64,000 nucleotides of DNA from an uncultured bacterium (GTDB lineage: Bacteria > Bacillota > CAZWXO01). Shown here piece by piece: positions 1 to 64,000 of this stretch (positions are counted from its first letter, which is position 1; every line of letters begins with the position of its first letter). The stretch lies in the NCBI GenBank assembly GCA_964637885.1, contig CAZWXO010000001.1, forward strand, positions 112,731 through 176,730. Reading direction: 5' to 3'. The position numbers and the translations under genes were made by a program. The notes beneath the pieces are model-generated. The model was not told the origin of the DNA and searched no databases. It saw only the letters and a program-made list of their open reading frames with translations.

Positions 1-962
1 TTGTTTGCGAGATTGAGCAAGTGACGAAAAATAGCAATAAATTGAATCTTACGTCGTATAAAAAAGATGAGTTAAAAGTAGCCTGTCAAGAACATAACAC
101 CGATACAATTATATATGATGGATTTATTCACATATCGCAGTTGGTTGCATTCGAAATTGAATCGGGGTTGCATTTAATTGATCGTACAGCATTAATATTG
201 CAAATATTCGCTAACAATGCAATTAGTAAGGAGGCCAAGCTCCAAGTTGAGCTAGCCCAACTGCAGTACCTATTACCACGGTTGAAAGGTAAAGGAATTG
301 CATTATCGCGTTTAGGCGGAGGGATTGGCACAAGAGGGCCTGGGGAAAAAAAACTTGAACACGACCGCAGAATTGCCAGAGAAAAAATACATAAATTAAA
401 ACAAGAAATTACAAAAATACACTTTGTAAACCAAGGGCGCATAAATAAGAGGCATCAATCGAGCATTTCGTCTGTTGTGCTATTGGGCTATACCAATAGT
501 GGTAAAACTACTCTGTTTAATGCCTTGACATCTGAAGCCAGTAAAGCAGAGGATTTATTATTTGCAACGGTTGATACTTTGCATCGAAAAATGGCTTTGC
601 CAAATAATAAATTGATAATGCTGATTGATACGGTTGGATTTATAAGCAACTTGCCACATCAGCTAGTAGATTCTTTTAAATCTACTCTTGCTGAAGCAAA
701 AATTGCTAATTTAGTGTTAGTTGTAATCGATTATGGTCATGATTATTGGCGCGATCAAATGTTAACGGTTAATCGCGTTATGAATGAGCTTGGTATAAAA
801 GAAGAAAAATGTCTTTTTGTTTTCAATAAAGTGGACATGCTGGGTGACGTAAAATGTGAGCCTGTTTTATCAAACGACTTAAGCCAGATTTATATATCGG
901 CCAAGTTCGATACAAATTTAAATCATCTCAGAGACATGATACTTCAAAAATTAGTTGACTAG
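1..962 (+). CDS. hflX: GTPase HflX, 5'-truncated by the window edge
   Basis: The reading frame is open back to nt 1 with no upstream stop. The protein has the HflX N-domain motif (TALILQIFANNAISKEAKLQVELAQLQYLLPRL), a G1 motif (GYTNSGKTTLFNAL), DTVGF and NKVD. The window shows 313 aa, whereas full HflX is about 420 aa. Confidence 0.8.
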   Translation, partial: VCEIEQVTKNSNKLNLTSYKKDELKVACQEHNTDTIIYDGFIHISQLVAFEIESGLHLIDRTALILQIFANNAISKEAKLQVELAQLQYLLPRLKGKGIALSRLGGGIGTRGPGEKKLEHDRRIAREKIHKLKQEITKIHFVNQGRINKRHQSSISSVVLLGYTNSGKTTLFNALTSEASKAEDLLFATVDTLHRKMALPNNKLIMLIDTVGFISNLPHQLVDSFKSTLAEAKIANLVLVVIDYGHDYWRDQMLTVNRVMNELGIKEEKCLFVFNKVDMLGDVKCEPVLSNDLSQIYISAKFDTNLNHLRDMILQKLVD

Positions 963-983
963 ATAAAGGGGGAGGGCAGTCGA

Positions 984-2240
984 GTGAGTGATGAGTTATC
1001 TACTGAACTAAAATTAATAGCTTTGCAAGCTGAGGCAAATTGCTTCGAAGAATTTAAAAATATAGAACAAACTGTCAGCTCAAATTGTCAAAAGCTTTGG
1101 CATGGGTTTCGAAGCTTAGAGGTTAGCAGTAGTGATTTTAATGGCAGCACAGGTTATGGTTATGATGATTATGGCCGAGAAAAATTAGAAAAAGTTTTTT
1201 GTCACGTCTTTAAGACAGAGGCCGCTTTGGTGCGCTGGAACTTTATGTCCGGAACACATGCAATCGCTTGTGTTCTGCAGGGTGTTTTAAAAAGCGGCGA
1301 TCAGATGCTATCATTAACTGGGTTACCCTATGACACATTGCATTCAGTCATTGGTTTACGTCCTACTAGAGGCTCATTGCAGGATACAGGTGTGATTTAC
1401 AAATGGATGGAAATGAGGGACGAAGGGATAAATTATGCGGACATTGAGCGTTATGTGAACAAGGAAACCAAACTTGTTCACATTCAGCGTTCGCGAGGGT
1501 ATAGTGTTCGAAAAGCCCTTTCTATCGAAGAAATTAGGAAAGCAACAACTATTGTAAAAACAATCTGCCCGGAGGCGATAATATTTGTTGACAATTGTTA
1601 TGGCGAATTTACGAACGTTCTCGAACCGACTGAAGTCGGGGCAGATGTTATAGCAGGTTCTTTGATTAAAAATCCCGGTGGGGGGATTGCGCCAACAGGG
1701 GGATACATATGTGGCAATCACGAAATTGTTGAACGAGCTGCGTCACGGCTCACGGCTCCTGGTATCGGTGGTGAGATAGGCTGCACGCTCGGTATTAATC
1801 GATTGCTTTATCAAGGATTCTATTTAGCACCGTTCGTAACTGGTGAGGCGCTCAAATGCGCAGTTTATGCAGCTAATTTGGCTACACTTTTAGGGTATAC
1901 AATTTTTCCAAATATCAAAACAGTCCGGGGGGATATCGTGCAGGCTATCCAGTTCCCAGATGAAGCGACTTTAATCGCTTTTTGCCAAGGGGTGCAGGCA
2001 GGGGGCTGCGTCGATTCGCATATCTCCCCAATACCAGGAGCTATGGCCGGTTATGAAGACTTAATTATTATGGCATCTCCAGGCTTTATTAGCGGATCGT
2101 CTATCGACATTAGTTGCGACGCTCCGCTAAGGAAGCCTTATATTGCCTATTATCAAGGTGGTATGAGCTTTCATTATGGCAAGCTGGCTATTCTGTCAGG
2201 ATTCCAAGAAATAATGAGACGAGGGACCATAATTATTTAG
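984..2240 (+). CDS. PLP-dependent Cys/Met-metabolism family enzyme (YnbB-like 'aluminium resistance protein' family)
   Basis: The 418-aa protein starts at a GTG preceded by the RBS AAGGGGGAGGG. It sits immediately downstream of hflX, as ynbB does in B. subtilis. Length and motifs fit the methionine gamma-lyase-like / aluminium-resistance family. Confidence 0.55.
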   Translation: MSDELSTELKLIALQAEANCFEEFKNIEQTVSSNCQKLWHGFRSLEVSSSDFNGSTGYGYDDYGREKLEKVFCHVFKTEAALVRWNFMSGTHAIACVLQGVLKSGDQMLSLTGLPYDTLHSVIGLRPTRGSLQDTGVIYKWMEMRDEGINYADIERYVNKETKLVHIQRSRGYSVRKALSIEEIRKATTIVKTICPEAIIFVDNCYGEFTNVLEPTEVGADVIAGSLIKNPGGGIAPTGGYICGNHEIVERAASRLTAPGIGGEIGCTLGINRLLYQGFYLAPFVTGEALKCAVYAANLATLLGYTIFPNIKTVRGDIVQAIQFPDEATLIAFCQGVQAGGCVDSHISPIPGAMAGYEDLIIMASPGFISGSSIDISCDAPLRKPYIAYYQGGMSFHYGKLAILSGFQEIMRRGTIII

Positions 2241-2256
2241 AATACTCGATAATGGC

Positions 2257-2910
2257 CTAAAGTGTTCTAAATAAACCAACTAATTTTCCCATAATCCACA
2301 AATTTTCAGGAAAAATTGGTTCAAGCGCATCGTTTTCGGGTTGTAGCCAACATTGACCGCCCTGCTTGCGAAGGGTTTTTATTGTCGCATCTTCTTCATT
2401 AACCATTGCAGCGACAATGTCCCGATCGTTCGCATCGCTCTGTTTGCGAATTATTACGGTATCTCCGTCAAGGATTCCTGCATTGATCATGCTGTCTCCT
2501 CGAATCTTTAACAAAAATTTGTCTCCCGCTGGTAACATCTCTTCGGGAAAAGGGTAGTATTGCTCGATTGATTCAACAGCAAGAATCGGTTGCCCAGCAG
2601 TAATCACTCCAACTAAAGGAAGGTATGATGTTTTCCCCGCGTTTTCATGATTCGGCAACATATCGGACTCAATTTCTCTCGACGTGGTGAAGTTCATCGC
2701 TAGAGAAATTGCTCGATTTTTACTAGGATCTTTCGTTAGGAACCCAAGTTTTTCTAATTTGCGCAGATGGCCATGCACGGTAGAGCTCGAATTCAAGCCA
2801 ACAGCGCTCCCGATTTCTCTAACGGAAGGGGGGTAGCCTTTAAGGGAAATCTCCTGTTCGATAAAATTTAAAATTTCCTTATGTTTTTCGCTAATCTGAC
2901 TTCTATCCAT
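2257..2910 (-). CDS. lexA: LexA repressor (SOS regulator)
   Basis: The ORF-track start at 3099 is too far upstream. The real start is the ATG at 2910 (MDRSQISEKHKEIL...), preceded by the RBS GAGGTGAT. The protein has an N-terminal winged HTH (REIGSAVGLNSSSTVHGHLRKLE) and a C-terminal S24 peptidase domain (GDSMINAGILDGDTVIIRKQ). Confidence 0.9.
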   Translation of the reverse strand: MDRSQISEKHKEILNFIEQEISLKGYPPSVREIGSAVGLNSSSTVHGHLRKLEKLGFLTKDPSKNRAISLAMNFTTSREIESDMLPNHENAGKTSYLPLVGVITAGQPILAVESIEQYYPFPEEMLPAGDKFLLKIRGDSMINAGILDGDTVIIRKQSDANDRDIVAAMVNEEDATIKTLRKQGGQCWLQPENDALEPIFPENLWIMGKLVGLFRTL

Positions 2911-2954
2911 CTTAATCACCTCTCGCATATTATACAATAGCACGCCCCAGTGTG

Positions 2955-3020
2955 CAAACATACGTTCAAGGGTTGACACGAACATTTGTTTGGTTATATA
3001 ATAAACAAAACAAATGTTCG
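2955..3020. promoter_or_regulatory. Divergent lexA / yneA-like promoter region with three LexA (Cheo-type) operator boxes
   Basis: The boxes are GAACGTATGTTT (reverse complement of 2956-2967), CGAACATTTGTTT (2979-2991) and its exact inverted copy AAACAAATGTTCG (3008-3020). All fit the Firmicutes LexA consensus GAAC-N4-GTTC/T. The plus promoter is TTGACA (2973-2978) followed by 18 nt and TATAAT (2997-3002). The minus promoter is TTGCAC with a 17-nt spacer and TATAAT, overlapping box 1. Confidence 0.6.
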
Positions 3021-3031
3021 GGGGTGTAGCA

Positions 3032-3289
3032 ATGAGAAAAAAGATTAACCTAGTAATTGCAGCCTTGTTTTTAATGTTTTGGTTTGGAATTGTCGACATT
3101 TCAGCTGTAGGACATGCTGAGGATAGTTTTTATACTTATGAGGTTAGCCCTGGGGATAGTGCCTGGCAAATTGCGCATAACTGCACTGAAGACAACGTGG
3201 ATTTATTGGCCGAAAGCATCATTGAGTACAATAATCTAAACAGTTCTTCTTTTTTACAACCGGGAATGTTGCTTGAAATCCCAAAATAA
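3032..3289 (+). CDS. yneA: YneA-like SOS cell-division inhibitor (small membrane protein with a LysM domain)
   Basis: It is divergent from lexA, as yneA is in B. subtilis. The 86-aa protein has an N-terminal TM segment (LVIAALFLMFWFGIV) followed by a LysM domain (YEVSPGDSAWQIAH...LQPGMLLEIP). I place the start at ATG 3032 (MRKKINL) because the ORF-track start at 3014 lies inside a LexA box. Confidence 0.6.
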   Translation: MRKKINLVIAALFLMFWFGIVDISAVGHAEDSFYTYEVSPGDSAWQIAHNCTEDNVDLLAESIIEYNNLNSSSFLQPGMLLEIPK

Positions 3290-3328
3290 ATCCATATATT
3301 GAGCAAATAATAACCCTTGTCGGCCATT

Positions 3329-3357
3329 TGACCAATGGATTGACCTGCTGTATAATT
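3329..3357 (+). promoter_or_regulatory. Candidate sigma-A promoter for metF
   Basis: TTGACC, then a 17-nt spacer (aatggattgacctgctg), then TATAAT. About 110 nt of leader lie between it and the metF ATG. Confidence 0.35.
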
Positions 3358-3468
3358 CACCAATACGTCTTTAGCAGCCTCTTGTCGTGACACAGGGGGC
3401 TGTATTTGCGATTAACGGATATTTAATACGTCAACAGAAAATTGTTATTGGGGAAGGCTGGCATTCGT

Positions 3469-4341
3469 ATGATAAGAGATTTATTAAAGCAAAAAAGAGG
3501 TTCTGTTTCTTTTGAAGTATTTCCACCTAAACGTGATGGAAATTTGGAGAACGTAAAATCTTGTGTTGATCGATTGGCAAAGCTATCGCCTGACTTCATA
3601 AGCGTTACCTATGGTGCGAATGGAGGAGGCGGCAAAAATTATACAATGGAAATTGCGGAGCACGTAAAAAAATGCGGGGTTCGCCCATTGGCTCATTTAA
3701 CAGCTACAGGCCACACGCAAAGACAAATTAAAACTATCCTGGATAGCCTGGAAGAGAAAAATTTACTCAGCGTTCTTGCTTTGCGCGGTGATATGCCGCT
3801 TGAGGATGCGGATGAGGATGGTATATGTGATTTTAGCTACGCTTCAGATTTAGTGCGATTTATTCGCCATTACAAGGGTGAAAAATTTGAAATCTGCGGA
3901 GCATGCTACCCTGAAGGCCATATTGATTGCGATTGCCTTGAAAGCGATGTCGAAAACTTGCGCAGGAAAGTGGATGAAGGCGCCGATTTCTTGATAAGCC
4001 AATTGTTTTTTGAGAATAATATATTTTTTGAATTTTTAGATTTAATCAAGAAAAAGAACATCAATATTCCGATTATTGCTGGGATAATGCCGGCTTTAAA
4101 TGCAAAACAAATTATTCACATTCTCTCTTTATGCAATGCAAAATTCCCCAAAAAATTCTCACGAATATTAGCAAAGTACGAGGAGAAGCCGGAAGCTCTG
4201 TTCGATGCCGGAGTAGCCTTTGCCACTGAGCAGGTTATTGATTTACTTGCGGCTGAAATCGACGGCATTCACATCTACACGATGAATCGTCCTGAGGTTG
4301 CAGAAAGGATTCATGCAAATATTTTACAAGTCATAATGTAA
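3469..4341 (+). CDS. metF: 5,10-methylenetetrahydrofolate reductase
   Basis: The protein carries MTHFR family motifs (SFEVFPPK, ISVTYGANGG, LAHLTATGHT). The start is ATG 3469 with a GGGGAAGG RBS. The ORF-track start at 3442 is a TTG with no RBS. Confidence 0.85.
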   Translation: MIRDLLKQKRGSVSFEVFPPKRDGNLENVKSCVDRLAKLSPDFISVTYGANGGGGKNYTMEIAEHVKKCGVRPLAHLTATGHTQRQIKTILDSLEEKNLLSVLALRGDMPLEDADEDGICDFSYASDLVRFIRHYKGEKFEICGACYPEGHIDCDCLESDVENLRRKVDEGADFLISQLFFENNIFFEFLDLIKKKNINIPIIAGIMPALNAKQIIHILSLCNAKFPKKFSRILAKYEEKPEALFDAGVAFATEQVIDLLAAEIDGIHIYTMNRPEVAERIHANILQVIM

Positions 4342-4381
4342 CAAGTTATAATGTGAATAGAGAATGTTAGGAGATGAGGAA

Positions 4382-5275
4382 ATGAGTAAAAATTTACCTG
4401 ACCTGAGGCAGGTTATTGAATCAGGATCCCCATTGCTGATTGATACAGCAATGGGGACAAGCTTACTTCAGCGAGGCATGAGCTCTGGATCAATCGCCGA
4501 AGAATACAATTTCGATTTTCCGAAGGTTGTCGAAGAAATCCATCGACTAAACATCGATGCAGGCGCTGACATCATCTGCTGCAACACCTTTGGGGCCAAC
4601 AAGCACAAGCTCTCTGACAAGAATATGGAAGTTTCTTGCGTTATTGAAGAAGCAGTCAAAATTGCTCGTAAAGCTAGCGAAGGAAGGGCTTGGGTGGCTC
4701 TCGACATAGGGCCAATTGGGAAAATGTTGAAACCTTACGGAGATATGGAAATAAAAGAAGCCCGACATGCATTCGCTGAACAAGTACAATTAGGGTGTAG
4801 CTCCGATGTAGATTTAATAATAATTGAAACTATGTACGATCTGGAGGAGTTGGCAATTGCGGCTGAACAGGCCAAGATACACGGCCAAGGAAAACCTGTT
4901 TTTTGCTCAGTTACAATACAAAACAAAGATCGGACGTTAATGGGAAATTCAATCAATGATGTTGCGACGCGTCTTATCGATTTGAAGATAGATGCATTCG
5001 GCATTAACTGCGGGTTCGGTCCAGCACAAATGAAAGGCTTGACCAATGCCTTATTAGCAGCTAACCAAGGTAGAATACGGTCACTGATGCAACCAAATGC
5101 GGGACTGCCGAAAATAAACGCAGAGCAGCAGGCTTACTATGACATGCCAGTTGACGAATACTGCGCTATTATGCTAGAAATATTTGCAAGCGGGGTAACA
5201 ATTTTAGGAGGGTGTTGCGGTACAACGCCTGAATATTTAAAGCAACTTCGACAAGGTATTCCGCGTGCTTTTTAA
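4382..5275 (+). CDS. Homocysteine S-methyltransferase (Hcy-binding, MetH N-terminal-like) domain protein
   Basis: The protein has the S-methyl_trans domain (IDTAMGT..., ICCNTFGAN, and a C-terminal GGCCGTTPEY zinc/Hcy-binding motif). There is no B12-binding domain. The start is ATG 4382 with the RBS AGGAGATGAGG. It lies 40 nt after metF. Confidence 0.75.
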   Translation: MSKNLPDLRQVIESGSPLLIDTAMGTSLLQRGMSSGSIAEEYNFDFPKVVEEIHRLNIDAGADIICCNTFGANKHKLSDKNMEVSCVIEEAVKIARKASEGRAWVALDIGPIGKMLKPYGDMEIKEARHAFAEQVQLGCSSDVDLIIIETMYDLEELAIAAEQAKIHGQGKPVFCSVTIQNKDRTLMGNSINDVATRLIDLKIDAFGINCGFGPAQMKGLTNALLAANQGRIRSLMQPNAGLPKINAEQQAYYDMPVDEYCAIMLEIFASGVTILGGCCGTTPEYLKQLRQGIPRAF

Positions 5276-5301
5276 TGCAACGTCCTATAATAAATGTTAT
5301 G

Positions 5302-6267
5302 TTATTTACACTGAGATTTTGGCCACTTCATTATGCTGGCAATTTGCTTTTCAAAATAGTTTTTCAAGTTCGTCAATACAATGCACGCAATCAGTATAAT
5401 AACAATGCTGACTATTCTTTGCCCGGGAATAATTAACTGTAGGTAATAGAGAATTAAAATATGCGGCAAATAAATACCAAAGGTCCTCTCGCCTATATAG
5501 GCGAGCTCATCTTTAAAAATTGCCCCGTTTTTGTTGTAGTATAGCGCGATTAAAAGCAATAATCCGAGCGACATCGGCCATAATGCAAATTTATTAAATA
5601 AATAACCTACGTGCCCGATCGCGTATGGCTGAATGATTCCAAAAAGGAATAATGAGATTGCTGTTAAGATAGTAATTCGAGGATGTTTTCGGCAAAAGCT
5701 TATAATAGCGGGCGATTCAGCAATCAGCATCCCTATTGCCACAAACCCCCACCATTTTGCTGGATTTGGTCCGCTATACGGAATAATTCGGATTTGCTCA
5801 GCTTTGCTTATTTCAAGGATGATGGTTAAGGTTAAGTTTGATAAAATCATAAACCAGATGATTATTCTGCGGTAAATGGCTGGAATGAAATACAGCAGCG
5901 GTAGAAATATTGCAAAAATCATGTAATGAAACATGAAGTATAAATGAATCGCCGTTTTACCTAAAATTACATCTTCAAGTGTAAAGCTTTTCGCCGTGAC
6001 AAGTAGATAAAAAATTCCGTAGAATACTGCCCATACCAGATATGGAATGTAAGCTTTTTTTACTTTTTTAAATGTATTGCTTAACCACGGCTTAGGCTTT
6101 GGTGAATAAAGAAAATATCCTTGAAGTATAAAAAAAGCCGGGACTGACCACATAGCTATTTCTCTTATAAAAATTGCTCCAGGATCTGAAAATCCCCGAT
6201 ACGTGTGTGAAAAAACCACCGAAATTATTGCCAGCCCTTTAATCGCATCAAACATTTTGTTTCTCAT
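5302..6267 (-). CDS. Acyltransferase family 3 (OatA-like) integral membrane protein
   Basis: The 321-aa protein is polytopic. Its N-terminal GLAIISVVFSHTYRG motif is typical of the acyltransferase_3 family. Confidence 0.6.
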   Translation of the reverse strand: MRNKMFDAIKGLAIISVVFSHTYRGFSDPGAIFIREIAMWSVPAFFILQGYFLYSPKPKPWLSNTFKKVKKAYIPYLVWAVFYGIFYLLVTAKSFTLEDVILGKTAIHLYFMFHYMIFAIFLPLLYFIPAIYRRIIIWFMILSNLTLTIILEISKAEQIRIIPYSGPNPAKWWGFVAIGMLIAESPAIISFCRKHPRITILTAISLFLFGIIQPYAIGHVGYLFNKFALWPMSLGLLLLIALYYNKNGAIFKDELAYIGERTFGIYLPHILILYYLQLIIPGQRIVSIVIILIACIVLTNLKNYFEKQIASIMKWPKSQCK

Positions 6268-6304
6268 TTTTTGTCATTTCCTTCGCACTAGATTTAATAT
6301 ACTA

Positions 6305-6339
6305 ATTGACAAAAGTCAGTCAATGCAATAAAATATCAC
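6305..6339 (+). promoter_or_regulatory. Candidate sigma-A promoter for tRNA-Trp
   Basis: TTGACA, then 17 nt, then TAAAAT, positioned about 15 nt upstream of the tRNA 5' end. Confidence 0.4.
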
Positions 6340-6353
6340 CTGTGTCGCCATAT

Positions 6354-6428
<75 letters not shown>

Positions 6429-6549
6429 TATTTCTTTCATCCGCGCTGAAAAGGTTGCGGTTTTTTTGTTTCCATTTAAGCTTTTTTCAAGTAAAATGCT
6501 AGAAGGAAACCCTACCCTAAGCACCACGCAAAAAAGGAGGAATTGTATT

Positions 6550-6969
6550 ATGTCGTTAATCGATCAGGTATCCCAGGACACAGAAAAACGCAATTTTATT
6601 CGCACTTCTTTTTCGTCTACAGCAAATTTAGTTCAGGGCAGTTTTACCACTAAGGCTGAAATTTTGGACGTGAGCATCAAGGGATTACAAATAAAAACAA
6701 GCGAAGAAATTCCAAATGATGTTGAACCAGTTGAAATTACGGTGAATTTGGCAGGCGCCAACTCTCATGTTACGTTGTATTTTATTGCTGAAATTGTTCG
6801 TAAAACTGAAGCAGGCTATGGCATTCATATGAAAAACATTGATTTTGATTCATTCGTTCTTTTACGCAATTTAATTGGTTATATTTCACAAGAAGAAAAA
6901 TCGAAACTTTTTACAGAATATTTAAACACGATTGAAAGCTATCGAGGCGAACCTGTTCAAGGGGAATAA
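6550..6969 (+). CDS. PilZ-domain (c-di-GMP-binding) protein
   Basis: It has the RxxxR motif (KRNFIR) and the DxSxxG motif (LDVSIKGL) about 30 aa apart. The start is ATG 6550, preceded by AAAAAGGAGG. The 140-aa protein has no other domain. Confidence 0.6.
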   Translation: MSLIDQVSQDTEKRNFIRTSFSSTANLVQGSFTTKAEILDVSIKGLQIKTSEEIPNDVEPVEITVNLAGANSHVTLYFIAEIVRKTEAGYGIHMKNIDFDSFVLLRNLIGYISQEEKSKLFTEYLNTIESYRGEPVQGE

Positions 6970-6984
6970 AAATCCCTCTCCCAA

Positions 6985-7764
6985 TTATTTTTGATAAAAG
7001 AAGGGTGAAATTGATTTAAAACCTATTTCCATATAATTGGGAATCCGCTCTGTCCCCCCTACAAAAAGGACTCCTCCGGTTTTCAGCGCATTAAAGAATT
7101 TTACGTATAGCTTGTCTTTGGCTTCTTCCGTAAAGTATATGACTACGTTTCGACACAGAATTAGATCAAATTCTTTTTCAAACGGTTCGTTTAAGAGATC
7201 GTGAATTTTAAAGTCAACCTTGGCTCTAATTTTTTCACTGAGAATAAATTGTTTTTCGCTTGTTTGAAAATATTTTGCACTTCTTTGTGGGCTTACCTGT
7301 CCCATTTCATTTTCCCCATAAACCCCTGCTTTTGCTTTTTTAAGCATTTCGTCATCAATATCGGTTGCTAGAAATTTATGCCTTCCGTTAGGAGTAAGTT
7401 CATCCAAAATGATAGCTAGAGAATATACCTCGGCTCCGTTGGAACATCCAGCACTCCATATTTTTAAACTTCCATTCGCATTTTTATTTAATAAGTTGGG
7501 TAAGACACTTTTTTCGAGTTCAGTAAATTTTATTGGGGTGCGGAAAAATTCAGTTACATTAATGGTGAAATAGTTTAAGAAATCTTTTCTTGCTTTTGCA
7601 TCCTTTTCTAAGATGCGGCAGTACTCATCGAAGGTGTCAACTCCCAGGCGTTTTAGCAGCGTTCCTATCCGTCTTTCTGCCTGTTTTTGCTTGTAGCTGG
7701 TCAAGTCGATGCCAGTAATCTCAAATGCCTTTGTTTTAAAACCTTCGTAGTCCATTTCTAACAT
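6985..7764 (-). CDS. cheR: Chemotaxis protein methyltransferase CheR
   Basis: It has the CheR N-domain and a SAM-binding domain (IWSAGCSNGAEVYSLAI, LCRNVVIYF). Confidence 0.85.
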   Translation of the reverse strand: MLEMDYEGFKTKAFEITGIDLTSYKQKQAERRIGTLLKRLGVDTFDEYCRILEKDAKARKDFLNYFTINVTEFFRTPIKFTELEKSVLPNLLNKNANGSLKIWSAGCSNGAEVYSLAIILDELTPNGRHKFLATDIDDEMLKKAKAGVYGENEMGQVSPQRSAKYFQTSEKQFILSEKIRAKVDFKIHDLLNEPFEKEFDLILCRNVVIYFTEEAKDKLYVKFFNALKTGGVLFVGGTERIPNYMEIGFKSISPFFYQK

Positions 7765-7804
7765 CCTCCTCTATATCATGCGATGTCATGACGTTAATAT
7801 CGGG

Positions 7805-8617
7805 CTAGAACTGATAGATATCTAGCCGACGATCTTTGAGAAACGGGAGTTTTTGCCTGAGAGCGGATGCCTCAGATGGATCAATCACACATGTATAAAT
7901 ATTACTTGCTTCAGGAGCTTCAAAGATGACGTCTCCCCACGGATTGATGACCATCGAATGTCCAAAAAAACTGCCAATTTGATCTTCGCCTGATCGATTG
8001 GCTGCTATTACAAAAGCTTGATTTTCAATTGCTCTAGCTATCAACAAACTCCTCCAGTGATGCATTCTGGGATTAGGCCACTGAGCTACGATTATAAAAA
8101 TATTTGTCCCCTGCTCAGCCATTTTTCTAAATATTTCCGGGAACCGCAGGTCATAGCAAATAAACTGCGAGATAATAGCTTCGTTTCCAATACTGACCTT
8201 GTTAAACTTATCCCCGGGTTGCATGTATTTTTCTTCTTGCATCAAACGGAAAAGGTGCATTTTGCTGTATTCATTGATTATTTTTCCTTTGGGATCGATC
8301 ATAAATGTTGTGTTAAAAACACCTGTTTTCTTTTTTAAGTAAGTCGGACACCAAGGCAAACTACCAGGGACAATATATGCTCCTAGTTTAATCGCGTATT
8401 TTTTCAATAATTCAATTATTTCTGGAGTTCTTTGGGCGTATTCGTCTAAACTGATCAGGTCGTAGCCGCAGGACCACATCTCGGGCAGAATTATAACGTG
8501 TAACTCAAAATTGTCAACTTTCTCAAGTGATTCCAGGATAGCGCAGACATTATTTATGTTGACATCAACTTGCCCAAACTTAATATCGAGTTGCAGAATA
8601 CTAATTTTCATAGCCAT
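7805..8617 (-). CDS. Carbon-nitrogen hydrolase (nitrilase / omega-amidase superfamily)
   Basis: The protein shows the conserved E-K-C order of the CN_hydrolase fold (ILPEMW...; K in KMHLF; C in QFICYDLRFPE). Confidence 0.75.
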   Translation of the reverse strand: MAMKISILQLDIKFGQVDVNINNVCAILESLEKVDNFELHVIILPEMWSCGYDLISLDEYAQRTPEIIELLKKYAIKLGAYIVPGSLPWCPTYLKKKTGVFNTTFMIDPKGKIINEYSKMHLFRLMQEEKYMQPGDKFNKVSIGNEAIISQFICYDLRFPEIFRKMAEQGTNIFIIVAQWPNPRMHHWRSLLIARAIENQAFVIAANRSGEDQIGSFFGHSMVINPWGDVIFEAPEASNIYTCVIDPSEASALRQKLPFLKDRRLDIYQF

Positions 8618-8629
8618 CTTTCCTCAATG

Positions 8630-9415
8630 TTATTTACCATGCACGTGCGCTTTTAAGCATTCGTTCATTCCCGCAATTGCCGTATAGTCAGTCAAATCAA
8701 TTTGCATAGGGGTAACCGAGATTAATCCTTGGGAAACTGCTTCTATATCTGTCAATTGACTACTATTTGATGATGATAATTTACTGATAACATCGCCAGT
8801 CAGCCAAAAATATTTTCTTCCTCGGGGATCGATACGCGCATCATACGCATTTTCGTATTTCCGCTCACCCAAAGAGGTTATTCTCACATCATCCAGTAGC
8901 AATATTGGAATATCGGGAATATTAATATTAACGAGCGAGGCTGGGTTGATAATTTTTTCAGCAAACAAAATATCCACCAGACTTCGTATGATTGCGGCTG
9001 CTGGCTGATAATCGCAGTCGACATATGCGCCATGCGAGACAGCAATTCCGGCTGTTCCATTAATATGCCCTTCAATCGCAGCGGCAACGGTTCCAGAGTA
9101 AAGTACATCGCTTCCAAGGTTTGGGCCACGATTAATACCGGAAATGACCACATCGGGTACAAAATCAAGTAAGGAATCAAAGGCTATCTTTACACAATCT
9201 GCCGGAGTTCCATCAACCATCCACGCAGATGCTGCGCAAGGCATATCGAAACTGTCAACTCTAAGTGGCTTATGAAAAGTGATAGAATGACTTGATGCAC
9301 TCCTTTCCCTGTCAGGGGCAACTACAAAGACATCGCCAATTTTCGCAAGTTCTTGTGTAAGGAAAAAAATTCCCTGAGACATAATGCCGTCATCGTTTGT
9401 AACTAGAATGCGCAT
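8630..9415 (-). CDS. surE: 5'/3'-nucleotidase SurE
   Basis: It begins MRILVTNDDGI, with DD as the metal site, and has a SurE-length core. Confidence 0.9.
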   Translation of the reverse strand: MRILVTNDDGIMSQGIFFLTQELAKIGDVFVVAPDRERSASSHSITFHKPLRVDSFDMPCAASAWMVDGTPADCVKIAFDSLLDFVPDVVISGINRGPNLGSDVLYSGTVAAAIEGHINGTAGIAVSHGAYVDCDYQPAAAIIRSLVDILFAEKIINPASLVNINIPDIPILLLDDVRITSLGERKYENAYDARIDPRGRKYFWLTGDVISKLSSSNSSQLTDIEAVSQGLISVTPMQIDLTDYTAIAGMNECLKAHVHGK

Positions 9416-9430
9416 ATGAACTATCTCCTT

Positions 9431-9465
9431 AAACGGGCTGAGATCAAAACAATCTCAGCCCGTTT
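9431..9465 (-). terminator. Strong hairpin between the EF-G paralog and surE (terminator or attenuator)
   Basis: The 14-bp perfect stem is AAACGGGCTGAGAT / ATCTCAGCCCGTTT with an 8-nt loop. On the minus strand it is followed by only TTT and then the surE RBS, so termination is probably partial. Confidence 0.4.
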
Positions 9466-9470
9466 CTTGA

Positions 9471-11558
9471 TTATTCCTCAGCTTTTGCTTTCTTGGCTGC
9501 CTCGATTACCTCGTGCTTCGTTCGTTCCGGTACTTCTTCATATGAGAAGAAATCCATGGTAAAGGAGCCTCGCCCTTGGGTTAGTGACCGTAAGTCCAAA
9601 GCGTATGTTGCGAGCTCCGCCAAAGGTGCATGGGCTTTAACCACTTGATGACTATTTTCCGTCGGTTCCATGCCAAGAATGCGGCCACGCTTCGAATTAA
9701 AATCACCAATTACATCTCCCATGAAAGCGTCAGGAACAGTAACTTCGACATGCATAATTGGTTCGAGTAAGACAGGATGAGCAGTTTCCATACCTTTTTT
9801 AAATGCCAGATGGGCTGCAATCTTAAAAGCCATTTCCGATGAATCTACTGGGTGATACGAGCCATCATACAAGTTTGCTTTAAAATCAACTACTGGATAT
9901 CCTGCTAGAACTCCACTATCCAAAGAATCAAGCAAGCCTTTTTCAACAGCGGGAATATACTGCTTTGGAACTGACCCACCAAAAATAGATTCAGAAAACT
10001 CAAATCCCTTACCAGGTTCTAAAGGTAAAAATTCCACCCAGACATGTCCAAATTGCCCGTGTCCGCCCGATTGTTTTTTGTGCTTACCTTCTACCTTGAC
10101 AGGAGTCTTGATCGTTTCACGATAGGGAATTTTTGCCACTTCAGTATCCATCTCGGCGCCGAATTTTCGTTTTAGGCGATCTTTAATAACATCTAGTTGC
10201 AAATCCCCGATACCATAGATAAGCAATTGCTTGGTTTCGGCATTTTTTTCGATCCTGAAAGTAGGGTCTTCTTCGGCTAGTTTAGAAAGACCTGAAGCAA
10301 TCTTGTCTTCATCTCCACTTGTTTTACCAACAGCAGCTACACAGAACATAGGTTGTGGAAACTTCAATGCCGGGAAAATTATTTGATGCTCTTTATCACA
10401 AAGAGTGTCGCCAGTCGCAGTATATTGCAACTTGGCTACAGCAGCTATATCGCCAGCAACAACTTGATTAGCTGGAATTTGAGTTTTACCCAAAGGATAA
10501 AAAATCTTGGCAATTCTTTCACTTTCGCCTTTGACACTGTTGAAGATGTGGCTATCGGGCTTAAGAATGCCAGACATGACTTTAAACAGAGTAAGTTTTC
10601 CAACGAAAGGATCTGTTATTGATTTAAAAACAAGCGCTGAGAACGCTTCAGTGGAACTAATGGACTGTTTTATGGGTTGTTCGTCGACGGAGAATGCATC
10701 AGCAAATTCATTTGCATCCGGGGCTGGCATGTTTTGAATGACGGCATTCAGTAATTGTGGAATACCAAATCCAAACCCGGCTGAGGCGCAATATACCGGA
10801 AAGACAAGTCCTGCAGCAGTGCCCTTTTTAAGCGCTACATGTATTTCAGCATCGCTAAGAGACTGGCCATCTAAATACTTCATCATTAACTCGTCTTCAG
10901 TTTCAGATAAAGACTCCAGCATCATGTCGCGATAAATATCAACTTGCTCAGCGTACTCATCGGGAATATCTTTAAGTTCGAAATTTTTCGGGTCATTTTT
11001 AGAATAGTAGACTGCTTTTAGATCCACTAAATCTATTACCCCTTGCAAGTTTCCCTCAGCTCCGATTGGAATTTGGACCGGAATAACAGATACCCCAAAT
11101 TTGTCACGTAGACTTTCAAGGGTGCGGTAAAAATCGGCATTTTCTCTGTCGAGCCGATTCACCACGACCATTCTGGGTTTCTCTTTGGCGCAAAGAAGCG
11201 ACCAGTTTTTTTCTGTTACTACTTCAACGCCTCCGACAGCATCTACTACAAGTATTGCAGAATCAGCTACAGCCATTGCGCTGTATTCTTCGCCTACGAA
11301 ATCAAAATACCCAGGAGTGTCAATAAAATTAATCTTAAAATCCTGCCATTCAATTGGAATTAAGGTTGCGTTGATACTGACCTTTCGTTTGATTTCTTCA
11401 GGTTCAAAGTCAGAAGTAGTGCTTCCGTCTTCAACCTTGCCGATTCGCGTTATTGCCCCTGTAGCAAATAGCGCATTCTCCAATAGAGATGTTTTCCCAG
11501 CCCCGCTGTGTGATACCAAAACTACATTTCTGATATTACCCGTTGAGTAGTCCTTCAA
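9471..11558 (-). CDS. Elongation factor G paralog (EF-G2-like translational GTPase)
   Basis: The G domain has a variant G1 motif (SHSGAGKTS) plus DTPGYFDF and NRLD, followed by EF-G domains II-V. The likely start is TTG 11558 with the RBS GAGGAGGAG. The ORF-track start at 11615 has no RBS. Confidence 0.75.
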   Translation of the reverse strand: MKDYSTGNIRNVVLVSHSGAGKTSLLENALFATGAITRIGKVEDGSTTSDFEPEEIKRKVSINATLIPIEWQDFKINFIDTPGYFDFVGEEYSAMAVADSAILVVDAVGGVEVVTEKNWSLLCAKEKPRMVVVNRLDRENADFYRTLESLRDKFGVSVIPVQIPIGAEGNLQGVIDLVDLKAVYYSKNDPKNFELKDIPDEYAEQVDIYRDMMLESLSETEDELMMKYLDGQSLSDAEIHVALKKGTAAGLVFPVYCASAGFGFGIPQLLNAVIQNMPAPDANEFADAFSVDEQPIKQSISSTEAFSALVFKSITDPFVGKLTLFKVMSGILKPDSHIFNSVKGESERIAKIFYPLGKTQIPANQVVAGDIAAVAKLQYTATGDTLCDKEHQIIFPALKFPQPMFCVAAVGKTSGDEDKIASGLSKLAEEDPTFRIEKNAETKQLLIYGIGDLQLDVIKDRLKRKFGAEMDTEVAKIPYRETIKTPVKVEGKHKKQSGGHGQFGHVWVEFLPLEPGKGFEFSESIFGGSVPKQYIPAVEKGLLDSLDSGVLAGYPVVDFKANLYDGSYHPVDSSEMAFKIAAHLAFKKGMETAHPVLLEPIMHVEVTVPDAFMGDVIGDFNSKRGRILGMEPTENSHQVVKAHAPLAELATYALDLRSLTQGRGSFTMDFFSYEEVPERTKHEVIEAAKKAKAEE

Positions 11559-11580
11559 TTGAATCTCCTCCTCAAGCTGT

Positions 11581-11613
11581 AATAAAATAACTGCTATGTT
11601 TATGCAACATAGC
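11581..11613 (-). terminator. Rho-independent terminator after dnaI
   Basis: The stem is GCTATGTT-tatgc-AACATAGC, followed on the minus strand by AGTTATTTTATT. Confidence 0.5.
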
Positions 11614-11644
11614 AAAAGACACCCACAATTATTTCGTTTTCTTC

Positions 11645-12553
11645 CTACTTGAGCATTTTCGCCTTAACCATTCTAATGTCTTTTTGACAATATAATTGCA
11701 TAATTTCACAGAGTTGCGCGATTCTCGATGTGATCCTTTTTCCTAGCATTTCATCATAATATCTGCTACCGAGCTCAGCAATACTAAAATTCGAAGTGAT
11801 GAAAGTTGGCAAATTGTTCATCATTCGTTCATCAATAATTCGATACAATTTAAGTCCGGCATCGTCGCTAGGACGCTCAACACCAAGGTCATCTAAAAGT
11901 AGCACATCAATCTTCATGACCGCCTGCAGCAAATGCTCAGTTTTAATCTTTGAGTCAGCAGCATAAGAGTTTTGAATCTCAACCAGTAGTCGGTCATACT
12001 TACTGTAGAGAAATGGCCTATGATTCAAAACTAGTTCATTCGCGACACAATTCATTAAAAAAGTTTTCCCTCGTCCAGGTTCTCCGAATAAATATAACCC
12101 TTTGCTAGCACGGCCGTTGAGGCAACTATTTGCAAATTCCTGAGCTGCTAAATAAACTTTTGCGGCACAGTCGCGAAATGTCATGTTAATCTTATCAGAT
12201 ATTTTAACATCTTTGTAGTATTCAAAATCAAATGAAGAAAATGTTTCGCACAATTGTTCAGGCTGCAACCCACTTTGCGAGAATATTTTAACATATCTAT
12301 TATTCTTAATTTTTGTTTTTAAGCACTGGCATTGTTTTCCTTCAAAGATACCTGTATCAAGGCACTTGTCGCAATCATAATGCTTTAAATCACAACTAGA
12401 GTTTTTAAACAGAGCTAATTTTTTTTGTGCATCAATAGCAAGTTCTTCGTCATTATTAACAATCGATCGAACGAGTTGTAAATTTAAAAGCCGCATATCT
12501 ACCGTTCCATTTTTGTTGTCTGCATTGTCCATAACTTGCATCCTCCGAGTCAA
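11645..12553 (-). CDS. dnaI: Primosomal protein DnaI (helicase loader, AAA+)
   Basis: The N-terminal region carries a Cys-rich zinc motif (CDLKHYDCDKC...CQC). The C-terminal AAA+ domain has Walker A GEPGRGKTFL and Walker B LLLDDLG. The gene follows dnaB as it does in Bacillus. Confidence 0.8.
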   Translation of the reverse strand: MTRRMQVMDNADNKNGTVDMRLLNLQLVRSIVNNDEELAIDAQKKLALFKNSSCDLKHYDCDKCLDTGIFEGKQCQCLKTKIKNNRYVKIFSQSGLQPEQLCETFSSFDFEYYKDVKISDKINMTFRDCAAKVYLAAQEFANSCLNGRASKGLYLFGEPGRGKTFLMNCVANELVLNHRPFLYSKYDRLLVEIQNSYAADSKIKTEHLLQAVMKIDVLLLDDLGVERPSDDAGLKLYRIIDERMMNNLPTFITSNFSIAELGSRYYDEMLGKRITSRIAQLCEIMQLYCQKDIRMVKAKMLK

Positions 12554-13519
12554 TTAAGAAAATTCATCATATTCTTCAAAGGCCTTTTTAATACGTTTCT
12601 TTTTTACAGCAGAATTATTAAGTGGATTCGATGCTTCTTTCGCACCTGCCACTTGCACAGGGTCATTCTCCCCGTTTAGGATAGCGTTTACGTGTGCTAA
12701 GGATGGCCTCCTATTAACTACTGTTTTATCACAAGCGGCAAGAACTTCTTCAAGAGTTAGTTTTTGTTCTTCAAACCATGACTTGATCAATTTCTTTTCT
12801 GGACCGGTGAGGGTGCGCTGTAAAGAAAGGTAATCAGCTATTTCTTTCTCATAAGATTTTTCAGTAAATTTTTTGTCAAAATATTCTTTAATCATAATTT
12901 TGTCTATCTTGCCGGCGCCTATCAATTCATGAACTACTTTTTCGATATATGCAATATTCAAGACACCTTTCTCATAGTGTCTTTCTAAAATTGTGATGAC
13001 GGCGTCTTCTTCAATTTCAAGACAATCAACCCATTCAGAGACACTGTCAATTTCCTGAAAATTCAGCGGTCGTCCTAATGCATTTTCCATAAAGCGATAG
13101 ATGCGTTTTCGTGTTCCCCGCAATTTTTCTGTTTGATTACTTTCCTTATTAATCGAGGAATCGCTGCAATCCTTGTGTAACGGATTTATTGCCATCTTAT
13201 TATTTGAAAATGAATTTTGCTGTGCAATACAGTCATAATTAATACTAAATCCGAAAGTTTGAGTCTCGTCAACATTTAACAAGCCGATATCGATCAAATC
13301 TTGGACAATCAGTTTGCAGCTGGTCATCTCCTGACTTAAACCATTTTGCCCTAAATCCCCCATGTTATCCAAACGATATAAAAGATAAGTGAGCTTTCCC
13401 AACAATAAAAATTTATCCGTGCTGGAAGCATTGTCAATGTATTTTAATAAAAATTTTGGAATTGCGATGCTACCATAACTGATAGATGCACCAAAATAGC
13501 TATCCATTAACGTCCTCAT
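12554..13519 (-). CDS. dnaB: Replication initiation/membrane attachment protein DnaB (DnaD-domain family)
   Basis: The 321-aa protein is immediately upstream of and abuts dnaI, matching the dnaB-dnaI operon of B. subtilis. The call rests on context plus DnaD-like domain composition. Confidence 0.6.
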   Translation of the reverse strand: MRTLMDSYFGASISYGSIAIPKFLLKYIDNASSTDKFLLLGKLTYLLYRLDNMGDLGQNGLSQEMTSCKLIVQDLIDIGLLNVDETQTFGFSINYDCIAQQNSFSNNKMAINPLHKDCSDSSINKESNQTEKLRGTRKRIYRFMENALGRPLNFQEIDSVSEWVDCLEIEEDAVITILERHYEKGVLNIAYIEKVVHELIGAGKIDKIMIKEYFDKKFTEKSYEKEIADYLSLQRTLTGPEKKLIKSWFEEQKLTLEEVLAACDKTVVNRRPSLAHVNAILNGENDPVQVAGAKEASNPLNNSAVKKKRIKKAFEEYDEFS

Positions 13520-15656
13520 TTTCTCCAGTAGGCAATAGCATCAGCCTATCACCGGTAGCAATTGCAGTAGTATATTGCGCTTTTTCCTCGTTTAGCTTTA
13601 GTTCAAAGTTGTTCCCTAATTTGTCGATTTCGATTTCAGCATAACGAAATACATCAGAAAAAATGGCCTCACCCGGGTATATTTGGAGGCTGTCTCCATG
13701 TTTTAAGAGATAGGAGTTTTTGACTTTTTTCCCGTTCACTTTACAAGTAGCATTCGTAGTTTGGATTTTCAATGGCTTGCCGTTAAATTGAACTTCGATA
13801 AAAGTATAATCGTTATCGCGCATCACATCATTTACTGTCGGTTCGATGAAGACAGAGCTTTCAATACAAATTGAGTCACCGTCATTAACGAGCGAGCTTA
13901 ATTCAGCTGGTTTGCCATTTAATGTAATACCATAATTAGTGCGAATATTTTTAATCTCCGTGCCATTTACCCAATAGCTAAATGTTTCGGCTAGGTAGTC
14001 CTCGGGATAAAGCCGAACTGCCCGTAATGTTTCTTCTAGTGATTTTGGGGAGATAATGCGAATCTTATCCTGATCTTGGATTAGAAAATCGTCAAAAGAA
14101 AAAACACCGTTTCGTAAAACAATGGCTGGAAGCTGGAATGGAGTATCATTGACTGAAATAGTAGTTTTCGAAATGGGCGGCAGGTATTCTGAAATTCTTG
14201 CCAGTCCTACTTCACCTTGGCTGCCGGGTAAAATATCAATACTATCTCCGTTCATAATTTCAGTATCGAGATTAATCTCTAACCCGTTTCGTGTGATCTG
14301 AGATGGAATTCCAGGTTTGCCCTTAATCATGCAAATTTGGTCGTTAAGCTCAAAAGTAACAGCTTTTCCGATATTTCCTCTTATCTCACGCAGTGGAATG
14401 CCAGAAGCCAAGATAGCATCTTTGGCAGTTATGCACCCCAGATGGATAATGCGAATATTTTTATTATTTACTCTAACATTGCAGTGCATCAATTCAGAAT
14501 GTCTCGTATGTGATAAAGCTATGCCAAGTGGTGTGACAAATTCTGGTCCAGTCATTTTTAAATGACCACTGATATTTTTAACTGCGTCTGTTCCTCGTAT
14601 CGCAACGCGGACTTTTTCGATTCCAAGTCGCTCCGATATTTTTTCTGGTAAGCCTGGAGTGAGGCTTCCTCCGCCAACGCAAAGCACTGCGTCTGGAGCA
14701 CAATCGTTTAATGCTAAAATGCGGTCAGCGATGCTTGCTGCCAATTCTTTGACAAATGGTGCGATCTCTTCATAAATATCGACTGACTTTTTCTCAATAG
14801 ACTGTCCTAAAATATTTTTAAATTTAATTGCCTTTGATTTACTGAGGGTTTTCTTGATTTTTTCAGCAACAGCAAATTCAACCAGATGCTTCTTACAGAT
14901 GGCATCAGTTATTTCATCTCCAGCCTGGGGAACCATACCATATGAGAAAATGGAGCCGTCACGACTGATAGCGATGTCAGATGTTCCAGCCCCGATATCC
15001 ACAAGGACTATATTTAGGTTTCTCATATCCTCGGGAATCACAACATTGCTTGCAGCAATCGGCTCTAAAGTCAGGCCCGCCAATTCTAGGCCAGCCAGCT
15101 CCAATGCTTTCTCTAGGGAATCAACCACAATGCGCGGCAAGAATGTCGCAATAACTTCAATAGACAATTTTTCTGCCCTTTGACCGACAGGATTCCGTAT
15201 TCTCTCATCGTCCAATGAATAACTAATTACATTATAGTCGATGCAATAATAATTGCGCATATCCATTTTGTTTGCCAGAGACTCAGAAGCAACCTGCGTC
15301 GCCTCAATTTCTACTGCGGTTACATCCTCACGAGAAACCTCATCGACAGAAAGAAATTTGCGACTTGCTTTGCCGGTATGTGTTTCGAGTGAACGGCCCG
15401 CTGCAGCTACAATTGCTCCTTTAATTGCCGTTCCTGTGGAAGATTCCAGCATTTTTTTTACTTTATCGACAACAATGGCTACCTGCTCAATGTCTTGGAT
15501 CTGACCATCGTGCATTGCCCTAGTAGTGTGTTCGACAGAATGGCAGGCTAAAACATTTAATTTGCCGTTTTCGACATTGCCGATGATGCCGGTAACAGTC
15601 CGAGTGCCAATATCGAGGGCTGTAATTATTTGCGTTGCTAAATTCACTTTTTCCAC
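13500..15656 (-). CDS. FtsA-like actin-fold ATPase with about 300 aa of repetitive C-terminal extension
   Basis: The N-terminus (ALDIGTRTVTGIIGNVENGKLNVLACHSVEH) matches the FtsA phosphate-1 region, and a second phosphate motif (VLVDIGAGTSDIAI) is present. The C-terminal about 300 aa hold at least five beta-rich modules with a V/F/L-N-G...GD-x-I-x-I pattern. Confidence 0.5.
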   Translation of the reverse strand: MEKVNLATQIITALDIGTRTVTGIIGNVENGKLNVLACHSVEHTTRAMHDGQIQDIEQVAIVVDKVKKMLESSTGTAIKGAIVAAAGRSLETHTGKASRKFLSVDEVSREDVTAVEIEATQVASESLANKMDMRNYYCIDYNVISYSLDDERIRNPVGQRAEKLSIEVIATFLPRIVVDSLEKALELAGLELAGLTLEPIAASNVVIPEDMRNLNIVLVDIGAGTSDIAISRDGSIFSYGMVPQAGDEITDAICKKHLVEFAVAEKIKKTLSKSKAIKFKNILGQSIEKKSVDIYEEIAPFVKELAASIADRILALNDCAPDAVLCVGGGSLTPGLPEKISERLGIEKVRVAIRGTDAVKNISGHLKMTGPEFVTPLGIALSHTRHSELMHCNVRVNNKNIRIIHLGCITAKDAILASGIPLREIRGNIGKAVTFELNDQICMIKGKPGIPSQITRNGLEINLDTEIMNGDSIDILPGSQGEVGLARISEYLPPISKTTISVNDTPFQLPAIVLRNGVFSFDDFLIQDQDKIRIISPKSLEETLRAVRLYPEDYLAETFSYWVNGTEIKNIRTNYGITLNGKPAELSSLVNDGDSICIESSVFIEPTVNDVMRDNDYTFIEVQFNGKPLKIQTTNATCKVNGKKVKNSYLLKHGDSLQIYPGEAIFSDVFRYAEIEIDKLGNNFELKLNEEKAQYTTAIATGDRLMLLPTGENEDVNG

Positions 15657-15688
15657 CTCACAAATAATTATTATTAGACAAGACTAGT

Positions 15689-16123
15689 TTATTTTGCCTG
15701 GACAAGGAAATAATCAGCAGTGTAACTTTTTTTGTTTGCATCGTATATCAAACCTGATTTTGCATTAGAAAACAAAAAAACAATCGCGTTGTTAAAGCCA
15801 TTTTGATATGCCTGAACCAAATCTTCCTCGCTGTACTCTTTCTCCGGCAAAGAATCCAGCCCGAAATTTTTACCTATTTTCTCAGTATAGTTTGCATCTT
15901 CACGGAAAATTGCCGACTCATCCTCGTAGATAAGAATATCTTCAGTAGAAATAGTTAAAAATACTTTTTCCACACCGGCATCCCAGCCTTCGCCGAAGGC
16001 AGCCACTACATCTGGGGCGAGAATTTTTTCCTCTTGTGGACGAAAAATAAGCAACAGTAAACCTACGCAAATTACACATAGACCAAAGAAATATAGCAAA
16101 CGGTTACTATATTTTTTTTTCAA
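15689..16123 (-). CDS. Hypothetical membrane-anchored protein
   Basis: The 144-aa protein has one N-terminal TM segment (LLYFFGLCVICVGLLLLIF) and no recognisable motif. Confidence 0.35.
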   Translation of the reverse strand: MKKKYSNRLLYFFGLCVICVGLLLLIFRPQEEKILAPDVVAAFGEGWDAGVEKVFLTISTEDILIYEDESAIFREDANYTEKIGKNFGLDSLPEKEYSEEDLVQAYQNGFNNAIVFLFSNAKSGLIYDANKKSYTADYFLVQAK

Positions 16124-16149
16124 AAAAATCCCTCCGTCAAGAAAGTAAG

Positions 16150-16495
16150 AATTGTCCGAGTAAACCTATAAGCCGAATTCTGTAATAGCAGCCATTTATC
16201 TAGGACAGTTATTGCTAACTGCCTCAAGCGACCTAACCCGGGAGAAAGGCGGGCAACCCTATTTCTCCTCTATTTGGTCTTGCTTCGAGTGGGGTTTACC
16301 TGGCCAAAGAGTCACCTCTCTGCCGGTGGGCTCTTACCCCACCATTTCACCCTTACCATCAATAAAGATGGCGGTATATTTCTGTGGCACTTTCCTTGGA
16401 GTCGCCTCCACCGGGAGTTACCCGGCACTCTGCCCTATGAAGTTCGGACTTTCCTCGGAGTTACCCCCGCGACTGCTCAGTTTGCTCGGACCATA
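16150..16495 (-). ncRNA. rnpB: RNase P RNA (rnpB), bacterial type A
   Basis: The minus strand reads ...GAGGAAAGTCCGAACTTCATAGGGCAGAGTGCCGGGTAAC...ACAGAAA...ACCGCC...GGTAAGGGTGAAATGGTGGGGTAAGAGCCCACC...CAAGACCAAATAGAGG...GGTCGCTTGAGGCAGTTAGCAATAACTGTCCTAGATAAATGGCTG...ACAGAATTCGGCTTATAGG. These are the universally conserved P4, P10-12, P15 and P18 segments. Helix P1 forms from GTCCGAGCAAAC at the 5' end and GTTTACTCGGAC at the 3' end. The plus-strand ORFs 16212..16529 and 16274..16498 are spurious. Confidence 0.85.
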
Positions 16496-16546
16496 TAAAA
16501 ATAACACGTTGAAGAGAAAACAACAATAAAAATATTATATAAAATC

Positions 16547-17662
16547 TTATTTCACAAGTACATTTTTTAGTAATGAAAGCCTGGTTGAAGCAAAGACAGG
16601 AATACTTGGGTCCACAATTAACCCAGCGACAATTTCTGAAAACCTTTCCATAAAGATGTGTTCACTTTCGTAATGCCCAACATCAAAGACGACCATTCCC
16701 ATATTCTGCGCTTCTAGTGCCTGGTGATATTTAATATCACCAGTGATGTATAAATCGGCTGCAGATCCAACTGCAGTGTCGATGAGATCGCCTCCACTAC
16801 CGCTACAGAGCGCTATTTTTTGAATCAATTTTGTTTTAGTGCCATAGATGGTTAATGATTCTAACTCAAACAAATCCATTACAATTTTAGCGTAATCTTC
16901 GGCCTCTACTGCTTCATCTATTTCTCCAATACGGCCAATTCCATGGACGGTAAAATCATTCTCGAGAGAAAACAGGTCATAAGCAATTTCTTCATATGGA
17001 TGTGCTAGGCGTAGAGCAGACAAGACGTCATTGACTTTGTTTTCGGGAACGATGCTTTCAATTTTAATCTCATCAACTTCTTCGAGGATGTTTATCTTGC
17101 CAATAAACGGCTGAGCTTCGTTTTTTGGCATAAAAGTTCCGTATCCTTGAGCTGAAAATGTGCAGTTTGAATAGTCATTGTACTCCCCTGCCCCAGCTTG
17201 GCAAATCGCAGAGCGTACCTGTGCCTCGTATCCGCAGGGTGTGAAGACACACAGCTTAAGATATCTTGTTGCAGCGGTTTTCTTGAGCACCCTAACATCG
17301 CTAAGTTTTAGTAAGCCCGCTAAATAGTCATTTATTCCACCTGACGCGATATCTAGGTTGGTATGCGCTGAATACAGGAATATTTTTTTCTGGGCGAGCT
17401 CAATTATAATCTTTCCCTCGGGAGTCATAGTATTTACGCTTTTTAATTTCTTGAAAAGCAAAGGGTGATGCGAAATAATTAGATTGCACTGCAATTCTTC
17501 AGCTTCTCTAACAACATCGATGGTAGGATCAAGGCAAACGAGGATTCCAGTCACCTCGATGTCTGGATCAACAACCTGCCAACCGGAATTATCCCAATCT
17601 TCGGATAGCTCTCGCGGATATTGACACTCCAGTTTATTGATAATATTGGCGCAAGTCTTCAT
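16547..17662 (-). CDS. Nif3-family dinuclear-metal protein (YqfO-like)
   Basis: NIF3 motifs are present (LISHHPLLF...). The gene follows trmK as in B. subtilis (yqfN-yqfO). Confidence 0.85.
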   Translation of the reverse strand: MKTCANIINKLECQYPRELSEDWDNSGWQVVDPDIEVTGILVCLDPTIDVVREAEELQCNLIISHHPLLFKKLKSVNTMTPEGKIIIELAQKKIFLYSAHTNLDIASGGINDYLAGLLKLSDVRVLKKTAATRYLKLCVFTPCGYEAQVRSAICQAGAGEYNDYSNCTFSAQGYGTFMPKNEAQPFIGKINILEEVDEIKIESIVPENKVNDVLSALRLAHPYEEIAYDLFSLENDFTVHGIGRIGEIDEAVEAEDYAKIVMDLFELESLTIYGTKTKLIQKIALCSGSGGDLIDTAVGSAADLYITGDIKYHQALEAQNMGMVVFDVGHYESEHIFMERFSEIVAGLIVDPSIPVFASTRLSLLKNVLVK

Positions 17663-18345
17663 CTTAGATAATCCTCCATCTCTTCGACAAGGTGAGCAAT
17701 AGAATCAAGCTCATCTTGTGCAATAATCTTACCTGATTGTTTAGCAAATAATTCATTTTTTTTCCTTTTTAAAAGCTCTTTACATAGCGAAAGTGCCTCA
17801 GCAGAGCGACGCTCAACATTTAGCGGGCCTAAAAGCTTTTCAAATTCTGTTAAGTTAATGGTATTCCCGGTGAATTTTACTTTCATAATTGCAAAAAACT
17901 TAGCCTTGTCGACGCAAATACTCTCGTCGAGAAAAATGAAGCCGCTAGATGCCAACCACTGGCGCAGCAAATTAGTTTTTTGCATTGGTTGTAACAGAAT
18001 GTAATCCATTTGGCGGAAAATATTTGTAGAATTCTTTATTATCGAAATAATTGTTTGGCCACTAAGGCCTGCGATGCATGCCGCATCAATCACCAGATCA
18101 TCAGGGACCGACAAGAGCCCATCACTAAGAAAAAAACGAGCATCTTTGGCAGCGATATTCTCTGATAAAAACAAATCTATCGATCTTTGCAGAGGGGCCG
18201 CGGCGATATCGCAAACAACTATTTCTTGACAGATGTTTTTTTTGAGCGCTTGCAACGCATAAAAACCGTGATCCGAGCCAATGTCGGCAAGGCACTTGGC
18301 TTGTGACGAAAGATTTATCAATTGATCTATTCTAAATGATTTCAT
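17659..18345 (-). CDS. trmK: tRNA (adenine22-N1)-methyltransferase TrmK
   Basis: It has the DIGSDHG SAM motif, matches YqfN-family length, and sits downstream of sigA. Confidence 0.8.
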   Translation of the reverse strand: MKSFRIDQLINLSSQAKCLADIGSDHGFYALQALKKNICQEIVVCDIAAAPLQRSIDLFLSENIAAKDARFFLSDGLLSVPDDLVIDAACIAGLSGQTIISIIKNSTNIFRQMDYILLQPMQKTNLLRQWLASSGFIFLDESICVDKAKFFAIMKVKFTGNTINLTEFEKLLGPLNVERRSAEALSLCKELLKRKKNELFAKQSGKIIAQDELDSIAHLVEEMEDYLR

Positions 18346-18360
18346 AGTAATTTTTCCTTA

Positions 18361-18395
18361 AATTAAAAATAAACCCTGTCTGTAAAAGACAGGGT
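18361..18395 (-). terminator. Rho-independent terminator after the tRNA cluster
   Basis: The stem is ACCCTGTC-tgtaaaa-GACAGGGT, followed on the minus strand by TTTATTTTTAATT. Confidence 0.6.
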
Positions 18396-18403
18396 ATGAT
18401 ATC

Positions 18404-18479
18404 TGGTGGGAACAATAGGGCTCGAACCTATGACCCCCTGCTTGTAAGGCAGGTGCTCTCCCAGCTGAGCTATGCTCCC
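18404..18479 (-). tRNA. tRNA-Val (anticodon TAC)
   Basis: The reverse complement is GGGAGCATAGCTCAGCTGGGAGAGCACCTGCCTTACAAGCAGGGGGTCATAGGTTCGAGCCCTATTGTTCCCACCA. Confidence 0.85.
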
Positions 18480-18486
18480 AAATTTT

Positions 18487-18561
18487 TGGTGACCCCACCG
18501 GGATTCGAACCCGGGTTACCGCCGTGAAAGGGCGATGTCTTAACCGCTTGACCATGGGGCC
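18487..18561 (-). tRNA. tRNA-Glu (anticodon TTC)
   Basis: The reverse complement is GGCCCCATGGTCAAGCGGTTAAGACATCGCCCTTTCACGGCGGTAACCCGGGTTCGAATCCCGGTGGGGTCACCA. Confidence 0.85.
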
Positions 18562-18565
18562 ACGT

Positions 18566-18640
18566 TGGTGGGCCCACTAGGGATCGAACCTAGGACCGAC
18601 CGGTTATGAGCCGGTTGCTCTACCGCTGAGCTATAGGCCC
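18566..18640 (-). tRNA. tRNA with anticodon CAT (Met, or Ile2 if lysidinylated; resembles Bacillus tRNA-Ile2)
   Basis: The reverse complement is GGGCCTATAGCTCAGCGGTAGAGCAACCGGCTCATAACCGGTCGGTCCTAGGTTCGATCCCTAGTGGGCCCACCA. Confidence 0.75.
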
Positions 18641-18648
18641 AAATTAAA

Positions 18649-18723
18649 TGGCTCCCCGAGTAGGATTCGAACCTACGACCCTCCGGTTAACAGCCGGATG
18701 CTCTACCGCTGAGCTATCGAGGA
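18649..18723 (-). tRNA. tRNA-Asn (anticodon GTT)
   Basis: The reverse complement is TCCTCGATAGCTCAGCGGTAGAGCATCCGGCTGTTAACCGGAGGGTCGTAGGTTCGAATCCTACTCGGGGAGCCA. The antisense ORF 18358..18555 is spurious. Confidence 0.85.
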
Positions 18724-18738
18724 ACAGCATCGAAAGCT

Positions 18739-18767
18739 ATAATATAATGAAAAGAAGGATATGTCAA
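18739..18767 (-). promoter_or_regulatory. Candidate sigma-A promoter for the tRNA Asn-Met-Glu-Val cluster
   Basis: On the minus strand it reads TTGACA, then 17 nt, then TATTAT, about 15 nt upstream of tRNA-Asn. It lies in the 50-nt gap after the sigA stop. Confidence 0.4.
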
Positions 18768-18771
18768 GACT

Positions 18772-19860
18772 TTATTCTAGATAATCCTTAAGTTTCTTGC
18801 TTCGGCTGGGATGCCGCAGCTTACGGAGAGCCTTAGCCTCGATTTGCCGAATCCTCTCTCTCGTCACGCCAAACTCTTGTCCTACCTCCTCAAGGGTTCT
18901 AGCTCGACCGTCGTCTAGGCCAAACCTTAAGCTCAAAACTTTTTCTTCCCGGGGAGTTAAAGTTTTTAAAACGTCTTCGAGTTGCTCGCGTAAAAGCATC
19001 TGGGAAGCAGCGTCAGCGGGTGCTAGAGCTTCTCCGTCTTCGATAAAATCACCTAAATGACTATCCTCTTCCTCGCCGATAGGAGTTTCCAGGGAAACAG
19101 GTTCTTGAGAAATCTTCAAAATTTCTCGGACCCTTTCTACAGAAGTTTCCATTTCCTTAGCGATTTCTTCAGGCAAGGCGTCTCTGCCTAGTTCCTGTAA
19201 TAAATTCCTCTGTACTCTGATTAACTTATTAATAGTTTCAACCATGTGTACGGGTATGCGTATCGTGCGAGCCTGGTCGGCAATAGCTCTGGTTATCGCT
19301 TGTCGTATCCACCATGTAGCGTAAGTGCTGAATTTGTAACCTTTTCGGTAATCAAATTTTTCCACGGCTTTAATCAATCCCAAATTACCCTCTTGAATCA
19401 GGTCAAGGAAAAGCATTCCTCTGCCGACATACTTTTTAGCGATGCTAACGACGAGGCGCAAATTAGCTTCGGTGAGTTTGCCTCGAGCTTCCTCATCACC
19501 ATCTTCGATTTTCATCGCCAAATCGACTTCTTGTTGCGCAGTTAACAAGGATACACGCCCGATCTCCTTTAAATACATTCTGACGGGGTCATCAATATTA
19601 ATTCCCTCAGGTAATACCCCTGGCTCGACTTCCACTGAGGCCACTTTAGCGCCTTCGGCATCGTCTTTAGCTAAAACTTCATCGTTAATCTCGATGCCGG
19701 CTTCTGCTAGGAAATCATAAGCACTTTCCATTTGCTCAGAAGACATATCGACCCCATGTAGAGCTTCGATGATTTCGGCATTTGTTAAATAACCTTGTTT
19801 GCGACCCTTGTCGGCGAGTTTATTCACTTCATCAATACTATGTTCTTTTTTGGTAGACAA
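18772..19860 (-). CDS. sigA: RNA polymerase primary sigma factor SigA/RpoD
   Basis: Regions 1.2 through 4 are present, including the invariant [56 protein letters not shown]. Confidence 0.95.
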
Positions 19861-19863
19861 AAA

Positions 19864-21651
19864 CTACTCCTCCTTAAAACTGTCATCGGTTGTATTTAGA
19901 TGATATATTCGTTTTTTTTGTAGTGCGGAAATTTCATTAAGGACATCCTGATTAGCTTTATTTTCTTGTAATAATGATTGAAGTTTTTCAATCTTGTTAC
20001 AAGTCGATTCTAGTTCCAACTTACTGATTAAAACCGCATAGGAGTAATGTTCGCCATCGTCGTCCGAAAGTCCTTCAAATTGGATTAATGAAAGGTAATT
20101 TTTTTGAGAATCTTTGCTAAACTCATCTTTGAGTTCATTCAAAGTAAATTTCTTTTTCAAACGATTTAATTCTAGGGCTCTTAGATAAATATCATAAGTA
20201 TCAATCGATGTGAAAAAATCAGGGCTCGCGTCATTATCGGGGTACTCGCCTTCGTTCTTTTGCATCAGGAGTGCTTTAATCAGCTTTTTTTCGACTATTT
20301 TCCATGCATCGTTCTTGCCAGTCTTTAAATCGTGAGCAGTTTGATTCTTGTCGTATTCCATCGGACTTAATTGGTATTTTTTAAAATCACTTCGCACATC
20401 TTGTTCGCGTAATTTCAAAGTTTCAGTAATGCTCGACAAATAGTGATTACGCTCAACGTTGGTTTTAACATCAGATATAGCAGCAAAACAATTATTTAGC
20501 GCCGCGGTCAATTCGGCTGAATTTTCAAGGTTTACTTCCTGCGTTGCACGCTTGATAAGATACTCATACACGTTGCTCGCTTTATTAACAGCATCATGAA
20601 ACCACTCGGGGCCAAATTTTTTGATGACATCGTCAGGATCGAGCCCTTTTGGTAACTCTATAATGTGCACGTTCAGACCATATTCTTGCAATACTTTCAT
20701 ACCCTTTATAGTTGCGGCTTGACCTGCGCTATCACCATCAAAGGCTAAGAAACAACTACTGCAATCATACAACAAAGCTTGAGCGTGTTCTTTGGTAAAC
20801 GAGGTTCCCAAGGAAGCGACGACGTTCAAGATGCCTGCCCGGTACATGCTCAGGGCATCCATATACCCTTCAACGATGATGGCGTAACCTAATTCTCTGA
20901 CACTCTTTTTTGCCCAATTTTGTCCGTACAATAGTTTGCTTTTTTTAAAAATTGCCGTCTCCGGAGAGTTGAGGTACTTTGGTGTGACATCTGGTGATAG
21001 ACCTCTCCCTCCAAATCCGACGACTTGCCCCTGTCTATTATAAATTGGGAAAATTATTCTACCGCGAAAGCGGTCGTAATAGCCATTCCCATTTTGAGCT
21101 TTAATGATAAGCCCTGCGTCTTCAAGGGAATCAACAGGAAGGTTGTTTTTTGAAAAATAACTAAACAGGCCTTCCCATTTCAAGGGGGCAAAGCCGAGGC
21201 GATATTTTTCAATTGCTTCATTACTAATTCCGCGCTTTTCAAGGTACTCGATAGCATTTTTACCCACCTCTTTTTTGATGAGGCAATAATGATAAAAATT
21301 TGCTACGACTTTCAAGCACTCGAAAATATTCGAGTGCTGTAATGCAAAATTAGCACTTCCGGCTGCAAGTTTGACATTCAATCCGGCGCGGTTCGCAAGC
21401 TTCTCCATAGCTTCGGTGAAGTTCAGCCCTTCAATCATCTGCATAAAGCTAATTACATCTCCGCCAGCGTGGCACCCAAAACAATAAAAACTTTGCGTTT
21501 CTTGGTTAACATTAAAAGATGGCGTCTTTTCTTTGTGAAAAAGACAGAGAACAATGTAATATCGTCCAAGTTTATCTAATTTCACATATGAAGAAACGAC
21601 ATTAAAAATATCATTAGCGCTCTTGATTTCTTCTTTGTTTTCGATGAGCAT
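19864..21651 (-). CDS. dnaG: DNA primase DnaG
   Basis: It has an N-terminal zinc ribbon (CLFHKEKTPSF...CFGCHAGGD) and a TOPRIM domain (EGYMD). It ends 3 nt before sigA. Confidence 0.9.
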   Translation of the reverse strand: MLIENKEEIKSANDIFNVVSSYVKLDKLGRYYIVLCLFHKEKTPSFNVNQETQSFYCFGCHAGGDVISFMQMIEGLNFTEAMEKLANRAGLNVKLAAGSANFALQHSNIFECLKVVANFYHYCLIKKEVGKNAIEYLEKRGISNEAIEKYRLGFAPLKWEGLFSYFSKNNLPVDSLEDAGLIIKAQNGNGYYDRFRGRIIFPIYNRQGQVVGFGGRGLSPDVTPKYLNSPETAIFKKSKLLYGQNWAKKSVRELGYAIIVEGYMDALSMYRAGILNVVASLGTSFTKEHAQALLYDCSSCFLAFDGDSAGQAATIKGMKVLQEYGLNVHIIELPKGLDPDDVIKKFGPEWFHDAVNKASNVYEYLIKRATQEVNLENSAELTAALNNCFAAISDVKTNVERNHYLSSITETLKLREQDVRSDFKKYQLSPMEYDKNQTAHDLKTGKNDAWKIVEKKLIKALLMQKNEGEYPDNDASPDFFTSIDTYDIYLRALELNRLKKKFTLNELKDEFSKDSQKNYLSLIQFEGLSDDDGEHYSYAVLISKLELESTCNKIEKLQSLLQENKANQDVLNEISALQKKRIYHLNTTDDSFKEE

Positions 21652-21668
21652 ATCCTAATCACCTGACA

Positions 21669-22715
21669 TCAATTTAATATCTTGGAATATTTACCAATAG
21701 CAAACAATGCCTCGTAAAAATTGCAAAAATGAAATTCTGGGATTGGAAACATATCTAAATACATTTCTATAGCAAAATTATCTGTCATACCAGCAATATA
21801 ATCCGCAATGGCTAAACTTAAATTGCCACGATTCAATTCACGATACCAATTCGGTATCGATTCATGGTTGTCATGCAGGATTAAATAGAGCTTTTCGATG
21901 ATGTGAGCGGCTACTTTTTCTTCGCATTTTACTTCGGGGTTTAAATAAACCCTCTGAAACATAAAATCACGCAATCCATTCAAAGCAGCATCCATGCTCG
22001 GGCTTAATTTTACAGTCGTCGAAGTGTTTTCAATGATGTCCAGGACTAAAGAGTTAATGCGAGCTCGATGAGTACTGCCAATTTTTTGCATGAACTCCAG
22101 GGGCAGATCTTCCACTTTTAAAACATTAGCTCGCAGAGAGTCATCGATGTCGTGATTAACATAAGCAATTCGATCTGAAAGCTTGACAACTTGTCCTTCT
22201 AGCGTCCCAGGTAACACATCACCGTTGTGGTGTAAAATTCCATCACGTACTTCATAGGAAAGGTTAAGCCCATTTTTTTCGATATAATCAACGGTCTTTA
22301 GGCTTTGCTGAGCATGATCAAACCCACCTTTGAGAATATTGTTTAGGGCGCGCTCGCCAGTATGCCCAAAAGGGGTGTGTCCTAAGTCGTGACCAAGGGC
22401 GATTGCTTCACCTAAGTCTTCATTTAGCTTTAAAGCTCGACATACTGTTCGTGCAATTTGAGACACTTCAAGCGTATGAGTTAACCTCGTTCTAATATGG
22501 TCAATGCCTGGAGCGAGAAATACTTGGGTTTTATGCTTCAGCCTTCGAAAAGCTTTTGAATGAATAATGCGGTCCCGATCACGTTGAAAACACGTACGGA
22601 TACTGCACGGTTCTTCGAAGATTGCTCGTCCTTTGCTTTGGGAACTACAACAAGCACTTGGTGCCAGAATTTTTCTTTCTATTTCTTCCCACTGCAACCG
22701 CATCGTTAATTCCAT
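21669..22715 (-). CDS. dgt: dGTP triphosphohydrolase-like HD-domain protein
   Basis: The HD motif (HSKAFRRL...THTLEVSQ...HDLGHTPFGH) matches the dGTPase-like family. Confidence 0.8.
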   Translation of the reverse strand: MELTMRLQWEEIERKILAPSACCSSQSKGRAIFEEPCSIRTCFQRDRDRIIHSKAFRRLKHKTQVFLAPGIDHIRTRLTHTLEVSQIARTVCRALKLNEDLGEAIALGHDLGHTPFGHTGERALNNILKGGFDHAQQSLKTVDYIEKNGLNLSYEVRDGILHHNGDVLPGTLEGQVVKLSDRIAYVNHDIDDSLRANVLKVEDLPLEFMQKIGSTHRARINSLVLDIIENTSTTVKLSPSMDAALNGLRDFMFQRVYLNPEVKCEEKVAAHIIEKLYLILHDNHESIPNWYRELNRGNLSLAIADYIAGMTDNFAIEMYLDMFPIPEFHFCNFYEALFAIGKYSKILN

Positions 22716-22763
22716 AGCTGGCTCCCTTGAAAAAGGTTATAATTAGTAGAGAGGTGAAAAACA

Positions 22764-23297
22764 TTGTTAACGCAAGGCGACTTTGCTCTGGCATGGAGTA
22801 TCTTAGAAGATATAACCCCTCTTAAAGACCAGGATTGCGGGCAGCTTTGTCAAGCAAAGTGCTGCTCTGACTGGAAAAAAGATATTGGTATATACTTGTA
22901 CCCAGGAGAAGAATGTATGGTTTGTCGCAACGACAATACTTTTTCCTGGGAAATACATTCCTCTGAAGATTATGAATTCTGTCCGAGCTGGCAGGGTGAG
23001 TACTATTTTTTAAGGTGTTCCGGTCACTGTAACAGGCTCAATCGTCCACTGCAATGCCGTCTATTCCCCCTCGCACCTTTGCTTATGCCCAGTGGCAAGC
23101 TCGCGATGTTCATGCCGGAAGAATATCTGGAAGTATGCCCACTTATCGAAAAAGGGATAGCTGGATTAAACCCTGAATTTATAAGTAGCTGCCTAGCTGT
23201 TTGGCGCATTCTTCTTAAGGATAGAAATATTTACGACGATGTTTTGTGGCAAAACAGGAATCTTGATATGGCTAGTATAGAAATGCGCTTTTTTTAA
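22764..23297 (+). CDS. Cysteine-cluster protein (CxxxCxxxCC; YkgJ/UPF0153-like putative Zn/Fe-S domain), function unknown
   Basis: The start is TTG with a GAGAGGTG RBS. The protein carries the motif DQDCGQLCQAKCC and more than 8 additional Cys residues (CMVC, CPSW, CSGHC, CRLF). Confidence 0.35.
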   Translation: MLTQGDFALAWSILEDITPLKDQDCGQLCQAKCCSDWKKDIGIYLYPGEECMVCRNDNTFSWEIHSSEDYEFCPSWQGEYYFLRCSGHCNRLNRPLQCRLFPLAPLLMPSGKLAMFMPEEYLEVCPLIEKGIAGLNPEFISSCLAVWRILLKDRNIYDDVLWQNRNLDMASIEMRFF

Positions 23298-23404
23298 GAT
23301 AGCACTTCACTATCTCAGCAGGACAGCCTATGGCATCGCATTGTTTTATCGAGTCTCTTATATGCATCAGTCAATTATACAATATATTTTTATGTAGCGC
23401 TACC

Positions 23405-24037
23405 CTATTCTTCCATGGGTTTTTGGATAAAAACACATTCATCGCGCAAGATACACTTGAAGCATTCTGGGCGCTTTGCGTGACATATTCGGCGACCGTG
23501 CCAGATCAATAAATGATGCATCTTATTCCAATATTTTGGATTGATCGCGATTTCGATTTGTTTTTGGGCTTGCTTAATATTTTTAGTATTTATGAGCCCA
23601 AGGCGATTAGAAACGCGAAATACATGCGTATCGATGGCAATAGCTGGTATCTCAAAGGCAACACTGAGGACAACATTGGCAGTTTTTTCTCCAACACCAG
23701 GAAGGAGAAGAAGTGCTTTTTTTTCTGAAGGGACAAGCCCGCTGTGTTTATCAATTAGAATTTGACAAGTTTTAATTATATTGGATGCCTTGGTCTTAGC
23801 AAGGCCAATGCTCCGTATATCTTCAGCTAGTATATCAGGGTCAGCATTGGCAAAGGCTGTTGCTCCGACGTACTTTTTAAATAAATCCTCAGTGACTATA
23901 TTGACCCTTTTATCTGTGGTTTGGGCTGAAAGAATGACCGCAATCAGGAGTTGAAAATCATTTGAAAAATTTAGCTCTGGCCCAGCGCTTGGGTAAATAC
24001 TAAGTAATTTTTCGTATAGTTTTTCGGAACCGACCAT
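23405..24037 (-). CDS. nth: Endonuclease III (Nth), [4Fe-4S] DNA glycosylase
   Basis: It has an HhH-GPD domain (LLLPGVGEKTANVVL) and the C-terminal cluster motif C-x6-C-x2-C-x5-C (CHAKRPECFKCILRDEC). Confidence 0.9.
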   Translation of the reverse strand: MVGSEKLYEKLLSIYPSAGPELNFSNDFQLLIAVILSAQTTDKRVNIVTEDLFKKYVGATAFANADPDILAEDIRSIGLAKTKASNIIKTCQILIDKHSGLVPSEKKALLLLPGVGEKTANVVLSVAFEIPAIAIDTHVFRVSNRLGLINTKNIKQAQKQIEIAINPKYWNKMHHLLIWHGRRICHAKRPECFKCILRDECVFIQKPMEE

Positions 24038-24039
24038 CG

Positions 24040-26442
24040 CTAAGATTTCCTTTTGCTGATACTCACGGTTAAACGATTTTCATCTTTCCAGCCTGCCAAG
24101 CGCCGTTCAATTCGTCCATAGATGCTGTCCTCCCCCCATTTATGACTCTCATCCTCGGAGGGAGTTGATGCTGGTTTCCCTGTTAATAACTCAATCCCCT
24201 CTTCAATTCTTTCTACGTACCAAATATTGAATGTACCCTTCCGTACGGCAGAAATTATCTCGTCATCTAGAACAAGATCATCGATATTTGCCTTAGGAAT
24301 CATGACCCCTTGACTTGGATTAAAACCCAGCAGTTTGCATAGATTAAAAAACCCTTGAATTTTATAGTTAACGCCTCCGATGGGTTGGACATAACCTTTT
24401 TGATTTACTGATCCTGTTACGGCTATTCCTTGGTTAATCGGCACTAAAGATAGTGATGAAAGCAGGGCATATATTTCAGTACTTGAAGCGCTATCTCCAT
24501 CGATACCATAATAATTTTGCTCGAAACAAATGCTGGCGGAGAAATTAATTTTACTATTAGACGCAAATTTTTCACAAAACCAGCCACTTAAAACATTAAC
24601 GCCTTTTGAATGAATCTTGCCGCTCAATTCAGATTCCCTTTCAATATTAACAACACCGCGCTGACCTGCCCATGTATTAACAGTTATCCGAGCGGGCTGC
24701 CCCATTGTGTAGTCTCCTGCCTGCATCACAGAAAGCCCGTTAATTTGTCCGATTTTGTATCCATTGACCTCCATGAGAATGGTTTGATCCGCGTACATTT
24801 CTCCCACTTTTTCTTCATAACGGTTTAGGCGCTTCTTTTTTTCAAAGATCGCATTCTCGATGTCATGGCGCTCGATGTAATCGCCATGACGTAAAACGCG
24901 AAGCATATTGGCTTCATGTAGAACTTCAACAATATCAGAAAATTTTGTTGTGAGTTTTTTCTGTGACTCAGCTAGCAAAGAGCAATGTTCAACAATCTTA
25001 ACAACAGCATTCTTCTTGCAATGAGCGATATTTTCTTGAATGCAATGCGAAGCGATAAACTTCGCTAATAATTGACAATTTTTTTTGCTATAGTCGATTT
25101 CATCGTCAAAATCGACCTTGATTTTAAATAGTTCTGAAAAATCTTCATCGTAATCGCTCAAAATTTCGAATACATGAGGGCTACCAATAAGAATAATTTT
25201 TATTTTTAAAGGAGCAGCTTCCGGTTTTAGCGACGAAGCGGGGAATACTCCAATCATCTCAGCCGCGTTCTCAATGCAAATACTCTGACTTTTTAGCGCC
25301 CTTTTTAATGCTTCGTAGGCTTGAGGATTAGTTAATAAATCGCGCACTGGTAAAATTAGATAACCCCCATTTGCTTTATGCAAAGCTCCAGCCTTGATTT
25401 TTAGAAAATTCGTAGAAGCAACACCCATATTATTTTCATACTCTAATTTCCCAATGAGATTAGCGAGAGTCGGATTGTCCTCAAAAATTACTGGCGCACC
25501 TTCCTGGATGCTGTTGTCGATAAATAAATTTACTTGATAACGAGTTTCTATCTTTTCTTTAAAGTTTGCAATAGCCGTAAGGTCTTCATCATCACCTTCA
25601 AATTCTCTGAAAGCGATTAAATTGTCTAATATATCAAGGCGCATCTCTTCGATGTATTCGCGTAATTTGGCGTGCTCGGGAAAATTGTTTAGAAATTCCT
25701 CAAACAAAACATCGATTGTGAATAAAGCGGTTTTTTCATCTAAATCTTCAATCTCAAAACGTACTTTTTTTTCTTTTTTGACCAAGTTTTGTAAAGTTTG
25801 ATTAGCCAGCTTGCTGACTACGGTTGCCTTTTTATCGATCTCTTTTTTGGTATCCACGTTTAATAACAGGTATTCATCTTCGTTAATTGTTTTGCCATCA
25901 ATAATTGGAATCGTCGCATACCCGCCATCGACCCATTTGACGGCAAAGCCGTGCTCCGCAGCAAAAATATTCAGTTTTTCTAGTGCGGAATCTCTTTCTT
26001 TTTTAAATCTATCAATTATCGAAACTTTGTTTTTTTCATAATTTTTACTACTAAATGCCTTCGGTATCTCAGCATATAAATCTGTCACCATTTCATCCAT
26101 TTTCTTGGCGAAGAATCGTCCCATTCCTGAAGGGAACATTAATGTAATCGGTTGATCCGGAAGATTGAAACTGTTTACATAGCAAATGTCATCTGGAGCT
26201 TCCTGCAATGCAGCTGTGCTCTTAACAACATCCATTGTGTAACTAAGCTTGCCTGTACCTGACATGCCTGAAACGAAAATATTGTAACCAAAACTTTTAA
26301 TCCCCAAACCAAATTTCATAGCTTTTTGTGCCCTATCCTGCCCAATCATGCCTGTTAATGGTTCAATTTCGGCGGTAGTCTGGAAATCAAAATATTGAGG
26401 TGGACATTTTTTTTTAAGTTGAGATGGTTTCAGTTGTTGCAT
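24040..26442 (-). CDS. Lon-related AAA+ serine protease (LonB/LonC-like, S16 family)
   Basis: The N-terminal AAA+ domain has a Walker A (GMSGTGK). The C-terminal Lon proteolytic domain has the catalytic Ser region GDSASSTEIYALLSSL and a downstream Lys. The protein is 800 aa. Its first 29 nt overlap the 3' end of hom. Confidence 0.7.
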   Translation of the reverse strand: MQQLKPSQLKKKCPPQYFDFQTTAEIEPLTGMIGQDRAQKAMKFGLGIKSFGYNIFVSGMSGTGKLSYTMDVVKSTAALQEAPDDICYVNSFNLPDQPITLMFPSGMGRFFAKKMDEMVTDLYAEIPKAFSSKNYEKNKVSIIDRFKKERDSALEKLNIFAAEHGFAVKWVDGGYATIPIIDGKTINEDEYLLLNVDTKKEIDKKATVVSKLANQTLQNLVKKEKKVRFEIEDLDEKTALFTIDVLFEEFLNNFPEHAKLREYIEEMRLDILDNLIAFREFEGDDEDLTAIANFKEKIETRYQVNLFIDNSIQEGAPVIFEDNPTLANLIGKLEYENNMGVASTNFLKIKAGALHKANGGYLILPVRDLLTNPQAYEALKRALKSQSICIENAAEMIGVFPASSLKPEAAPLKIKIILIGSPHVFEILSDYDEDFSELFKIKVDFDDEIDYSKKNCQLLAKFIASHCIQENIAHCKKNAVVKIVEHCSLLAESQKKLTTKFSDIVEVLHEANMLRVLRHGDYIERHDIENAIFEKKKRLNRYEEKVGEMYADQTILMEVNGYKIGQINGLSVMQAGDYTMGQPARITVNTWAGQRGVVNIERESELSGKIHSKGVNVLSGWFCEKFASNSKINFSASICFEQNYYGIDGDSASSTEIYALLSSLSLVPINQGIAVTGSVNQKGYVQPIGGVNYKIQGFFNLCKLLGFNPSQGVMIPKANIDDLVLDDEIISAVRKGTFNIWYVERIEEGIELLTGKPASTPSEDESHKWGEDSIYGRIERRLAGWKDENRLTVSISKRKS

Positions 26443-27487
26443 CTTTAAACCCCTCCGATACTATAAATTCGATCACTTGAATCATATCTACAAAAACTGC
26501 ATATGCAGTTTGTAATATTTGAGGACTATTTTCAATTAAGATCAAACTCCCCATTAAATCTGTCTCCAAAGCAATGACAGACGAAGAGCCATCGACAGAA
26601 TAAAAAGGATGCTCGACGGAGATTTTTGTAAGTTTGATTTCAGCCACAATTGTGTCTCCTTGCCTTTTGCAGACACTGATTATTTTAAGTTTTTCGTCAT
26701 CTTGGAGTTCAAGGTTAGGTTGACTAATTAAGTCGTGCAAATTAAATCGAGTAATTTTTGTCGGTTCAAGATTTGCATCCATTATCATATTTGCAACAAC
26801 AGCGGTTTTAGCAGCAGCATCCCATCCTTCGATATCTAGGGCAGGATCTGCCTCGGCAAAGCCTGCTTCCTGGGCCTCCGTTAACGCATCAGCGTAGCAA
26901 AAACCTTTAGACATTTTATCAATTATGTAGTTTGTCGTGCTGTTGAAAATGCCTTCAAAGCCTAAAATTTTACAGCCAGGAAGGCATTTAGCAACATAAT
27001 TAAAAATGGGAAAGCCGTCCATCACAGTCCCCTCGTAAAAAAAGCCTAAATTTTTTGCTCTGGCTGCTTGCTTCAGGGTTTGCCCTTGCCAAGCCAAAGG
27101 TCCTTTGTTGACTGAAATAACATGGCTTTTTTTGTCGAACGCTTTTTTTATGTGTGATAAAGCAGGTTCACCAGAAAAAATGTTTAACGTTGTAGCTTCC
27201 ACAACAACATCAAAACTGGCCCGGTCCATACAGTTCAAAGTGTCTCCATCCATATAATCTGGATTCGCTGTGTTAAAACAATTGTTCTCACTTATTTCAG
27301 ACAAGGCACGCTCGACATCAATCCCATTTTTATTGGTAAGATTGCCTTGGTCAAGCGTCGTGGCCATGGTTACAATTGGGTGAAAACCATAGTTTTTTTC
27401 AATCCAAGATGCCTTCTCCATGAGAAGGCGGCAAAAAGCTTGATTAACATGTCCGAATCCTAGTAAAGCTATTCTCAAAATTTGCAT
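26414..27487 (-). CDS. hom: Homoserine dehydrogenase (short form, no obvious ACT domain)
   Basis: It has an N-terminal Rossmann fold (LRIALLGFGHVNQAF) and a homoserine_dh catalytic domain. The start is ATG 27487 with a GAGGT RBS. The ORF-track start at 27499 lies upstream of that RBS. Confidence 0.65.
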   Translation of the reverse strand: MQILRIALLGFGHVNQAFCRLLMEKASWIEKNYGFHPIVTMATTLDQGNLTNKNGIDVERALSEISENNCFNTANPDYMDGDTLNCMDRASFDVVVEATTLNIFSGEPALSHIKKAFDKKSHVISVNKGPLAWQGQTLKQAARAKNLGFFYEGTVMDGFPIFNYVAKCLPGCKILGFEGIFNSTTNYIIDKMSKGFCYADALTEAQEAGFAEADPALDIEGWDAAAKTAVVANMIMDANLEPTKITRFNLHDLISQPNLELQDDEKLKIISVCKRQGDTIVAEIKLTKISVEHPFYSVDGSSSVIALETDLMGSLILIENSPQILQTAYAVFVDMIQVIEFIVSEGFKDATTETIST

Positions 27488-27666
27488 ATTATACCTCACT
27501 TAGTGCTAACTAATCGCGAGCTTAAAACGCATTAGGCGCTGACAACCACTTTCTAAACAATGGCTATCAGCGCGGTGAATCATGCGCGAAGAGCTTCTCC
27601 GGCAACTAGTTGATTTGAAAAGTTGCTAAGAGTAACAATTCTACAGAAAAATATAAAAATCCTTTA

Positions 27667-30288
27667 TCATAGAAAATTATTTTTTACTACAACGACATAA
27701 CTTTCGTCGACAAAATCAATTTCTAAATGAGAATTATTTAAAATCTTATCTTCAATAATTTCTTTAGCGATTAAGGTTTCGATGTTGCGTTGGACGTAAC
27801 GTCGCAGCGGACGCGCCCCATATGCATAATGGTACCCCCTTGAAACAATTGTGAAAATGCATTTCTCCGTTAAATCAATAGTAATATTTCGGTCAGATAG
27901 CCGGCTCTCAACCTCCTTGACAATCAAATGAATAATTTGACCAATCTCATCTTTGCCAAGCGGGTTGAATATTGTGGTCTCATCGATCCGGTTCAATATT
28001 TCAGGGCGGAAATATTTTTGCAGCTCTAAAATAACCATATTTTTTATTGCGTCGCTGATAAATCCCTCAATCTCCATTTGTTTCAATAGAATCTGGGAGC
28101 CAATATTAGAAGTAAGGATTATAATAGTATTCTTAAAGTTTATTTTTCTCCCTTGCGCATCAGTTAATTGCCCTTCATCAAGAAGTTGTAATAAAATATT
28201 GATAACATCCGGGTGGGCCTTTTCCACTTCGTCGAATAGTACCACGCTGTACGGTTTGCGTCGAATTGCCTCGCTTAGCTGGCCTCCCTCATCGTAGCCG
28301 ACATATCCTGGTGGTGCTCCGATCAGTCTTGACACTGTGTGTTTTTCCATGTATTCACTCATATCGATGCGAATTAAATTGTGTTCATCATCAAAGAGTA
28401 CAGCGGCCAAAGATTTAGCCAGCTCAGTTTTGCCAACGCCAGTCGGTCCTAAAAAAAGGAAAGAACCTTGCGGACGCTTGGGGTCATTAATGCCGGCACG
28501 TGCACGAAGGATGGTATTGCTTACCAAAGAAACAGCCTCGGCTTGGCCGATTACCCTTTGCTTCAACTCGTTTTCCAGGGTTAGTAACTTAATCTTTTCC
28601 GATTGCAATAGTTTCGACAGTGGAATTTTTGTCCATCGCGAAATAATTTCAGTAATTTCATCTTCGGTTACGGCCTCTCGAACCAAAACATCAATACTAT
28701 CTTTAGAAGAGTCGATAACTTTTTGAATCGCTGCAATATCTTTTTCAAGTGCCGGAATTATGCCGTATTTTATTTTAGCTGCTTTTTCATGATCATACTC
28801 ACGTTCAGCAATTTCTTCATTATGATGTGCATGTTCCAAATCCAATCGTAATTTTTTTAATTGACTAATTTGCCCCTTCTCTCCATTCCATTGCAACATC
28901 AAAATATCCAGCTTTTCCTGTTGCTCTTGCAATTCAAGCTGAATGTCAGCCAATCTTTTTTTGCTGTCGCTATCTTTTTCTTTTTGCAATGCCATAATTT
29001 CGATTTGAAGTTGGTTTATTCTTCGAGAGATTTCATCGATTTCCGACGGCATCGATTCGATTTCGGTCCTTAGCATGGCACATGCTTCATCGATCAAATC
29101 GATAGCTTTATCGGGCAAGAAACGGTCGGTAATATAACGATGGGATAGCTTGACTGCAGCTACAATTGCGCCATCATGTATGCGAACTCCATGGTATGTT
29201 TCGAATCTCTCCTTGAGACCTCGCAGGATAGAAATACTTTCATTGACGTCGGGCTCCTCAACGCTCACAGGTTGAAAACGTCGCTCTAATGCGGCATCTT
29301 TTTCAATATGCTTGCGATATTCATCGTTAGTCGTAGCTCCAATGCAATGCAACTCACCTCTGGCTAGCATTGGTTTTAAAAGATTGCCAGCATCCATCGC
29401 TCCTTCTGTTTTTCCTGCTCCAACGATTAAGTGAATTTCATCAATAAACAGGATGATGTTGCCGACAGAGTTTTTTATCTCTGCCAGAACAGCCTTTAGT
29501 CTCTCCTCAAATTCGCCTCGATATTTCGCGCCAGCTAGCAGTGCTCCAATATCGAGTGAAAAAACTTTGACACCCTGCAAGCTATCAGGAACATCCCCAT
29601 TTTTTATACGCTGGGCTAATCCTTCAACAATCGCAGTTTTACCAACGCCGGGCTCACCTATCAATACGGGATTATTTTTAGTTTTGCGCGATAAAATGCG
29701 AATAACATGCCTAATTTCTTCATCGCGTCCGATGACTGGATCAAGCTTCCCTTGAATCGCCTGAGCTACGAGTTCGACTCCGTACTTGCTGAGTGCTTCG
29801 TAAGTATTCTCGGGATTTGCACTAGTAACACGCTGATGGCCGCGGATATCTGACAACACTGAAAAAATTCTGTCGCGATTGATGTTTAAAAGATTCAAAA
29901 GTCTTTCAAGGTCACGCTCTCCAGGCTTCTCAGCTATTCCGAGAAGGAGATGCTCCACAGAAATATACTCATCTTTAAGGCGTCTTGCCTCAGCCTCAGC
30001 GATATTTAACGCTAAAGAAAGTGAGGCGTCTACCATTAATGAGTCTTTACTTGTGGATGTTTTGCTATGTTTCGGCTTCCGATTAATTATGGCCTCGATT
30101 TCCACGATGAAGTTTTCGATGTCTGTGCCAAGCCTTTTTAGTAAGGGGGCAACCAAACCACCCTCCTGCAAAATCAAAGCAAGGAATAAGTGACTGCATG
30201 AAATTTCATTATTCCCATGTTCCATTGCAATATTACTAGCCTGGTGAAAAGCTTCTTGCGATTTTTGTGTCAGGCGATTAAAATCCAT
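27667..30288 (-). CDS. clpB: Chaperone ClpB (Hsp104-type disaggregase)
   Basis: It has two AAA+ modules ([18 protein letters not shown] and [16 protein letters not shown]) and a long M-domain coiled coil between them. Confidence 0.95.
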
Positions 30289-30302
30289 CGTGCTTCCCCT
30301 TC

Positions 30303-30623
30303 CTAGAGCTGTTTTCGCATTATTGCCAGCTCTCGTGTTAATTTAGCGTTCTCGTGCAATAAATCGACAATCAGAGCAGCACCTGGCCAATTTATACCGA
30401 GGTCGTCGTGAATCCGTCGCACTTCCTCTAATCGATCTATCTCGTCTTGCCCAATTAGGGGGTTTTCCATGGTTCCTTTGTAGAGGATAATACCCATTTC
30501 GAGCATTCTAGCAATAAAATCACAACTCACTGAAAGGGCGATCGCCGCCTGATCTATACTAAAATAATCTCCCTCCAATGAGACGCTTCGTTTCTCAATC
30601 CAAAAATTAACCATGGGATTCAC
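30303..30623 (-). CDS. cbpM: Chaperone modulator CbpM (MerR-like fold)
   Basis: The 106-aa protein has a C-terminal region (GINWPGAALIVDLLHENAKLTRELAIMRKQL) that aligns with E. coli CbpM ([30 protein letters not shown]). It overlaps cbpA by 17 nt. Confidence 0.75.
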   Translation of the reverse strand: MNPMVNFWIEKRSVSLEGDYFSIDQAAIALSVSCDFIARMLEMGIILYKGTMENPLIGQDEIDRLEEVRRIHDDLGINWPGAALIVDLLHENAKLTRELAIMRKQL

Positions 30624-31542
30624 CTTCTTTTTTCGGGTTTGCTGCTAAATTATCAATGGCCACTAATTTTTCAACAAGATCCAATTGCTCTTTTGATAAA
30701 TGCTTAGGGATTTTTACATTGGAAATGACAAATAAATCGCCAAACCCCTCTTTTTTTGGCAAACCCTTCCCTTTTATGCGCAGTTTTTGACCAGTCTGAA
30801 TACCAGCTGGCAAATTAATCTCTAACTTTTTTGCATCAATGGTTTCAATGACTATTTTGCCCCCAAGGGTTGCTAACCAAGGACTAACATTTAATTTAAA
30901 ATATAAGTCGTGGTCAATTACTTCATACTGAGGGTGAGGCTTAAAAGCAAGTTTAATCAGTAGATCTCCCCGCGTTCCTGACGAAGTAAGGCTACCTTGT
31001 CCTCGGAGACGAATTTTGGTCTCATTTTTAACACCGCGAGGTATCTTAAACTCAACGCTTCTCAACTCATCATTATCGGCGCTCGATAATTGTATTTTTT
31101 TAGTAGCCTCTTTAAATGCCTCCACAATTTCTATTTCAATATCTACTTGCGTCTCTCGGCTTTGCTGAAAAGGATTGGCCCCCTGTCTTCTGCCGGCATA
31201 GGCCGAGCCAAACAAAGACTCAAAAAAATCGCTGAACTCTCCAGAGGAAAAGCCTTGTGTATTCTCGCCCTGAAATCCCCAAGGCGAACCAGAGAAGCTA
31301 GCATTTTTATCCCAATTAGGACCCAGCTGGTCATATTTTTTGCGCTTGTCGGGGTCTTTTAAAACCTCATATGCTTCATTGATTAATTTAAATTTTTCCT
31401 CTGCGTCCTTTTCTTTGTTGACATCGGGATGATATTTCCTTGCTAAGCGTCGATAAGCAGCTTGGATATCCTTTTGCGTGGCGCTTTTATCAATTTCAAG
31501 TTTATTATAATAATCAACAAATTGTACGGGCATTACATTCAC
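30607..31542 (-). CDS. cbpA: Curved-DNA-binding protein CbpA (DnaJ-like; J-domain plus C-terminal domains, no zinc finger)
   Basis: It has a J-domain (YYNKLEIDKSATQKDIQAAYRRLARKYHPDVN) and a G/F region, but lacks CxxCxGxG repeats. It sits directly upstream of cbpM. Confidence 0.8.
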   Translation of the reverse strand: MNVMPVQFVDYYNKLEIDKSATQKDIQAAYRRLARKYHPDVNKEKDAEEKFKLINEAYEVLKDPDKRKKYDQLGPNWDKNASFSGSPWGFQGENTQGFSSGEFSDFFESLFGSAYAGRRQGANPFQQSRETQVDIEIEIVEAFKEATKKIQLSSADNDELRSVEFKIPRGVKNETKIRLRGQGSLTSSGTRGDLLIKLAFKPHPQYEVIDHDLYFKLNVSPWLATLGGKIVIETIDAKKLEINLPAGIQTGQKLRIKGKGLPKKEGFGDLFVISNVKIPKHLSKEQLDLVEKLVAIDNLAANPKKEGESHG

Positions 31543-31583
31543 CTCTTATTAAAAGCTCCCGCCGAAACGGGAGCATTTAAGAA

Positions 31584-33458
31584 CTAATTTTCTGTGTAGT
31601 CGGCGTCAATTACGTCGTCACTTGACGCGCCAGGGGTTGCCGAATCAGGATCTTGGCCTTGTCCCGATGATGCAGAAGACATTTGATAGATTGCTTGCTG
31701 CAAATCTTGCGTTTTTTTCTTGATGTCCTCAACTGGATTATCATTCTCAAGAGCATTTTTTAAATCTTGAACAAGCATTTCCGTATGCCCTTTTAGATTA
31801 ACTGGAGCGCTCTCTGGTAAATCTTTCACTGCTTTTTCCGCCTGATAAATCATGCTATCCGCTTCGTTTCTAATTTCAATTTTCTCACGTTTTTCCTTGT
31901 CAGTAGCCGCATTGAGTTCACCTTCCTGGACCATTCGATCGATTTCACCTTTATCGAGATTTGTGGAACCGCTTATCGTTATTTGCTGGGCTTTGCCGGT
32001 TTGCTTATCCTTGGCAGAAACAGTAAGAATACCATTTGCATCGATATCAAAACTCACTTCAATTTGGGGAATGCCCCTAGATGCCGCGGCTATGCCTTCT
32101 AGTTTAAATTGTCCAAGTCGTTTATTGTCAGAAGCCAGCTCTCTTTCCCCTTGCAGTACAACTATATCAACTGCTGGTTGATTGTCCTCGGCAGTTGAGA
32201 AAACTTCAGCTTTTTTAGCAGGAACAGTTGTGTTTCGCTCAATAAGTTTTGTCATCACTCCACCAAGTGTTTCAACTCCGAGAGACAGAGGCGTCACATC
32301 CAACAAGAGTACATCCTTAATTTCTCCACTAAGGACGGCTGCTTGAACTGCAGCCCCGATTGCAACAACTTCATCTGGATTCACGGACATGTTAGGCTGC
32401 TTTCCACCTGTTAACCTTTTAACAAGTTCTTGCACGGCTGGTATACGCGTTGATCCACCAACGAGAATTACCTCGTCGATATCCGCTTGAGAAACTTTTG
32501 CATCATCCATGGCTTGCCGAACTGGGTGTTCGGTTCGTGTTATTAGGTCAGCTGCCATTTCCTCAAATTTGGCCTTGGACAAAGATAGCTCCAAATGCTT
32601 TGGGCCATTAGCGTCGGCACTGATAAAAGGCAAGTTAAGCATGGTCTGGCTTGTTGAGGATAATTCAATTTTTGCTTTCTCTGCGGCTTCAAAAAGTCGT
32701 TGTAATGCTTGCCGATCGTTTTTAAGATCGATGCCGTGTTCTCGCTTATATTCCACAACCATCCAGTCGACTATCCGTTTGTCGAAATCGTCGCCCCCAA
32801 GATGAGTATCGCCAGAGGTCGACTTAACTTCAAAAACTCCGTCGCCAACATCGAGGAGAGACACGTCAAAAGTTCCTCCTCCCAAATCATATACAATAAT
32901 AGTTTCGTTCTTCTTTTTATCAAGGCCATAGGCTAGCGAAGCTGCAGTGGGTTCGTTAATAATGCGCAAAACGTTTAGACCAGCAATCTGACCTGCGTCC
33001 TTAGTTGCTTGCCTTTGCGCATCATTAAAATACGCGGGCACAGTAATAACAACATCTTTTACTTTTTCTCCTAAATATTTTGAGGCGTCATCAGCTAGTT
33101 TGCGCAAAATTTGGGCGCTTATTTCTTCGGGAGATACTATTTGACCTTCAATATCAAACCTAATACTATCATTTGGTCCCTTGATAACTTTGTAAGGGAC
33201 CATTGATATCTCATTTTCTACTTCGTCGTACTTCCGGCCCATGAAACGCTTAACAGAAAAAATTGTCCCAGCATGATTTAAGACAGCTTGCCTTTTTGCT
33301 AATTGTCCGACCAACCGATCACCATTCTTTGCATAGGCGACAACAGACGGTGTAGTTCTGCCTCCCTCGGCATTCGCGATGACGACTGGATTGCCGCCTT
33401 CCATAACGGCAACAACCGAATTAGTTGTACCTAAATCGATTCCGATTGCTTTTGCCAT
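31584..33458 (-). CDS. dnaK: Second Hsp70 (DnaK paralog)
   Basis: It carries the full Hsp70 signature ([35 protein letters not shown]). A canonical dnaK lies in the hrcA operon at 61286..63112. Confidence 0.9.
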
Positions 33459-33504
33459 AGTAAATTCCTCCTTGGTTTATCTTATGTCATTATATTATCA
33501 CGAT

Positions 33505-33521
33505 AGTCAGAGATAGTCAAA
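33505..33521. promoter_or_regulatory. CtsR-type operator (tandem heptad AGTCAGA-GAT-AGTCAAA) overlapping the dnaK2 promoter
   Basis: AGTCAGAGATAGTCAAA fits the consensus RGTCADN-NAN-RGTCADN. The -35 TTGACT of the minus-strand promoter (TTGACT, 17 nt, TAATAT) is the reverse complement of the second heptad. The RBS AAGGAGGAA precedes the ATG. Confidence 0.45.
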
Positions 33522-34344
33522 CTTTTCTTATTCTTTCTTTATCAATTATTTTCGATTTGATCCTTTGTAAGTAATCGTACCTTGCGATATTCCAAAAAGT
33601 TACTGTGGCCTCAGAAGGTTGGATTACCACTTTTTTTATCGATTCCTTTGGCTTTATTTCGCAGCCGTCAACAGCTACTCTTACGCCTCTTAGCTCAGGA
33701 AAAAGAACATTAAATTGTATTTTTGCCTCGGCTGGAACTACTAATGGTATCTTAAGCGGGAGATTTCGGGCACTGTCGTTTGGGTGCATCGGGACGAGTT
33801 CGAGGCAATGCAACGAGTGGTGAATGGCTGCGCCACCTGCCCACACAGCGTATGCAGTTGAGCCTATTGGGGTCGTCACAATATAACCATCCCCAGCAAA
33901 ATAATTTAAAGGTGTGTCGTCAATCAATAACTCAAGCTCCGTTAAGTTCATTGTGATTCTTTCAACGACTACATCGCCTATAAAACAGTGTGACAAAGAC
34001 GTGTCATTGATATCTGTCATAATGACATCAAACATCGGATAAGTAAAAACCTCGTAGTCACAAGAGACTATTTTTCGGACCAGTTTTTCTACTTTTTCAG
34101 AGCGCTCATTCATCAAGAAACCAAGTGTTCCAGTATTGATTCCGATGAAAGGCATCTTTCGATGCTGATGGTTTTTGATAGCATGAAGCATTGTCCCGTC
34201 CCCACCAAGAACAATTATCACGGAGGCTGCTTCTGTGCTCTGGTCTTCCGTAAGGATTTCAATGTCGAATTTATTAAATTCTTCAATAATTCTATGCGCA
34301 ATTTCGTAATCGCTCGGTTTGTTCCAAATCAAGATTGCTTTCAT
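33517..34344 (-). CDS. nadK: NAD+ kinase
   Basis: It has the GGDGT motif (VLGGDGTMLHA) and an NAD-kinase C-domain. Confidence 0.85.
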   Translation of the reverse strand: MKAILIWNKPSDYEIAHRIIEEFNKFDIEILTEDQSTEAASVIIVLGGDGTMLHAIKNHQHRKMPFIGINTGTLGFLMNERSEKVEKLVRKIVSCDYEVFTYPMFDVIMTDINDTSLSHCFIGDVVVERITMNLTELELLIDDTPLNYFAGDGYIVTTPIGSTAYAVWAGGAAIHHSLHCLELVPMHPNDSARNLPLKIPLVVPAEAKIQFNVLFPELRGVRVAVDGCEIKPKESIKKVVIQPSEATVTFWNIARYDYLQRIKSKIIDKERIRKV

Positions 34345-34436
34345 TTATTACACCTCTTTTAATAAAAAATTTAAATAATGAGTTGTTATTTTCTTATACC
34401 TATTATATATTACATCTGATGTGAATTTCCTTCTTT

Positions 34437-37400
34437 TTGATTGGAGTGAAAAAGGTGATTATACTTGGTGTCTGCATTGGTTCCCATTCAATATCTTGGA
34501 CTTTATTAGATAAAAAAGATTTAATAAAAAATCAAATAATCAAAAACGGGTATCTGCAACATCATGGCAGGCCTGTTGATTGCGTTAAAGAATTGATTGA
34601 TGACATGGAAAATCTTTATGACTTGGTTAATATTACAGGAAAGAATCTTATCTTTGCAAAGGAAATGAATTACATTCCTGAGGTAGAGTCAGTTGAATCA
34701 TCGTATAAGTTTTTCAAATCTAAGTATACTGGAATCGATGGGATTATTGATTGTGGCGCGGAAACTATCTTTTACTATCCAGTTGATTCCTTCGGCAACA
34801 TAATTGATGTTGTGGCTGGAAATAAGTGTGCTTCGGGAACAGGAGAGTTTTTAGTCCAGCAGATTAAGCGAATGGGTCTAGAAATCGAAGAAGCTAATCT
34901 CATCGCCGATTTAGAAAATTCTTATGCTGTGGCTGACCGCTGCTCGGTTTTCTGTAAAAGTGACTGCACCCATGCTCTAAATAAGGGTGTAAGCAAGAGC
35001 CGTGTCATCGGTGGTCTAATAAAAATGATGGCTAACAAAGCTCTCAATCTCATTGACGGATGCCAGAATAAAACTATCATGATAATTGGTGGCATGGCCT
35101 GCAATTACAAATTTGTGGAAGCTATGCGAAGCTCGGTAAAAGAATTAGTGGTTGCCGACGAAGCTGTTTTTTTTACATCGGTAGGTGCGGCCATGTCTGA
35201 ATCAAGAAATCAAAGTTTTAAATATAGCAATAGTGAGTGCTGTGCTGAAAATGCAATCAAGTACGAGCCGCTCGATGCATCCAGCACCGTTGAATTCATG
35301 ACCTGGCCGACATTGAGTAATGATCTTGTCACCTTGAGCAAAGAGATGAAGTTTGTTTTGGGGATCGACATTGGTTCGACCACAACCAAGGCAGTAATAG
35401 TTGACATTGATTCAAAAAAAATTATCGCTTCAAATTATTTACGCACCCACGGCGACCCTATTTTAGCCGTGAAAAAATGCCTCCAGATGATCATAGATGA
35501 GCATCGCGCTATTGATCGCGTCGAAGGGATAGTGACAACAGGCTCGGGCAGAGTTATCGCTTCTTTGTATTTAAATCAATGCCTCAACGTCAATGAAATA
35601 TTGGCGCATGCTAAGGCTGCCGTGTTTTTTGACGAGGATGTCGACACTATTTTCGAAATCGGCGGGCAGGATGCCAAGTATACTTTTTTAACAGGTGGTG
35701 TTCCTTCAGATTATGCGATGAATGAAGCTTGCTCTGCTGGAACAGGCTCGTTTCTCGAAGAAGCAGCAAAAGAATCTCTTTCAATCGCAACTGAAAAAAT
35801 CGGTGATTTCGCCAAAAAAGGTGATTCGCCTCCACACTTTAACGATCAATGTGCTGCTTTCATCGGAAGTGATATAAAATCGGCTATTCTTTCGGGCATC
35901 TCCGTAGAAAATATTTGTGCTGCGCTTGTTTACTCGATTTGCAACAATTATTTAACGAGGGTCAAGGGTAACCGCACCGTTGGGAAAAAAATTTTTATGC
36001 AGGGAGGGGTTTGTTTTAACTCAGCTATACCGATAGCGATGTCAAAATTGTTAAAAAAACCTGTTATTGTTCCACCGCACCCCGGATTGATGGGCGCTTT
36101 TGGAGCATCTTTGATTTGGATTGAAAAATGGCAACGCAACGATATTGAAGTGACACCCAGCGATATCAGTGATTATTTAGTGAAAAGCGTTAATTATTTA
36201 GCCCCCTTCTTTTGCCATGGCGGTAAAGAAAGGTGTGATCTGAAATGCCAGATCAGCCTAATCGAAATTGACACGAAGAAAATGTCTTTTGGGGGTGCAT
36301 GTGATAAGTATAATAGCAAAACTGATACTAAAGAAAAAAATAGTGAAAGAATTGATAAACTTGACTTGGTATCTGCATATGAGAAAATAATTTTTGCCCA
36401 ATCTAAGGATGATTTGACACAAGAAGTCAATAAGAAAAAAATTATCTTAACAAAGTCCTTGATGATGAACTCTTTTTTCCCACTGTTTTCAACTTTTTTT
36501 AAAGAGCTTGGGCTAACTGTCACGCTTATTGAATTTGTGGATGCCCATATTACGGGTGATTTCGTTTCCGAATTTTGTTACCCTGTCATGCATGCTCACC
36601 GCCTTGCAGTTGCTGCGACAACAAAAGAGGCCGATTATTTTTTTCTTCCTCATATAAAGAATGTGCAAACCTTTAATGGGCAAACCGGAACCTTATGCCC
36701 ATTTGTGCAAGCCAACCCGTACATGACAGATAGTATTCTTGCTTCATTAGAGTCTAAAATGCGCTTGCTCAGACCTATCATTAATTTGACTAATGATTAT
36801 GCTGACAGCGAGCTGTCTTTTCTCGATTTGGCTCAACAACTCGGTTTTACACAAAAACTGGCTAAAAAAGCCTTCGATACAGCTGTCACTACGCAATTAG
36901 CAAGGGAATTAGAAATTAAAACAAAGGTCTCGGCAGCTTTTAAAGAAATGGAAGAGACAAATGCATTAGGGATTGTGGTTTTCGGTAGAACATATAATGC
37001 TTTTGCCTCCGACTTGAACATGGGAATAACAAAAAAAATAGCTTGCAAGAATTATTACGTCTTCCCCTGTAATTATATTTTAGATGGCATGCGGAATTTA
37101 GCCGAGCAGGAAATGTACTGGGCTAGCGGACAGTACATTGTCGAAGCGGCAAAATATGTCTCTCAGCATCGCAATTTATTTGGGGTTTATATTACCAACT
37201 TCAGTTGCGGACCTGATTCATTCTTGTTGAATTATTTCCGCAATATAATGGGCGGCAAGCCTTCGCTAACTATTGAGCTTGACGGGCACACCTCTAATGC
37301 TGGAGTTGAAACTAGAATCGAGGCTTTTGTCGATATTTTGGAGAACTATCGACAGATTATAAATGCAAGCAAGGCAACTCCTCAAAAAAGTGATTTAGAT

Positions 37401-38627
37401 ATGGCTAAATCTTCGCTACCAAAGAAATTAACAAGCGGACGCTCGGCGATTATAGTGCCCTCAATGGGCGGATACTCAGCTGCTTTACTGGCAAAAGGTT
37501 TTGAATATCTAGGATACCATTCAATACCTTTACCAATTCCAACTTCAGAGAATCTTCGAGCAGGTCAATCTTTAACAACATGCAAAGAATGCCTACCATT
37601 TAATCTGGTCTTGGGGAGTATTTTAGATTACCTACGACAGCATGAACTGGAAACAAAATATGACTATAATATTTTCTTGCCAACTGCTAATGGCCCATGT
37701 CGATTTGGGCAATACACAAAGTTAACGAGAGACGTCTTGGCCAAAGAAGGTTATGGGGATATTGATTTTCTAACGGTATCCTCAGAAGACAGCTATAATT
37801 CTTTCAGTCGGAATTTCATGCTCAGATCATGGCTAGGCATTTTAACCAATGACCTATTGAGTGACATGAAGTCAGCGCTCCGTGTTTCTGCAAAACACCC
37901 AGGGCCAGCTCTTGAAATATTTGATACTTGTGTAAAAAGAATAATTGAAAGATTTGCCACTTCAAGTATCAAAGAAATATTCGAGGAAATGCGTAAATCT
38001 GCCCAAGAATTAGCAAACATTGAAAAACAACATAATCTCAATAATCTGCCTGCCGTATATATTATCGGGGAGATTTTTGTTCGACGCAGCGATTCATGCC
38101 AAACAGAAGTAATCGAAAGATTGCTTGAGCAGTCAATTATTCCCGTTATTGCACCGATCCACGAGTGGGTATATTATTGCGACTATTTAGAGGAAAATGG
38201 TATTTTAAAACAAATCAATGCTGTCGACAAGTTGAAGAAAAAGATCGAAATATTTGTGAAAAGATTAATGGAAAAAAAGATAAAAAAGGTTTTTGCTGAT
38301 TGTGGTTTGTTACTCGAAAAGAAAATTTTAGATATAGATAGCATTATTTCTAAAGGTGCGCGTCATCTTGATTTGCAGTTGACAGGTGAGGCAATTTTAA
38401 CAGTTGGTTCCGGAATTGAAGCCCAAGAGAATTATCAAGGGATAGTATCGTTATATCCTTTTGGCTGCATGCCGGGAAGAATTGCTGAATTTTTCCTCAA
38501 GAACGAAAATAAAGGCTATCCCTTTTTGTCATTAGAACTCGATGGAAATAAATTGCCGCCGGTTATCGAAGCCAAGATTGATTCTTTTATCTCTCAAGTA
38601 AAAAGACAAAAACAAGGCAAAAAATAA
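34437..38627 (+). CDS. Fusion protein: two BadF/BadG/BcrA/BcrD (HgdC-like) activase ATPase modules, a DUF2229-like region and a 2-hydroxyacyl-CoA dehydratase (HgdB/D-component-like) C-terminal domain
   Basis: Module 2 begins at about aa 300 with the canonical FVLGIDIGSTTTKAVIVD and the cluster cysteines CSAGTGSF / CAAFIGSD. Module 1 (aa 1-260) keeps the cluster cysteines (CASGTGEF, CSVFCKSDC) but its phosphate-1 motif is degenerate (LGVCIGSHS instead of LGIDxGST). The likely start is GTG 34455 after a GGAGTG RBS. Confidence 0.65.
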   Translation: MIGVKKVIILGVCIGSHSISWTLLDKKDLIKNQIIKNGYLQHHGRPVDCVKELIDDMENLYDLVNITGKNLIFAKEMNYIPEVESVESSYKFFKSKYTGIDGIIDCGAETIFYYPVDSFGNIIDVVAGNKCASGTGEFLVQQIKRMGLEIEEANLIADLENSYAVADRCSVFCKSDCTHALNKGVSKSRVIGGLIKMMANKALNLIDGCQNKTIMIIGGMACNYKFVEAMRSSVKELVVADEAVFFTSVGAAMSESRNQSFKYSNSECCAENAIKYEPLDASSTVEFMTWPTLSNDLVTLSKEMKFVLGIDIGSTTTKAVIVDIDSKKIIASNYLRTHGDPILAVKKCLQMIIDEHRAIDRVEGIVTTGSGRVIASLYLNQCLNVNEILAHAKAAVFFDEDVDTIFEIGGQDAKYTFLTGGVPSDYAMNEACSAGTGSFLEEAAKESLSIATEKIGDFAKKGDSPPHFNDQCAAFIGSDIKSAILSGISVENICAALVYSICNNYLTRVKGNRTVGKKIFMQGGVCFNSAIPIAMSKLLKKPVIVPPHPGLMGAFGASLIWIEKWQRNDIEVTPSDISDYLVKSVNYLAPFFCHGGKERCDLKCQISLIEIDTKKMSFGGACDKYNSKTDTKEKNSERIDKLDLVSAYEKIIFAQSKDDLTQEVNKKKIILTKSLMMNSFFPLFSTFFKELGLTVTLIEFVDAHITGDFVSEFCYPVMHAHRLAVAATTKEADYFFLPHIKNVQTFNGQTGTLCPFVQANPYMTDSILASLESKMRLLRPIINLTNDYADSELSFLDLAQQLGFTQKLAKKAFDTAVTTQLARELEIKTKVSAAFKEMEETNALGIVVFGRTYNAFASDLNMGITKKIACKNYYVFPCNYILDGMRNLAEQEMYWASGQYIVEAAKYVSQHRNLFGVYITNFSCGPDSFLLNYFRNIMGGKPSLTIELDGHTSNAGVETRIEAFVDILENYRQIINASKATPQKSDLDMAKSSLPKKLTSGRSAIIVPSMGGYSAALLAKGFEYLGYHSIPLPIPTSENLRAGQSLTTCKECLPFNLVLGSILDYLRQHELETKYDYNIFLPTANGPCRFGQYTKLTRDVLAKEGYGDIDFLTVSSEDSYNSFSRNFMLRSWLGILTNDLLSDMKSALRVSAKHPGPALEIFDTCVKRIIERFATSSIKEIFEEMRKSAQELANIEKQHNLNNLPAVYIIGEIFVRRSDSCQTEVIERLLEQSIIPVIAPIHEWVYYCDYLEENGILKQINAVDKLKKKIEIFVKRLMEKKIKKVFADCGLLLEKKILDIDSIISKGARHLDLQLTGEAILTVGSGIEAQENYQGIVSLYPFGCMPGRIAEFFLKNENKGYPFLSLELDGNKLPPVIEAKIDSFISQVKRQKQGKK

Positions 38628-38687
38628 AAGAAGCGCCTTTGCCTCTTAATGGGCATAGGCGCTTCTAGTTGGTAAATCTAAAATAGT

Positions 38688-39512
38688 CTACTTCCCTGCA
38701 GCTACCTTAACGCATTTCTGATGCTCCGGATTAATTTTGTTGGTGGCGTGTGTTTTGCTATTTAAAAAATGAATATCAAAATGCCCATCAAAATTATTGC
38801 CTTTGACAGCGTCTAAATTCATTCCCCTGCCATAACTCCCGCTCCGATTTGATACAGTAGCGTTTGCTGGAGCAGAGTCGAGCCCTGCATGAGGCAACGC
38901 AGACATTGATGCAGCTAATTTTCGGCCATTTACGTCGACAATGACAGCACGTGTAGCCCAAGACCACTTGCCCCAGATTGATAGCATTGTTGCTGTATCT
39001 TCTTTAGTCAAAGGCTCGCAGTCTGCATGGTTATGGCCATACGTTCTTTTAATATTAAAAGTTTTCCCGGTCTTGAAATCTGTCACTTTAACAACGGAAC
39101 CAATTTTAAATACACCATTTGCTTGTGCCCAATCAATATATTCGCCGTATTTGCCAGTATCGGCAACAGGAATGGTACGATCAACTGCAACTCCGCGGCT
39201 AGGCGTCGCATTTCTAGCATTGATGGCACTATCAAGGGCAGCAATCGTTTTTAAATCCAGCCAACCATCGGCAGTCAATCCCGCCTTTCCTTGAAACAGC
39301 TTGACTGCATTAATTGTTGGTGCATCATATGCTCCACTAGGTTGAGCATCGAGATACCCAAGGGTTATTAATTTTTTTTGCGCCTCGACGATACTCGATG
39401 CGGTGAGATTTGTATTATTTGCAGCTAAAACTGTCTCCGCTTGCAAAAAGCAAATTGGGAACAAAAAAATGCAAAATGATATGCACCCCACAAGTATTTT
39501 TCGATTTAGCAT
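38688..39512 (-). CDS. Secreted peptidoglycan-binding domain protein (putative cell-wall hydrolase)
   Basis: It has a signal peptide (MLNRKILVGCISFCIFLFPICFLQA) and a PG_binding_1 domain (LGYLDAQPSGAYDAPTINAVKLFQGKAGLTADGWLDLKT). The C-terminal domain is unassigned. Confidence 0.45.
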   Translation of the reverse strand: MLNRKILVGCISFCIFLFPICFLQAETVLAANNTNLTASSIVEAQKKLITLGYLDAQPSGAYDAPTINAVKLFQGKAGLTADGWLDLKTIAALDSAINARNATPSRGVAVDRTIPVADTGKYGEYIDWAQANGVFKIGSVVKVTDFKTGKTFNIKRTYGHNHADCEPLTKEDTATMLSIWGKWSWATRAVIVDVNGRKLAASMSALPHAGLDSAPANATVSNRSGSYGRGMNLDAVKGNNFDGHFDIHFLNSKTHATNKINPEHQKCVKVAAGK

Positions 39513-39531
39513 TCAAACCTCCTTAGAAAAT

Positions 39532-40854
39532 TCAATTAGTTAATCGTTCAGCCAGCTTTTGCGCATTTGTCAGTAACCGGGGCAAGTCAATTTGTGTCAA
39601 TTCACCGTCTTCAACAAGCATGACTCCATTTACAAAGACATGCGCTACATTGGAAGCATTTGATGAATATACAATGTTTGTGATCAAGTCGTGCAATGGA
39701 TACATGTTTGGCCGACTGATGTCTAGGACAATTAAATCTGCAAGTCCACCTACCCTTATTGTACCAGCATTGTCAAACCCAAGTGAAGCGCATCCCCTTC
39801 GAGTCGCCATTTCCAAGATATCCCAAGGTCCGACAGCTAAGGGGTCATGCTCTCTGACCTTCGCTAAAGTTGCAGCAAGCCTGATTTCTTTTAATATGTC
39901 GGCGTCATTATTGCTTGCAACTCCGTCAGTGCCCAAGCATATCTGCGTTTTCTGGTTGAGTATTTTTTTCAGTGGAGCGATTCCACTAGCTAATTTTAAA
40001 TTACTCCCTGGATTGTGAACGATTCTAATGTCTTTAGCGTTAGCGATGACTGCAAAATCATCTTCTGAAAGATGGACGCAGTGAGCAGCTAAAACCGGCA
40101 CACTGTCAAAGAAACCTAGGGATTTGCAGTGCTGAAAAGGAGTTGCCCCATACACGGCTATGCATTTTTCAACTTCATCAGCAGTTTCCGACAAATGGAT
40201 ATGCATGCCTGTGCCAAGTTTCCCCGCTAGCTCGATTGCGGCTTGTAAGTATCTGGGCACGCAGGTGTACACCGAATGAGGCCCTACCCAGATTTTTATC
40301 TGTCCGTCATTAGCGTCATGATAATCTCTATACAACGATTCGCCCTCGCGCAGGCGGTAGTCATCTTTTGGTGAAGAAAAATCTTGATCAAAACATTGCA
40401 ACCCGCGAGAAATGTTGGCTCTGATACCCGAGTCGAGCACCGCCTTAGCAATGGCTTCGCAGAAAAAATACTGGTCGGCAAAGCACGTAATTCCATTTAG
40501 CAACATTTCTGCGATGGCTAGCATCGCCCCATGATAAACACTTTCAGCGTTTAACTTTTCTTCAGCTGGAAAAATTTTAGAAAAAAGCCAGTCATGAAGG
40601 TTGCATCCTTCCCCATAGCCACGCAATAGTGCCATTGGAGTATGAGTGTGACCATTCACCAGGCCAGGCATCACACATTTGCCAGTCCCGTCGATGACCT
40701 TATCCCAGTTTTGCTGTCGCGATAAATCCGCAAATTCTGAGGCTTGCCAAAGACCAGAAATCTTTGAATCAGTGATTTCTAAATAGCTATCGGCGAAGGT
40801 TTTGTGTGACCCATCCATTGGAACGATTGCGACGTTTTTCAGTAACGTTTTCAT
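39532..40854 (-). CDS. mtaD: Amidohydrolase of the MTA/SAH deaminase (MtaD/TM0936) family
   Basis: It has the metal-binding motif VMPGLVNGHTHTPM and matches chlorohydrolase/ATZ-TRZ-family length. It abuts ahcY with a 0-nt gap. Confidence 0.7.
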   Translation of the reverse strand: MKTLLKNVAIVPMDGSHKTFADSYLEITDSKISGLWQASEFADLSRQQNWDKVIDGTGKCVMPGLVNGHTHTPMALLRGYGEGCNLHDWLFSKIFPAEEKLNAESVYHGAMLAIAEMLLNGITCFADQYFFCEAIAKAVLDSGIRANISRGLQCFDQDFSSPKDDYRLREGESLYRDYHDANDGQIKIWVGPHSVYTCVPRYLQAAIELAGKLGTGMHIHLSETADEVEKCIAVYGATPFQHCKSLGFFDSVPVLAAHCVHLSEDDFAVIANAKDIRIVHNPGSNLKLASGIAPLKKILNQKTQICLGTDGVASNNDADILKEIRLAATLAKVREHDPLAVGPWDILEMATRRGCASLGFDNAGTIRVGGLADLIVLDISRPNMYPLHDLITNIVYSSNASNVAHVFVNGVMLVEDGELTQIDLPRLLTNAQKLAERLTN

Positions 40855-42102
40855 TTAGACGCCGCAACTGCCCAAATAATCTGTTTGAGCGTCAGTCAAT
40901 TTGTCAATCTGTATCCCCCAAGCGGCTAATTTATATTCCGCGACTTTTTGATCTAAAATGCTAGGTATTTCATACACTTGAGCCTCAACACCACGCATAT
41001 TTTCCGCAACATATTTCGCTGCTAACGCCTGCAGGGCAAAGCTCATGTCCATAATCTCTATCGGATGTCCATCTCCGGCAGCAAGATTGACTAAGCGACC
41101 CTCGGCTAAAAGGTTGATGGTCCGCTTATCCGACATTTTGTAGCTCATAATATTGTTTCTCGCTAAAAATTTATTCTCTGCGGCTGTTTCAAGTTCCGGG
41201 ATATTGATTTCGACATCAAAATGACCGGCATTGCACATTATTGCACCATTAGGCATTGAGGCAAAATGTGATTTTCGAATTACATCTGAACACCCGGTTA
41301 CCGTGACAAAAACGTCGCCTAACGGCGCTGCTTCGTCCATTGTCATCACCTTGAAGCCATCCATGACAGCCTCAATTGCCTTGACGGGATCAATCTCGGT
41401 AATAATAACGTGCGCTCCAAGGCCCTTCGCTCTCATCGCAACACCTTTTCCGCACCATCCATAACCAGCTACAACGACATTTTTTCCTGACATCACCATA
41501 TTAGTAGTTTGCATGATCGCAGTCCAAACTGATTGCCCCGTTCCATAGCGATTATCAAAGAGATGTTTGCAATAAGCATCGTTGACGGCAATCATCGGGA
41601 AGGACAATTCTTTATCACGTGCTCTAGCACGCAAACGCAAAACCCCAGTAGTGGTCTCTTCGCTACCCCCAATAACATCACTGGCCATCTCTTTACGTGT
41701 CGAGTGCAATAAATGAACTAAATCTCCACCATCATCAATGACAATTGTAGGCTTACAATCCAAAGCACGATTCAAATGCTCGACATATTCGGCCTCGGTC
41801 GCATTATGCCAAGCAAAAACTTTAATGCCGGTTTTCGCCAAGGCAGCCGATACGTCATCCTGCGTCGACAAAGGGTTACTCCCTGTAACATAGACATCCG
41901 CACCACCAGCAGCCAGTACTTTGGCGAGATTAGCAGTTTTTGCTTCCAGATGAATGGAAACAACGATTCGTTCTCCTTTTAGGCACTGGCTCTGAGAAAA
42001 TTCCTCAGAAATTTTTTGCAATATTGGCATGTGCTCCCATGCCCACGAAATTTTGCGCTCCCCATTTTCCCAAAGGTTCATGTCGCGTACGATTGAGTCC
42101 AT
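40855..42102 (-). CDS. ahcY: Adenosylhomocysteinase (SAH hydrolase)
   Basis: It has the NAD-binding motif (VVVAGYGWCGKGVAMRAKGLGAHVIITEIDP) and the AdoHcyase signatures. Confidence 0.9.
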   Translation of the reverse strand: MDSIVRDMNLWENGERKISWAWEHMPILQKISEEFSQSQCLKGERIVVSIHLEAKTANLAKVLAAGGADVYVTGSNPLSTQDDVSAALAKTGIKVFAWHNATEAEYVEHLNRALDCKPTIVIDDGGDLVHLLHSTRKEMASDVIGGSEETTTGVLRLRARARDKELSFPMIAVNDAYCKHLFDNRYGTGQSVWTAIMQTTNMVMSGKNVVVAGYGWCGKGVAMRAKGLGAHVIITEIDPVKAIEAVMDGFKVMTMDEAAPLGDVFVTVTGCSDVIRKSHFASMPNGAIMCNAGHFDVEINIPELETAAENKFLARNNIMSYKMSDKRTINLLAEGRLVNLAAGDGHPIEIMDMSFALQALAAKYVAENMRGVEAQVYEIPSILDQKVAEYKLAAWGIQIDKLTDAQTDYLGSCGV

Positions 42103-42134
42103 CTTTAGCCCTCCAGTTAAAATTTATATTTTTC

Positions 42135-42641
42135 TTAAATGTAAAATTCGTAAAATCCGAAAGGCTGATATGGCAGCCCATCGATTGAGGCCGGCGGATA
42201 GAGATTGTAATGATCTTGGTGGTGCTTTAAGCAGATTTCCTTTGCTAACCAGGCCACATCGCTGTCGCTACTCAAATCAGGGATGGAAAAAAAAGCAGCT
42301 TGCAGTATTTCCTTCCCATCTGCAATAGCTGTTTGAGTTGTATCTTTTTCCTCTACCAAGAACACGATATAGATATCGGTGGTATTTGAATCAATTTGCT
42401 TAGAGCGGATAGCAATAATACCCATTGTTTTTCCATCAAGCCCTGTTTCCTCTTTTAATTCCCGCAGGGCAGCATGGGAAAGCGCTTCACCATTTTCCAA
42501 ATGTCCACCTGGCAAAACCCACTTATTCAACATTTCCCCGAAGCCTTGTTTAACTAGTAAATATTTGTTATCGCGTTCAACCAAGGCCCCCACTCCAATA
42601 AAATTGGTGAAAACTGTCGGCATAATCCACATCCATCCCAT
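42135..42641 (-). CDS. NUDIX hydrolase
   Basis: The Nudix box is GGHLENGEALSHAALRELKEETG. The gene lies 32 nt upstream of ahcY on the same strand. Its candidate promoter is TTGCCA, 17 nt, TAAAAT. Confidence 0.75.
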   Translation of the reverse strand: MGWMWIMPTVFTNFIGVGALVERDNKYLLVKQGFGEMLNKWVLPGGHLENGEALSHAALRELKEETGLDGKTMGIIAIRSKQIDSNTTDIYIVFLVEEKDTTQTAIADGKEILQAAFFSIPDLSSDSDVAWLAKEICLKHHQDHYNLYPPASIDGLPYQPFGFYEFYI

Positions 42642-42689
42642 ACATATGTTCCTAGCCTTACATCACAGAGAGTATTTTACCCCAGAAAA

Positions 42690-42733
42690 TAAACATTGGC
42701 AAATCGAAGGGGGCTGAAACGATCAGCCCCCTT
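42690..42733 (-). terminator. Terminator after ppdK
   Basis: An 11-bp GC-rich stem (AAGGGGGCTGA / TCAGCCCCCTT) is followed on the minus strand by a T-rich tract. Confidence 0.55.
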
Positions 42734-42882
42734 AAAACTAGAGAAATATTGCTACTCAATCCATATTCCCAGCTATTTTTGATTGGTACATGCACAAATC
42801 AAAAATCCAGCATTTCCGTTCAAGATTTTATAAGAATAGTCCTAAATGACCTGAGTCACTTAATGACTACTTGCCACCAAGA

Positions 42883-45528
42883 TTATCCATCATTTTCAGT
42901 TAAGGCAGCCTGCCCAGCCGCTAGTCTAGCAATCGGCACCCGATAAGGCGAGCAGCTAATGTAATCTAGTGGCAATTTGTGGAAAAATTTAATTGATTGC
43001 GGATCCCCACCATGTTCACCACAAACGCCGATTTTGAGATTAGGTTTTCTTTTTCGTCCATTGGCAATGCCCATTTTGACAAGTGCACCAACTCCATCTT
43101 CATCGATGACGGCAAATGGATTATCTTTCAAAATCTTGTGCTCTACATAGAAATGCAAGAATTTACCTTCGGCGTCGTCTCGGGAAAATCCGAGGGTAGT
43201 CTGTGTCAGATCATTGGTGCCAAATGAAAAGAAGTCAGCAAATTCAGCAATATCATCAGCAGTAACGCATGCCCTTGGCACTTCGATCATCGTTCCTACT
43301 GAGTAAGAAACATCGACATTGTTTTCTTTTAGAATCTCATCCATCGTTTCGACTGTAATCTCCCGCATAAACTGTAGTTCATTAGCATGGACAACAAGTG
43401 GGATCATAATTTCAGGAACGACTGATATTCCCCGCTTAGCTAGGTCTACTACCGCCAATGCAATTGCTTTAATCTGCATCTGATATATATCTGGATGCAC
43501 AATCCCTAAGCGAACTCCACGATGCCCAAGCATTGGATTAAACTCTGCCAAGGCTTTAACTTTTCGTAGTAAATTTTCTTTTGATGCTATATTTTTTGAA
43601 TCCCCGCCTGTCAGTTTTAATGTCCGAACTTCAACTGTTAAATCTTCACCATTGGGTAAGAACTCGTGCAACGGCGGATCTAGCAAGCGAATGGTGACAG
43701 GCAGACCTTCCATCGCTTCGAAAATACCAATAAAATCATTCATTTGCAACGGCATAAGCTTATTTAAAGCTAATTTCCGTTCTTCGTCATCCTCCGCCAA
43801 AATCATCGCTTGGACTAATGGAATTCGATCCTGGGCCATAAACATATGTTCCGTGCGACAAAGTCCAATTCCTTGCGCTGCAAATTCCCTTGCTTTTAAA
43901 GCATCTTGAGGATTATCCGCGTTGGCATATACCTTTAGTCTTCTAAACTCATCTGCCCAAGCCAAAATGGTCCGAAATTCCTCTCCAAGTGTTGGATCAA
44001 TCAGAGTGACCTCGCCATTGATTACGTCTCCGGTTCCGCCATCGATGGTAATCAAATCGCCTTCGCGAAAGGTTTTATCATCTACATTGAATTCACGTGA
44101 AACAAGATTAACTTTGATTGCATCACAACCGCAGACACATGGTTTTCCCATTCCCCTTGCTACCACAGCCGCATGGCTGGTCATCCCACCCCGGGAAGTT
44201 AAAATCCCCTCTGCTGCCAAAATTCCATGGATGTCATCAGGAGTAGTTTCGGTTCGTACTAATATAACTTTTGCGCCAGCTTTTACTTTGTCAACGGCAT
44301 CATCCGAGTCAAATACAATGACTCCCAGGGCAGCCCCAGGTGAAGCAGGTAAACCTCGGGCAATTATGTCATATTTCAGGCTATGATCGATGCGTCGATG
44401 CATCACATGATTCAATTGTTCCGGCTCGACTCTCATGATAGCTTCTTTTTTGCTGATTAAACCTTCTTCAGCCATATCGACGGCACACTTCATCGCCGCT
44501 GCTGCAGTCCTTTTGCCTGTTCGGGTTTGCAGCAAATAAAGTTTACCTTTTTCGATAGTAAATTCAATATCCTGCATATTTCGGTAATGAGTTTCGAGAC
44601 GGGTGCAAATATCGACAAACTGCTGGAAAACTTCCGGCATTTCCGATTCCAATTGCGAGATGTGGTGTGGTGTCCTAACACCTGCAACAACATCCTCGCC
44701 TTGAGCGTTGAACAGATATTCTCCATACAGGAGTTTTTCGCCGGTCGATGGATTGCGAGTGAAGGCAACACCTGTTCCTGAATCAGATCCCATATTACCA
44801 AAAACCATGGATTGGACAGTCACTGCGGTCCCAATATCGTCAGAAATTTTGTTGATTTGACGATATATTTTCGCTCGCGGATTCTGCCAAGAATCAAAGA
44901 CAGCCTCAATGGCCATATAGAGCTGTTTTTTAGTATCTTGCGGAAAATCTGCTTGCGCATTGTCGCGGACAATCGCTTTGAACGTAACGACAAGTTCGCG
45001 TAAATTTTCACATGTAAGTTCGTTGTCAAAAGAAACATTTGCTCGTTTTTTAAGTACATCGAGTGCATGTTCAAAATCGCTGTAAGGTGCTTTCATCACA
45101 ACTTCACCAAACATTTGGATGAAACGGCGGTAGCAATCTAAGGCGAAACGTTCATTGTCAGTAGCTTTGGCAACGACTTCAACCGTCTCATCGTTGAGAC
45201 CTAGATTTAAAATGGTATCCATCATCCCTGGCATTGATACAGCGGCACCGCTACGAACGGATACGAGCAAAGGATTATCGCCGTAGCCGAAAGTTTTCCC
45301 TGTGCTCGCTTCGAGAGTAGCCAAAGCGCTCTCAGCTTGGCTGATCAAGTCATGGGAAAGCTTGTGTTCTACCTGATATTCATTACATGCACCTGTCGAG
45401 ATTGTAAAGCCGGGCGGAACAGGTAGACCAATACTTACCATTTCCGCCAAGCCAGCGCCCTTTCCCCCCAGGATGCTTTTCATAGAAGCATTGCCTTCAC
45501 TAAATAAATAGACTTTCTTTTCAGACAT
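42883..45528 (-). CDS. ppdK: Pyruvate, phosphate dikinase
   Basis: The 881-aa protein has the PPDK N-terminal ATP-grasp, a central phosphohistidine domain (GGMTSHAAVVARG) and a PEP-utilising C-terminal domain. Confidence 0.95.
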   Translation of the reverse strand: MSEKKVYLFSEGNASMKSILGGKGAGLAEMVSIGLPVPPGFTISTGACNEYQVEHKLSHDLISQAESALATLEASTGKTFGYGDNPLLVSVRSGAAVSMPGMMDTILNLGLNDETVEVVAKATDNERFALDCYRRFIQMFGEVVMKAPYSDFEHALDVLKKRANVSFDNELTCENLRELVVTFKAIVRDNAQADFPQDTKKQLYMAIEAVFDSWQNPRAKIYRQINKISDDIGTAVTVQSMVFGNMGSDSGTGVAFTRNPSTGEKLLYGEYLFNAQGEDVVAGVRTPHHISQLESEMPEVFQQFVDICTRLETHYRNMQDIEFTIEKGKLYLLQTRTGKRTAAAAMKCAVDMAEEGLISKKEAIMRVEPEQLNHVMHRRIDHSLKYDIIARGLPASPGAALGVIVFDSDDAVDKVKAGAKVILVRTETTPDDIHGILAAEGILTSRGGMTSHAAVVARGMGKPCVCGCDAIKVNLVSREFNVDDKTFREGDLITIDGGTGDVINGEVTLIDPTLGEEFRTILAWADEFRRLKVYANADNPQDALKAREFAAQGIGLCRTEHMFMAQDRIPLVQAMILAEDDEERKLALNKLMPLQMNDFIGIFEAMEGLPVTIRLLDPPLHEFLPNGEDLTVEVRTLKLTGGDSKNIASKENLLRKVKALAEFNPMLGHRGVRLGIVHPDIYQMQIKAIALAVVDLAKRGISVVPEIMIPLVVHANELQFMREITVETMDEILKENNVDVSYSVGTMIEVPRACVTADDIAEFADFFSFGTNDLTQTTLGFSRDDAEGKFLHFYVEHKILKDNPFAVIDEDGVGALVKMGIANGRKRKPNLKIGVCGEHGGDPQSIKFFHKLPLDYISCSPYRVPIARLAAGQAALTENDG

Positions 45529-46357
45529 CTGTGGTTTCCCTCCTTTTTTTAATACAATCGATTATTTCATTGGCTGTTTCTTCAATTGCTTTTTTGGTAA
45601 CGTTGATTATCGGGCACTTCAGTTTTCTCATTAAGGCTTCAGCAAAATCCAGCTCACTGAGAATCCTGTCAAGATTAGCATAGTCAGCTTGGTTAGGTAG
45701 CCCCAGAACCTTTAATCGTGTCTGGCGAATCGAGAATAATTCTTCCGGATTAATTGTCAGCCCCACCATTTTACGATTAGAAATTTCAAAGAGCTCTTTT
45801 GGAGGCGTTACTTCAGGAACTAGCGGAATATTTGCGACTTTATAGCCACGGTTTGCCAAATACATACTTATAGGTGTTTTTGAGGTCCGGGAAACACCTA
45901 CCAAAGCAATGTCCGCCTTAAACAATCCTCGAGGATCCTTGCCATCGTCAAATTTTACAGCAAACTCAATAGCCTCGATGCGCTGAAAGTACTCTGCGTC
46001 TAATCGGTGAATCTTACCTGGTTCCATCTTTGGCTCGACCCCTGTAATTGATGACAAGCTATTCAAAAGAGGCCCCATCAAATCAATCGCCTCGATAGAT
46101 TTTTCAAGTGCCTTTTCCGCTAAGTATATTCTCAAATCACTGTCAAGCAGGGTATAAACAAGCATACTAGGTTTTTTGGTAGCTGTGTCTAAGATCGTAT
46201 CGATAAAATTCCGATCATTAACATATGGCATTCGCTTAATTTCAAAATTATTTGCCGAAAACTGGCTGATGCCCGCCCGGACAACAAGCTCTGCTGTTTC
46301 ACCAATCGAATCGGAAACAATGTAGATCTTAAACCGCTGTTTCTGGTCTTGATCCAT
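45521..46357 (-). CDS. PPDK regulatory protein (PDRP, DUF299/YqfL family kinase-phosphotransferase)
   Basis: It has the P-loop GVSRTSKTP. It overlaps the ppdK start and sits downstream of ccpN, as yqfL does in Bacillus. Confidence 0.85.
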   Translation of the reverse strand: MDQDQKQRFKIYIVSDSIGETAELVVRAGISQFSANNFEIKRMPYVNDRNFIDTILDTATKKPSMLVYTLLDSDLRIYLAEKALEKSIEAIDLMGPLLNSLSSITGVEPKMEPGKIHRLDAEYFQRIEAIEFAVKFDDGKDPRGLFKADIALVGVSRTSKTPISMYLANRGYKVANIPLVPEVTPPKELFEISNRKMVGLTINPEELFSIRQTRLKVLGLPNQADYANLDRILSELDFAEALMRKLKCPIINVTKKAIEETANEIIDCIKKRRETTDV

Positions 46358-46366
46358 TACAAATCA

Positions 46367-47017
46367 TCACCTCTCTAACACTTCGCCGGCTTCGACAAAA
46401 ATGCTATTTATCGTTTCTAAAGATATTCGACCCAGCACCTTCAATATCCTCTTGCTTTCATCATGAGGCGAATTAGAAAAACTGATCACTGGCAAACTCT
46501 CGATGCTAAAATCTCTTAAAATTTTTGCAGCCGTGTAGATATCATCATCCTCCTTAACAAATTGAACATTCGGGTGTTTGGTCATGAGCATAGAAACTGG
46601 AAGTTTTTCTAAATCGGCGCCTCCAAGGCTTACTCTTAAAAAATCTTTCCTTGATGCAACACCGACTAAAGAGTTTTCATGGTCAACAATATAAACTGAC
46701 CCAACATCATCTGTAAAAAAACGTACTCCTGCATCAAATGCCGAAGAATTTTCCTGGACGATTGTTGGCGTTGACATAAGCTCAGCAACCTTTAGTGTCC
46801 GCACATAACGCATAAAAATACCTTGATTTTCTTTAATGCACACAAAATAGCCGACTTTAGGTTTGGCATCTAAAAACCCGGCTAGGCTTAAGACTGCAAG
46901 ATCAGGCCTGATTGTCGGCTTTGAAAGATCCAATCTGGATGATATTTGCTCGGCTGTCAGTGGGCCTGACTCTTTGAGCATTTTTATGATTAATTCTTGT
47001 CGGCTCGATAATTGAAT
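46367..47017 (-). CDS. ccpN: Transcriptional repressor CcpN (HTH plus two CBS domains)
   Basis: It aligns with B. subtilis CcpN across its whole length (LSSRQELIIKMLKESGPLTAE..RPDLAVLSLAGFLDAKPKVGYF..). The start is uncertain. The only codon well placed after the GGAGGT RBS is ATT at 47017. ATG 46981 is an alternative but has no RBS. The ORF-track start at 47089 lies upstream of the promoter. Confidence 0.7.
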   Translation of the reverse strand: MQLSSRQELIIKMLKESGPLTAEQISSRLDLSKPTIRPDLAVLSLAGFLDAKPKVGYFVCIKENQGIFMRYVRTLKVAELMSTPTIVQENSSAFDAGVRFFTDDVGSVYIVDHENSLVGVASRKDFLRVSLGGADLEKLPVSMLMTKHPNVQFVKEDDDIYTAAKILRDFSIESLPVISFSNSPHDESKRILKVLGRISLETINSIFVEAGEVLER

Positions 47018-47032
47018 AGCGGCAACCTCCAA

Positions 47033-47063
47033 TAATATGTCATTAATTAATATATGACATATT
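47033..47063. promoter_or_regulatory. Palindromic operator-like element in the ccpN promoter/5' region
   Basis: The arms AATATGTCAT ... ATGACATATT are 10 bp each, around an AT-rich centre containing TTAATTAA. The element lies just downstream of a TTGCGC, 17 nt, TATAAT promoter. Confidence 0.3.
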
Positions 47064-47085
47064 ATATACAAAGCTTGCGAAGGGC

Positions 47086-47114
47086 GCAATATTAAAAAGC
47101 CGCTTATGCGGCTC
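47086..47114 (-). terminator. Terminator after glyS
   Basis: On the minus strand a GCCGC-ataa-GCGGGC stem is followed by TTTTTAATATT. Confidence 0.5.
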
Positions 47115-47124
47115 CTTAATCTTA

Positions 47125-49200
47125 CTAGATTAACTTACTGATATCGGCAATTTTTAAAGCAGGTTCTACAATTGCAGCCAGCAGAGCCAACCGGTTTTCT
47201 CTAACATCATCATTTTTATCCATAACCATTACCTCATCAAAAAATCGGTTAATCGGATCACAAAACTTCGAGTAAGCATCGAATAGCGCTTCGAATTGTT
47301 CCAGTGAACACTTTTCATGCAGCGTTGAAGATGCCTCCTGGAATATATTACAAAGCGCTTTTTCTGCCTCGTTATCGATTAACGCAGGATTTGGAGGCAA
47401 AAATCTAGTGCGCTTTTTCGAGAGATTGATAGCTCTTTTTAGCGCTAACAGCGTATTCAATTGCTTTTCATCGTTTAAAACTACTTGGATCGCCTTGGCG
47501 CGGAGCGTTACATCAATGATATTTTCCGCTGATACTTCCGTTGTAGCTTCAACAATCTCGTGAGAAATGCCTTGCGCGCTTACCAAGTAAACGATTCGTT
47601 GTTTAACGAAATCCATTAGTTTTTCAATCGATTGTTCATTAATAGAGATATTTTCTTGTGAAGAAAGTATCTCCAAGGTAAACTTAAATATTTCTCGTAA
47701 GCTGAGATTAAAATTGTTTTCTAAAATTATGTTCAAAATGCCGAGGGCTGAACGTCTAAGCGCATAGGGGTCCTGAGAGCCAGTCGGCACTATTCCGATT
47801 GCAAAACAAGCAGTCAATGTATCAATTTTATCAGCGAGAGCCAATATTTTACCAATTCCGTTGGACGGCAACGAGTCACTAGCATGACGGGGGCGATAAT
47901 ATTCGTCAATAGCCTTAGAGATTTCTTGATCTTCTCCATCGTGCTCAGCGTAATATCGTCCCATTATCCCTTGCAATTCCGGAAATTCAAAAACCATATG
48001 CGTTGTTAAATCGGCTTTTGACAATTTAGCTGCGCGCTGAAGCAAAGCAGGGTCAATATCTAAAGTGTTAATCTCTTTTCTTAGATATTCGGCAATCAGA
48101 GCAATTCGATTAACTTTACTATATATCGAACCAAGCTTTTCATGATATGTTACTTTTTTTAGACCATCAACTTTATCCACTAACGGGCGCCTAGTATCTT
48201 CGTGTAAAAAGAACAGAGCATCGGCGAGGCGAGCTCGCAATACTTTTTCATTTCCTTCCCGTATAATTGCATCAGAAACGAGTTTGCCATTGGCGATTGT
48301 AATAAAATGCGGAGCCAATCTAGCATCTGTAAGCCGCCTGACCGGAAAGTAGCGTTGATTCTCCCGCATCGTTGTTATTAAAACTTCTTCAGGCAGCTGT
48401 AGATACTCCTCAGCAAATGAACCCATAATCGGATGTGATTCCTCGACTAAATTTACAACCTCGCTAAGCAGATCCACGTCAATCTCTACAGCTAAGTTGT
48501 TGGATTGTGCTATATCAGTGATTTGAGTTCGAATCATATCGGATCTCGCAGCAATTGACGGAACAACATGATTCTCGAGCAGCACTCGTTCATAATCCTC
48601 GGCCTTTTCTATAGAAATAATATCTGTGGATAAAAAACGATGACCTCTAGTACTTCGGCCACTGACAATGTCGGCAAAGCGTATTGTCAATTCTTGGTCA
48701 TCTAAAAGAGAAATCATCGAGTGAACTGGGCGCGCGAACAAATACCCGCCCATCCCCCACCGCATATTTTTTGGGAAACGCAAACTCGATAAAAGTTCAG
48801 TGACTAGAATCTTTAATAATTCTTGGATGCTTTGACCAGTAATTTTTTTGGTAGCAATCAAATATTCAACGCCATTAATTTCTTCTTTCTTCATTGATTC
48901 CGGGGCAATGCTTTGCGCTTTGGCAAATCCCAATGCAGCCTTGGTAAAATTGCCATCACCATCGAATGCGGCTTTAACAGAAGGCCCCTTGGCAGAAATT
49001 TCTCTGTCGGTCTGGGCTACCGGTAGTCCACTAACTAAAAAGGCTAGACGCCGTGGTGTTCCATATATTTTAATTTCATCGTAGGCGATTCCCTCTTGGC
49101 TAAAACCCTTTTCCAAGTAGGATTTCATGTCTTCAAGGGCTGGCCCAACGAAGGATGATGGCAGTTCTTCTGTTAAAATCTCAAATAAATAATTATGCAT
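47125..49200 (-). CDS. glyS: Glycine--tRNA ligase beta subunit
   Basis: The start is ATG 49200 ([14 protein letters not shown]), overlapping the glyQ stop by 8 nt. The ORF-track start at 49359 is inside glyQ. Confidence 0.9.
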
Positions 49201-59254: not shown

Positions 59255-60188
59255 TGTCAGCTAACCTTACTTTTACAGCAATCCAGTTCTTTTCTTCAAG
59301 TTTTTCCTGCACAAGAAACCCTTTCTTAGTCAAAGATTCTAAAAGGCCAGGCCATTTATCGACAATTATTCCAGAGAAAATGCCAACCCCGTTTTTTTTC
59401 ATGATTCTCTTGATCGATATTAAATTATTCGCAATTACGCTTGCGACAATATTGGCTATAACAACGTCATAACTATCATCAGGTAACGCAGCGGCACCAT
59501 CGCCATGCATCGGAATAAAACGGCAATTTTTCGCATTTAATATTATGTTTTCAGTAGCCACATTAAGCGCAACTAAATCTATTTCCACCCCGTCAACTCG
59601 GTCAGCGCCAAGGGCTAGGGCGCTAAGACCCAGGATTCCGGATCCACATCCTATGTCAGCAACATTTTCATTTCCCTTGATCGTCGTTTCCAACAACTTT
59701 ATACACATAGAAGTTGATTCATGAGTTCCCGAACCAAAAGCCATTCCAGGATCTATCAAGACAATTTTTTCATTTAGCTGGGGCGCATAGGTTTCCCATG
59801 CGGGGACAATGACAATTGTTTTGCCGGGCTTGAGGGTGTGATAATATTTTTTCCATTCATCTTCCCATTTTGTTTCATCGTGAGGGTTTACGGTGATTTC
59901 TCGTAGCGCATTATTGCCAAGCTGTGCTTTTTCAATAACATGCTGCAAATTTTTTGCAAACGCAGTCGCTGTTTCCGCAACAGGAAAGAAGGCTGACAAA
60001 TAAAAAAAGCTGTCAGAGGTATCAATCACAGGCAGTTCTTCTAGCGGGAGCGACTGGCTTTCCTCAATCAGAGCAGCTTGTAAGCCATTGCCCACAATGC
60101 TGACACCATTAGCTCCACATAAAAACATCAGTTCATAAACCTGCTCGCAAAAATCCTCGTTGAGACAGACGATGACTTCATGCCACAT
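59247..60188 (-). CDS. prmA: Ribosomal protein L11 methyltransferase PrmA
   Basis: It has the SAM-binding motif DIGCGSGILGLSAL and sits downstream of dnaJ. Confidence 0.9.
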   Translation of the reverse strand: MWHEVIVCLNEDFCEQVYELMFLCGANGVSIVGNGLQAALIEESQSLPLEELPVIDTSDSFFYLSAFFPVAETATAFAKNLQHVIEKAQLGNNALREITVNPHDETKWEDEWKKYYHTLKPGKTIVIVPAWETYAPQLNEKIVLIDPGMAFGSGTHESTSMCIKLLETTIKGNENVADIGCGSGILGLSALALGADRVDGVEIDLVALNVATENIILNAKNCRFIPMHGDGAAALPDDSYDVVIANIVASVIANNLISIKRIMKKNGVGIFSGIIVDKWPGLLESLTKKGFLVQEKLEEKNWIAVKVRLADNA

Positions 60189-60199
60189 CCTTTTTCATC

Positions 60200-61273
60200 C
60201 TAACGGCTGACTTCAGCATATTTTTTTAACAAATCTTTTTGTTGGTGCGACAGTTTTCTAGGGATAACAACATTCACTTCCACGTGATGATCACCGCGAC
60301 CCACTCCACGTAGCTTTGGCACACCCTTATTTTTTAAACGAAATGTAGACTTGGGCTGAGTGCCAGCCGGAATAGTCAACTCTTCAACCCCATCGACGGT
60401 ATCAACTTTAATTTTGTCACCTAGTGATGCTTGAACAAAGTCAATCTCCGCAGTAGAGAAAATATCATAATCTTTTCTTACAAAACGCACATCAGCCTTG
60501 ACATGAATGTACAGGTATAAATCGCCAGTGGGGCCACCTTTCTCACCTGGCTCCCCAGCTCCATCGATTCGCATTCGTACGCCAGAATCGACTCCAGGTG
60601 GAATCTTGACGTTCATCGTCGTGCGCTTGCGCGCAATCCCCTTACCTTTACAGCTGTGACAAGGGTTTTGAATGATTTTTCCACTGCCCCCGCATTTCTC
60701 GCAGGGACGTACATTAACAAAATGACCCAGGATAGTGCGCTGGGTAGATTTTACTTCCCCAGTCCCACTACAGTGTGAGCAAATTGTCGGCTCTTTTTTA
60801 TCTTCGGAGCCGGTTCCTTCGCATTTTTCACATTTCTCCCATTTGAGTACTTCTATCTCTTTTTCTACGCCAAAAACAGCTTCACTGAATTCAATTTTGA
60901 GATCATATTTAACATCGGCACCCTTTCGCGGGCCATGCTGACTTCCACCATGCCCTCCTCCGAAAAACATATCGAATATATTACCAAAATCCTCAAAACC
61001 GCCAAAACCGTGAAATCCGCCATGCCCACCAGCCGAGCCTGCTCCACTAACTCCTGCATGGCCAAACTGATCATACATGTTGCGTTTTTCTTGATCACTC
61101 AGCACCTCGTAGGCCTCGTTTATCTCCTTGAAGCGGTCCTCGGCATCGTGGCTCTTGTTGACGTCAGGATGGTACTCTCGCGCCAACTTACGATATGCTT
61201 TCTTAAGCTCTTCCGGGCTGGCTTTTTTTGAAACCCCTAATATTTCATAAAAATCACGCTTGGACATTTTCAC
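60200..61273 (-). CDS. dnaJ: Chaperone DnaJ (type I, with zinc finger)
   Basis: It has a J-domain (HPD), a G/F region and four CxxCxGxG repeats ([32 protein letters not shown]). Confidence 0.9.
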
Positions 61274-61285
61274 ACCTCAGGATAT

Positions 61286-63112
61286 TTAATTGGAATTTGT
61301 TTCTTCCTCGTTGCTTTCCTCAGCAGATACATCAATAGTTTCTCCATCTTCAGCAGCAGCACTCTCTGATCCACTTTGAGCTGCAGCCTGATACATGGCC
61401 TCAGAAGCTGCGTGAAGAGATTTTGTCAAAGCCTCGGTAAGATCTTTAATTTCTTGATTGCTGCCCTCAGTGAGTTTATTTCTCAAATTGGTTATGGCTT
61501 CCTCAATGGCGACTTTGTTTTCAACGCTAATTTTTTCTTCCTGCTCACGCACCAATTTTTCCGAATTATAGATAGCACTATCGGCGTTATTGCGAATCTC
61601 GATGCCTTCTTTTAATTCCTTGTCTTCAGCGGCATGCATTTCGGCTTCTTCAACCATGCGCTTAACATCCTCGTCAGATAAACCATCGGATGACTCGATG
61701 GTTACTCTTTGTTGATTTCCCGAGGCCTGGTCCTTCGCAGAAACGTGAACAATTCCATTTGCATCAATATCAAAGGTGACATCGATCCGCGGAATCCCTC
61801 TCGGCGCAGCGGGGATTCCGTCAAGAGCAAACTTTCCTAATGTTTTATTATGAGCGGCCATTTCTCGCTCACCTTGCAGTACGTGAATCTCAACTTGATT
61901 TTGGTTATCAGCAGCCGTCGTAAAGGTTTTTCCTTTTGATACAGGAATCGTCGTATTGCGATCAATTATTCTTTCAAAAACGCCGCCTAGAGTTTCTATA
62001 CCAAGTGACAATGGCGTGACATCAAGCAAGACGACATCTTTTATATCGCCAGCTAGGACACCGGCTTGAATCGCGGCCCCGACCGCGACACATTCATCTG
62101 GATTAACACCCTTATGGGGTTCTTTGCCAATTAAATCACTAATAGCTTTTTGAACTGAAGGAATGCGAGTTGAGCCTCCAACCAAGATAACCTTATCGAT
62201 TTCCTTGGGGCTAAGTCCTGAATCTGCGAGTGCCTTTCGTGCTGGTCCCATAGTCATTTCGACAAGGTCAGCAGTCAGCTCGTCGAATTTAGCGCGAGTC
62301 ATGGTCATATCGAGATGTTGTGGCCCTTCAGCGGTAGCAGTTATGAATGGTAGATTAATATTTGTGCTCATTACTCCAGAGAGCTCGATTTTAGCCTTTT
62401 CCGCGGCATCTTTAAGCCTTTGTAGAGCCATTTTATCTTTTCGCAAATCGAGGCCGTGACTTTTTTGAAATTCAGCAGCTAAATAGTCGATGATGCGTTG
62501 ATCAAAATCATCACCACCCAGATGATTATTCCCGTTTGTTGCTTTTACCTCAAAGACTCCGTCGCCTAACTCCATAATTGAAACATCGAAAGTTCCACCG
62601 CCTAAATCAAAGACAAGGATGATATGGTCATCCCCTTTGTCCATTCCATAAGCAAGGGCGGCTGCAGTCGGCTCATTGATTATTCTAAGGACTTCAAGCC
62701 CGGCGATAGTTCCGGCATCCTTTGTAGCCTGTCTCTGGCTGTCATTAAAATATGCCGGCACAGTAATTACGGCCTGCTTAATTTGTTCGCCGAGATAAGC
62801 TTCAGCGTCCCGCTTCATTTTTTGAAGGATCATCGCCGAAATTTCTTGCGGGGAGTAGTTCTTGTCGTCAATTTTGACTTTAAAATCTGTCCCCATATTT
62901 CGCTTAATCGAACTGATCGTGTGGTCTGGATTGGTAATGGACTGACGTTTTGCGACTTGCCCGACCATTCTTTCCCCATTCTTCGAAAACGCCACTACAG
63001 AAGGAGTAGTGCGTCCTCCTTCGGCATTTTGAATAACGACTGGCTTTCCTCCTTCAAGGAATGCTACCACAGAGTTGGTTGTTCCTAAATCTATCCCGAT
63101 TACTTTACTCAT
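61286..63112 (-). CDS. dnaK: Chaperone DnaK (canonical copy, hrcA operon)
   Basis: It carries Hsp70 signatures and is flanked by grpE and dnaJ. Confidence 0.95.
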
Positions 63113-63127
63113 CTTTATCCTCCTGAT

Positions 63128-63712
63128 TTATAAATGTTTATTAACTTTAACCATTGCTGGGCGAATTAATTTTCCCTTAATCTTGTAACCTTTTTGTAAT
63201 TCGTCCAAAATATGGTTGTCTGGCAATCCTTCAACAAAATCCGTCACTACTGCTTCGTGACACTCAGGGTCAAAAAGGCACGCTTCCGCCTCCACTTTTT
63301 CCATTCCCAGACTTTCGAGAGCCGAATATAGTTGGCGAATAATTATCTCTATGCCACCTCGCAAAGTTTCCAAGGAAGAAACATCACTTTGCATCGCTCT
63401 TTCGAGATTGTCGTAAACCGGCAATATCTTTTCGACCAGTGCGCTAGTTATTTCCGTACGATAATCATCTTTTTCTCTGGCAGTTCTTTTTCGCAGATTC
63501 TCTAAATCAGCCTGCATCCGTAAAGCATAATTTTTCTGAATCTCTGCCTCATTCATCATTTCTGAAAGTATTTGTCGATGATCCTCTAACGAAATTAATT
63601 CATTTACCTTGGCCTCAACACAGCTTTCATCTTCGTGGGCGTGGTTATCTGAGTTAAAATCGACGCTATCAGCTTCAATTTCAACTTGAGAATGATTGCT
63701 CTTTTTTACCAT
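63128..63712 (-). CDS. grpE: Nucleotide exchange factor GrpE
   Basis: It has a coiled-coil N-terminus and the GrpE C-domain (MVKVNKHL end). Confidence 0.9.
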   Translation of the reverse strand: MVKKSNHSQVEIEADSVDFNSDNHAHEDESCVEAKVNELISLEDHRQILSEMMNEAEIQKNYALRMQADLENLRKRTAREKDDYRTEITSALVEKILPVYDNLERAMQSDVSSLETLRGGIEIIIRQLYSALESLGMEKVEAEACLFDPECHEAVVTDFVEGLPDNHILDELQKGYKIKGKLIRPAMVKVNKHL

Positions 63713-63733
63713 TTTATGCCTCCTTTAAATAAA

Positions 63734-64000
63734 CTATCGATTGTAAACACCATTAATTATGTTGACCATGTTAGCTGTTATTAAATCGATCACCGAATAT
63801 ACATGCCGGTAATCCATTCGTGTTGGTCCAATAATACAAACACGCCCTCTCTCGTCGTCAATCTGGTAATCAGAACCAACTATCGAGCAGTTCGCGAAAC
63901 CTTCAACAGAATTTTCATTGCCAATCAGCGCTGCAATGCCATTGCCTTCGGGCAGCATGTGTAAGATTCCTCGCAAAACATTTGGCTCTTCAAATAAGCT
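63734..64000 (-). CDS. hrcA: Heat-inducible repressor HrcA (C-terminal part; the 5' end lies beyond the window)
   Basis: The ORF is open to the window edge and lies upstream of grpE. The C-terminal HrcA sequence is present (VCIIGPTRMDY). Confidence 0.75.
   Translation of the reverse strand, partial: SLFEEPNVLRGILHMLPEGNGIAALIGNENSVEGFANCSIVGSDYQIDDERGRVCIIGPTRMDYRHVYSVIDLITANMVNIINGVYNR

Follow-up and report, generated by a model that had tools for sequence, protein, structure and literature searches.

The chaperone operon of Thermus thermophilus follows the order dnaK-grpE-dnaJ-dafA-clpB, and in Escherichia coli the cbpA and cbpM genes form a pair under stationary-phase (RpoS/Lrp) control and not under a heat-shock repressor. 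The regulon of the class III heat-shock repressor CtsR comprises the clpC operon, clpP and clpE, together with clpB in Listeria and Lactobacillus, the latter gene being a classic CtsR target. In some cocci, CtsR is described as controlling dnaK in the one canonical operon that they have, and we know of no description of such control over a separate, imported dnaK. In a L. plantarum ctsR mutant clpB was the most derepressed gene (PMC3842655), and CtsR sites, with the consensus RGTCAAANANRGTCAAA and its NAN spacer rule, overlap the -35 element and the spacer of the promoter (PMC12634643). At the protein level, DafA assembles DnaK and DnaJ and restrains them until it is displaced by substrate, as described together with the functions of CbpM (PMC3727329, PMC3125180), and in D. 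vulgaris DnaJ and DafA co-purify with DnaK (PMC3125180).

The window (the whole stretch of 64,000 nucleotides analysed here) carries a cassette that has in common with the Thermus operon the order Hsp70, zinc-finger-less type II J-protein, CbpM/DafA-family protein and ClpB. It differs in the absence of grpE, in its host, a Firmicute in which a complete canonical hrcA-grpE-dnaK-dnaJ operon is retained as well, and in the CtsR-type operator at its promoter, Thermus not being known to us to have CtsR. With E. coli cbpA-cbpM it shares a type II J-protein gene followed by a translationally coupled gene for a MerR_2 protein of ~100 aa, a pair that in the window is, however, embedded between a dnaK and a clpB of its own. 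Outside the Firmicutes, the closest relatives of the J-protein (~40%) and of the small protein are found in the Desulfobacterota dnaJ-dafA/cbpM-clpB loci (e.g. D. vulgaris DVU1876-DVU1875), most of those compared showing the order cbpA-cbpM-clpB, but there dnaK usually lies outside the unit and the promoter carries no CtsR-type repeat. The likeness to the CtsR regulon resides in the operator, whose sequence, tandem-heptad organisation and placement across the -35 and spacer all match, as well as in a Clp/Hsp100 ATPase among the putatively regulated products, and the multiple boxes of some relatives are reminiscent of CtsR promoters with several sites. The unit in the window is nevertheless a four-gene Hsp70-J-modulator-ClpB operon and not a lone clpB, and the dnaK it contains is an additional copy of the diderm type.

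Gene content of the dnaK2 operon

Read from the sequence, the four tightly packed genes (27667–33521, minus strand) form a single transcription unit preceded by a good sigma-A promoter. The first gene, dnaK2 (31584–33458), encodes a full-length Hsp70 of the insert-bearing (diderm) type (624 aa; TIGR02350, 963 bits against a cut-off of 823). It is followed by a gene for a type II (class B) J-protein resembling CbpA and Thermus DnaJ2 (30607–31533; 308 aa; Pfam DnaJ and DnaJ_C), in which the HPD motif is present and the Pfam scan detected no DnaJ_CXXCXGXG zinc finger. An alternative GTG start at 31542, which would extend the reading frame to 30607–31542, lies inside the Shine-Dalgarno sequence, and the ATG at 31533 is probably the start of this gene. 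The third gene encodes a small CbpM/DafA-family (MerR_2) protein (30303–30614; 103 aa; PF13591, 62.7 bits). Here the alternative GTG at 30623 sits within the Shine-Dalgarno sequence GAAGGTG, and with the ATG at 30614, the likely start, the protein has the N-terminus MVN(F/Y)W that is common to the homologues and its gene overlaps cbpA by 8 nt. The last gene, clpB (27667–30288), encodes a full-length AAA+ disaggregase (873 aa; TIGR03346, 1238.5 bits against a cut-off of 1232.1) with the Pfam domains Clp_N, AAA, AAA_lid_9, AAA_2 and ClpB_D2-small, and starts 14 nt after the cbpM stop codon. Family scans thus placed all four genes on the minus strand at the positions given by the previous sequence-only reading, whose claims on operon tightness, gene content and the 14-nt spacing agree with the coordinates and family hits; the 17-nt overlap it had proposed between cbpA and cbpM is probably 8 nt, given the likely cbpM start.

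For each of the four proteins, the best or near-best homologue of solved structure lies in the Thermus entries 9DVI (DnaK, DnaJ2 and DafA) and 1QVR (ClpB). Thermus DnaK (9DVI_B, 774 bits) is the best solved homologue of DnaK2 and 1QVR (925 bits) the best PDB match of ClpB. The J-protein is best matched by 3LZ8, deposited as 'Putative chaperone DnaJ' and which we take to be a CbpA orthologue, and then by Thermus DnaJ2 (6PSI/9DVI, 178 bits). The family profile of the small protein matches CbpM (3UCS, E 9e-13) and Thermus DafA (9DVI_S, E 1.2e-7), which places it nearer to the former. The NCBIfam equivalog cut-offs were missed by both CbpA (218 bits vs 403) and CbpM (27 vs 138), and the label 'CbpM' applies at the level of the family and not of the equivalog.

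Between dnaK2 and the J-protein gene, the terminator scan revealed a GC-rich hairpin, GCTCCCGTTTCGGCGGGAGC then TTTTAATAAG (31545–31574, minus strand; -18.4 kcal/mol), with four U only. This hairpin is conserved in L004, different hairpins are seen at the equivalent position of L010 and L011, and the corresponding region folds weakly in L006 and L009. It may serve as a leaky terminator or a 3' stabiliser.

Promoter and CtsR-type operator

Upstream of the Shine-Dalgarno sequence of dnaK2 (AAGGAGG, 33467–33473), the promoter scan placed a sigma-A-type promoter, TTGACT-17-TGaTAATAT (33492–33520, minus strand; 9/12 matches with TG), with the -35 TTGACT at 33520–33515, a spacer of 17 nt, the TG at 33500–33499 and the -10 TAATAT at 33497–33492. 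The gene immediately upstream, outside the cassette, encodes a NAD kinase (33517–34344, minus strand; Pfam NAD_kinase and NAD_kinase_C). Its stop codon (33519–33517) falls within this -35, and the gene has no terminator after it.

The tandem heptads AGTCAGA-GAT-AGTCAAA (33505–33521, plus-strand reading), that is, AGTCAGAGATAGTCAAA, span the -35 and the first half of the spacer and read TTTGACTATCTCTGACT on the transcribed strand. They contain the exact 8-nt direct repeat GATAGTCA at a spacing of 10 nt, obey the NAN spacer rule and depart from the CtsR consensus at a single position, a G in place of A in the distal heptad AGTCAGA. No other match with up to one mismatch occurs in the window, where 0.07 would be expected by chance (7/100 shuffles matched), so that the heptad pair, proposed earlier as a CtsR operator overlapping the -35, stands well above background; the overlap itself, between TTGACT and the AGTCAAA heptad, was confirmed by direct reading. 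As most of this heptad coincides with a good -35 (TTGAC), the evidence that is independent of the promoter comprises the second heptad and the central T only.

A comparison of nine cassettes (the window, L004, L177, Ca. Formimonas warabiya, Dehalobacterium formicoaceticum, a Peptococcaceae MAG, a Clostridia MAG, L066 and L178), which share common ancestry and do not count as nine independent events, bears on this point. When aligned on the -35, the only columns invariant in all nine are TTGAC, the central T of the spacer, a TGAC exactly 10 nt downstream and the -10, the remaining spacer and the flanks varying freely. Ca. Formimonas carries a perfect GGTCAAAGAAGGTCAAA, and additional complete boxes are found in several loci, away from the -35 in L010, L011 and L177. 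The motif is absent upstream of ~75 Desulfobacterota, cyanobacterial, Thermoleophilia and gammaproteobacterial cbpA-cbpM(-clpB) homologues, and in 880 kb of additional loci all promoter-located matches at up to two mismatches belong to Firmicute cassettes. This layout, invariant in the Firmicute cassettes and absent from the homologous loci of phyla without CtsR, strongly supports the CtsR reading.

The tandem motif could also be a strong -35 next to a repeat that is fortuitous or favoured for structural reasons, or it could be bound by some other Firmicute protein that recognises direct repeats, e.g. an OmpR-type response regulator. The -35 alone explains the TTGAC of the proximal heptad, 0.83 consensus matches are expected per window when two mismatches are allowed, and neither ctsR nor mcsA, mcsB or clpC was seen in the ~74 kb of host DNA read; elsewhere in the window there is no further CtsR box and no typical CtsR target. 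Nevertheless, we regard this explanation as unlikely, since conservation of the central T and of TGAC at exactly +10 within an otherwise variable spacer, the perfect site in Ca. Formimonas and adherence to the NAN rule argue against it, and promoter function cannot account for full boxes located off the -35.

Even less probable is that the MerR-family protein of the operon acts as an HspR-type autorepressor, with the repeat or a nearby element as its own operator and CtsR uninvolved. As in the actinobacterial dnaK-grpE-dnaJ-hspR operon, where clpB is under HspR/HAIR control and is adjacent or in the same regulon, a MerR-superfamily member occupies the place of HspR. The family profile also matches the small gene X that separates dnaJ from clpB in Thermoleophilia loci of the type dnaK-grpE-dnaJ-X-clpB, and L040, L060 and L063 have clpB with the Hsp70 operon and a MerR-superfamily gene. 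However, the match to the HspR model is weak (21.7 bits against an equivalog cut-off of 105) and aligns the C-terminal half only, and the promoter shows a direct repeat without any HAIR-type inverted repeat. Moreover, the repeat tracks the host phylum and not the MerR_2 gene: the ~75 non-Firmicute loci have the gene without the repeat, and L177 has boxes with no MerR_2 gene downstream. The solved relatives CbpM and DafA bind a J-protein or DnaK, not DNA, and we predict the small protein to be a modulator that binds proteins and not a repressor.

Origin of the cassette and the two Hsp70 systems

DnaK2 carries a 22-aa insert (residues 77–98) that is absent from DnaK1, the housekeeping copy, and falls in a single clade among insert-bearing, Gram-negative-type DnaKs in a neighbour-joining tree without support values. 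This insert has been described as missing from virtually all Firmicutes (PMC3133647). The cassette, also found in a few other Clostridia, is probably a diderm-type xenolog, gained long ago by a Clostridia-like Firmicute lineage from bacteria with diderm-type Hsp70. That dnaK2 arose by recent duplication of dnaK within this genome, or encodes a specialised HscA/HscC-type Hsp70, is extremely improbable, and refuted as far as sequence comparison goes: both copies pass the DnaK equivalog models, but they are only about 56–57% identical and differ by the indel, Desulfobacterota and Acidobacteria DnaKs are closer to DnaK2 (68–70%), HscA models score far below DnaK models (620 vs 963–974 bits), and the flanking genes vary by lineage, placing the cassette in differing genomic contexts across Firmicutes.

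We consider it likely that the locus is a self-contained disaggregation cassette (DnaK2, type II J-protein, CbpM/DafA-type modulator and ClpB) that was imported and is now controlled by CtsR. In this scenario, at normal temperature a CtsR dimer would sit on the two heptads and block RNA polymerase, and upon heat or other proteotoxic stress CtsR would be inactivated and all four genes transcribed. The intergenic hairpin probably halts part of the transcripts, which would leave DnaK2 in excess of the other three proteins. The J-protein would bring DnaK2 to aggregates and ClpB would thread the substrates, while the small protein, by analogy with E. coli CbpA-CbpM and Thermus DnaK-DnaJ-DafA, would bind the J-protein and restrain the system until substrate appears. 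Since the cassette lacks grpE, nucleotide exchange would be provided by the HrcA-controlled GrpE, or be dispensable. With hrcA-grpE-dnaK1-dnaJ remaining under HrcA/CIRCE, two Hsp70 systems would thus answer to two different repressors in one cell, a neat, not revolutionary, case of regulatory rewiring in which an apparently imported Gram-negative-type operon lies behind a Gram-positive-type repressor site.

The host, a Clostridia-like bacterium, is a Firmicute, judging from its DnaB_2- and IstB-like (DnaI-like) replication genes and from a gene order (comEA ... lepA-hemN-hrcA-grpE-dnaK-dnaJ-prmA-rsmE-mtaB ... phoH-yqfF-ybeY ... era-recO-glyQS ... dnaG-sigA) that matches that of Bacillus subtilis. 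The canonical grpE-dnaK1-dnaJ genes (60200–63712, minus strand), identified by family scans and listed for comparison, include a DnaJ with a zinc finger, and hrcA itself lies just beyond the window end. A perfect CIRCE element, TTAGCACTC-N9-GAGTGCTAA, is placed just upstream of hrcA and just past the window end (L095:8900–8926), which confirms the HrcA/CIRCE control that had been proposed for the housekeeping operon.

The second Hsp70 operon and its recurrence

The minus strand of the window carries, downstream of an NAD kinase gene (34344-33517, minus strand; Pfam NAD_kinase and NAD_kinase_C), a four-gene cassette that encodes a second DnaK (DnaK2; 33458-31584, 624 aa; TIGR02350, 963 bits against a cut-off of 823), a J-protein with a J domain and DnaJ_C and no zinc finger (31542 or 31533 to 30607), a small MerR_2 protein (30623 or 30614 to 30303; PF13591, 62.7 bits against a gathering score of 29) and ClpB (30288-27667, 873 aa). 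A homoserine dehydrogenase gene and then a LonC gene, both assigned with Pfam, lie downstream of clpB. The canonical grpE-dnaK1-dnaJ genes, which encode the housekeeping DnaK1 and a DnaJ with a zinc finger, are placed at 63712-60200. Gene positions together with Pfam and NCBIfam scores confirm the contents and the tightness of the second Hsp70 operon described in the sequence-only reading, including the 14-nt spacing between the cbpM-like gene and clpB. The J-protein gene and the small gene most likely overlap by 8 nt, where that reading had put 17 nt. The GTG starts proposed by the ORF finder (31542 and 30623) both lie within Shine-Dalgarno sequences (GAGGTG and GAAGGTG), and it is the ATGs located 9 nt 3' of each of them, annotated as starts on the public contig, that yield N-termini of the homologue type. 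Under either choice of start the two genes are translationally coupled.

The ClpB barely exceeds the cut-off of its equivalog model (TIGR03346, 1238.5 against 1232.1 bits) and shows the full N-AAA1-M-AAA2-D2small architecture (Pfam Clp_N, AAA, AAA_lid_9, AAA_2 and ClpB_D2-small). The J-protein contains PF00226 and PF01556 and lacks PF00684, as a type II (class B) J-protein does, and the HPD motif could be seen in its translation; PF00684 is present in the canonical DnaJ of the same window. Since its score with the E. coli CbpA equivalog model NF007618 (218 bits) falls below the cut-off of 403, this protein is a relative of the CbpA family and not an equivalog. The G+C content of the cassette (0.41-0.43) is no different from that of its surroundings, and therefore any transfer would be old.

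The same dnaK-J-MerR_2-clpB unit was found in seven more lineages, namely a syntenic relative of the window organism (L004), Ca. Formimonas (L006/L016), Dehalobacterium formicoaceticum (L009), a Peptococcaceae MAG (L010/L017), a Clostridia MAG (L011/L015) and the loci L066 and L178, while a further locus (L177) has dnaK-J only. The genes flanking the cassette vary between lineages. Because the scan relied on two short peptide patterns, the few Firmicute copies seen are a minimum for the true occurrence of the cassette.

Several features of the neighbourhood were also observed. The 167-nt gap between clpB and the homoserine dehydrogenase gene (27500-27666, minus strand) contains no recognisable terminator and no Rfam match, the hom and lonC genes overlap by 29 nt, and transcription may continue from the chaperone operon into hom-lonC. 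Divergent from the NAD kinase-dnaK2 unit lies the gene of a fusion protein of about 1390 aa (34437-38627, plus strand) with BcrAD_BadFG activator-ATPase domains and DUF2229, which is kept in the syntenic relative L004. The Ca. Formimonas cassette (L006) adjoins gerA-type germination genes.

The dnaK2 promoter and its CtsR-type repeat

The stop codon of the NAD kinase gene and dnaK2 are separated by a gap of 58 nt, and a strong promoter reads TTGACT ATCTCTGACTATCGTGA TAATAT on the transcribed strand; its -35 and -10 boxes stand 17 nt apart, the spacer closes with TGn, and an AAGGAGG ribosome-binding site follows. The opposite strand carries AGTCAGA-GAT-AGTCAAA at 33505-33521. The CtsR consensus is a tandem heptad direct repeat, A/GGTCAAA-NAN-A/GGTCAAA (PMC12634643), the final heptad position being given elsewhere as A/T (PMC3842655). 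The sequence at 33505-33521, AGTCAGAGATAGTCAAA, departs from this consensus at one position, and it is the only match in the window both at one mismatch or fewer (0.07 expected per window) and at two or fewer (0.83 expected); matches with three mismatches are at background level. The proximal heptad includes the -35 TTGACT and the distal heptad falls within the 17-nt spacer, so that operator and sigma-A promoter overlap. The sole repeat in this promoter is an 8-nt direct repeat, GATAGTCA, at 10-nt spacing. No terminator was found between the NAD kinase gene and the dnaK2 promoter, and thus some basal expression of dnaK2 may come from read-through.

Conservation of this arrangement is complete among the nine Firmicute promoters compared, the window included. 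In all of them TTGACY and a good -10 stand 17 nt apart, and a second heptad begins exactly 10 nt past the first. Read in the CtsR orientation, the site of the window (AGTCAGA-GAT-AGTCAAA) has counterparts in L004 (GGTCAGA-GAT-AGTCAAA), L177 (AGTCAAA-GAT-AGTCAAT), Ca. Formimonas (GGTCAAA-GAA-GGTCAAA, a perfect match), Dehalobacterium (GGTCAGC-TAA-AGTCAAA), L010 (GGTCAGC-AAA-GGTCAAT), L011 (GGTCAAC-AAA-GGTCAAT), L066 (GGTCAGT-AAT-GGTCAAA) and L178 (GGTCAAT-AAA-GGTCAAA). When the nine promoters were aligned on the -35 over 80 nt, the only invariant columns were TTGAC, the central T of the 3-nt spacer, the TGAC of the second heptad and the -10. Promoter function accounts for TTGAC, not for the second TGAC or the central T. 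Further boxes are present in some of the promoters, with one more complete box 3' of the -10 in L010 and L011, an extra complete box upstream in the opposite orientation in L177, and additional tandem CTGAC repeats farther upstream in L066 and L178.

Homologous loci outside the Firmicutes served as controls. When 185,579 species genomes were scanned with a profile of the small protein (built on a four-sequence CbpM alignment), 144 relatives were confirmed, and the best 80 of these were taken. Four of these best 80 are Firmicute-type cassettes, and the others belong to Desulfobacterota (mostly cbpA-cbpM-clpB), cyanobacteria (some with dnaK ... cbpA-cbpM-clpB), Thermoleophilia (dnaK-grpE-dnaJ-X-clpB), gammaproteobacteria and other groups. 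About 75 homologous loci from outside the Firmicutes all lack the CtsR-type repeat at their promoters. Within 880 kb of loci, all promoter-located matches to the consensus (up to two mismatches) fall in Firmicute cassettes; seven other matches at this threshold are scattered, three of them at a single conserved position within clpB. The occurrence of the repeat thus follows the phylum of the host, in keeping with the known distribution of CtsR, rather than the genes of the cassette. For this reason, and because L177 has the boxes and no MerR_2 gene, the MerR-like protein of the operon itself is disfavoured as the binder. Autoregulation by HspR was rejected. The small protein does not reach the HspR equivalog model (NF047375, 21.7 against 105 bits), and the HAIR operator, sought as the inverted repeat CTTGAGT-N7-ACTCAAG, has no counterpart at 33459-33525, where no inverted repeat of any kind could be found, the direct repeat being the only one.

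The earlier proposal of a CtsR-type operator is thus upheld by a one-mismatch match above background, by its overlap with the promoter and by its presence in nine of nine Firmicute promoters. On these sequence grounds the link of the cassette to CtsR is supported, with CtsR binding and heat derepression as predictions. A tblastn search whose CtsR probe had been validated on PDB 3H0D detected no ctsR in the window or the comparison loci, a total of 1.15 Mb of which only about 74 kb are host genome (the window plus about 10 kb past one end). At the low-coordinate end, the extension of the window yielded no more than a 2.9-kb contig.

As a separate observation, the region 5' of dnaK2 in the Peptococcaceae MAG (L010:9395-9815) contains long runs of 7-nt tandem repeats (for example CAGTTCT/CAATTCT and CACTAAT/CACCAGT) located immediately before the promoter bearing two CtsR-type boxes.

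Origin of the module and its proposed working

DnaK2 passes both DnaK equivalog models (TIGR02350, 963 against 823 bits; NF001413, 974 against 648 bits) and stays below the cut-off of the HscA model TIGR01991 (620 against 709 bits). It shares 56% identity with DnaK1, from which its residues 77-98 are missing. The closest named homologues of DnaK2 (69-74%) are those of the Peptococcaceae MAG, the Clostridia MAG, Ca. Formimonas warabiya and Dehalobacterium, followed at 68-70% by DnaKs of Desulfobacterales, Pyrinomonadaceae and Binatia. A neighbour-joining tree without support values groups the DnaK2s of Firmicutes in a single clade, nested among the DnaKs with the insert and distant from DnaK1. 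Identity, indel and tree position together dismiss both a near-identical recent duplicate and an HscC-type protein. The best match among solved structures is 2V7Y, the Geobacillus DnaK, for DnaK1 (801 bits) and the DnaK of 9DVI for DnaK2 (774 bits). The 22-residue difference is, by sequence comparison, the classic Hsp70 indel. An insert of 21-23 residues marks the diderm phyla, and Firmicutes are without it 'except for isolated exceptions' (PMC3133647). The locus supplies concrete cases of such exceptions, which matters for the use of this indel as a phylogenetic marker.

The small protein belongs to the MerR_2 family as scored with PF13591 and remains well below the E. coli CbpM equivalog model (NF007617, 27.1 against 138 bits). 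A profile of seven cassette proteins matches the solved CbpM 3UCS (E 9e-13) and the 'Protein DafA' chain 9DVI_S (E 1.2e-7). Its gene lies directly 3' of the type II J-protein gene, with the 8-nt overlap, and a small gene occupies the same place in most of the best 80 of the 144 related loci. CbpM and DafA have been described as analogous inhibitors, and DnaJ and DafA of D. vulgaris co-purify with DnaK (PMC3125180). The lineage of the window is very divergent in this protein, which explains why a word-based homologue search returned two matches only; a genome scan with the CbpM alignment of this lineage gave 121 pattern matches and no confirmed one in a collection without the source genome or a close relative. 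A metagenome scan with a J-protein alignment (J-domain peptides) found relatives at 34-42% among the matches listed, and the source contig was not among these.

Entry 9DVI, besides the best solved match of DnaK2, holds 'DnaJ 2', the second-best match of the J-protein, and 1QVR is the best solved match of ClpB; both entries are identified, with the DafA literature, as Thermus thermophilus proteins. The Thermus operon has the order dnaK-grpE-dnaJ-dafA-clpB. The cassette keeps the same order of the other four genes but has no grpE, so that it is not the complete five-gene operon, and no grpE was seen in or beside the cassette in any Firmicute copy. In Thermus, too, the DnaJ is of type II and lacks the zinc finger; it assembles with DnaK and DafA at 3:3:3 stoichiometry, and DafA is driven out of this complex by substrate (PMC3727329). 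What the sequence-only reading had observed is confirmed and its interpretation is supported; the origin of the module and its Thermus-like nature had escaped it.

Two other loci are of interest in themselves. In Pyrinomonas methylaliphatogenes (L014:756-11377) a divergent clpB, ftsH, a small ORF, dnaK-J-MerR_2 and groES-groEL make up an acidobacterial heat-shock island, which indicates that the dnaK-J-MerR_2 trio is an old module with varying partners across phyla. In the actinobacterial Thermoleophilia loci (L040, L060 and L063), the X of dnaK-grpE-dnaJ-X-clpB is CbpM-like by sequence and not a classical HspR, and DnaK has the diderm-type insert, a further exception to the indel rule.

In the working proposed for the window, CtsR would hold the dnaK2 promoter repressed at normal temperature and be released under heat. 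The 40-50 nt gap between dnaK2 and the J-protein gene houses a hairpin rich in G+C and followed by a short U tract (31545-31574, minus strand; the hairpin at 31574-31555; -18.4 kcal/mol). L004 shares this hairpin, L010 and L011 have different ones at the same place, and the corresponding stretch in L006 and L009 folds only weakly. The hairpin of the window would partially terminate transcription or stabilise a dnaK2-only message, and as a leaky terminator it may raise DnaK2 above the level of the proteins encoded downstream. DnaK2 would be served by a regulated co-chaperone pair, the J-protein and the CbpM/DafA-like protein, ClpB would receive aggregates from DnaK2, and GrpE would be borrowed from the class I operon. 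A tentative and rather doubtful extension of this scheme holds that ClpB needs a co-adapted Hsp70, so that a few anaerobic Clostridia lineages could gain a disaggregase only by importing the whole diderm-type DnaK-J-modulator-ClpB module, later put under the Firmicute-specific thermosensor CtsR through a second heptad evolved beside the -35. Were this the case, a foreign chaperone machine would be at work in a natural setting, side by side with the native Hsp70 system under HrcA and insulated from it, with DnaK2 as a dedicated ClpB partner, either GrpE-independent or GrpE-sharing.

The ingredients are already known, that is, CtsR control of clpB, Hsp70-J-CbpM/DafA-ClpB clusters and the occasional insert-bearing Firmicute Hsp70. 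A literature search found no paper that describes the cassette, reports that it recurs in Clostridia or deals with its CtsR-type promoter, and nothing specific on a second dnaK in Clostridia or on PDB entry 9DVI. The locus would present a complete disaggregation machine crossing between distant bacterial groups as one cassette, and the stress repressor of the recipient taking it over by a few base changes beside the -35 box. It offers a clean natural system for asking how partner-specific the ClpB-Hsp70 interaction is and how labour is divided between two Hsp70 systems in one cell, one HrcA-wired and the other CtsR-wired. The predictions are directly testable, since at least two carriers stand under organism names and not as MAGs, D. 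formicoaceticum and Ca. Formimonas warabiya DCMF (complete genome).

The canonical operon and the host chromosome

A perfect CIRCE, TTAGCACTC-AGCTAGGTT-GAGTGCTAA (that is, TTAGCACTC-N9-GAGTGCTAA), is placed at L095:8900-8926, flanked by a TTGACA promoter and by hrcA, in host DNA running just past the high end of the window (CIRCE region L095:8866-8944). This confirms the class I HrcA/CIRCE control that had been assigned to the canonical dnaK operon.

The window matches a 249-kb metagenome contig and a 181-kb NCBI contig. The host gene order runs comEA-comEC-holA-rpsT-lepA-hemN-hrcA-grpE-dnaK-dnaJ-prmA-rsmE-mtaB ... phoH-yqfF-ybeY ... era-recO-glyQ-glyS, a gene for an HTH and CBS regulator and a kinase/pyrophosphorylase gene ... 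dnaG-sigA-trmK and a NIF3 gene. This order, together with the DnaB_2- and IstB-like (DnaI-like) replication genes present in the host DNA, matches the Bacillus subtilis chromosome, and the gene order settles the host as a Firmicute. The block is conserved apart from a stretch of about 20 kb between ppdK and dnaG, and it is there that the cassette lies. The RNase P RNA (16153-16488, minus strand; 312 bits) is of class A, as in Clostridia and unlike Bacilli; combined with the Bacillus-like gene order it points to a Clostridia-type, not a Bacilli-type, Firmicute.

Some minor features of the host DNA could also be noted. The lepA gene directly follows rpsT (L095:5444-7682); B. subtilis has the sporulation genes gpr and spoIIP at this junction, and their absence here hints that the lineage may not form endospores, in contrast to Ca. 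Formimonas with the germination genes beside its cassette. The glyQ start is only about 70 nt past recO, and no T-box leader reached the Rfam gathering score in this region (49193-50150), in contrast to B. subtilis glyQS. The listed glyS ORF overlaps glyQ by 167 nt, and its real start is therefore probably farther downstream. The tRNAs Asn-GTT, Met-CAT, Glu-TTC and Val-TAC are clustered directly downstream of sigA (18404-18723, minus strand), and a lone tRNA-Trp-CCA is located at 6354-6428 (plus strand). In the LexA ORF (2257-3099, minus strand; 280 aa) the DNA-binding domain begins only at residue 68, owing either to a true start downstream or to an unusual N-terminal extension. Just upstream of the DnaB_2 and IstB-like genes, a 718-aa protein (13500-15656, minus strand) displays an unusual architecture, with FtsA/PilM/MreB-like actin-fold domains and a weak C-terminal match to Ub-Mut7C.

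Follow-up and report, generated by a model that had tools for sequence, protein, structure and literature searches.

What is the function of a single, very large protein in which two activase-type ATPase modules, the first with non-canonical nucleotide motifs, are fused to dehydratase-like domains? Its gene lies on contig CAZWXO010000001.1 of an uncultured bacterium, in the stretch of 64,000 nucleotides analysed here (the window, to which all positions refer; features are on the plus strand unless otherwise indicated). Our best explanation, with a probability of about 0.7, is that it codes for a self-contained, ATP-driven Fe-S glycerolipid ester reductase of the PlsA/Ger family, in the clade that includes the Thermotoga-type Ger enzymes. 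The longest open reading frame (34437..38627) has a TTG start and 1396 codons in an intact frame. The JGI gene call begins at GTG 34455 and yields 1390 aa; this GTG, with a GGAG ribosome-binding site read in the sequence 8 nt upstream (34443..34446), is likely the true start, and residue numbering follows the 1390-aa form (calculated mass ~157 kDa). On the basis of the open reading frame, the JGI call, the homologs and the clade placement, 34455..38627 is predicted to be a complete PlsA/Ger-family glycerolipid ester reductase gene of the Ger-type clade. A consensus scan offers a weak sigma-70-like promoter candidate (TTGTTA-17-TATATT, 34383..34411, 9/12 consensus matches) in the 110 bp that separate the gene from the divergent nadK. 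Directly 3' of the stop codon, a 9-bp inverted repeat (AGAAGCGCC ... GGCGCTTCT; 38629..38666, either strand) sits in the 60-bp gap before a convergent gene, and is possibly a terminator common to both genes; a scan placed a terminator-like site on the minus strand at 38647-38628.

The protein matches the Pfam BcrAD_BadFG profile in two stretches (E 4e-52), DUF2229 at residues 671-878 (E 5e-36), HGD-D in a short match at 915-968 under the gathering score, and NCBIfam TIGR00241. Two BcrAD-type activase modules are followed by DUF2229 and a second HAD-like module, a pattern denoted BBD(H). As the homology search returned ~8000 full-length homologs of 1380-1450 aa at E = 0, homology is not a matter of chance. 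In fold searches, the N-terminal half resembles HadI, MbdQ/P, HgdC and DCCP-R (Foldseek E about 1e-20), and the C-terminal half HadBC, BzdNO and DCCP; identity to solved dehydratase/reductase subunits is only 9-13%. The presence of activase and alpha/beta catalytic-subunit folds shows shared ancestry and mechanism type with the HAD/BCR enzymes, not membership among them. The domain composition proposed in an earlier note on this DNA, including its dehydratase-like C-terminal half, is borne out by these Pfam, NCBIfam and fold searches.

The second activase module, Act2 (residues 296-566; 35340..36152), is a canonical ATPase by Pfam (308-560), phmmer (HadI, MbdQ and HgdC, E 1e-22 to 1e-28) and Foldseek (target TM-score 0.85-0.88). 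Its motifs are GIDIGSTTTK, EIGGQDAK, NEAC426SAGTG, DQC466AAF and QGGVCFN, the first contained in the LGIDIGSTTTK that had been quoted correctly. A four-Cys linker motif follows (C587-x6-C594-x3-C598-x17-C616; 36213..36302), in which all four Cys are invariant. It lies where the activase half passes into the reductase half, in a region of low model confidence, and is probably a site for a metal or Fe-S cluster; the PlsA clade has an equivalent motif with other spacing. Red1 (residues 661-985; 36435..37409) comprises DUF2229 and the short HGD-D match, resembles HAD/BCR catalytic subunits and carries invariant Cys708, Cys748 and Cys918. Red2 (residues 986-1390; 37410..38624) is a second such module, equivalent to PlsR in split systems, with invariant Cys1046, Cys1082 and Cys1338.

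As for the first module, Act1 (residues 1-262; 34455..35240), its HgdC/BcrAD fold emerges from the second Pfam BcrAD stretch, the alignment to HadI, the AF2 model searched with Foldseek, and PDB profiles of DCCP-R and MbdP matching residues 109-251. Its motifs read GVC7IGSH11S (phosphate-1), D99C100GAET (phosphate-2) and IIGGMACN (adenosine). In the alignment to the solved activator HadI (4EHT), the phosphate-1 Asp column holds Cys7, with no alternative Asp at that position, and Cys125 and Cys163 occupy the two [4Fe-4S]-ligand columns. Act1 thus lacks the phosphate-1 Asp and Thr and the acidic phosphate-2 residues and retains the cluster-ligand cysteines; for the first two residues and the cysteines, and for the sequence LGVCIGSHS itself, the earlier note had read the module correctly. 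By homology to HgdC/HadI, Cys125 (34827..34829), which is clade-invariant and part of GNKCASGTGEF, aligns with the Cys of HadI NDKCAAGTG and is the first predicted ligand of the bridging [4Fe-4S] cluster. Cys163, the second predicted ligand, opens the stretch C163-SVF-C167-KSD-C171-T-H173 (34941..34973), invariant in the Cys-type clade; the same helix carries three further residues peculiar to this clade, Cys167, Cys171 and His173, which are replaced by A, V and P in the PlsA clade. The Asp-to-Cys change at Cys7 is found in 117/118 close homologs, always together with two more cysteines (CxxxCxxxC) and a conserved His, and the same substitutions are near-invariant across ~190 clade members of many phyla. 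The proposal of a dead ATPase kept for dimer architecture is therefore incomplete: the loss of the catalytic Asp stands, but mere degeneration does not. Since Cys7 and the added Cys/His residues are conserved clade-wide while module 1 of the PlsA clade is canonical, this is not lineage-specific decay; judging from sequence conservation, the former nucleotide pocket has been remodelled in one clade in a conserved and probably functional way.

The function of the PlsA/Ger family, which turns ester-linked into ether lipids in anaerobes, was established by expression in E. coli in papers from 2021-2025, and its published domain architecture matches the pattern found here (PMC13159169; PMC8788747 supplement). 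The plsA-plsR genes of C. perfringens and the single-gene forms of E. faecalis, L. cremoris and B. longum led to plasmalogen synthesis (PMC12838417), and Ger of T. maritima and D. alkenivorans to 1-alkyl glycerol ether synthesis (PMC13159169); of four Ger-type homologs tested, the two from T. geofontis and Ca. Kuenenia failed to produce ether lipids in E. coli. The view that such fusions are uncharacterised and their substrate unassigned is thus wrong: the BBD(H) architecture is that of a family with expressed members, whose substrate is a membrane glycerolipid ester and, by extension, presumably that of our protein as well. The latter is a further, deep-branching member of this known family.

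The family comprises two deep clades that are ~23% identical to each other. In a neighbour-joining tree (1357 trimmed columns, 200 bootstraps), the Cys-type clade containing our protein was recovered in 200/200 replicates, together with Thermotoga petrophila RKU-1, T. neapolitana, Pseudothermotoga, Kosmotoga, Mesotoga and a Desulfatibacillum MAG; for the validated T. maritima Tmari_0479 and D. alkenivorans SHJ90043, only close relatives stand in (T. petrophila, other Thermotoga relatives and a congeneric MAG). Our protein is 38-43% identical to this clade versus 21-23% to the PlsA clade. With one other sequence (P0002), it branches outside all other sampled Cys-type members (192/200), to which it is ~41% identical, and it is the deepest sampled branch of the Ger-containing clade. 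It keeps 272/306 clade-invariant positions (89%) and every conserved Cys, and differs at 34 otherwise near-invariant positions; given the ~41% identity, the outermost branching and these changes, a functional shift is possible. Compared with a 79% relative whose gene lies in conserved synteny, pN is 0.12 and pS 0.76, and the gene is under purifying selection.

The two clades are also separated by their first modules. Our comparison yielded an Act1 signature of the Cys-type clade, GxCxG[AS]S plus RC[ST]VFCKSDCTH, which is not a published criterion; it occurs in 117/118 matches and in every Thermotoga-side match with an intact N-terminus. Our protein reads GVCIGSHS and RCSVFCKSDCTH, and the signature motifs are common to it, T. 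petrophila and Desulfatibacillum. With the Ger proteins (T. maritima Tmari_0479 / AGL49404; D. alkenivorans SHJ90043; Sahonero-Canavesi et al. 2022, PMC13159169) it shares the ~1400-aa single chain Act1-Act2-DUF2229-(HGD-D)-Red2, and with Ger-type relatives the Act1 signature, the linker Cx6Cx3C...C, the 3+3 Cys of Red1/Red2 and the stand-alone gene. It differs in its phosphate-2 motif, DCGAET against SAGGE[TN] in the clade, and in His11, where the clade has Ser, in a comparison with relatives rather than validated Ger sequences. The PlsA clade, in contrast, has canonical ATPase motifs in both modules (Listeria, the Fusobacterium split plsA-plsR, and C. perfringens as assigned by a cloning primer). 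The canonical Act1 phosphate-1/-2 motifs (GxDxGSTT.K, ELGGEDAK), absent from our protein, which has Cys7 and DCGAET, occur in 120/120 Listeria-search matches and six other PlsA-clade references.

Might the protein be a plasmalogen synthase sensu stricto, which performs the same chemistry but stops at the sn-1 vinyl ether, as do C. perfringens PlsA-PlsR and E. faecalis PlsA? We regard this as unlikely. PlsA-PlsR (CPE1194/1195) and single-gene PlsA (E. faecalis EF1327, L. cremoris, B. longum; Jackson et al. 2021; PMC12838417) share superfamily, domain order and Pfam matches with our protein, as well as the proposed sn-1 ester chemistry on diacyl glycerophospholipid, and they need no further protein for activity in E. 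coli. Cys-type genes are present in many Clostridia too, Bacillota with several PlsA-like homologs produce plasmalogens, the route to the alkyl ether has been proposed to pass through a vinyl ether, and only two Ger-type enzymes have an assayed product. Nevertheless, membership in the PlsA group proper (C. perfringens, Fusobacterium, Listeria, Collinsella) was rejected, our protein being on the opposite side of the 200/200 split from this separate, vinyl ether-producing clade, whose Act1 reads G[IL]D[VI]GSTT.K, ELGGEDAK, RCGVFAKTD and GGP plus a 5-aa insert. The C. perfringens plsA start, as given by the primer, is MYYKIGI and then a codon whose first base is G, which excludes Cys at that position; it is nearly identical to Fusobacterium (M)HYKIGIDVGSTT. 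A TetR/AcrR-type regulator has been reported upstream of plsA in facultative anaerobes, and we find a TetR-like gene upstream of the PlsA-clade gene in Collinsella, with a TetR-type one likewise in E. faecalis. Listeria is without one, so the feature is not universal; directly upstream of our gene is the divergent nadK, not such a regulator.

Less probable still is a BCR/HAD-type reductase or dehydratase acting on another substrate, an acyl-CoA or a small molecule as for DCCP/YjiM, which is how the earlier note read the gene. In its favour are the folds shared with 2-hydroxyacyl-CoA dehydratases, benzoyl-CoA reductases and DCCP, the position of our lineage as the deepest in its clade, with unusual Act1 substitutions, and the existence of additional superfamily clades that have no assigned function (a 1282-aa protein from a Paraclostridium plasmid and one from Brevibacillus). 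Against this reading stand the collinear homology to Ger-type proteins over the whole chain, with its retained cysteines and invariant positions, and the low identity to solved subunits. HgdC/HgdAB, HadI/HadBC, BcrABCD, BzdNOPQ and MbdONPQ share the ATP-driven [4Fe-4S] activase fold with both N-terminal modules (Foldseek target TM-score 0.85-0.88), and Act1/Act2 mimic a BcrA/D-type heterodimer, but our protein fuses all four subunits in one chain with one ATPase site remodelled, and it would act on an ester of a membrane lipid instead of a CoA thioester. DCCP/DCCP-R (E. coli YjiM/YjiL) differ in that DCCP is a separate homodimer with six Cys per [8Fe-9S] cluster, in contrast to three invariant Cys in each of two non-identical modules, at ~12% identity. 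The gene is monocistronic and flanked by nadK, dnaK-dnaJ-hspR-clpB and genes for a peptidoglycan-binding protein, an amidohydrolase and an AdoHcy hydrolase; no CoA-transferase, CoA-ligase or aromatic-degradation gene was found within 10 kb to either side. Without such genes or separate activator and catalytic subunits alongside, assignment to a 2-hydroxyacyl-CoA dehydratase or benzoyl-CoA reductase system was rejected. No conserved partner gene was found across 80 related loci; a CDP-alcohol phosphatidyltransferase lies directly upstream at 5/80. That the gene stands alone with no acyl-CoA partners had been noticed before; such partners are not expected if the substrate is a membrane glycerolipid ester, and the isolation agrees with the published sufficiency of a single protein in E. 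coli. Finally, a decaying relic with a degenerated first ATPase module, for which only the residues lost from Act1 speak, is effectively refuted by the clade-wide conservation of the substitutions, the intact 1390-codon frame, the kept invariant positions and cluster-ligand cysteines, and pN far below pS.

For the preferred glycerol ester reductase, sn-1 ether membrane lipids are the best reading of the product, and we infer both the lipid substrate and the ether linkage. Act1 and Act2 would form an intramolecular pseudo-dimer like the HgdC/HadI homodimer and the BcrA/D-type heterodimer, holding one bridging [4Fe-4S] cluster between Cys125 and Cys163 (Act1) and Cys426 and Cys466 (Act2). As the residues for Mg-ATP hydrolysis are present only in Act2, turnover there would lower the cluster potential and drive electrons into a Red1/Red2 core built like HadBC or BzdNO, with three invariant Cys per half. 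The core would reduce the sn-1 acyl ester carbonyl of a membrane glycerophospholipid, with dehydration to a vinyl ether, which Ger-type enzymes would convert to the saturated alkyl ether. The former Act1 pocket, with Cys7, Cys167, Cys171 and His173, would probably hold a metal or extra Fe-S centre rather than ATP. It is tempting, if rather doubtful, to speculate that these residues form a Cys3-His site in the Ger clade, to which our lineage adds His11 and Cys100 in the former phosphate loops, and that this centre sets the vinyl versus saturated alkyl ether outcome. Our call of an alkyl product is a weak one, as the 2026 literature has as yet no sequence criterion separating Ger from PlsA (PMC13274423), and the link between function and clade is thin, drawn from one directly evidenced PlsA and proxies for two Gers.

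The uncultured anaerobic source bacterium thus probably makes ether-linked membrane lipids, which bear on the 'lipid divide' as seen from Bacteria and on where the alkyl glycerol ether and brGDGT biomarkers in sediments come from. The residue-level split between the founding plasmalogen synthase clade and the Thermotoga-type Ger clade may be the discriminator called missing, and it points to Act1 as a mechanistic determinant. If the Act1 centre does set the product, GxCxG[AS]S plus RC[ST]VFCKSDCTH would be a sequence diagnostic for Ger versus PlsA, and if the split holds, alkyl versus alkenyl ether production would become predictable in metagenomic surveys.

The open reading frame proposed in the earlier note, 34437..38627 on the plus strand (the longest form, from a TTG codon), is present in the sequence. 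A metagenome gene call and a GGAG motif 8 nt upstream favour a start at the GTG at 34455, giving a protein of 1390 aa from whose first residue we number. Pfam recognises BcrAD_BadFG in two stretches and DUF2229 at residues 671-878, together with a short HGD-D match at 915-968 that falls under the gathering score, and NCBIfam returns the generic activase domain TIGR00241 alone. The motifs LGVCIGSHS of the first activase module (Act1) and LGIDIGSTTTK of the second (Act2) are exactly as first read. That such fusions have not been characterised, as the note stated, no longer holds: plasmalogen synthases (PlsA) and glycerol ester reductases (Ger) form a family with this BBD(H) architecture. E. coli has been reported to make plasmalogens when given the plsA-plsR pair of C. 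perfringens (CPE1194/95) or the single-gene PlsA of E. faecalis (EF1327), L. cremoris or B. longum (PMC12838417; PMC9702350). Activity has been shown for two Ger-type enzymes only, those of T. maritima (Tmari_0479, AGL49404) and D. alkenivorans (SHJ90043), and two further ones gave no ether lipids in E. coli. Whether a member is a Ger or a PlsA is reported to be not yet assignable from sequence (PMC13274423). We infer that the substrate of our protein is a membrane glycerolipid ester, which would account for the lack of acyl-CoA-metabolism neighbours.

The gene does stand alone, being the sole plus-strand gene within a long minus-strand run of housekeeping genes. On its upstream side are found nadK, dnaK-dnaJ-merR/hspR-clpB, hom and a LonC-like gene; the downstream side carries genes for a PG_binding_1 protein, an amidohydrolase, an AdoHcy hydrolase, a NUDIX protein and PPDK. 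The heat-shock cluster dnaK-dnaJ-merR/hspR-like-clpB (27667-33458, minus strand) is found just past nadK, and its HspR-type arrangement might be of use in placing the source taxonomically; the LonC-like gene (24040-26442, minus strand) codes for a Lon-related protease of 800 aa, in which LonC_helical, AAA_32 and Lon_C domains are recognised, and adjoins the homoserine dehydrogenase gene; and at 42883-46357 (minus strand) pyruvate phosphate dikinase is followed by a PF03618 regulatory kinase/phosphatase and an HTH-CBS regulator. A class A bacterial RNase P RNA (16153-16488, minus strand, 311.9 bits) shows that the contig is bacterial. Four tRNA genes cluster in about 320 bp at 18407-18723 (minus strand), one isolated tRNA gene is at 6354-6425 (plus strand), and no rRNA was found within the 64-kb window. 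A 249-kb JGI metagenome contig (Ga0207193_1000018) matches the window, and a homologue with 79% identity from another metagenome lies in the same synteny. Between 34001 and 38000 the GC skew is +0.04 to +0.08 as compared with about -0.1 on either side, as fits a lone plus-strand gene in a minus-strand run, and the GC content dips to 39%; on its own this shift is no evidence of transfer.

The protein is an outlier among about 8000 full-length homologues: we found one exact copy and one relative at 79% identity, all others being at most 42% identical, and among the matches listed in a scan of genome contigs the relatives do not exceed 41%. The family splits into two deep clades. All intact-N-terminus clade members retrieved with our protein or a Pseudothermotoga homologue as seed have Cys at the phosphate-1 position of Act1, whereas Asp occupies this position in 120 of 120 matches of a Listeria-seeded search, which Paenibacillus dominates. 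In a neighbour-joining tree (trimmed alignment, 1357 columns), our protein falls within the Cys-type clade in 200/200 bootstraps, and in 192/200 it branches with its 79% relative as the sister group of the remaining Cys-type members sampled. Mean identity is 50% within the Cys-type clade, 41% between our protein and that clade, and 23% between the Cys- and Asp-type clades. Pfam strings are identical across both, so that the clades are distinguished by residues and not by domain architecture.

Which activity belongs to which clade was approached through proxies. The Pseudothermotoga-seeded search retrieved proteins of T. petrophila RKU-1, T. neapolitana, T. naphthophila and Thermotoga sp. RQ7, all very close relatives of T. 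maritima, with the N-terminus MTGVCIGSSS; the homologue of a Desulfatibacillum MAG is Cys-type as well. On the other side, tblastn of a plasmid collection that includes some mislabelled chromosomes yielded proteins of Listeria monocytogenes, Fusobacterium, Collinsella, Acetoanaerobium, Haliovirga and Paraclostridium, only 22-29% identical to ours and with a canonical first module (e.g. GLDVGSTTAK in Listeria). Fusobacterium has a split arrangement (975 aa + 404 aa) like that of C. perfringens, and its PlsA begins with (M)HYKIGIDVGSTT. Published cloning primers stood in for the validated PlsA sequences, with direct evidence for C. perfringens only: its plsA primer encodes MYYKIGI followed by a codon starting with G, which can be Asp but not Cys. 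The E. faecalis primer ends one codon short of the diagnostic residue. The primer-encoded termini had no match among the homologues compared, and the C-termini deduced from reverse primers are uninformative for clade assignment because C-termini are not conserved. In Collinsella, a TetR-like gene lies directly upstream, as reported for PlsA of E. faecalis (PMC9702350). Taken together, the Fusobacterium split genes and N-terminus, the C. perfringens primer and the Collinsella TetR-like gene support placing the founding PlsA in the Asp-type clade. We propose the Asp/Cys signature of Act1 as a candidate discriminator between PlsA and Ger; its basis is a single PlsA with direct evidence, together with relatives standing for the two validated Gers.

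The earlier note regarded Act1 as a dead ATPase retained for architecture. Alignment to the solved activator HadI bears out the residue changes: Cys7 fills the column of the phosphate-1 Asp, while Cys125 and Cys163 align with the two cluster-ligand cysteines and are thus kept. In addition, Cys167 and Cys171 replace Ala and Val of HadI on the helix that follows the second ligand, Asp170 corresponds to the second Glu of AESE, and His173 is invariant within the Cys-type clade. Across that clade Act1 reads GxCxG[AS]S, SAGGE[TN], GNKCASGTGEF and RC[ST]VFCKSDCTHALN, where the PlsA clade has instead G[IL]D[VI]GSTT.K, ELGGEDAK, CAGGTGAF and RCGVFAKTD. ATPase residues are truly lost, but the loss is ancient, invariant and coupled to three newly acquired cysteines; this pattern speaks for remodelling of the pocket and against a dead scaffold. 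The lineage of our protein has further changes in the same two loops, with His11 for Ser and D99-C100-G-A for S-A-G-G.

Act2 is fully canonical, and a model of the N-terminal part (pLDDT 84.8) matches HadI, MbdQ/P, HgdC and DCCP-R, the target TM-scores ranging from 0.78 to 0.88. Invariant cysteines form a motif in the linker (C587-x6-C594-x3-C598-x17-C616) and two sets of three (708/748/918 and 1046/1082/1338), matching the two C-terminal HAD-like modules (Red1 and Red2), each with a predicted three-Cys cluster site. Decay into a pseudogene was considered and rejected: the substitutions are conserved, 272 of the 306 positions whose conservation in the clade reaches 97% are retained, as is every conserved Cys, and pN (0.12) is far below pS (0.76, saturated) relative to the 79% homologue.

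No conserved partner gene was found across 80 related loci, the most frequent cluster occurring in 12 of them at varying positions, and an obligate operon partner for the Ger-type gene was thus rejected. In five of the 80 loci (L015, L029 and three more, some from Desulfobacterales MAGs), the gene immediately preceding the Ger-type gene, in the same orientation, encodes a membrane protein of 499 aa that gives two CDP-alcohol phosphatidyltransferase matches. This provides a modest link to lipid metabolism, and the pair may represent a lineage-specific lipid operon.

Full-length Cys-type homologues about 40% identical to ours are also present in Methanosarcinales and Nanoarchaeota MAGs (loci L013 and L047), consistent with the published report of Ger homologues in archaea. 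Further deep superfamily clades are represented by a 1282-aa protein of Paraclostridium bifermentans plasmid pHD0315_2-2 (L084:3992-7837), devoid of the linker Cys4 motif and Red2 cysteines and whose gene adjoins those of a Crp/Fnr regulator and an ABC transporter, and by an ORF of about 1180 aa in Brevibacillus laterosporus (L089); the Act1 Asp is canonical in both. Monoglobus pectinilyticus (L090:2995-6212) has three genes, for DUF2229-like (329 aa), HAD-like (407 aa) and single activase (330 aa) proteins, and the same modules thus also exist unfused and in a different order.

In the mechanism that we propose, Act1 and Act2 would form a fused pseudo-heterodimer holding one [4Fe-4S] cluster, ATP hydrolysis by Act2 would drive low-potential electrons into the Red1/Red2 core, and this core would convert the sn-1 ester of a phospholipid into an ether by reduction and dehydration. 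The earlier interpretation is partly borne out as regards the residues, but not as regards novelty, since the family is known. The locus is a deep-branching lineage newly added to the PlsA/Ger family, and its clade membership favours a Ger-type alkyl ether as the product.
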